Positions 1 to 16,850 of a stretch of 16,850 nucleotides of DNA are shown piece after piece. Each line of letters starts with the position of its first letter. Positions within the stretch are counted from its first letter, which is position 1. The notes under the pieces are model-generated. The model was not told where the DNA came from. It did no database searches and saw nothing but the letters and a program-made list of their open reading frames with translations. Made by a program: the position numbers and the translations under genes. This stretch comes from a virus: IMG/VR virus record IMGVR_UViG_3300045988_162729; one strand, 5' to 3'.

Positions 1-326
1 CACAGAACACATCACGCTGAGAAACTCCTGCACGCCCCACACGGACATTTCCCCAATTTTGTACGCCAAGCAAAGACAAACATGTGTTCGAATTTTTTGT
101 GCGGATGAGGGTGAACGTATGGTTGGTGATGAGGCTGCGATCGAACGGCTGGTTGTGGTGAACAAGAGTTTGGGTTGTGATGGTGGAGTCATGGATTGTT
201 AAATTTTTAACATATGAATAGTTGTTCAGGTGTTGCTTAAATAACAAGAGGTTTGGTATAGTTAGAAACTATTAGACATTTATATGAATGTGAGGTATAA
301 TGGAAGCATAAAAGGAACTGGTAAAT
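1..326. repeat. Left inverted terminal repeat (ITR), 326 bp
   Basis: Bases 1-326 are the exact reverse complement of 16525-16850, compared by eye. Identity ends at 327 (g, versus a in the mirrored right end). Terminal repeats together with a protein-primed polB indicate a linear genome with terminal-protein-capped ends. Confidence 0.95.
273..301 (+). promoter_or_regulatory. Left early promoter inside the ITR (TAGACA-17 nt-TATAAT)
   Basis: The -35 TAGACA lies at 273-278, followed by a 17-nt spacer and a consensus -10 TATAAT at 296-301. It points inward toward the first CDS at 351. Confidence 0.6.
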
Positions 327-350
327 GTATATTAGAAAAGGAGAATTAAT

Positions 351-695
351 ATGAGAAACAACGTTATTGCAGTAGGAAAAGAAATTATTAAGTGTTTAGA
401 AAGTAACAACGAAGTAAAGGCATATCAAGTATTGTATAATTGTGAAGACAAATTAAAATATGATGAAATTAATTTGTTAAACTATGCAATGTTAAAATGG
501 TCTGATTTTATTAATGGTGAAATTTCATATAGTGATATGGACTATATAAAAGAAAGTTACGCTCCTGGTTATATGTCAAGAAAAGAGGGTGCAATGGAAA
601 AGCTGTACATAGGTAGGTATGGTGTAGGAATTGCAGTTCATAAGCCCGCGTTCAACACAAGTAGATATCATGTTATTTTGTATTATGTATTTTAA
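351..695 (+). CDS. Hypothetical early protein (114 aa)
   Basis: ORF with a strong RBS (aaaggag) 6 nt upstream of the ATG. It is the first gene downstream of the ITR promoter. I recognise no motif. Confidence 0.7.
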   Translation: MRNNVIAVGKEIIKCLESNNEVKAYQVLYNCEDKLKYDEINLLNYAMLKWSDFINGEISYSDMDYIKESYAPGYMSRKEGAMEKLYIGRYGVGIAVHKPAFNTSRYHVILYYVF

Positions 696-718
696 TATTA
701 AAAAGTGAGGAATATACC

Positions 719-1366
719 ATGAAAAAAGATTATTCGTTAGACTGGAATTTAGTTAGAACAATGAACAAAACTGATTTATATAAATTGGCAAAACGATATG
801 CTAATGCATATAATCGCCGTGTGGAAAATATGCTTGCATCTGAATTAAAAGAGTCATACGCATATAAAAAAATATCATCATTATTAGGTGCTCCTTATCT
901 TAAAAAATACAAAGGAAAATCAAAAACAATGAAACGGGTTCTTGTTTCTAACGTAACCTCAAAACTTTCAATAGAGGATTTGAGATCGGCAGTTAGTTCT
1001 TTTGAAAAATTTCTAACTCACGAAACATCAACATCAAAAGGACTTAGACAAGCAAAAGAGCGTCGCTATGAATTAGCACGTAAATATATAGGTAAATCAG
1101 CATCCGATCGTGAAGCAAAAGATTTTCTTACATTTCTAGGTAATACAATAAATGCAACAAAAGAGTTTGCACCAAGCGACACGGTACTAGAGGCAATTTC
1201 AAAATCATATGATAAAAATAATTATGATTTAGAAAAATTAAAAGAAGAATATGAAGAATTTAAGCGATCTGGTGATTCATTTGCTGAATGGATTAGGCAT
1301 ATGGATATTGATTATAAAGAGCAAGGATTAGAATTTTCAAATACAATGCATAAAATGGGATGGTAG
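719..1366 (+). CDS. Putative terminal protein (215 aa), assigned by position only
   Basis: ORF with RBS gtgagga. It sits immediately upstream of, and is nearly coupled to, the protein-primed DNA polymerase gene, as with phi29 gene 3 and gene 2. It is Lys/Arg-rich with an acidic C-terminal part. I see no direct sequence similarity to the phi29 terminal protein. Confidence 0.45.
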   Translation: MKKDYSLDWNLVRTMNKTDLYKLAKRYANAYNRRVENMLASELKESYAYKKISSLLGAPYLKKYKGKSKTMKRVLVSNVTSKLSIEDLRSAVSSFEKFLTHETSTSKGLRQAKERRYELARKYIGKSASDREAKDFLTFLGNTINATKEFAPSDTVLEAISKSYDKNNYDLEKLKEEYEEFKRSGDSFAEWIRHMDIDYKEQGLEFSNTMHKMGW

Positions 1367-1370
1367 TTGA

Positions 1371-3557
1371 ATGATTTTAAATAGACCGGAATCAGTCGAT
1401 GAAAAAAGATTATCTTCTATTGTTTACAATGAAGATATTAATATATCTGAAATAATAGAAGAAAATACGAATAACACGATTTCAAATGGAAAGAAAAGAC
1501 GTGTTTTGTTATCTGATTTTGGAACTATTGATACAGAGACAACTACTATTCGTGCTTGTTCGGTAAACAATCCATTTGATTTCCCGATATCTGTAACATA
1601 CTTATATCAAATTACACTTTTTGATTATAATTTTATTTTTAGAACTTCTGATGATTTTTCAAGTTTTCTTAACACAATAGTTGTTGAGTTAAACAAGCAT
1701 AATGCTACATTAGTATTTTACGTTCATAATTTATCATTTGAATTTCAGTTTTTTAAAGCATTTTTGAATATAGATTCAGATTCAGTATTTGCTACAAAAC
1801 CGCGTTCTATAATGAAATTTACAACTGATGATGGAGCATTAGAATTTCGATGTAGTTATTATTTGTCTAATATGAGTCTTGAAAAATTTACAGAAAATTT
1901 CTGTGATGAAACATATCGCAAAGATAAAGACTTAATTGACTATGAGATTGAACGTTTTCCATGGACTGAATTATCAGACGAGGAATTATATTACTCCTTA
2001 ATGGACACTATTACATTGTATCATGCCATAAAAAATATTATGGAAAAAGATGGCGATAATATAAAAACGATTCCGGCTACTAGCACAGGTTATCCGCGTC
2101 GTGATGGTCGTATTGCTTGCATTGGTAAATCATCTTATCACAGAACAGATGAACAGAAAAAATATGTTAAATTATTTCATAAAGTACGAATTGATAAACA
2201 TATGATGGAACTTGCGGAAAAAGCTTTTCGTGGTGGAAATACGCACGCAAATAGATTCTATGCAAATCAGCATCTATATAATATTGGAAGTTATGATTTC
2301 TCTAGTTCCTATCCTGCTGTTATTGTTGCATCCGATTATTTTGCTATGTCAAAACCAGTTGAGTGTACAAAAGATGTACAAGACTTAGACTCGTTAAAAT
2401 ACTATGCAAATAAGTATTGGATGATTTTACGTATATTATTTAAGGATATTGAAGTTAGAGACTATAAAAAAGTCGTATGCCCGTATATATCAAAATCAAA
2501 TGTTTTGTATGATCGAAAAGAAGATGGAATATATGATAACGGAAGAATTTTAAAACAGAATGGATATGTAGAGATAACGTGTCTCGGAAATGAACTGCCT
2601 ATTATAATGGGACAATACAAAGGAAGTTTTAAAGTTATAGAGGCATACTACAGCCATAAAGGATATTTACCAGATTTATTACGTAAAACAGTGCTTAATT
2701 ATTTTCATACCAAAACAGAATTGAAAGGAGTACAAGGAAAAGAATACGAATACATGAAATCAAAAAACAAGCTAAATTCCTTTTATGGAATGATGGTTGA
2801 AAAAATGGTAAAACCGATTATCGAATATTCGCTCGGTAAATGTATTATGAGACAACCGACTGAAGAAGAAATAGAAGATGCAATTGCTAAATTCTATTCG
2901 AATCGTTCAAACAAATATTTGTGCTTTCTGTGGGGTGTATCTATTACGGCAGTAGCGCGTGTTAGGTTGCAGGAAATGATCGATATTGTAGGTTCTGATT
3001 TTGTTTATTGTGATACTGATTCATGTAAAATGAGAAGTCCAGAAAAATATATAAAGAAATTTGATGAATATAACGAAGAATGGATTAAAAAAGCTGATAA
3101 TTGTGGATTGCAGTATTATGCATATACAAAAAATAATGAAAAACAAATTTTAGGAATTGCAGATCGTGAATCAGATTATAAAGAATTTATTACGCTAGGT
3201 GCAAAGAAATACGCTGTTATTAATCAGAAAAATGTACTTGAAATTACAATTGCAGGTGTTCCTAAAAAAGCAGGTGCATTATTATTAGGAAATATAGATA
3301 ATTTCAAGCCGGGATTTGTTTTTAAAACAAGTGATTCTGATTCTAATTCATTGCGTCAATTATGGAAGAAAACATTATTTTATAACGATGATATTAATGA
3401 GGTATTAACAATAGATGGTAAACAATTAAACATTACATCTTATGTAGCACTTGAGCGTACAACCTATGAGTTAAACATAACAGACGAGTATCAAGACTTA
3501 ATACAAGAAAATTACTTAAATACTTTAATGGTGCAAGATGATGTATACTTTAATTAG
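1371..3557 (+). CDS. Protein-primed family-B DNA polymerase (728 aa)
   Basis: All signature motifs are visible. Exo I is IDTETTT (phi29 DFETTT). Exo II is VHNLSFEFQF (phi29 HNLKFDGAF). Exo III is YYSLMDTITL. Motif A is YDFSSSYP (Dx2SLYP). Motif B is KNKLNSFYGMM (Kx3NSxYG). Motif C is VYCDTDS. The KxY motif is GAKKYAV. Confidence 0.95.
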   Translation: MILNRPESVDEKRLSSIVYNEDINISEIIEENTNNTISNGKKRRVLLSDFGTIDTETTTIRACSVNNPFDFPISVTYLYQITLFDYNFIFRTSDDFSSFLNTIVVELNKHNATLVFYVHNLSFEFQFFKAFLNIDSDSVFATKPRSIMKFTTDDGALEFRCSYYLSNMSLEKFTENFCDETYRKDKDLIDYEIERFPWTELSDEELYYSLMDTITLYHAIKNIMEKDGDNIKTIPATSTGYPRRDGRIACIGKSSYHRTDEQKKYVKLFHKVRIDKHMMELAEKAFRGGNTHANRFYANQHLYNIGSYDFSSSYPAVIVASDYFAMSKPVECTKDVQDLDSLKYYANKYWMILRILFKDIEVRDYKKVVCPYISKSNVLYDRKEDGIYDNGRILKQNGYVEITCLGNELPIIMGQYKGSFKVIEAYYSHKGYLPDLLRKTVLNYFHTKTELKGVQGKEYEYMKSKNKLNSFYGMMVEKMVKPIIEYSLGKCIMRQPTEEEIEDAIAKFYSNRSNKYLCFLWGVSITAVARVRLQEMIDIVGSDFVYCDTDSCKMRSPEKYIKKFDEYNEEWIKKADNCGLQYYAYTKNNEKQILGIADRESDYKEFITLGAKKYAVINQKNVLEITIAGVPKKAGALLLGNIDNFKPGFVFKTSDSDSNSLRQLWKKTLFYNDDINEVLTIDGKQLNITSYVALERTTYELNITDEYQDLIQENYLNTLMVQDDVYFN

Positions 3558-3562
3558 GCAAT

Positions 3563-3664
3563 AAAAAAACTCCGGTGCTATTAGCATTGCCAACCACGGC
3601 ACAAGATACAGTAGAACTTAATCCATGGTATCTGTATCAAGCTTGATCTAATAGTCACCGGATT
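3563..3664 (-). ncRNA. Candidate structured small RNA (phi29 pRNA-like architecture); strand uncertain
   Basis: A 14-bp closing helix pairs 3571-3584 (tccggtgctattag) with 3648-3662 (ctaatagtcaccgga), leaving one bulged base at 3655. It encloses 63 nt with three possible hairpins. These are 3588-3601 (loop aaccac), 3604/3605-3633/3638, and the 3636-3647 palindrome atcaagcttgat. On the minus strand the helix is followed directly by T7 (complement of 3563-3569). It is also preceded by a possible promoter, TTGCAT (3699-3694), 17 nt, TG-extended TACTAT (3676-3671), which would place the transcription start at the base of the helix. Confidence 0.35.
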
Positions 3665-3709
3665 GATTATATAGTATCATATTTTTTTAAAAAATGCAAG
3701 ATAAAAAGC

Positions 3710-3738
3710 TTGACATTTTAAGATAATAGTTATATACT
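3710..3738 (+). promoter_or_regulatory. Consensus sigma-A type promoter (TTGACA-17 nt-TATACT)
   Basis: TTGACA lies at 3710-3715, followed by exactly 17 nt and TATACT at 3733-3738. It is 50 nt upstream of the CDS at 3788. The hexamers and the TATACTATA extension are identical to those of the promoter at 5634. Confidence 0.75.
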
Positions 3739-3787
3739 ATAGTTGTAACAAAGAAAAAAATAAAAATTAAAAAGGAGAACAAATTAT

Positions 3788-4144
3788 ATGGCATTAAAAG
3801 TAAAAGAAACTACATTTTCAGCGAGAGACACACTTCGAATTACATCTTCTACAGATGCAGTACCGATGAAAGATGTGCCGGATGGAACAGAACTTCATTA
3901 CATCGGATATGTAAAGACAGAAATTACAAATGAATCATCAGGTGAAATTTTTGATTCGATTGTAATTAAAACAGAAGATGGCAGTTTATATGCAACACGA
4001 TCAGCTTCCTTTATGAGAGCATTAGAGGAAATTCTTGAAACAATTGCTGATTTTGGGGAAGATGATTTAGAACCAATTATTTTAACAGTTAAACATCTTA
4101 AGAGTAAGAATGGAAATACATTTGTTACATGTCAGTTAGCATAA
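3788..4144 (+). CDS. Probable single-stranded DNA-binding protein, phi29 p5-like (118 aa)
   Basis: Strong RBS (aaaggag). Size and motifs resemble phi29 SSB p5 as I recall it. VPDGT matches LPDGT, EDGSLYA matches ADGSLYS, and the C-terminal NGNTFVTCQL matches KGNVFFSLQL. This rests on memory-based similarity, not a search. Confidence 0.55.
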   Translation: MALKVKETTFSARDTLRITSSTDAVPMKDVPDGTELHYIGYVKTEITNESSGEIFDSIVIKTEDGSLYATRSASFMRALEEILETIADFGEDDLEPIILTVKHLKSKNGNTFVTCQLA

Positions 4145-4163
4145 AAGAAAGGAAGTAAGTAAA

Positions 4164-4379
4164 ATGAAAAGAACAGTAGTAGAATATAATTATAGTGTAA
4201 CGATGGAAAACGGTGAAACATTTAATATTGTATCATCGAAATCAATTAGTGTAAGAAAACTGAATAAAGTTTGTAAAGATAAAGGCAGTGAATATAAGAC
4301 CGCTGTTTGTACTACAGAATCACATACCTACGAATTATCAGATGAAAAGTTTATTGAATTAGCAACTAGAATTGACTAA
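4164..4379 (+). CDS. Hypothetical protein (71 aa)
   Basis: ORF with RBS aaaggaag upstream. It is tightly spaced after the SSB-like gene and followed by a terminator. Confidence 0.65.
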   Translation: MKRTVVEYNYSVTMENGETFNIVSSKSISVRKLNKVCKDKGSEYKTAVCTTESHTYELSDEKFIELATRID

Positions 4380-4406
4380 TATAGTCATTTTTGAATACCT
4401 CCTTGT

Positions 4407-4440
4407 AAAAAGCGGCTAGTGGAAATCAGCCGCTTTTTAT
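4407..4440 (+). terminator. Intrinsic terminator
   Basis: The stem pairs aaaaagcggct (4407-4417) with agccgcttttt (4428-4438) around a 10-nt loop. A T-run, tttttatttttg, follows. The GC-rich core is agcggct/agccgct. Confidence 0.75.
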
Positions 4441-4443
4441 TTT

Positions 4444-4459
4444 TGTTTCACGTGAAACA
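4444..4459. promoter_or_regulatory. Palindrome copy 1: TGTTTCACGTGAAACA
   Basis: Perfect 16-bp palindrome. It is followed one nt later by the RBS agaaagg and ends 16 nt before the ATG at 4476 (packaging ATPase). Confidence 0.9.
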
Positions 4460-4475
4460 CAGAAAGGCAAATATT

Positions 4476-5576
4476 ATGTATTTTGATGAATTTAATAATT
4501 TTAAAGTTATGCCACCATATCACGACGGTAGAAAGTTATTATCTTTAAAAGATTTAAATAAAGAGAAACCAGAAATTTATATTGATACTACTAATCGTAC
4601 AGCAGGTAAAACAACGTTTTACAATGGATATTTGGTTGATAGATTTTTACAATTTGGCGAAAAATTTTGTCTATTGTACAGAAAAAAATATGAGTTAGAG
4701 ATCGTAGAAAGAACATTTTTTGATGATATAGGAAAAATTTTTTTCAGCGGATTGGAAATGATATCAGAATCTAAAGCAAATGGTGCTATTGATTTTTTGT
4801 ACTTAAATCAAGTTGGCGAAAAAGAGTCTAATAAAAAACAGTGTGGATATGCGATATCAATTAGTGGTGCTGATGAAATAAAGAAAATGTCACACCTGTT
4901 ATCTGATGTTGTTAGGATTTTATTTGATGAATTTCAATTGGAATCAAGGCGTTATCTTAAAAATGAATTACAGAGTGTTATTTCTATACACGACTCAATT
5001 GCGCGTGGTGCAGGACAACAAACTAGATATGTTCCATTAATTCTTGTCGGAAATTTACTTGATTTATATAATCCCTATTATGAAGCAATGGGAATATCAA
5101 TGCGGCTTGATATCAAAACAAATTATATGCGTGGTAATGGATGGGTACTAGCGCAAGGTTTCAACGCAGAAGCGGCAAGTAAAATAAAACAGACAGGTTT
5201 TCATAAAGCATTTTCATCGCATGACTACACAGCGGTATCTGAAAAGAAAGAATACTTATTCGATGAAACAAATAATATCAGAACTGATATTCCAAACCGG
5301 GGTTCTTATGTAGGTACTATTTCCTCAAAAAATAAAAAATACGGTGTCCGGTATATATGGGAATGTGAATGTTTTTATGTAAGCAAAAAATCAGATCCAT
5401 CGTGGGTAACTGCTATAGCCGCTACTGAATCAGATATAGCAGAAGATTCGATTTTCATTAGAAGATCAAAACTGAGAGAAAAACTAGAAAAAGCATTGCA
5501 TACAAATAATTTGTACTATGACAGTATGGAGAGTAAAAAGGCGTCATTATCATTAATATATAACAAAGAAATTTGA
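4476..5576 (+). CDS. DNA encapsidation (packaging) ATPase, phi29 gp16-like (366 aa)
   Basis: Walker A is NRTAGKTT and Walker B is ILFDEF. The size is typical of gp16-type ATPases. I place the start at ATG 4476 (RBS agaaagg at 4461-4467) rather than the ORF-track 4419, which lies inside the upstream terminator hairpin. Confidence 0.85.
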   Translation: MYFDEFNNFKVMPPYHDGRKLLSLKDLNKEKPEIYIDTTNRTAGKTTFYNGYLVDRFLQFGEKFCLLYRKKYELEIVERTFFDDIGKIFFSGLEMISESKANGAIDFLYLNQVGEKESNKKQCGYAISISGADEIKKMSHLLSDVVRILFDEFQLESRRYLKNELQSVISIHDSIARGAGQQTRYVPLILVGNLLDLYNPYYEAMGISMRLDIKTNYMRGNGWVLAQGFNAEAASKIKQTGFHKAFSSHDYTAVSEKKEYLFDETNNIRTDIPNRGSYVGTISSKNKKYGVRYIWECECFYVSKKSDPSWVTAIAATESDIAEDSIFIRRSKLREKLEKALHTNNLYYDSMESKKASLSLIYNKEI

Positions 5577-5582
5577 TATAGT

Positions 5583-5618
5583 AAAAAGTTATAACATAAT
5601 TTTTGTTATAACTTTTTT
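5583..5618 (+). terminator. Probable, weak, AT-rich intrinsic terminator
   Basis: The stem pairs aaaaagttataac (5583-5595) with gttataacttttt (5605-5617) around a 9-nt loop, with T6 at 5613-5618. It lies directly after the ATPase stop codon. Confidence 0.5.
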
Positions 5619-5633
5619 CTATAATAATTGATA

Positions 5634-5662
5634 TTGACAAAAACTATAACAAGAAGTATACT
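5634..5662 (+). promoter_or_regulatory. Consensus sigma-A type promoter of the lysis/structural operon (TTGACA-17 nt-TATACT)
   Basis: TTGACA lies at 5634-5639, followed by a 17-nt spacer and TATACT at 5657-5662. It is 40 nt upstream of the holin ATG. Confidence 0.75.
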
Positions 5663-5701
5663 ATAAGTATAAATTATATAGGAAAGGAGATGTTATAAGA
5701 G

Positions 5702-6052
5702 ATGAATGCAGTTATGGTAGCAATTACATTTAATGCATTAGACATATTAACTGGAATGATAGCGGCAATTCGTTCAAAAGAAATTCAGTCCTCAAAATTA
5801 CGAGATGGATTATTTAAGAAAGCCGCTTTTATTTTGTGCTATTTTCTAGCGTGGTTAATTGACACATACGGACATACAGTAGGTTTTTCAATTGGGGTGC
5901 CAGTCTTACCGGTAATTGTGTTGTACGTCGTAACAACAGAATTAGTGTCAATTATTGAAAATATTACAAAGATTAATCCTGATTTACTAGGTTCTAAATT
6001 ACTTGAAATGTTTCACGTGAAACACGACACAGAAGAAGGTGAGACTAAATAA
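5702..6052 (+). CDS. Holin, TcdE/Phage_holin_4_1-like (116 aa)
   Basis: The N-terminus NALDILTGMIAAIRSKEIQSSKLRDGLFKKAAFIL and the later ELVSIIENITKI match the family pattern ..LD.ITG...A.....SSK.G..G..KK ... E..SI.EN. There are three hydrophobic segments. The gene lies directly upstream of the endolysin with a 1-nt overlap (taATG). Confidence 0.85.
   Translation: MNAVMVAITFNALDILTGMIAAIRSKEIQSSKLRDGLFKKAAFILCYFLAWLIDTYGHTVGFSIGVPVLPVIVLYVVTTELVSIIENITKINPDLLGSKLLEMFHVKHDTEEGETK
6009..6024. promoter_or_regulatory. Palindrome copy 2: TGTTTCACGTGAAACA (inside the holin 3' end)
   Basis: Perfect copy, translated as MFHVKH in the holin frame. It ends 27 nt before the endolysin ATG at 6052. Confidence 0.9.
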
Positions 6053-6765
6053 TGGGAAGCATTGCAAAGGCAGTTAAGTTTATGATAGAAATTGCAAATG
6101 ACGATTTACATGGATATGATCAAGTGGAAAGAAATGGCCCTGATTATGACTGTTCATCTCTAGTTTCAACGGCATTATATCAAGCAGGTTTTAATATTTC
6201 TCCTTATTCTTGGACTGGTAACATGGAAGTACAATTGAGAGCATGTGGTTTCACTGATTGTAAACCGCCTTGGAAAGCAGGTGACATACATCTCAATAGT
6301 AAACATCATGTATGTATGTCAATAAATGAGAATCAAATTGCGCAAGCATCTATTAACGAAAACGGTTATGTGACTGGTGGGAAAACAGGAGATCAAACTG
6401 GTAAAGAAATAATTATTAGAAATTACTATGAGTATTCAAAAGGATGGGATTTTCATTTAAGATACACTGGTGAACATAATCATAAGACACTAGAAGAAAT
6501 CGTAGATGAAGTGATAGCAGGAAAATGGGGAAATGGTGATTCCAGAGTTACCGCCTTACAGAATGCAGGTTTTAATCCAAACAGTGTTCAGACTGAGGTA
6601 AATAAAAAATTAAGAAAAACTGATGAAAAGAGGAAATCAGATATAGCAAAAGAAGTATTAGAAGGGAAATGGGGAAATGGAACTGATAGAATCGTAAATT
6701 TAACAAAAGCAGGATATGAATATGAAGAAATACAAAATATTGTAAATCAGATGTTGCAGAGGTAA
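6052..6765 (+). CDS. Endolysin: N-terminal Amidase_5/NlpC-P60-type cysteine amidase/peptidase plus two CW_7 (Cpl-7-type) cell-wall-binding repeats (237 aa)
   Basis: NGPDYDCSSLVSTALYQAG resembles the Dp-1 Pal motif DGPDSYDCSSSMYYALRSAG (catalytic Cys), with HHVCM downstream. Two repeats, GKWGNGDSRVTALQNAGFNPNSVQTEVNKKL and GKWGNGTDRIVNLTKAGYEYEEIQNIVNQML, match the CW_7 pattern GxWGNGxxRxxxLxxAGYxYxxVQxxVN. Confidence 0.9.
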   Translation: MGSIAKAVKFMIEIANDDLHGYDQVERNGPDYDCSSLVSTALYQAGFNISPYSWTGNMEVQLRACGFTDCKPPWKAGDIHLNSKHHVCMSINENQIAQASINENGYVTGGKTGDQTGKEIIIRNYYEYSKGWDFHLRYTGEHNHKTLEEIVDEVIAGKWGNGDSRVTALQNAGFNPNSVQTEVNKKLRKTDEKRKSDIAKEVLEGKWGNGTDRIVNLTKAGYEYEEIQNIVNQMLQR

Positions 6766-6769
6766 TATA

Positions 6770-7849
6770 ATGCCAGATATTAATAGATCGTATTCTTGGG
6801 CAATTGAAACATGCAATGCACCAAACGTCGGTTACTCAAATTTGTACCGAAATCAGCAAAAAGTAAATGGGATAACATATTATGATTGTAGTTCATTTAT
6901 TAATTTTGCATTAGTTGCAGGTGGATTTGACACACCATCATACGCACCAAACTATAGTGCTTTTACAACATATAATGAAGCAAATGCACTATTGCAACTT
7001 GGATTTGAAGAAGTAAATGCGAATGGTGAATATTTACCCGGGGACATTGGACTTAATCCCACGCACACAGAAATATGTTACACAGGTGGACAAGGAAAAG
7101 GTGTTTTTATGGGCGCTCATACTGCAAATGCATCTCTGGACAACCAAGTGTGTATTGGTAGTTCTAGCGGAGATATTAATTACCAAAGAAGTTTTCAGCG
7201 TCTATTCCGCTATGGCGGTGGAGCATCACTTATTGGTTCTAGCATTTATGTTTGTGCGGCAATTGCGGGTAATATGTGGCAAGAATCCGGGATAAATCCC
7301 GGAATTTGGGAAAATTTAAGTGAGGGTACTTGGACTGATTTGCTTAAAGGATATGGTCTAGGACAGTGGACAAATACAGGTGGTGATACGCATGGAAGAT
7401 TATATAAGCTTCATACATGGTTAAATGAAAATGGCTATTCCGATGACGATGGAGACGGTCAAGTAAAATACATTAGTGTAGAAAATGTATGGTATAAGCA
7501 AGGCGAAGCAATGGCATTTGATAACTTAAATGCATTTCTTACTACTGATGTAGAGGATATTGAATTACTAACACATGCATGGAATATTGGATGGGAAGGA
7601 ATTCACGATGAAACATGGGATTTAAGGGTTCAATACGCAAGGGATTGCTACCAATTCATTTTACAAAATGCGAATGATACTTCAATCAATAAGTGGATAA
7701 GTGGTAATAGATATCTTAGTGCTGGAGAAAGATATAATAATGCTGTTATGTTATATCGTTCATTAAGCGCAGGCGGTGGCGGTGGTGGAAAACCAACGAA
7801 AAAGAAAAAGAATATGCCTGCATGGATGAAAATAAGATATAAAATTTAA
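6770..7849 (+). CDS. Probable virion (tail)-associated peptidoglycan hydrolase (359 aa): NlpC-P60/Amidase_5-like domain plus phage-tail-lysozyme-like domain
   Basis: The N-terminal ITYYDCSSFINFALVAGGF is a paralogue of the endolysin catalytic motif. The central AAIAGNMWQESGINPG...GYGLGQWT matches the phage tail lysozyme pattern (GN...ES...G.GL.QWT). The C-terminus is GGGGGGKPTKKKKNMPAWMKIRYKI. Functionally it is analogous to phi29 gp13. Confidence 0.7.
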   Translation: MPDINRSYSWAIETCNAPNVGYSNLYRNQQKVNGITYYDCSSFINFALVAGGFDTPSYAPNYSAFTTYNEANALLQLGFEEVNANGEYLPGDIGLNPTHTEICYTGGQGKGVFMGAHTANASLDNQVCIGSSSGDINYQRSFQRLFRYGGGASLIGSSIYVCAAIAGNMWQESGINPGIWENLSEGTWTDLLKGYGLGQWTNTGGDTHGRLYKLHTWLNENGYSDDDGDGQVKYISVENVWYKQGEAMAFDNLNAFLTTDVEDIELLTHAWNIGWEGIHDETWDLRVQYARDCYQFILQNANDTSINKWISGNRYLSAGERYNNAVMLYRSLSAGGGGGGKPTKKKKNMPAWMKIRYKI

Positions 7850-7865
7850 TGTTTCACGTGAAACA
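7850..7865. promoter_or_regulatory. Palindrome copy 3: TGTTTCACGTGAAACA
   Basis: Perfect copy that abuts the RBS agaaaggag. It ends 18 nt before the ATG at 7884. Confidence 0.9.
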
Positions 7866-7883
7866 AGAAAGGAGTTTATAAAA

Positions 7884-8165
7884 ATGGCAATTCGGACAAC
7901 AGAAGAACTACTTAATATGATTCGTGATAGAACAGGAGATAGTGACGATGATTTAGCATTTTTAGAAGATGCGTCAGATACACTGATCTCATTATCAGAA
8001 TCAGAAAATTGGAAAGAAAAATATGAAACAAATGATGCAGAATGGAGAACCAGATATAAGGAACGCTTTTTTAATAAAGAAGAAAAAGATGATAAAGAAA
8101 AAAACGATAAAGAAGATGATGCAAATTATAAAAAAACATATGATGATTTATTTATTTTTTCTTAA
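7884..8165 (+). CDS. Probable scaffolding protein (93 aa)
   Basis: A small, very acidic, Lys/Glu/Asp-rich, predicted-helical protein immediately upstream of the major capsid gene. This matches the size and position of phi29 gp7. Confidence 0.6.
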   Translation: MAIRTTEELLNMIRDRTGDSDDDLAFLEDASDTLISLSESENWKEKYETNDAEWRTRYKERFFNKEEKDDKEKNDKEDDANYKKTYDDLFIFS

Positions 8166-8181
8166 TTAGAAAGGAGTTAAA

Positions 8182-9585
8182 ATGGCAAGACGAGTAGCAG
8201 TAAATACACTTAGTGCATCAACAATTGATATCTTAAATGTTATAAGACAGAATGCATCGTATGATTATCAGCAGAATGTCCCTGTTGTAACTAAATCAAA
8301 TGATATTCCAAAGGTTGGGGAGGTAATCTATGGAACGCCTGCATTTGCGAATCAGTTTATCAATGCTCTTGTAAATAGAATTGCAATTGTAAGAACGCAG
8401 AGTGCAACTTTTAACAATCCATATTCCATTCTTAAAAAAGGATATTTGGAATTTGGCGAAACAGTAGAAGATATCTTTGTTTCAATTGCAAAAGCTGTTG
8501 ATTTTAGCGCTGAGAAAGCAAGTGCAAGGGAATTCAAACGTACAATTCCAGATATTCGATCTGCATTTCATGTAATGAATTGGCGCGTAATGTACCCAGT
8601 AACTATTCAGGATGAAGATTTGAGACAGGCGTTTTTGTCTATGGATGGCGTAACATCATTAATTGCAAAAATTGTTGATTCTGTTTATACGGCGGCAGAA
8701 TACGACGAATTTTTGATGTTTAAATATTTACTTATTAAGTCAATTAGCCATGGCAAAATGAAACCTGTTGCGCTCGGTGCTACAATGAATGATGCCGCAG
8801 TCGAATTCAGAGGAGCATCAAATATTTTACCTTTTATGTCAAGCGAGTACAATGAAGCGGCTGTTAAAACAAATACGCCTAAAGATCGGCAGGTCATATT
8901 TATGGATGCCCGTTATAATGCGCAGTATGATGTTAATGTATTGGCATCTGCATTTAATATGGATAAAGCAGACTTCATGGGACGCCTTTTCCTAATTGAC
9001 AATTGGTCAGATTTTGACAATGATAGGTTTGATATTATTCGCGAAAATTCAGATGGAATTGAGGAAATTACCGTTGATGAACTTGCACTTATGGCAAAAG
9101 TAAAGGCTGTAATCCTTGATGAAAATTGGTTTCAGGTGTATGATAACAATAATAAATTTACTGAAAAATATGTAGCATCGGGAATGTACTGGAATTATTT
9201 TTACCATACTTGGAAAACAATTTCGTCTAGTCCATTTGCAAATGCAATTGTTTTTGTCGAATCAGATGCAACTATCACACCTTTTGCATCAATTACGGCT
9301 GAAATTGTTGATAAATCAATTACAGATGAAGCTATTACAATTACAATTCAGGCAGAACATGACGGAGCAACTTTACAGCCCAACGTTGTTAATTTTGTAC
9401 AGACAGAAGAACTTACAACAAATGGAATCGCTGTGCATAAATATGGTGCATTGTTAATTCCGGCAGGAAAAGCAAGTACAAACATTAAGCTTGAGGCTAT
9501 CATCGATGGTGTTACTTATAAGGCGACAACAAATATTACAAGTGCGTCTAATGTTGGTGCAACAGTAACTATGAACAAGCAGTAA
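8182..9585 (+). CDS. Major capsid protein (467 aa), phi29 gp8-like position and size
   Basis: Strong RBS agaaaggag. The gene follows the scaffold gene, and its size is close to phi29 gp8. The C-terminal roughly 100 aa look like an Ig-like (BIG2-type) domain, with alternating T/I/V beta-strand patterns. The call rests mainly on synteny. Confidence 0.75.
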   Translation: MARRVAVNTLSASTIDILNVIRQNASYDYQQNVPVVTKSNDIPKVGEVIYGTPAFANQFINALVNRIAIVRTQSATFNNPYSILKKGYLEFGETVEDIFVSIAKAVDFSAEKASAREFKRTIPDIRSAFHVMNWRVMYPVTIQDEDLRQAFLSMDGVTSLIAKIVDSVYTAAEYDEFLMFKYLLIKSISHGKMKPVALGATMNDAAVEFRGASNILPFMSSEYNEAAVKTNTPKDRQVIFMDARYNAQYDVNVLASAFNMDKADFMGRLFLIDNWSDFDNDRFDIIRENSDGIEEITVDELALMAKVKAVILDENWFQVYDNNNKFTEKYVASGMYWNYFYHTWKTISSSPFANAIVFVESDATITPFASITAEIVDKSITDEAITITIQAEHDGATLQPNVVNFVQTEELTTNGIAVHKYGALLIPAGKASTNIKLEAIIDGVTYKATTNITSASNVGATVTMNKQ

Positions 9586-9602
9586 AATATTTTTTAAAAA
9601 GG

Positions 9603-9617
9603 TGTTTCACGTGAAAA
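9603..9617. promoter_or_regulatory. Palindrome copy 4 (imperfect): TGTTTCACGTGAAAA
   Basis: One arm is degenerate (C to A at the penultimate arm position). It lies 26 bp upstream of copy 5 in the same intergenic region. Confidence 0.8.
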
Positions 9618-9628
9618 ATTAAAAAATG

Positions 9629-9644
9629 TGTTTCACGTGAAACA
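9629..9644. promoter_or_regulatory. Palindrome copy 5: TGTTTCACGTGAAACA (18-bp palindrome gtgtttcacgtgaaacac, 9628-9645)
   Basis: Perfect copy that ends 26 nt before the ATG at 9671. The RBS agaaaggag lies downstream. Confidence 0.9.
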
Positions 9645-9670
9645 CATAGAAAACATAGAAAGGAGTTAAT

Positions 9671-10078
9671 ATGGCAAAACAGATTGATTATCCTGCTGAC
9701 ACGGTAGATTCTAACGGCAAAGCATGGAAAACAGTAGGTGAAAATATAAGAAATGGTGCAAAGAGCGACTCTTTAACAACAGCAGTTATCGATGAACTTT
9801 TAAATGAGCTGTATCCCGTCGGCTATGTTTTTCTTGGTGTTTTACCAAAATTGTTACAAGAAAAATTTGTCTGGAAACCGGGAATAGGACAGTCATATAG
9901 AAGTCGCGTGTGTGTTTTGAATACGGAAGCTCCGGTTGGCGATATTATTAGGCATCTGTCTGATAGAACAGCCGTGGTACTTAGCAATGAAGATGTCACT
10001 AAATTTAACGCCGCTACGGGATTAAACATTGAAGCATTAGGTGTAACGGGAATTCCAGTCTGTTATCGGGTGGCGTGA
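9671..10078 (+). CDS. Hypothetical structural-module protein (135 aa)
   Basis: ORF with RBS agaaaggag. It lies between the capsid and tail-knob genes, the slot occupied by the head-fibre gene 8.5 in phi29. I recognise no motif. Confidence 0.65.
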   Translation: MAKQIDYPADTVDSNGKAWKTVGENIRNGAKSDSLTTAVIDELLNELYPVGYVFLGVLPKLLQEKFVWKPGIGQSYRSRVCVLNTEAPVGDIIRHLSDRTAVVLSNEDVTKFNAATGLNIEALGVTGIPVCYRVA

Positions 10079-10079
10079 T

Positions 10080-11630
10080 ATGATTATTTCTCCAGAATCA
10101 AAAATTTATATATTATCAAATATTCCAATTGATAACACGTATGATAACACATTATATTTTACAAATGCTGAAAACCAAAATAACTATTTTTTAAGTAAAG
10201 CAAAATACAATCGTTCAAATTATACTTATCAACGTAGTAATTCAAATACAATACGTGTTGATATCAGAACTGAAAATTTGTATGATTGTAATTATCTTTT
10301 ATTTCAGAATAGTGCATTTGGAACAAAATGGTTTTATGCATTCATTACATCGGTAGATTATGTAAACAATGAAACATCCGATATACATTACGAGATTGAT
10401 GTAATGCAAACTTGGTTTTTTGATTATGCGATGGAACAGTGTTTTGTTGAACGTGAGCACACAGCAAGCGATGTAATTGGGGAACATATTGAGGCTGAAC
10501 CTGTTTCAACGGGTGAATATGTATTTAACGATTATTCGCAAATAATGCTTATGAGAGAAATGGTTGTTTGCGTTGCAATTGTTGATACAGATGGTGAATC
10601 AGCCGGAACTTTATACGATGGAATATACGGTGCAGCACAATTATTTGTATATGATTCTACCGATGTTTCTAGTATCAATGGAAAAATAAATGAATACACA
10701 CAAAAACCAGATTCTATATTAGGAATATATATGTTCCCAAAATCATTTTTACTTAATAGTACAATTCCAGAAAATCATTTAATTGAACAGAGAACAAGTG
10801 CAACATCTACAGTAGTATTGCAAAATGCATTAACAGGAACAGAAACACTTGACGGATATTTACCAAGAAATAAAAAATTATACACTTATCCGTATAATTT
10901 TTATCACGTCGATAATGCAAGTGGAAATGAATTATCATTGCGATATGAATTTTTTGATAATTTAAGACCTGTTGTCGAAATCTCGGGAACTATAACACAA
11001 CCTGTTACCGCAATTTTGAGACCATGCTCATATAAAGGTGTAGCATCATATAGTGACCTTGGTGGATGGACTACTCTCAATACAGAGACTTTGCAAATGA
11101 GCAACTATCCGATTTGCAGTTGGAATGTTGACGCATATCAGGCATGGGTAGCACAGAATTCAATTCCGCTTGCACTTGGCGTCGCGTCAAAAACAGCACA
11201 AGGTTTTGTTTCTGGTGCTGGGGTTGGTGGAATGGTAAGTTCTGCAATTGGACAAGTAACAAATATTGTAAGTCAGGCATACACTGCTAGTATATCAGCA
11301 GACATTGCAAAGGGAAATCTTAATAACGGTGGTGCAAATGTAGCAAACGGAAAACAGCAATTTTATGGCGGTAGATGCAGTATTACTGCTCAATATGCAA
11401 GAATTATTGATGATTTTTTCACAAGATTCGGATATGCAGTAAAACGAGTAAAACTTCCAAATAGAGTTGCGCGACCGCATTGGAATTATGTAAAGACAAT
11501 TGATTTTTCCGCAAAAGGTAGTATACCATCAGACGATATGAAAAAAATTTGTAGCATATACAATAATGGAATCACTTTTTGGAAAAATCCAAACGAAGTC
11601 GGTAACTACAGTCTAGATAATTCAATTTAA
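10080..11630 (+). CDS. Tail knob (distal tube) protein, phi29 gp9-like (516 aa)
   Basis: The N-terminal region matches phi29 gp9 as I recall it. LYDCNYLLFQNSAFGTKWFYAFITSVDYVNNETSDIHYEIDVMQTWFF compares with [48 protein letters not shown]. Confidence 0.9.
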   Translation: MIISPESKIYILSNIPIDNTYDNTLYFTNAENQNNYFLSKAKYNRSNYTYQRSNSNTIRVDIRTENLYDCNYLLFQNSAFGTKWFYAFITSVDYVNNETSDIHYEIDVMQTWFFDYAMEQCFVEREHTASDVIGEHIEAEPVSTGEYVFNDYSQIMLMREMVVCVAIVDTDGESAGTLYDGIYGAAQLFVYDSTDVSSINGKINEYTQKPDSILGIYMFPKSFLLNSTIPENHLIEQRTSATSTVVLQNALTGTETLDGYLPRNKKLYTYPYNFYHVDNASGNELSLRYEFFDNLRPVVEISGTITQPVTAILRPCSYKGVASYSDLGGWTTLNTETLQMSNYPICSWNVDAYQAWVAQNSIPLALGVASKTAQGFVSGAGVGGMVSSAIGQVTNIVSQAYTASISADIAKGNLNNGGANVANGKQQFYGGRCSITAQYARIIDDFFTRFGYAVKRVKLPNRVARPHWNYVKTIDFSAKGSIPSDDMKKICSIYNNGITFWKNPNEVGNYSLDNSI

Positions 11631-11637
11631 AAAATAT

Positions 11638-11653
11638 TGTTTCACGTGAAACA
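11638..11653. promoter_or_regulatory. Palindrome copy 6: TGTTTCACGTGAAACA
   Basis: Perfect copy, 31 bp upstream of copy 7 in the same intergenic region. Confidence 0.9.
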
Positions 11654-11668
11654 TAATATATGTTTTTT

Positions 11669-11684
11669 TGTTTCACGTGAAACA
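11669..11684. promoter_or_regulatory. Palindrome copy 7: TGTTTCACGTGAAACA
   Basis: Perfect copy that ends 17 nt before the ATG at 11702. The RBS agaaagg follows. Confidence 0.9.
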
Positions 11685-11701
11685 AAAAAGAAAGGTTAAA
11701 A

Positions 11702-12577
11702 ATGGCAAGAAAGAAAACATTATTTGATGAAAGTCTTACGATGAATCAACAGACATATTATTTTTATATAGATCGGTTAACTGAATTGTCAATTTCGATG
11801 TTTAAATGGGAAAATTTGCCAGACACGGTTGATAGCAGGTATATAGAATTGTCACTGTTTAAAAATGGGAATTCTATTTACTTTAACGATGATGTAATCG
11901 GAAATTTATGTCTGGATTGTGTACCATCAGGAAATTTTGATGTATACGGAAATCCGACTGGAAGAAGAGCGTATTCGTCATATAATAACTATTCGAAAAT
12001 ACTTGATGAAACAAACAGTGTAATTATATGGAATAATATGCTTAGAACAAACAGTTATCCGGCTGTTGAAATGTTTTCGAAAAAACTATATATACTTGAC
12101 AGAATTATTGACGTTAATAGCAATGCACAAAAAACGCCAGTATTATTACAAGGAACTGATAAACAGAGATTAACATTGCTTAATTTGTACAAAGAATTTG
12201 ACGGAAATACACCTTTTATTTTTGGGGATAAAAATTTAGATTTAGGGGCAATTACAGCAATAAATACAAATGCACCTTACATATCTGATAAAATATACGA
12301 TCTTAAAAGTAAAATTTGGAATGAAGCACTGACATATCTTGGAATTAGTAATGTGACTATTACGAAAAAAGAACGAATGATAACAGATGAAGTTGCACGA
12401 GCACAGGGTGGAACTATAGCATCAAGATACAGTAGACTACAATCAAGAAAAGATGCAGTGGAAAAAATAAACAATATGTTTGGAACAAATATTAAAGTAT
12501 CTTATAAAGAAGATTCTGATAATGTTTCACGTGAAACATTAGATCAAGACGAAAAAGGTGGTGAACTTTTTGAGTAA
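11702..12577 (+). CDS. Portal / upper collar (connector) protein, phi29 gp10-like (291 aa)
   Basis: There are clear matches to phi29 gp10 as I recall it. FKWENLPDTV matches FEWENLPPTI. NSNAQKTPVLLQG matches NQNAQKTPVLIRA. TNAPYISDK matches TDAPYVVDK. KKERMITDEV matches KKERMVTDEV. Confidence 0.95.
   Translation: MARKKTLFDESLTMNQQTYYFYIDRLTELSISMFKWENLPDTVDSRYIELSLFKNGNSIYFNDDVIGNLCLDCVPSGNFDVYGNPTGRRAYSSYNNYSKILDETNSVIIWNNMLRTNSYPAVEMFSKKLYILDRIIDVNSNAQKTPVLLQGTDKQRLTLLNLYKEFDGNTPFIFGDKNLDLGAITAINTNAPYISDKIYDLKSKIWNEALTYLGISNVTITKKERMITDEVARAQGGTIASRYSRLQSRKDAVEKINNMFGTNIKVSYKEDSDNVSRETLDQDEKGGELFE
12523..12538. promoter_or_regulatory. Palindrome copy 8: TGTTTCACGTGAAACA (inside the portal 3' end; 18-bp palindrome 12522-12539)
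   Basis: Perfect copy, translated as NVSRET in the portal frame, which differs from the frame used by copy 2. It ends 19 nt before the GTG start at 12558. Confidence 0.9.
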
Positions 12578-13433
12578 ATACACAACAGAAGTTCGATATA
12601 TTTGTGAAAAACTAGCAAATTATGATGAATCAAAAGGAGCGGATGCTATTGATTCTATTCTTGAAAAATGTTGGAATAAGATTTTTACATCAACACCAAC
12701 AATATTTGATGAATCGTATCGAAAAATAATTTGCAAAAAAATCTTAAAGCATTTTTACTTAAGAGAAATAGGGGCTGAAACGTTTGGAATTTGGAAATTT
12801 TGGATGAACACCAAAATGGAAGAATTGTTACCTTATTATAACCAATTGTGGAAAAGTGAATTGCTTGAATTTAATCCATTATATGATGTTGACGTTACAA
12901 AGACATATACTAAAACAGGTGATACCGATACAACTAACACTAATACTGTAAATAAGTCAGGAAGTAGTAGTACAGATGAATCAGGTTCGACTGATAGCAC
13001 TGACAAGGTCACAAATACTACAACCGGAACAACAGATACAACAACAACTAATACATCAAATAAAAAAGATAGATATTCAGATACACCACAAGGAACATTA
13101 TCCAATATAGAATCAAATACATACTTGACTAATGCAAGAATTATTGATGAAACGAATTCTGGAACTTCTAATACTACAATTGAGAATAACAGCACAACAG
13201 ATGATACATATGCAGAAACGAGAGGAAATAAAACAGAAAACAGTTTTGAAAATGAAGAAAAAGGGAATAATACTGGAACAATAAATAGTACAGAGGAATA
13301 TACCGATCATATTATAGGAAAAACAGCTAGTGGAAGCTACAGTGAAATGTTATTAAAATTTAGAGAGACATTTCTAAATATAGATATGATGTTTATAAAT
13401 GAATTTGAGGAACTTTTCATTGGTTTATGGTAA
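12558..13433 (+). CDS. Probable lower collar protein, phi29 gp11-like position (291 aa)
   Basis: It follows the portal gene as in phi29 and is similar in size to gp11. The centre is a long T/N/S/D-rich region, and a DRYSDTPQG motif is present. The start is uncertain: GTG 12558 (ORF track) or TTG 12570, both behind aaaaaggtgg. It overlaps the portal 3' end by 20 nt. Confidence 0.65.
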   Translation: MVNFLSKYTTEVRYICEKLANYDESKGADAIDSILEKCWNKIFTSTPTIFDESYRKIICKKILKHFYLREIGAETFGIWKFWMNTKMEELLPYYNQLWKSELLEFNPLYDVDVTKTYTKTGDTDTTNTNTVNKSGSSSTDESGSTDSTDKVTNTTTGTTDTTTTNTSNKKDRYSDTPQGTLSNIESNTYLTNARIIDETNSGTSNTTIENNSTTDDTYAETRGNKTENSFENEEKGNNTGTINSTEEYTDHIIGKTASGSYSEMLLKFRETFLNIDMMFINEFEELFIGLW

Positions 13434-13446
13434 AGGAGATTTTAAT

Positions 13447-15681
13447 ATGGCAAACTCAAACGCTAACTTTACACCGGATTTAGAGCCGTTCACAGGAATA
13501 CAGCCTTTTAGATACTGGTGTCAACACGTTTTACCAATTTCATACGATGATAGTTTAAGCTATTATGAACTTTTATGCAAATTGGTAGAACACATGAATA
13601 CATTTATCGATGATGTAGACGGATTGTTTAAAGATGTTACAAATTTAAGAAATGCATATGTTCAGTTACAGAATTATGTAAATAATTATTTTGACAATTT
13701 GGATGTGACACAGGAAATTTATAACAAATTAGACGAAATGGTAATGGACGGAACATTAACAAATTTAATTCGTCCTATTGTTTCGGCTGTATCACAGCCA
13801 CGAATTGTTGATTCGGTTAACGATATGGTTAATATCACTTATACGTACGTTCTGAGAAGTAATGGACATATTTATCAGTATATTACGAACAAATGGACAG
13901 ATACCGGACTTGTTTATGTTGCTGACGCGACAGGGTTTTTAGGACTTAGAAATATGATTGCATACGATCTAAATAACCTGAATCAGACTGGTATTTATTT
14001 TCACGGAACATCTGACCCAAATGCAAGTAATACTCCAGATGATACTTCATTTAGAGCAGGTAATTTTTTATGCATTGTATATTATCAGAGCGATTATCGT
14101 TTTTATCAGATGTTTTATACATTTAGTGATAATAACTTGTATATAAGACACAAAAAAGGAAGCACTTGGACTAAATGGGAAGCTGTATATCTGATAGGTG
14201 GTTCACTTCCATACAATAATCTAAATAATATTGTTAATTCAGGTACATTTTATCATATTTCTACAGCAGATGCTGCTATTAATACTCCGGATGATAGCGT
14301 GTATGCAAATTCAGCATTTATGATTTGCTGTTATTATAGTTCACAGAATCATCATTATCAGGTTTTCTACTCACACAGCAAAGATAACTCAATGTATGTT
14401 AGACACCAGATTGCAGATGCGTGGAGCACATGGGCAAGTATTAATGTAACGGCTGACGGTTTGCCGTTTAGAAATCTTAATAGTATTGTAAGTTCTGGAA
14501 GCTATTTCCATTTAAGCACAGACGATGCCGCACTTAATACGCCAGATGATAGCGTATATGGAACAGGTGCTTTTATGATTACTTGTTCATATGTTAATAA
14601 TAATCATAACTATCAGGTGTTTTATTCACATAGCAAAGATAACGCAATGTATATCAGACACCAGATTGCAGGAACTTGGACTGACTGGAGTGTTATTAAC
14701 GTAACTTCAGAATCATTACCATTTAGAAATTTGAATAATATCGTTTCGACTGGAAGTTATTTCCATAAAAGCACAGATGAAGCGGCACTTAATACGCCAA
14801 ATGATAGCGTATATGGAACAGCCGCTTTTATGGTAACAACAAATTATTCAAACAATGTACATCAGTACCAAATTTTCTATAGCCACGGAAAAGACAACAG
14901 TTCATATATTAGACATAAGTTAGATGCAGATAACTGGAGCGATTGGGCAACAATTAATGTAACGGCAGGTGTATTACCGTTTAGAGACTTGAATAATATT
15001 ATAAGTTCTGGAAGTTATTTTCATTCAAGTTCTGACGAGGAAGCACTTAATACACCAAATGATGCCTACAGAACATCTGTTTTTATGGTTACGTGCAACT
15101 ATGGTGCTACTACTTACAAGAACTATCAGGTTTTTTATGGATATGGTAATGATAATGCAATGTTTATCAGGCATCAGCAGGGTAATAGTTGGACTGCATG
15201 GAGTGGAATTCAGGTATGCGGTGAATTGCCGTTCAGAGATTTGAATAATATTGTAACAAGCGGAAAGTATGTCCATAGAATGTCAGGAACGGCGGCGGCA
15301 CATACTCCGGGAAGTAATCAGTACGCTAATGCAGATTTCATTGTTGATAGCACTTTTATTGATTATGAACATAATATGCAATTATTTTTTGGTTTAAATG
15401 ATGATTATATTTGGTTCAGATCAAGAATTAGTGAAACGCAGGGTTGGGGAACGTGGAAAAGACTTGCATATGCAGATGAAATTGTAAGTAGTGCCGTACC
15501 GAGTAAACCAGATGAAACTATTCCAAGTGATAGTGATGTACCGAGTAAACCAGATGAAACTATTCCAAGTGATAGTGATGTACCGAGTAAACCAGATGAA
15601 ACTATTCCAAGTGATAGTGATGGAACACAGACTGGAACTATTGTTGATGTTGACAGCGGAATGGGTAATACAGAGGATTAA
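13447..15681 (+). CDS. Tail appendage / receptor-binding protein with six tandem knob-like domains (744 aa)
   Basis: The start is placed at ATG 13447 (RBS aaaggag at 13432-13438), not the ORF-track 13399. The N-terminal LPISYDDSLSYYELLCKLVEHMN is a motif common in Firmicute phage fibre and appendage N-termini. Six repeats of about 84 aa follow, then a 3x14-aa Pro/Asp/Ser linker. It is the last gene of the structural operon, matching the phi29 gp12 position. Confidence 0.85.
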   Translation: MANSNANFTPDLEPFTGIQPFRYWCQHVLPISYDDSLSYYELLCKLVEHMNTFIDDVDGLFKDVTNLRNAYVQLQNYVNNYFDNLDVTQEIYNKLDEMVMDGTLTNLIRPIVSAVSQPRIVDSVNDMVNITYTYVLRSNGHIYQYITNKWTDTGLVYVADATGFLGLRNMIAYDLNNLNQTGIYFHGTSDPNASNTPDDTSFRAGNFLCIVYYQSDYRFYQMFYTFSDNNLYIRHKKGSTWTKWEAVYLIGGSLPYNNLNNIVNSGTFYHISTADAAINTPDDSVYANSAFMICCYYSSQNHHYQVFYSHSKDNSMYVRHQIADAWSTWASINVTADGLPFRNLNSIVSSGSYFHLSTDDAALNTPDDSVYGTGAFMITCSYVNNNHNYQVFYSHSKDNAMYIRHQIAGTWTDWSVINVTSESLPFRNLNNIVSTGSYFHKSTDEAALNTPNDSVYGTAAFMVTTNYSNNVHQYQIFYSHGKDNSSYIRHKLDADNWSDWATINVTAGVLPFRDLNNIISSGSYFHSSSDEEALNTPNDAYRTSVFMVTCNYGATTYKNYQVFYGYGNDNAMFIRHQQGNSWTAWSGIQVCGELPFRDLNNIVTSGKYVHRMSGTAAAHTPGSNQYANADFIVDSTFIDYEHNMQLFFGLNDDYIWFRSRISETQGWGTWKRLAYADEIVSSAVPSKPDETIPSDSDVPSKPDETIPSDSDVPSKPDETIPSDSDGTQTGTIVDVDSGMGNTED
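13957..15480 (+). repeat. Six tandem diverged domain repeats of about 250-258 nt within the appendage gene
   Basis: The repeat units start near 13957, 14206, 14461, 14716, 14974 and 15226. Each encodes LPFR(N/D)LNNIVSSGSYFH..(8-10 aa)..NTP.D......F(M/I)......(about 10 aa).YQ(V/I)FY.....(N/S).Y(I/V)RH.....W..W..I. Confidence 0.85.
15496..15621 (+). repeat. Perfect 3 x 42-bp tandem repeat, in frame (VPSKPDETIPSDSD x3)
   Basis: The unit gtaccgagtaaaccagatgaaactattccaagtgatagtgat occurs at 15496-15537, 15538-15579 and 15580-15621 with no mismatch. Confidence 0.95.
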
Positions 15682-15685
15682 TAAA

Positions 15686-15709
15686 ATGAGGGGCATTAAT
15701 GCCCCTCAT
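15686..15709. terminator. Bidirectional intrinsic terminator between convergent operons
   Basis: Perfect 24-nt palindrome atgaggggcattaatgcccctcat, giving a GC-rich 10-bp stem and a 4-nt loop. It is flanked by an A-run (ataaaa) upstream and a T-run (catttt) downstream. It sits between the + appendage gene and the - gene 15696-15944. Confidence 0.75.
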
Positions 15710-15944
15710 CATTTTGTAATACTTGCTTAATTATATTTAATTCTCTATCACCATACATTATAAACCAAATGTTATATCTATATGACGATATTAAATTTAA
15801 ACCATATAGATTTTCTATAACATCATGAAGTATTCGCATCTTATTATAATAATAATTTTTAAACGTTAGTGTTGAAATATAATTTTCACATTTAAGTAAT
15901 GCATTTGAATATTCATCAAAAATTTTATCTGTCATTTTTACCAT
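15696..15944 (-). CDS. Hypothetical right-end early protein (82 aa, or 79 aa from ATG 15935)
   Basis: Minus-strand ORF and last gene of the leftward unit. The RBS aggaa abuts ATG 15944, so the internal ATG at 15935 (9-nt spacing) may be the true start. I recognise no motif. Confidence 0.6.
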   Translation of the reverse strand: MVKMTDKIFDEYSNALLKCENYISTLTFKNYYYNKMRILHDVIENLYGLNLISSYRYNIWFIMYGDRELNIIKQVLQNDEGH

Positions 15945-16009
15945 TTCCTATGTACGTTATCCCAAAAAATACACCTAACATTATACCAAAAAACATCGAA
16001 ATAATACAT

Positions 16010-16222
16010 TCAACAGCAGTGAACATTATAATCATCCTTTCTTAATTCAATTGATCTTATTAAAATATCGTCTTTTTTAAATAATACAATACAATCTTCC
16101 TTAAATAATAGATTTCTATAATGACCATATACACTTTTCCAAGGGTATTTAAAATTTATTTCAGTAACGGAACGCATTATCAATTCTTTATTTCTATTTG
16201 TTAATAATTCTATTTCGTACAT
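16010..16222 (-). CDS. Hypothetical right-end early protein (70 aa)
   Basis: Minus-strand ORF with RBS aggtga upstream. It overlaps the upstream gene by 13 nt, suggesting translational coupling. I recognise no motif. Confidence 0.65.
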   Translation of the reverse strand: MYEIELLTNRNKELIMRSVTEINFKYPWKSVYGHYRNLLFKEDCIVLFKKDDILIRSIELRKDDYNVHCC

Positions 16223-16506
16223 AATCTTTCACCTAACTTCCAATAATATAATATGTCTCTAGTTAATACTATAGCAAGCATATTTTGAGTCTTAAAAGTA
16301 ACTCTAATGCAAGGCTGAGAATATCTGTCTTTTAATGTAATGATATATTCATTATTATAGATATCAATATATAACTTTCTATTTTCAAGCCACATATCAT
16401 ATACATAAAAAGTTGCTTTTATATCAGATTTTGATAATAAAGTATACTTAAGGTCTAATGTTGCCAAAACTGATTCAACTACATTCATTGCTGTTTTTAA
16501 TATCAT
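16210..16506 (-). CDS. Hypothetical right-end early protein (98 aa)
   Basis: Minus-strand ORF with RBS agaaaggag (complement of 16515-16523). It is the first gene downstream of the right ITR promoter. I recognise no motif. Confidence 0.7.
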   Translation of the reverse strand: MILKTAMNVVESVLATLDLKYTLLSKSDIKATFYVYDMWLENRKLYIDIYNNEYIITLKDRYSQPCIRVTFKTQNMLAIVLTRDILYYWKLGERLCTK

Positions 16507-16524
16507 ATAAGTTCTCTCCTTTCT

Positions 16525-16850
16525 ATTTACCAGTTCCTTTTATGCTTCCATTATACCTCACATTCATATAAATGTCTAATAGTTTCTAACTATACCAAAC
16601 CTCTTGTTATTTAAGCAACACCTGAACAACTATTCATATGTTAAAAATTTAACAATCCATGACTCCACCATCACAACCCAAACTCTTGTTCACCACAACC
16701 AGCCGTTCGATCGCAGCCTCATCACCAACCATACGTTCACCCTCATCCGCACAAAAAATTCGAACACATGTTTGTCTTTGCTTGGCGTACAAAATTGGGG
16801 AAATGTCCGTGTGGGGCGTGCAGGAGTTTCTCAGCGTGATGTGTTCTGTG
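16525..16850. repeat. Right inverted terminal repeat (ITR), 326 bp
   Basis: Exact reverse complement of 1-326. Confidence 0.95.
16550..16578 (-). promoter_or_regulatory. Right early promoter inside the ITR (mirror copy of 273-301)
   Basis: Because it is part of the exact ITR, the same TAGACA-17 nt-TATAAT promoter is present on the minus strand. It points inward at the three leftward genes. Confidence 0.6.

What the first reader, a model, noticed from the sequence alone, without database searches (positions are those of the whole stretch)
3563..3700. Structured RNA candidate after the polymerase gene with phi29 pRNA-like architecture
Seen directly: a 14-bp helix pairs 3571-3584 with 3648-3662, leaving one bulged base. 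It closes a 63-nt domain that can form three hairpins in a multi-helix junction. The loop of the first hairpin (aaccac, 3592-3597) contains ACCA, which is complementary to TGGT (3626-3629) in the large apical loop of the second hairpin. That second loop also contains the self-complementary CCATGG (3623-3628). On the minus strand the helix is flanked by a plausible TG-extended promoter (TTGCAT 3699-3694, 17 nt, TACTAT 3676-3671). This promoter would start transcription at the helix base, and a T7 tract follows immediately after the helix. The result would be a discrete transcript of about 100 nt with paired 5' and 3' ends.

Established knowledge: phi29-family packaging motors with gp16-type ATPases and gp10-type connectors use a pRNA. 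Its 5' and 3' ends form helix A, and two of its loops pair intermolecularly through 4 nt (AACC/GGUU in phi29) to build the ring.

Inference: this locus may encode the pRNA equivalent. pRNAs are poorly conserved in sequence and are unannotated outside the Bacillus phi29 relatives. Alternatively, it may be only a large bidirectional terminator separating early transcription from the divergent promoter at 3710.
Basis: partly seen in the sequence, partly recalled or inferred. Interest (0 to 1): 0.75.

Follow-up and report, generated by a model that had tools for sequence, protein, structure and literature searches.

The report
pRNA-like small RNA gene, gut phage
Between the polymerase and SSB genes of this phi29-like gut phage lies a roughly 92-nt RNA gene on the opposite strand whose conserved fold and co-varying loop-loop pairing copy the layout of the phi29 packaging RNA, a molecule so far reported only in Bacillus phages.

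Summary
The window is a complete 16.85-kb phi29-type podophage genome with 339-nt terminal repeats and gp16-type ATPase, gp10-type connector, phi29-type SSB and capsid genes.

Positions 3571-3662 encode a structured RNA on the minus strand. It has an extended -10 promoter upstream and a U7 tract after the closing helix.

I found 28 distinct versions in relatives whose polymerases are 43-99% identical. All lie just upstream of the SSB gene. All share one architecture: helix A from the paired 5' and 3' ends, an 11-bp helix C, a 6-nt 5'-side bulge, a 4-bp stem with a 6-nt loop, and a 3-bp hairpin with a 6-nt loop.

Of the pair cells, 93% are paired, with heavy compensatory change. RNAalifold recovers the same fold from a structure-naive alignment.

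The last four bulge bases pair with loop positions 2-5 of the next hairpin in 111 of 112 cells. The pair sets are AUCA/UGAU, ACCA/UGGU, GUCA/UGAC and GCCA/UGGC.

The order and geometry match phi29 pRNA, but Rfam RF00044 does not detect it.

Best reading: a diverged pRNA-type ring-forming packaging RNA. This function is inferred, not shown. A simple bidirectional terminator is very unlikely.

The parts
3571..3662 (-). Predicted small RNA gene (about 92 nt from the helix base at 3662 to the helix base at 3571). The true 5' and 3' ends are not mapped.
   Evidence: Folds at z -4.6. Covariance models R1 and R2 hit 3586-3642 on the minus strand at 70.3 and 65.4 bits. The window is a seed of both models, so these hits are by construction; the informative hits are the non-seed relatives. 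There are 28 homologous versions.
3648..3662 (-). Helix A, 5' strand (UCCGGUGACUAUUAG; A3656 bulged).
   Evidence: The flanks are complementary in all 28 relatives despite unrelated sequences, median z -4.1. L082 shows a compensatory G-C to A-U change.
3571..3584 (-). Helix A, 3' strand (CUAAUAGCACCGGA).
3643..3647 (-). Junction strand J(A/C), AUCAA. Together with the start of helix C it can form the window-specific AUCAAGCUUGAU hairpin.
   Evidence: The hairpin is not conserved outside the window clade.
3632..3642 (-). Helix C, 5' strand (GCUUGAUACAG).
   Evidence: All 11 pairs show double changes across relatives. The UU/UU internal mismatch is kept in L183.
3601..3611 (-). Helix C, 3' strand (CUGUAUCUUGU).
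3626..3631 (-). CE-type 5'-side bulge AUACCA. ACCA (3629-3626), optionally with U3625 as a G.U pair, pairs with the D loop.
   Evidence: The loop-loop pairs form in 111 of 112 cells, with AU/GC/GU and UA/CG alternation.
3612..3625 (-). E hairpin: stem UGGA/UCUA with 6-nt loop UUAAGU.
   Evidence: All 4 pairs show compensatory changes and 99% of cells are paired. The loop consensus UUrAkU resembles phi29 UUGAGU.
3589..3600 (-). D hairpin: stem GCC/GGC with 6-nt loop GUGGUU (3597-3592). UGGU is the partner of the bulge.
   Evidence: L001 has a C-to-U change that gives G.U on the minus strand but A.C on the plus strand.
3563..3570 (-). G followed by U7 directly after helix A: an intrinsic-terminator-like 3' end for the minus-strand RNA.
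   Evidence: A U-run of 4 or more follows helix A in 18 of 28 relatives on the RNA strand and in 0 of 28 on the opposite strand.
3666..3679 (-). Extended -10 TGaTACTAT (3679-3671) overlapping a perfect TATAAT (3671-3666).
   Evidence: A -10 element lies 3-11 nt upstream of helix A in the relatives. The mean promoter score is 9.8 on the RNA strand and 3.7 on the opposite strand.
3694..3699 (-). Weak -35-like hexamer TTGCAT, 17 nt upstream of TACTAT.
   Evidence: It scores only 3/6 and is not listed by the promoter scan.
3710..3738 (+). Divergent plus-strand promoter TTGACA-17-TATACT for the SSB/ATPase operon (context, not part of the RNA).
   Evidence: 11 of 12 matches.
4419..5576 (+). gp16-type packaging ATPase, the presumed partner of helix A (context).
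   Evidence: PF05894 Podovirus_Gp16, E 3e-17; phrog_2150.
11702..12577 (+). gp10-type connector, the presumed docking site of the RNA ring (context).
   Evidence: PF05352 Phage_connector, E 4.5e-62.

Best explanation
Positions 3662 to 3571 on the minus strand encode an independently transcribed small RNA of about 92 nt. It is a diverged functional equivalent of the phi29 prohead/packaging RNA (pRNA).

Shown here:
- The RNA folds into a three-way junction.
- Helix A is formed by its own 5' and 3' ends.
- One arm consists of an 11-bp helix C, a 6-nt bulge on the 5' side, and a 4-bp stem capped by a 6-nt loop.
- The second arm is a 3-bp hairpin with a 6-nt loop.
- The last four bulge bases are always complementary to positions 2-5 of that hairpin loop, and the two sites co-vary.

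Inferred:
- The bulge sits about 11 bp (roughly 30 Angstrom) up helix C, while the partner loop sits only 3 bp from the junction. The pairing is therefore made between molecules rather than within one.
- Head-to-tail intermolecular pairing would close the RNAs into a ring on the gp10-type connector of the prohead.
- Helix A would point outward and dock the gp16-type ATPase, as in phi29.
For: 1. Motor context. The phage has Podovirus_Gp16, Phage_connector (GP10), Phi29_SSB and Phi29_MCP genes and 339-nt terminal repeats.

2. Family. There are 28 distinct versions in relatives whose polymerases are 43-99% identical. All lie immediately upstream of the SSB-like gene.

3. Covariation.
- On the curated alignment A7, 93.2% of 606 cells are paired (shuffles 60.4%). 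The covariation score is 0.834 against 0.231 (0 of 500 shuffles reach it). Slid controls give 0.07-0.15.
- On the model-fitted alignment A5 the figures are 93.2% and 0.661 against 0.188.
- RNAalifold on a structure-naive MAFFT alignment returns the identical 18 pairs, 17 of them with compensatory changes.

4. Loop-loop pairing. This pairing was never part of any model. It forms in 111 of 112 cells. Pair 1 is AU 18, GC 6, GU 4. Pair 2 is UA 18, CG 10. Four fully Watson-Crick sets occur in separate clades.

5. Strand.
- 45 G.U against 7 A.C cells.
- The minus strand folds better than the plus strand in the window and in every minus-type relative compared on both strands; 24 of the 28 members are minus-type.
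- Mean promoter score is 9.8 on the RNA strand and 3.7 on the opposite strand. U-runs occur in 18 of 28 against 0 of 28.
- One clade (L004-type) carries the gene inverted with its own TTGACA-17-TGcTAAGAT promoter. The unit is therefore defined by its own strand, not by its neighbours.

6. Same order and proportions as phi29 pRNA. The shared features are helix A, helix C with an internal irregularity, a 5' bulge whose last 4 nt are the pairing bases, a 4-bp E stem, a 6-nt E loop (UUGAGU in phi29 and in L112), and a D hairpin. With filters off, model R2's best hit in the phi29 left end is the pRNA core in the homologous register, although it scores only 7.4 bits, E 0.15.

7. More distant phages, including the cultured Clostridium phage HM2, have differently placed RNAs with the same bulge/loop logic and covariation.
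Against: - Rfam RF00044 finds nothing in the window or in nine relatives even at E up to 10. It scores 145 bits on phi29 itself.
- The RNA is smaller than phi29 pRNA: 81-140 nt against 117-174 nt. Helix A is 13-14 bp in the window, the D stem is 3 bp, and the bulge is 6 nt rather than 9.
- The gene sits mid-genome and antisense to its neighbours, not at the left end.
- There is no expression, oligomerisation, prohead-binding or packaging data.
- The intermolecular reading of the loop pairing rests on a geometric argument only.
- At least one phi29-like phage (asccphi28) is reported to show no evidence of a pRNA in its genome, and its ATPase forms rings on its own (PMC7823558). A phi29-type motor therefore does not by itself imply a pRNA.
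- One member (L112) has only 3 of the 4 loop pairs.
Confidence: 0.62

Rival explanations
1. A trans-acting or antisense regulatory small RNA, for example one that times early and late expression or replication, or that acts against a host defence. Its bulge and hairpin loop would form an intramolecular pseudoknot, and it would have no role in packaging.
For: - The element is an independent promoter-to-terminator unit lying antisense between two plus-strand operons, next to a divergent promoter.
- There is no Rfam pRNA hit.
- The covariation proves that the bases pair, not that the pairing is intermolecular.
Against: - The gene works in either orientation relative to its neighbours (the L004 clade), so a cis-antisense target is unlikely.
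- The bulge lies 11 bp from the junction and the partner loop only 3 bp from it, which makes an intramolecular contact sterically hard (inference).
- No conserved single-stranded seed region other than the two mutually complementary loops and the E loop was seen.
- The detailed match to the pRNA layout would be coincidental.
Confidence: 0.17
2. The element is only a large, branched bidirectional terminator or insulator separating polymerase-operon transcription from the divergent SSB promoter.
For: - A GC-rich closing helix is followed by U7 on the minus strand and preceded by A7 on the plus strand. It sits exactly between two transcription units.
- Helix A plus the U-run probably does terminate the small RNA itself.
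Against: - A terminator does not need covarying unpaired loops, a fixed 6-nt bulge, or fixed 4-bp/6-nt and 3-bp/6-nt hairpins.
- There is no minus-strand gene upstream to terminate.
- On the plus strand the helix is not followed by a U-run: 0 of 28 relatives have one, and the terminator scan finds none.
- L083 has a separate ordinary terminator hairpin next to the element.
- L004-type genomes place the element after a promoter and before the SSB ribosome-binding site, with no U-run.
Confidence: 0.05
3. A cis-acting leader or UTR element, such as a protein-binding operator or riboregulator of SSB/ATPase-operon mRNA or of the polymerase 3' UTR.
For: - In the L004 clade the element lies between a promoter and the SSB ribosome-binding site on the coding strand, with no terminator. 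There it would be a 5' leader.
Against: - In the window and in 23 other versions it is on the opposite strand from both flanking genes, with its own promoter and terminator.
- The plus-strand promoter of the window (3710-3738) lies downstream of the element, so the SSB mRNA does not contain it.
Confidence: 0.05

Closest known systems
phi29 prohead/packaging RNA (pRNA; Rfam RF00044 Phage_pRNA) of Bacillus phages phi29, PZA, M2/Nf, B103, SF5 and GA1
   Same: - Encoded by a protein-primed podophage with a gp16 ATPase and a gp10 connector.
- Has its own sigma-A-type promoter with a TG-extended -10.
- The 5' and 3' ends pair to form helix A.
- Three-way junction.
- The C helix has an internal irregularity.
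- A 5'-side bulge whose last 4 nt, immediately before the E stem, pair with the loop of the following D hairpin.
- 4-bp E stem and 6-nt E loop (UUGAGU in phi29; UUAAGU in the window; UUGAGU in L112).
- The loop-loop pair differs between relatives while staying complementary.
   Different: - Not detected by RF00044, and the reverse search is only marginal (7.4 bits).
- Shorter: 92 nt against a 117-120-nt core.
- Bulge of 6 nt against 9 nt.
- D stem of 3 bp against 6 bp.
- Junction strands of 5, 0 and 4 nt in the window and 3, 0 and 3 nt in L002-type relatives, against 1, 3 and 0 nt in phi29.
- No 3' domain II.
- Located between the polymerase and SSB genes and antisense to them, instead of at the left genome end.
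- The pairing code is R-Y-C-A / U-G-R-Y instead of AACC/GGUU.
- The hosts are gut anaerobes (probably Clostridia), not Bacillus.
- Function is untested.
Rho-independent (bidirectional) terminators
   Same: A GC-containing helix is followed by a U-run on the minus strand and flanked by an A-run on the other side. It lies between transcription units.
   Different: The stem encloses a conserved 63-nt branched domain with covarying loops. There is no upstream gene on the strand that carries the U-run. The tool's terminator scan does not call it.
pRNA-like elements noticed here in Clostridium phage HM2 and related contigs (L011, L115, L133)
   Same: They share the same logic: a closing helix, a hairpin with a 5' bulge and an inner stem-loop, and a following hairpin loop complementary to the bulge. 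The pairing covaries: UCCAA/UUGGA, UCUGA/UCAGA, UGACU/AGUCA, GUAGU/ACUAC.
   Different: They lie on the plus strand at a different genome position (after the ATPase gene in HM2). They have 5-bp pairings and different loop sizes. Models R1 and R2 do not find them.

Membership tests
phi29 pRNA (Rfam RF00044 Phage_pRNA) | Scores at or above the family's gathering threshold with the Rfam covariance model. | tested here: not met
   No hit in the window at gathering threshold. No hit at E up to 10 in 3450-3850 or in nine relatives. The positive control, phi29, scores 145.4 bits.
phi29 pRNA (Rfam RF00044 Phage_pRNA) | Encoded by a phage with a gp16-type packaging ATPase and a gp10-type connector. | tested here: met
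   PF05894 at E 3e-17 and PF05352 at E 4.5e-62.
phi29 pRNA (Rfam RF00044 Phage_pRNA) | 5' and 3' ends pair to form helix A, which closes a three-way junction with a C/E arm and a D arm in that order. | tested here: met
   Minimum-free-energy folds of 20 or more relatives. RNAalifold gives the same structure. Helix A complementarity has a median z of -4.1.
phi29 pRNA (Rfam RF00044 Phage_pRNA) | About 4 nt of the CE bulge are complementary to the D loop, and the pair changes together between relatives. | tested here: met
   111 of 112 cells are paired, with four Watson-Crick pair sets plus G.U intermediates.
phi29 pRNA (Rfam RF00044 Phage_pRNA) | The loop-loop pairing is intermolecular and yields dimers or pentameric rings. 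| not testable with these tools
   Only a geometric argument is available: 11 bp against 3 bp from the junction.
phi29 pRNA (Rfam RF00044 Phage_pRNA) | Binds the prohead connector, docks the ATPase, and is required for DNA packaging. | not testable with these tools
   Needs biochemistry.
phi29 pRNA (Rfam RF00044 Phage_pRNA) | Discrete small transcript from its own early promoter. | tested here: inconclusive
   A conserved -10 or extended -10 and U-runs are present on the RNA strand. There are no transcript data, and the window's -35 is weak.
phi29 pRNA (Rfam RF00044 Phage_pRNA) | Gene at the left end of the genome, downstream of promoter A1. | tested here: not met
   The gene is internal, between the polymerase gene (ends 3557) and the SSB gene (starts 3788), on the opposite strand.
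Intrinsic (bidirectional) terminator | A simple GC-rich hairpin immediately followed by a U-run, downstream of a gene on the same strand. | tested here: not met
   No terminator is called. The U-run is on the minus strand only, where no upstream gene exists. The internal loops covary.

The most novel reading that the evidence does not exclude
pRNA-dependent packaging motors are not a peculiarity of Bacillus phages. A large clade of 15-18-kb human-gut phi29-like phages encodes a compact pRNA class of about 80-140 nt that current models cannot detect. More distant lineages, including the cultured Clostridium phage HM2, appear to do so in other structural versions. These RNAs would self-assemble into rings through a simple, naturally varied 4-nt code (R-Y-C-A with U-G-R-Y). 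That would supply new minimal ring-forming RNA modules and an evolutionary series for the origin of pRNA.
Probability: 0.55. Interest if true: 0.88.

Novelty: new variant of a known kind. Interest (0 to 1): 0.8.

Why it matters
Reviews state that pRNA is unique to phi29 and related Bacillus phages (PMC5066667; PMC11476376, 2024). The Lactococcus relative asccphi28 was chosen as a model precisely because its genome shows no evidence of a pRNA (PMC7823558).

A covariation-supported pRNA-like gene family in uncultured gut phages would have four consequences:
1. It would widen the known distribution of RNA-containing packaging motors.
2. It would allow the questions of why these motors use an RNA, and which features are essential, to be tested by comparison. 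The conserved features here are the 4-nt loop code, the 6-nt E loop, helix A and the mismatch in helix C.
3. It would give RNA nanotechnology smaller natural ring-forming three-way-junction modules with several orthogonal kissing pairs.
4. It would show that genome annotation of small podophages routinely misses a probably essential gene.

If the RNA turns out not to be a packaging RNA, it is still a new, widespread, strongly constrained phage small RNA.

Tried and rejected
- Rfam at gathering and at permissive thresholds on the window and on nine relatives returned only chance hits.
- Megablast of the whole window, and blastn of 3500-3800, against 50,697 phage records found no informative match.
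- The pattern scan GATATCA..TTAA..CCGGTGAT in IMG/VR gave 8 hits. Three were true: L086, which is the L002 contig, plus L088 and L091. The other five were chance.
- My own descriptor search for the architecture was useless: 5389 hits against 4897 in shuffled sequence.
- Models R1 and R2 do not reach the L004-type (plus-strand) members, the clades with 35-39% polymerase identity, or HM2. For phi29 the result is 7.4 bits with filters off. I therefore cannot claim one homologous superfamily.
- The L087 hit at 18.3 bits looks like coding sequence and was rejected.
- The window-specific small hairpin AUCAAGCUUGAU and the CCATGG palindrome were considered as functional parts. Both were rejected because they are not conserved.
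- The plus-strand reading was rejected for four reasons: 45 G.U against 7 A.C cells; lower stability in the window and in every minus-type relative compared on both strands; no promoter or U-run on that strand; and a reversed element order relative to pRNA.
- Host assignment from MAG bins is only a hint. The closest relative sits in a Lachnospiraceae bin.

Full report
**What the window is**

The 16,850-base window is a complete linear genome of a phi29-type podophage.
- It has 339-nt inverted terminal repeats, 98% identical.
- Nearly all genes are on the plus strand.
- It encodes a protein-primed-type DNA polymerase (1371-3557; phrog_1907).
- It encodes a phi29-type SSB (3788-4144), a gp16-type packaging ATPase (4419-5576), a phi29-type major capsid protein (8182-9585) and a gp10-type connector (11702-12577) (Pfam; PHROGs).
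- It has no close relative among 50,697 deposited phage genomes.
- The nearest named phage by polymerase is Clostridium phage HM2 at 37% identity.
- Relatives come from human-gut metagenomes.

**The observation**

- the 14-bp helix with one bulge (3571-3584 with 3648-3662);
- the enclosed 63 nt;
- ACCA (3593-3596) and TGGT (3626-3629);
- CCATGG;
- on the minus strand, TTGCAT, 17 nt, TG-a-TACTAT, and a T7 tract one base after the helix.

The 92-nt element folds much better than shuffles on both strands: z -4.6 on minus and z -5.1 on plus. Stability alone therefore cannot tell the strands apart.

**Relatives**

A 97% relative (L001) and a 95% relative (L082) carry a few substitutions in the element.
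- One is compensatory in helix A (G-C to A-U).
- Two others give G.U on the minus strand but A.C on the plus strand.

I collected polymerase relatives at 43-53% identity from IMG/VR, JGI/ENA metagenomes and Logan/ENA assemblies. All have a non-coding gap of 220-300 nt in front of the SSB-like gene. In every case this gap holds a structured element whose minimum-free-energy fold shows the same plan.

Read on the minus strand, the plan is:
- helix A, made by the two ends;
- a short junction strand;
- helix C, 11 bp, usually with one internal mismatch or bulge;
- a 6-nt bulge on the 5' side only;
- a 4-bp stem with a 6-nt loop of consensus UUrAkU;
- the return strand of helix C;
- a 3-bp hairpin with a 6-nt loop, either immediately or after a few bases;
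- a short junction strand;
- the return strand of helix A.

**Covariation**

- A core covariance model (R1) finds the relatives at E values from 1e-19 to about 0.8.
- On its fitted alignment of 16 sequences, 93.2% of cells pair. The covariation score is 0.661 against 0.188 in shuffles (0 of 500 reach it) and 0.02-0.08 when partners are slid.
- I built a hand-curated alignment of 28 distinct sequences. It is N-padded, MAFFT returned it ungapped, and each row was verified as a true substring of its locus.
- On that alignment 93.2% of 606 cells pair (shuffles 60.4%). The covariation score is 0.834 against 0.231 (0 of 500), and 0.07-0.15 when slid.
- All 11 pairs of helix C, all 4 of the inner stem and all 3 of the hairpin show double changes.
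- RNAalifold on a structure-naive MAFFT alignment of 16 sequences predicts exactly these 18 pairs, 17 of them with compensatory changes.
- The flanks that form helix A are unrelated in sequence between clades but complementary in all 28, with a median z of -4.1.

**The loop-loop pair**

The last four bulge bases lie directly 5' of the inner stem. They are complementary to positions 2-5 of the hairpin loop in 111 of 112 cells.
- Pair 1 is A-U 18, G-C 6, G.U 4.
- Pair 2 is U-A 18, C-G 10.
- Pairs 3 and 4 are nearly invariant C-G and A-U.

The observed sets are:
- AUCA/UGAU: 11 members.
- ACCA/UGGU: 5 members. These are the window clade and, separately, L095/L182.
- GUCA/UGAC: 2 members.
- GCCA/UGGC: 3 members.
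- G.U intermediates: 6 members. These are GUCA/UGAU (3), AUCG/UGAU (2) and GCCA/UGGU (1).
- Exception: L112, with 3 of 4 pairs.

These pairs were in none of the models. Their columns are fixed by the neighbouring stems, so this is an independent test.

**Which strand**

- G.U cells outnumber A.C cells 45 to 7.
- The minus strand folds better in the window and in every minus-type relative compared on both strands.
- A -10 element lies 3-11 nt upstream of helix A on the RNA strand. It is often TG-extended or paired with a TTGACA-like -35 at 17-18 nt. The mean promoter score is 9.8 against 3.7 on the opposite strand.
- A U-run of at least 4 follows helix A in 18 of 28 members, against 0 of 28 on the opposite strand.
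- One clade (L004-L009, L103-L111) carries the gene on the plus strand behind its own TTGACA-17-TGcTAAGAT promoter. There the plus strand folds better, at -32.5 against -21.5 kcal/mol.

The unit is thus defined by its own strand and promoter, not by its neighbours. This argues against a terminator, a cis-antisense RNA or a UTR element.

**Comparison with pRNA**

The Rfam alignment of phi29 pRNA shows:
- helix A;
- helix C with a bulged U;
- a 9-nt 5' bulge ending in AACC immediately before the 4-bp E stem (CUGA/UCAG);
- a 6-nt E loop, UUGAGU;
- three junction bases;
- a D hairpin whose loop (UGGUU) pairs with AACC of another molecule;
- the return strand of helix A.

The promoter is TTGACA-17-TGcTATAAT.

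The family found here has the same order, the same placement of the pairing bases, the same E stem and loop sizes, and in some members near-identical local sequence:
- L095: AAACCACCUGUUGAUUCAGG.
- L112: E loop UUGAGU.

It differs in overall size, bulge length, D-stem length, junction strands, genome position and orientation.

RF00044 does not detect it. My broader model R2, run without filters on the phi29 left end, places its best hit on the pRNA core in the homologous register. That hit scores only 7.4 bits, E 0.15. This is suggestive but not proof of homology.

I therefore do not file it as a member of RF00044. I file it as a new variant of the same kind of molecule.

**Mechanism**

Shown:
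- a strongly constrained three-way-junction RNA;
- a selected bulge/loop complementarity;
- signals of a discrete transcription unit;
- a host phage with a phi29-type motor.

Inferred:
- The bulge is about 11 bp from the junction and the partner loop only 3 bp from it, so the pairing is most plausibly intermolecular.
- Head-to-tail pairing would close a ring on the connector, with helix A docking the ATPase, as in phi29.

I put this at about 0.6.

Rivals:
- a regulatory small RNA with an intramolecular pseudoknot, about 0.17;
- a mere bidirectional terminator, about 0.05;
- a cis leader element, about 0.05.

**Wider distribution**

Clades with 35-39% polymerase identity are not reached by R1 or R2. 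Even so, L011, L115, L133 and the cultured Clostridium phage HM2 contain, at another genome position and on the plus strand, RNAs with the same bulge/loop logic. Their 5-bp pairings covary: UCCAA/UUGGA, UCUGA/UCAGA, UGACU/AGUCA and GUAGU/ACUAC. This was only partly followed up.

**Literature**

In the held library, reviews describe pRNA as unique to phi29 and related Bacillus phages (PMC5066667; PMC11476376). asccphi28 is described as showing no evidence for a pRNA (PMC7823558). The C. perfringens podophage paper mentions pRNA only as the partner of the encapsidation protein (PMC3362512). Further searches found no report of a pRNA outside Bacillus phages. Subscription-journal papers are not covered by this library.

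**Verdict**

This is a new variant of a known kind. Interest is high because it contradicts a textbook statement of uniqueness and is directly testable.

Noticed in passing
window 1-339 and 16512-16850: 339-nt inverted terminal repeats, 98% identical. The window is therefore a complete linear genome. These repeats are far longer than the 6-bp repeats of phi29.
   Followed up: partly
window 4445, 6010, 7851, 9604, 9630, 11639, 11670, 12524 (each 14 nt): The perfect palindrome GTTTCACGTGAAAC occurs 8 times, against 0 expected by chance. Most copies lie in gaps between late genes. It also sits right after the RNA gene in relative L180. It may be an operator for a transcription regulator, or a family of terminator hairpins.
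   Followed up: partly
L004-L009, L103-L111 (e.g. L004 3370-3477, plus strand): In this sister clade the RNA gene is inverted onto the coding strand behind a strong TTGACA-17-TGcTAAGAT promoter. It has no U-run and runs straight into the SSB ribosome-binding site. The RNA would have to be processed out of a leader, or would act as part of the mRNA. Its D element is a weak 2-3-bp hairpin with a 9-nt loop.
   Followed up: partly
L177 (Clostridium phage HM2, LT600745) 6088-6312; L011 5922-6116; L115 6055-6279; L133 5777-5922: These more distant small podophages have plus-strand structured RNAs at another genome position. They show the same logic of a 5' bulge complementary to the next hairpin's loop, with covariation: GUAGU/ACUAC, UCCAA/UUGGA, UCUGA/UCAGA, UGACU/AGUCA. 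HM2 is cultured, so it offers an experimental entry point.
   Followed up: partly
L083, L085, L094, L095, L181, L184, L185 (gene tables): The gp16 ATPase gene is on the minus strand in many relatives but on the plus strand in the window, L179, L182 and L183. The packaging ATPase module has therefore been inverted repeatedly within this phage group.
   Followed up: no
L083 4697-4730: A separate, ordinary GC-rich terminator hairpin (GGGAGCUAUAGUAGCUCCC followed by a U-run on the plus strand) sits between the polymerase stop codon and the 3' end of the RNA gene. In that genome the structured RNA is clearly not the polymerase terminator.
   Followed up: yes
window 3623-3628 and 3635-3646: Two palindromes are not conserved. 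CCATGG inside the bulge/E stem becomes CTATGG in L082. The HindIII-type palindrome ATCAAGCTTGAT gives a small extra hairpin in the minimum-free-energy fold but is absent outside the window clade. They are probably incidental.
   Followed up: yes
window 4419-4460: The listed ATPase ORF starts at a GTG at 4419 and runs through one copy of the 14-nt palindrome (4445-4458). The true start codon may lie further downstream. The Pfam match begins at residue 59.
   Followed up: no
L186 (CAVJGK010000027.1) and other genome-contig hits: Relatives appear as 12-15-kb contigs binned into MAGs of Lachnospiraceae, Oscillospiraceae, Christensenellaceae and others. This is a weak hint that the hosts are gut Clostridia. 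Binning of phage contigs is unreliable.
   Followed up: no

Follow-up and report, generated by a model that had tools for sequence, protein, structure and literature searches.

Repeated short DNA sites take part in several well-described systems. The parABS systems of P1 and N15 and the KorB-OB system of RK2 combine a ParB-family protein with repeated palindromes for segregation, and KorB also acts in gene silencing. The stoperators of cluster A mycobacteriophages and the start-associated sequences of cluster K are asymmetric and phage-specific; a repressor encoded by the phage itself recognises stoperators, whereas start-associated sequences are tied to translation starts. In the phage phi29 there are five parS sites, and its DNA is segregated into the prespore with the help of Spo0J (Meijer et al. 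2005, as reviewed in PMC2731898), which contradicts an earlier note on the DNA described here, where no such element was known for phi29-like phages.

The DNA analysed is a stretch of 16,850 nt (the window), and amounts to an entire phi29-like genome (16.85 kb) whose ends are perfect inverted repeats of 326 bp. It belongs to the protein-primed linear type and encodes a type-B DNA polymerase, a phi29-type SSB, a packaging ATPase, capsid, tail knob, and upper and lower collar. This phage is a newly found, unusually parS-dense case of phi29-like parS carriage, which is itself already known.

The repeated palindrome and its match to parS

A scan of the whole 16,850 nt recovered seven exact copies of TGTTTCACGTGAAACA and an eighth, TGTTTCACGTGAAAAA, with one mismatch to it (Table 1), in agreement with the positions given in the earlier note. 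Beyond these eight, the window holds no match at up to 3 mismatches, which answers the proposal of a formal scan for degenerate copies, and CACGTG is confined to the eight copies, as had been claimed. By chance, 0.15 copies would be expected, versus the 8 observed, a number reached in 0 of 200 shuffles. All copies fall in the late region (4444-12538) at about one site per kb (8 sites in 8 kb, including two tandem pairs); six are intergenic and two (6009 and 12523) lie inside coding sequence, and their flanking sequences are unrelated to one another.

Table 1. Copies of the 16-bp palindrome in the window, with the next start codon and its distance from the end of the copy
Copy	Match	Position	Context	Next start (distance)
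1	exact	4444..4459	directly 3' of the terminator-like hairpin 4412-4443 and its T-run	packaging ATPase, 4476 (16 nt)
2	exact	6009..6024	within the holin ORF (5702-6052), in its final 15 codons; read MFHVKH	endolysin, 6052 (27 nt)
3	exact	7850..7865	adjoins the stop of gene 6770-7849; followed directly by the Shine-Dalgarno of the next gene	scaffold-like gene, 7884 (18 nt)
4a	1 mismatch (C15A)	9603..9618	upstream half of tandem pair 3' of the major capsid gene	
4b	exact	9629..9644	downstream half of the pair, 26 nt start to start	135-aa gene, 9671 (26 nt)
5a	exact	11638..11653	upstream half of tandem pair, tail-knob/portal junction	
5b	exact	11669..11684	31 nt start to start from copy 5a	portal, 11702 (17 nt)
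6	exact	12523..12538	3' end of the portal ORF, ~13 codons before the stop, read NVSRET; just 5' of the lower-collar start	lower collar, 12558 (19 nt)

A start codon lies within 52 nt downstream of every copy (8/8), and the distances for the six genes in Table 1 agree with the 16-27 nt reported before. For the lower collar, the 19-nt spacing to 12558 was correct, but a TTG at 12570 is the likelier start, given its homology to the N-terminus of phi29 gp11, and would place copy 6 at 31 nt. The hairpin preceding copy 1 closes the early operon. A site comparable to copy 3, 5' of a small gene that precedes the capsid gene, is found in many relatives and in Hungatella phage CH17P1. The claim that each cassette is headed by a copy does not strictly hold, since the 125-nt gap upstream of the holin gene (5702) lacks one; a sigma-70-like promoter match (5634-5662) lies within that gap. 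That the copies themselves are neither terminators nor promoters was upheld.

Judged by its sequence, the repeated 16-mer is the canonical chromosomal parS, the centromere site of ParB/Spo0J, and therefore a known element and not a new one; the palindrome had earlier been taken as undescribed because this match went unrecognised. The parS consensus, TGTTNCACGTGAAACA, is itself a 16-bp palindrome. Among the matches listed, the papers containing the exact 16-mer deal with ParB/parS or with chromosome origin and organisation, and the parS consensus given for gut bacteria is this 16-mer, letter for letter. At least 120 IMG/VR contigs, whose GC content runs from 30% to 72%, contain it in identical form, often more than once, a spread that fits the site of a universally conserved host protein and not that of a private phage regulator. 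The eight copies are thus very probably parS sites recognised by host ParB.

A scan of all ORFs of the window with PHROGs, Pfam and NCBIfam gave no match to ParB or ParA, which speaks against an autonomous parA-parB-parS cassette such as those of plasmids and plasmid-prophages. Likewise, the orphan ORFs have no detectable ParB-like or other DNA-binding domain. Since no ParB-like protein was detected, the most likely binder would be the chromosomal ParB of the host. The bacterial-genome matches to related contigs are all metagenome bins, mostly of Clostridia, giving weak hints of a host in this class; ParABS homologues have been reported in every one of the 12 OMM12 gut bacteria, Clostridia included.

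Distribution, selection and placement of the sites

Among 82 relatives (~75% capsid identity), 30 carry at least one parS site, most of them just 1-2. The search in relatives that had been suggested earlier thus recovered the motif, but at varying places. About 55% of the relatives' sites lie outside long ORFs, versus 10% of random positions. The other 52 relatives, and the closest GenBank relative, MT835814, have no parS, which indicates that the lytic cycle can proceed without the sites. When sites with up to 1 mismatch are counted, cultured phi29-like phages carry parS in 9 of 13 cases where the host forms spores, versus 1 of 11 where it does not (Fisher p = 0.0045, uncorrected for phylogeny). 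Spore entrapment cannot be the sole use of these sites, because a perfect tandem pair is present in Voltaire, a phage of the non-spore-former Glutamicibacter, and parS clusters also occur in terminase-type phages that are unrelated. Tandem pairs are found repeatedly in many phages. The sites are located deep within genes or past the last gene in phi29, Nf, B103, CI130P1 and several relatives; the layout with sites upstream of cistrons occurs, with an independent origin, in phiCPV4, L158 and other contigs.

Comparison with L123, a strain 96% identical to the window, revealed 0 changes in the 112 nt of the seven exact copies, versus 36 of 560 nt (6.4%) in their 40-nt flanks (P ~6e-4 for 0 changes in 112 nt). 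Copy 4a has decayed further in L123, to 2 mismatches. This conservation, together with the excess over chance expectation, bears out the earlier view of a selected element, and argues that the parS sequence is maintained by selection and is not the product of chance or recent duplication.

In all but two of 81 relatives (79), the tail-knob/portal junction spans 12-24 nt, with a median over the 81 of 20 nt; it reaches 68-71 nt only where two parS sites are present. By this comparison of sequences, the parS copies have been inserted into junctions that relatives keep tight (~20 nt). In a compact genome with all genes on the same strand, a stop codon and the Shine-Dalgarno that follows it would leave room for an insertion between them, as would a dispensable C-terminal tail, and the placement upstream of start codons mostly follows from fitting a 16-bp site into such a genome. 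The statement that a copy always precedes a start is therefore right as to position, but largely reflects the geometry of insertion into tight intercistronic junctions. Both coding copies (6009 and 12523) also directly precede the ribosome-binding site of the next gene, which insertion tolerance accounts for only partly.

The three roles proposed in the earlier note need to be weighed against these data. The first is that of an RNA element, where the palindromes, lying ahead of each ribosome-binding site, would form structures in the polycistronic late mRNA that serve for processing, for stabilising its 5' or 3' ends, or for modulating translation. The tandem pairs can indeed form hairpins of 15-17 bp (-23 kcal/mol, z -5.6 to -7), and the post-capsid gap spans 45-75 nt in 63 of 82 relatives, with a GC-rich hairpin, in the six examples shown, at the position of one of the window's tandem pairs. 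However, the single copies (-4.7 kcal/mol, z -0.4 to -1) fold no better than shuffles, and a hairpin would not need the exact ParB consensus, leaving unexplained why the 16-mer is identical from 30% to 72% GC and occurs on either strand relative to genes across phages. We regard this role as very improbable.

The other two are those of operators for a phage-encoded dimeric regulator, similar to stoperators, and of module-boundary recombination sites. The palindrome was correctly assigned to the class bound by dimeric proteins, several orphan early ORFs are present, and the sites lie at gene boundaries of a mosaic genome whose replication module is common only to this phage and L123. Nevertheless, the lack of detectable DNA-binding domains in the orphans argues against a phage binder, and these orphans are confined to this phage and L123, while unrelated phages carry the identical 16-mer; nor does the motif co-occur with any window protein. 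As for recombination, the breakpoint between replication and structural modules is not matched to any distinctive use of the sites, so that this role finds no support. Either possibility is hardly credible. The class of stoperators and start-associated sequences was rejected on the grounds of the unrelated phages, the lack of a co-occurring window protein, and the deep-in-gene sites of phi29, Nf and CI130P1.

Host ParB and its putative benefit to the phage

The best overall explanation, to which we would assign a probability of roughly 0.65, is that the parS sites are bound by host ParB with a benefit in segregation or spore capture. Like its relative phi29, which becomes trapped inside spores in this way, the small gut phage studied here probably links its DNA to the chromosome-sorting machinery of the host. 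A ParB (Spo0J) dimer would nucleate on parS, leading to the loading of ParB-CTP clamps on the phage genome, and the small linear DNA capped by terminal protein would then be treated by ParABS/SMC like the origin region of the host. As a result, the infecting genome could be captured into the forespore of a spore-forming Clostridia host, or into daughter cells, reaching a dormant and protected state. The high density of sites (8 in 8 kb, with two tandem pairs) could plausibly offset the run-off of clamps from a short linear DNA; in vitro, ParB accumulation requires closed DNA or roadblocks. Taken on its own, and argued from analogy with phi29, segregation or spore entrapment as the actual benefit has about even chances.

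Silencing of transcription, compatible with this explanation, would make ParB a borrowed host repressor, much like its homologue KorB on plasmids: nucleated at a site before almost every late cistron, and with clamps sliding between the sites, it would silence or block the late operon, so that structural and lysis genes stay off while the cell is dormant or sporulating. The confinement of all copies to the late region, each at most 52 nt before a start codon, is in line with this role, and so are the independent occurrence of the layout in phiCPV4, L158 and other contigs, the location of the two coding copies just ahead of the next ribosome-binding site, and the fact that Spo0A boxes are not on hand for repression, unlike in phi29. 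A KorB-type CTP clamp in gene control has also been mentioned in the literature. However, phi29, Nf, B103, CI130P1 and several relatives have their sites deep in genes or after the last gene, and intergenic and upstream-of-start positions are confounded in a compact same-strand genome. In addition, the chromosomal ParB of Bacillus is merely a weak transcriptional silencer. Silencing is an unlikely role.

A decoy function would be based on titration: hundreds of phage genomes with eight sites each would sequester host ParB, perturbing origin segregation, SMC loading, ParA(Soj)/DnaA or sporulation checkpoints. The site density of the window far exceeds the 1-20 sites per genome of chromosomes, tandem pairs are repeated across many phages, and parS is also carried by phages of non-spore-formers and by unrelated phage types. 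Even so, most relatives, with only 1-2 sites, would be weak decoys until late replication, and a general decoy role does not predict the association with spore-formers. This proposal, made on indirect grounds, seems less probable still than silencing.

Returning to capture by host ParB, a more speculative extension would be that the dense intercistronic tandem parS arrays, having evolved repeatedly (in this phage, phiCPV4 and several IMG/VR lineages), constitute a repressor-free dormancy switch of small protein-primed phages of spore-forming Clostridia. Loaded ahead of almost all late cistrons, host ParB-CTP would then have a double effect, keeping the late operon silent and bringing the genome along into the forespore. 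We consider this switch doubtful; if true, gut phages regarded as 'strictly lytic' could persist and spread within spores.

Comparison with known systems

P1, N15 and RK2 encode their own ParB with a private site, whereas the window phage uses the site of the host chromosome and encodes no ParB. Cluster A stoperators and cluster K start-associated sequences are likewise short motifs in many copies, often near gene starts, but the window motif differs from them in being a perfect palindrome, equal to the host site and present in unrelated phages. With chromosomal ParABS, located near oriC, the window shares the identical 16-bp consensus and the presence of several sites within a few kb. Chromosomes, however, have 1-20 sites, compared with one per kb and pairs 26-31 bp apart in the window, whose sites lie on a genome of virulent type with no parA or parB in cis.

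A similar layout is found in phiCPV4 (Guelinviridae), a phage of the spore-forming Clostridium perfringens, with seven parS sites (3 exact and 4 with 1 mismatch) arranged in three tandem pairs 25-26 bp apart and one single site, all intergenic. A ribosome-binding site comes directly after two of the pairs and after one site of the third, including the one before the packaging ATPase. These sites were neither annotated nor mentioned in the paper describing the phage. As phiCPV4 belongs to another family, with only ~25% capsid identity, its layout arose independently.

phi29 is, like the window phage, protein-primed and linear (~17-19 kb), with the same structural genes, host-type parS and no phage ParB. 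It differs in the number of its sites, 4-5 (our scan counted 4, and 2 in Nf as well as in B103), in their sequence, the B. subtilis variant TGTTCCACGTGAAACA, and in their location, mostly within genes or after the last late gene; the window phage has 8, of which 7 are perfect palindromes and 6 intergenic, with two tandem pairs and all just before cistrons. phi29 also employs Spo0A boxes, at early and late promoters and near the genome ends, to hold the lytic cycle back. In the window, these boxes are at chance level (TGTCGAA, 2 versus 1.95 expected; TGNCGAA, 6 versus 6.3 expected) and absent near the promoter-like sites 273, 3710, 5634 and 16578, so that this other half of the phi29 entrapment system finds no counterpart, which counts against a role like that in phi29. 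Finally, phi29, Nf and B103 have a parS site at the portal/lower-collar junction, in the same reading frame as copy 6; the site at this junction in the window is convergent and not inherited, because 80 closer relatives lack it.

Identity of the palindrome

Scanning the window for TGTTTCACGTGAAACA with up to three mismatches returned exactly eight sites (Table), where 0.15 would be expected by chance and none of 200 shuffles reached eight, and the hexamer CACGTG was confined to these eight copies. The earlier note had described seven exact copies and one near-perfect copy, with no other CACGTG in the window and at given distances from start codons, all of which the scan reproduced. Its view that the element is selected also stands, on the evidence of the shuffles and of the invariance of the exact copies in L123, a strain around 96% identical to the window.

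The exact 16-mer occurs in at least 120 IMG/VR contigs, many of them with multiple copies, whose GC content ranges from 30% to 72%, a distribution incompatible with a private phage operator, as one option of the earlier note would have it. All the full-text literature matches listed for the 16-mer concern ParB/parS or the origin and organization of bacterial chromosomes, and the same 16-mer serves verbatim as the parS consensus for locating centromeres in gut bacteria, Clostridia included. Judged by this sequence identity, the copies are canonical chromosomal parS, where ParB/Spo0J dimers nucleate. An adapter or assembly artefact, suggested by the blunt CAC/GTG centre, was rejected on three grounds: copies lie in frame within ORFs, the motif is conserved in independent assemblies and cultured phages, and it matches a known biological site.

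Similar sites are found in other viral contigs. Two contigs of 68-72% GC (L090 and L035) carry two or three exact AT-rich 16-mers each, inside 0.5-1.5 kb, so that phages of high-GC (actinobacterial-type) hosts seem to capture host parS too. Three mutually related IMG/VR contigs of 50-54% GC, not phi29-like (L023, L063, and L075), each pack three to five exact sites into some 0.8 kb of DNA that looks non-coding and adjoins terminase genes; they encode an SU10-like portal as well as large and Sf6-like small terminases, and a scan of 3, 2, and 2 of their ORFs showed no ParB. Over all loci compared, unrelated viral contigs contain 23 distinct tandem pairs, with a start-to-start spacing mostly of 16-42 bp and modes around 24-26 and 29-34. 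To our knowledge, such close pairs are not typical of chromosomal parS.

Features of the window and parS sites of other phages and viral contigs
Feature	Position	Strand	Remark
Inverted terminal repeats	1-326 and 16525-16850		perfect, 326 bp
Replication/early modules	1-4379 and 15696-16850		
Sigma-70-like match, left repeat	273-301	+	11/12, TAGACA-17-TATAAT, inward
Sigma-70-like match, right repeat	16578-16550	-	11/12, TAGACA-17-TATAAT, inward
Type-B DNA polymerase	1371-3557	+	
Promoter-like site, upstream of SSB gene	3710-3738		TTGACA-17-TATACT
phi29-type SSB	3788-4144	+	
Terminator-like hairpin	4412-4443		closes early block
parS, exact (16-mer scan)	4444, 6009, 7850, 9629, 11638, 11669, 12523		
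parS, single mismatch (16-mer scan)	9603		
Packaging ATPase, holin, two lysins, scaffold-like gene, major capsid protein		+	in this order
Promoter-like site, upstream of holin gene	5634-5662		TTGACA-17-TATACT
Post-capsid gap	9586-9670		holds tandem parS pair
135-aa gene, tail knob, portal, lower collar, appendage		+	in this order, after major capsid gene
Portal-end parS	12523-12538		NVSRET
Three small ORFs	right end	-	
phi29 (L204) parS	10445 (portal end), 15903, 17243, 18760		
Nf (L203) portal-end parS	10042		
B103 (L237) portal-end parS	10120		
phiCPV4 (L241, JQ729991) parS	6109, 6134, 8009, 10087, 10112, 13120, 13146		3 exact, 4 with 1 mismatch
Voltaire (L249) parS	8742, 8761		perfect pair, 19 bp apart
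L090 parS	276, 374, 895		exact
L035 parS	3235, 3758		exact
L023 parS cluster	2657-3444		
L063 parS cluster	10535-11462		
L075 parS cluster	240-961		

Genomic setting, turnover, and placement of the sites

The window is a complete genome of 32.5% GC. Its megablast against GenBank phages gave no match, and its relatives were detected at the protein level only: capsid protein identity is 71-75% with two human-faecal contigs that carry no annotation, and 23-45% with phi29-like phages infecting Clostridia, Bacillus, and other hosts. Bacterial-genome matches, sought for host identification, were to metagenome bins only. Among the 82 relatives with around 75% capsid identity, only L123 shares the replication and early modules, comprising the 114-aa and 215-aa ORFs, the DNA polymerase, a 71-aa ORF, and the three right-end ORFs, so that the genome is mosaic, pairing a common structural module with a different replication module. 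The polymerase type is also present in 15 other parS-bearing contigs. The promoter matches in the terminal repeats suggest symmetric early promoters at both genome ends, and the two internal promoter-like sites have identical hexamers. A minus-strand gene starting around 4388 was discarded, as only 9 codons would be encoded.

The first parS copy begins at the base immediately following the terminator-like hairpin. The arrangement of one copy per cassette put forward in the earlier note fails at the holin gene, whose 125-nt upstream gap has a sigma-70-like promoter match and no parS; this is the sole late intergenic gap of at least 34 nt without a copy.

Comparison with L123 shows purifying selection on the sites at the level of sequence: none of the seven exact copies has changed, against 36 differences over the 560 positions of their 40-nt flanks (P ~6e-4). 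The imperfect copy is further decayed in L123. On a wider scale, sites appear to be gained and lost often. Of the 82 relatives, 30 carry parS (up to one mismatch), mostly as one or two sites in varying places; counts of seven or eight are confined to the window and L123. The knob-to-portal junction, which measures 12-24 nt and holds only the Shine-Dalgarno sequence in 79 of 81 relatives, reaches 68-71 nt in no genome but the window and L123, whose junctions contain two parS and a spacer; since junction length tracks the presence of parS, the sites are insertions into tight junctions. Another junction differs after the capsid gene, where 63 of the 82 relatives (which include L124, L127, and L128) have a gap of 45-75 nt, with a GC-rich stem-loop in the six examples inspected. 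In the window, this gap holds a tandem parS pair and is followed by the extra 135-aa gene, which is present in only eight relatives.

The earlier note had all copies preceding start codons. The distances hold; however, the copies at 6009 and 12523 are not intergenic, being contained in the holin and portal ORFs, respectively, at their 3' ends. Around 55% of the distinct parS sites of the clade fall outside long ORFs, versus 10% of random positions, and around 36% have a plausible start no more than 40 nt away, versus 9%. When a compact genome keeps all its late genes on one strand, whatever is inserted between genes has a stop codon before it and a Shine-Dalgarno sequence after it, so most of this pattern is geometric.

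Each of the two coding copies is read in a different one of the palindrome's two open frames, and each falls in a C-terminal tail. The portal copy lies about 13 codons before the stop, just ahead of the lower-collar start, which is probably TTG 12570 (MSKYTTEVRY, cf. MSSYTMQLRTY of phi29 gp11) by homology, rather than the GTG 12558 of the ORF list, a position also given in the earlier note. Where the window has NVSRET, phi29, Nf, and B103 have NVSRGT in the corresponding part of the portal, read in the same frame. Relatives of the window have hypervariable, acidic portal tails. Inheritance of this site from an ancestor shared with phi29 was rejected in view of the 80 closer relatives with unrelated acidic tails that lack it; the likeness thus appears convergent. 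Geometry does not fully explain the residual preference, coding copies included, for places just before ribosome-binding sites, and this leaves room for a possible role of the sites in roadblock or silencing by ParB.

Binder, RNA folding, and proposed mechanism

Searches of PHROGs, Pfam, NCBIfam, and PDB sequences linked no ORF of the window to ParB, ParA, or another DNA-binding family, and tblastn of all its proteins against 230 loci found none co-occurring with the motif, which points to the host chromosomal ParB as the likely binder. A phage-encoded binder was rejected, since profile and sequence searches of the orphan ORFs were empty and these ORFs are private to the window and the near-identical L123 while the motif is widespread.

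The alternative of an RNA hairpin, raised in the earlier note, does not hold for single copies, whose folding (-4.6 to -4.7 kcal/mol) is no better than that of shuffles. Strong folding (-23 kcal/mol) is limited to tandem pairs, a trivial consequence of the self-complementarity of every copy, and these pairs lack a downstream U-tract on the sense strand. They may have a secondary RNA role, as the post-capsid pair occupies the position of the GC-rich hairpin seen in the six relatives; however, such a role leaves the exact ParB consensus unexplained.

Under the parS reading, host ParB would nucleate on the phage sites and load CTP clamps, and the phage genome would join the origin-segregation pathway of the host, to be captured in forespores or daughter cells, as reported for phi29. 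ParB accumulation in vitro needs closed DNA or roadblocks; eight loading sites may offset the run-off of clamps from short linear DNA, and, more speculatively, the covalently attached terminal proteins might serve as end caps. The window would represent a natural test case for ParB-CTP clamps on such DNA.

If host ParB does bind, small gut-Clostridia phages regarded as "strictly lytic" could ride the chromosome-segregation machinery of their hosts, with the spore as the most likely destination of the phage genome. This would bear on persistence in the gut, person-to-person spread, and survival of oxygen and disinfectants, as well as on how these phages behave when used therapeutically against C. 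perfringens, because phiCPV4-type phages have the same parS arrays. The count of host-type parS would be a simple sequence marker to predict this lifestyle from metagenomes.

Comparison with cultured phi29-like phages

In a scan of 24 cultured phi29-like phages (up to one mismatch), parS was commoner in those of spore-forming hosts, with 9 of 13 against 1 of 11 (Fisher's exact p = 0.0045, a statistic that ignores phylogeny). The positive phages of spore-formers are phi29 (4 sites), Nf (2), B103 (2), DK1 (1), phiCPV4 (7), CH17P1 (1), CS229P2 (1), CI461P1 (1), and CI130P1 (1); GA-1, PumA1, Karezi, and LPCPA6 have none. Among phages of non-spore-forming hosts, no site was found in Cp-7, C1, P68, asccphi28, Av-1, two Bifidobacterium phages, and the Curtobacterium, Microbacterium, and Arthrobacter phages. 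The exception is the Glutamicibacter (actinobacterial) phage Voltaire, whose tandem pair lies in the gap preceding the major tail gene.

The phi29 sites read TGTTTCACGTGGAACA, the reverse complement of TGTTCCACGTGAAACA, which we take to be the B. subtilis form of parS. Five parS sites in phi29, and the participation of Spo0J in the segregation of its genome into the prespore, are described in the account given by PMC2731898 (citing Meijer et al. 2005). On that account, the earlier note was wrong to state that no such element was known in phi29-like phages, as the principle was demonstrated for phi29 in 2005. The element is real and selected, but of a known kind for this phage family; what is new is the extreme parS density, the tandem intercistronic layout, and the reach of the element into uncultured phages of gut Clostridia. 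In the window, Spo0A boxes, the second half of a phi29-like system, are at chance level.

The architecture of the window recurs in phiCPV4, a C. perfringens phage that also encodes a SpoVG-like protein and whose parS sites are not mentioned in the paper describing it (PMC3362512). Its seven sites form three tandem pairs, spaced 25-26 bp, and one singleton; in phiCPV4 every site is intergenic, and most stand directly upstream of a ribosome-binding site. The two architectures arose independently, as a case of convergence.
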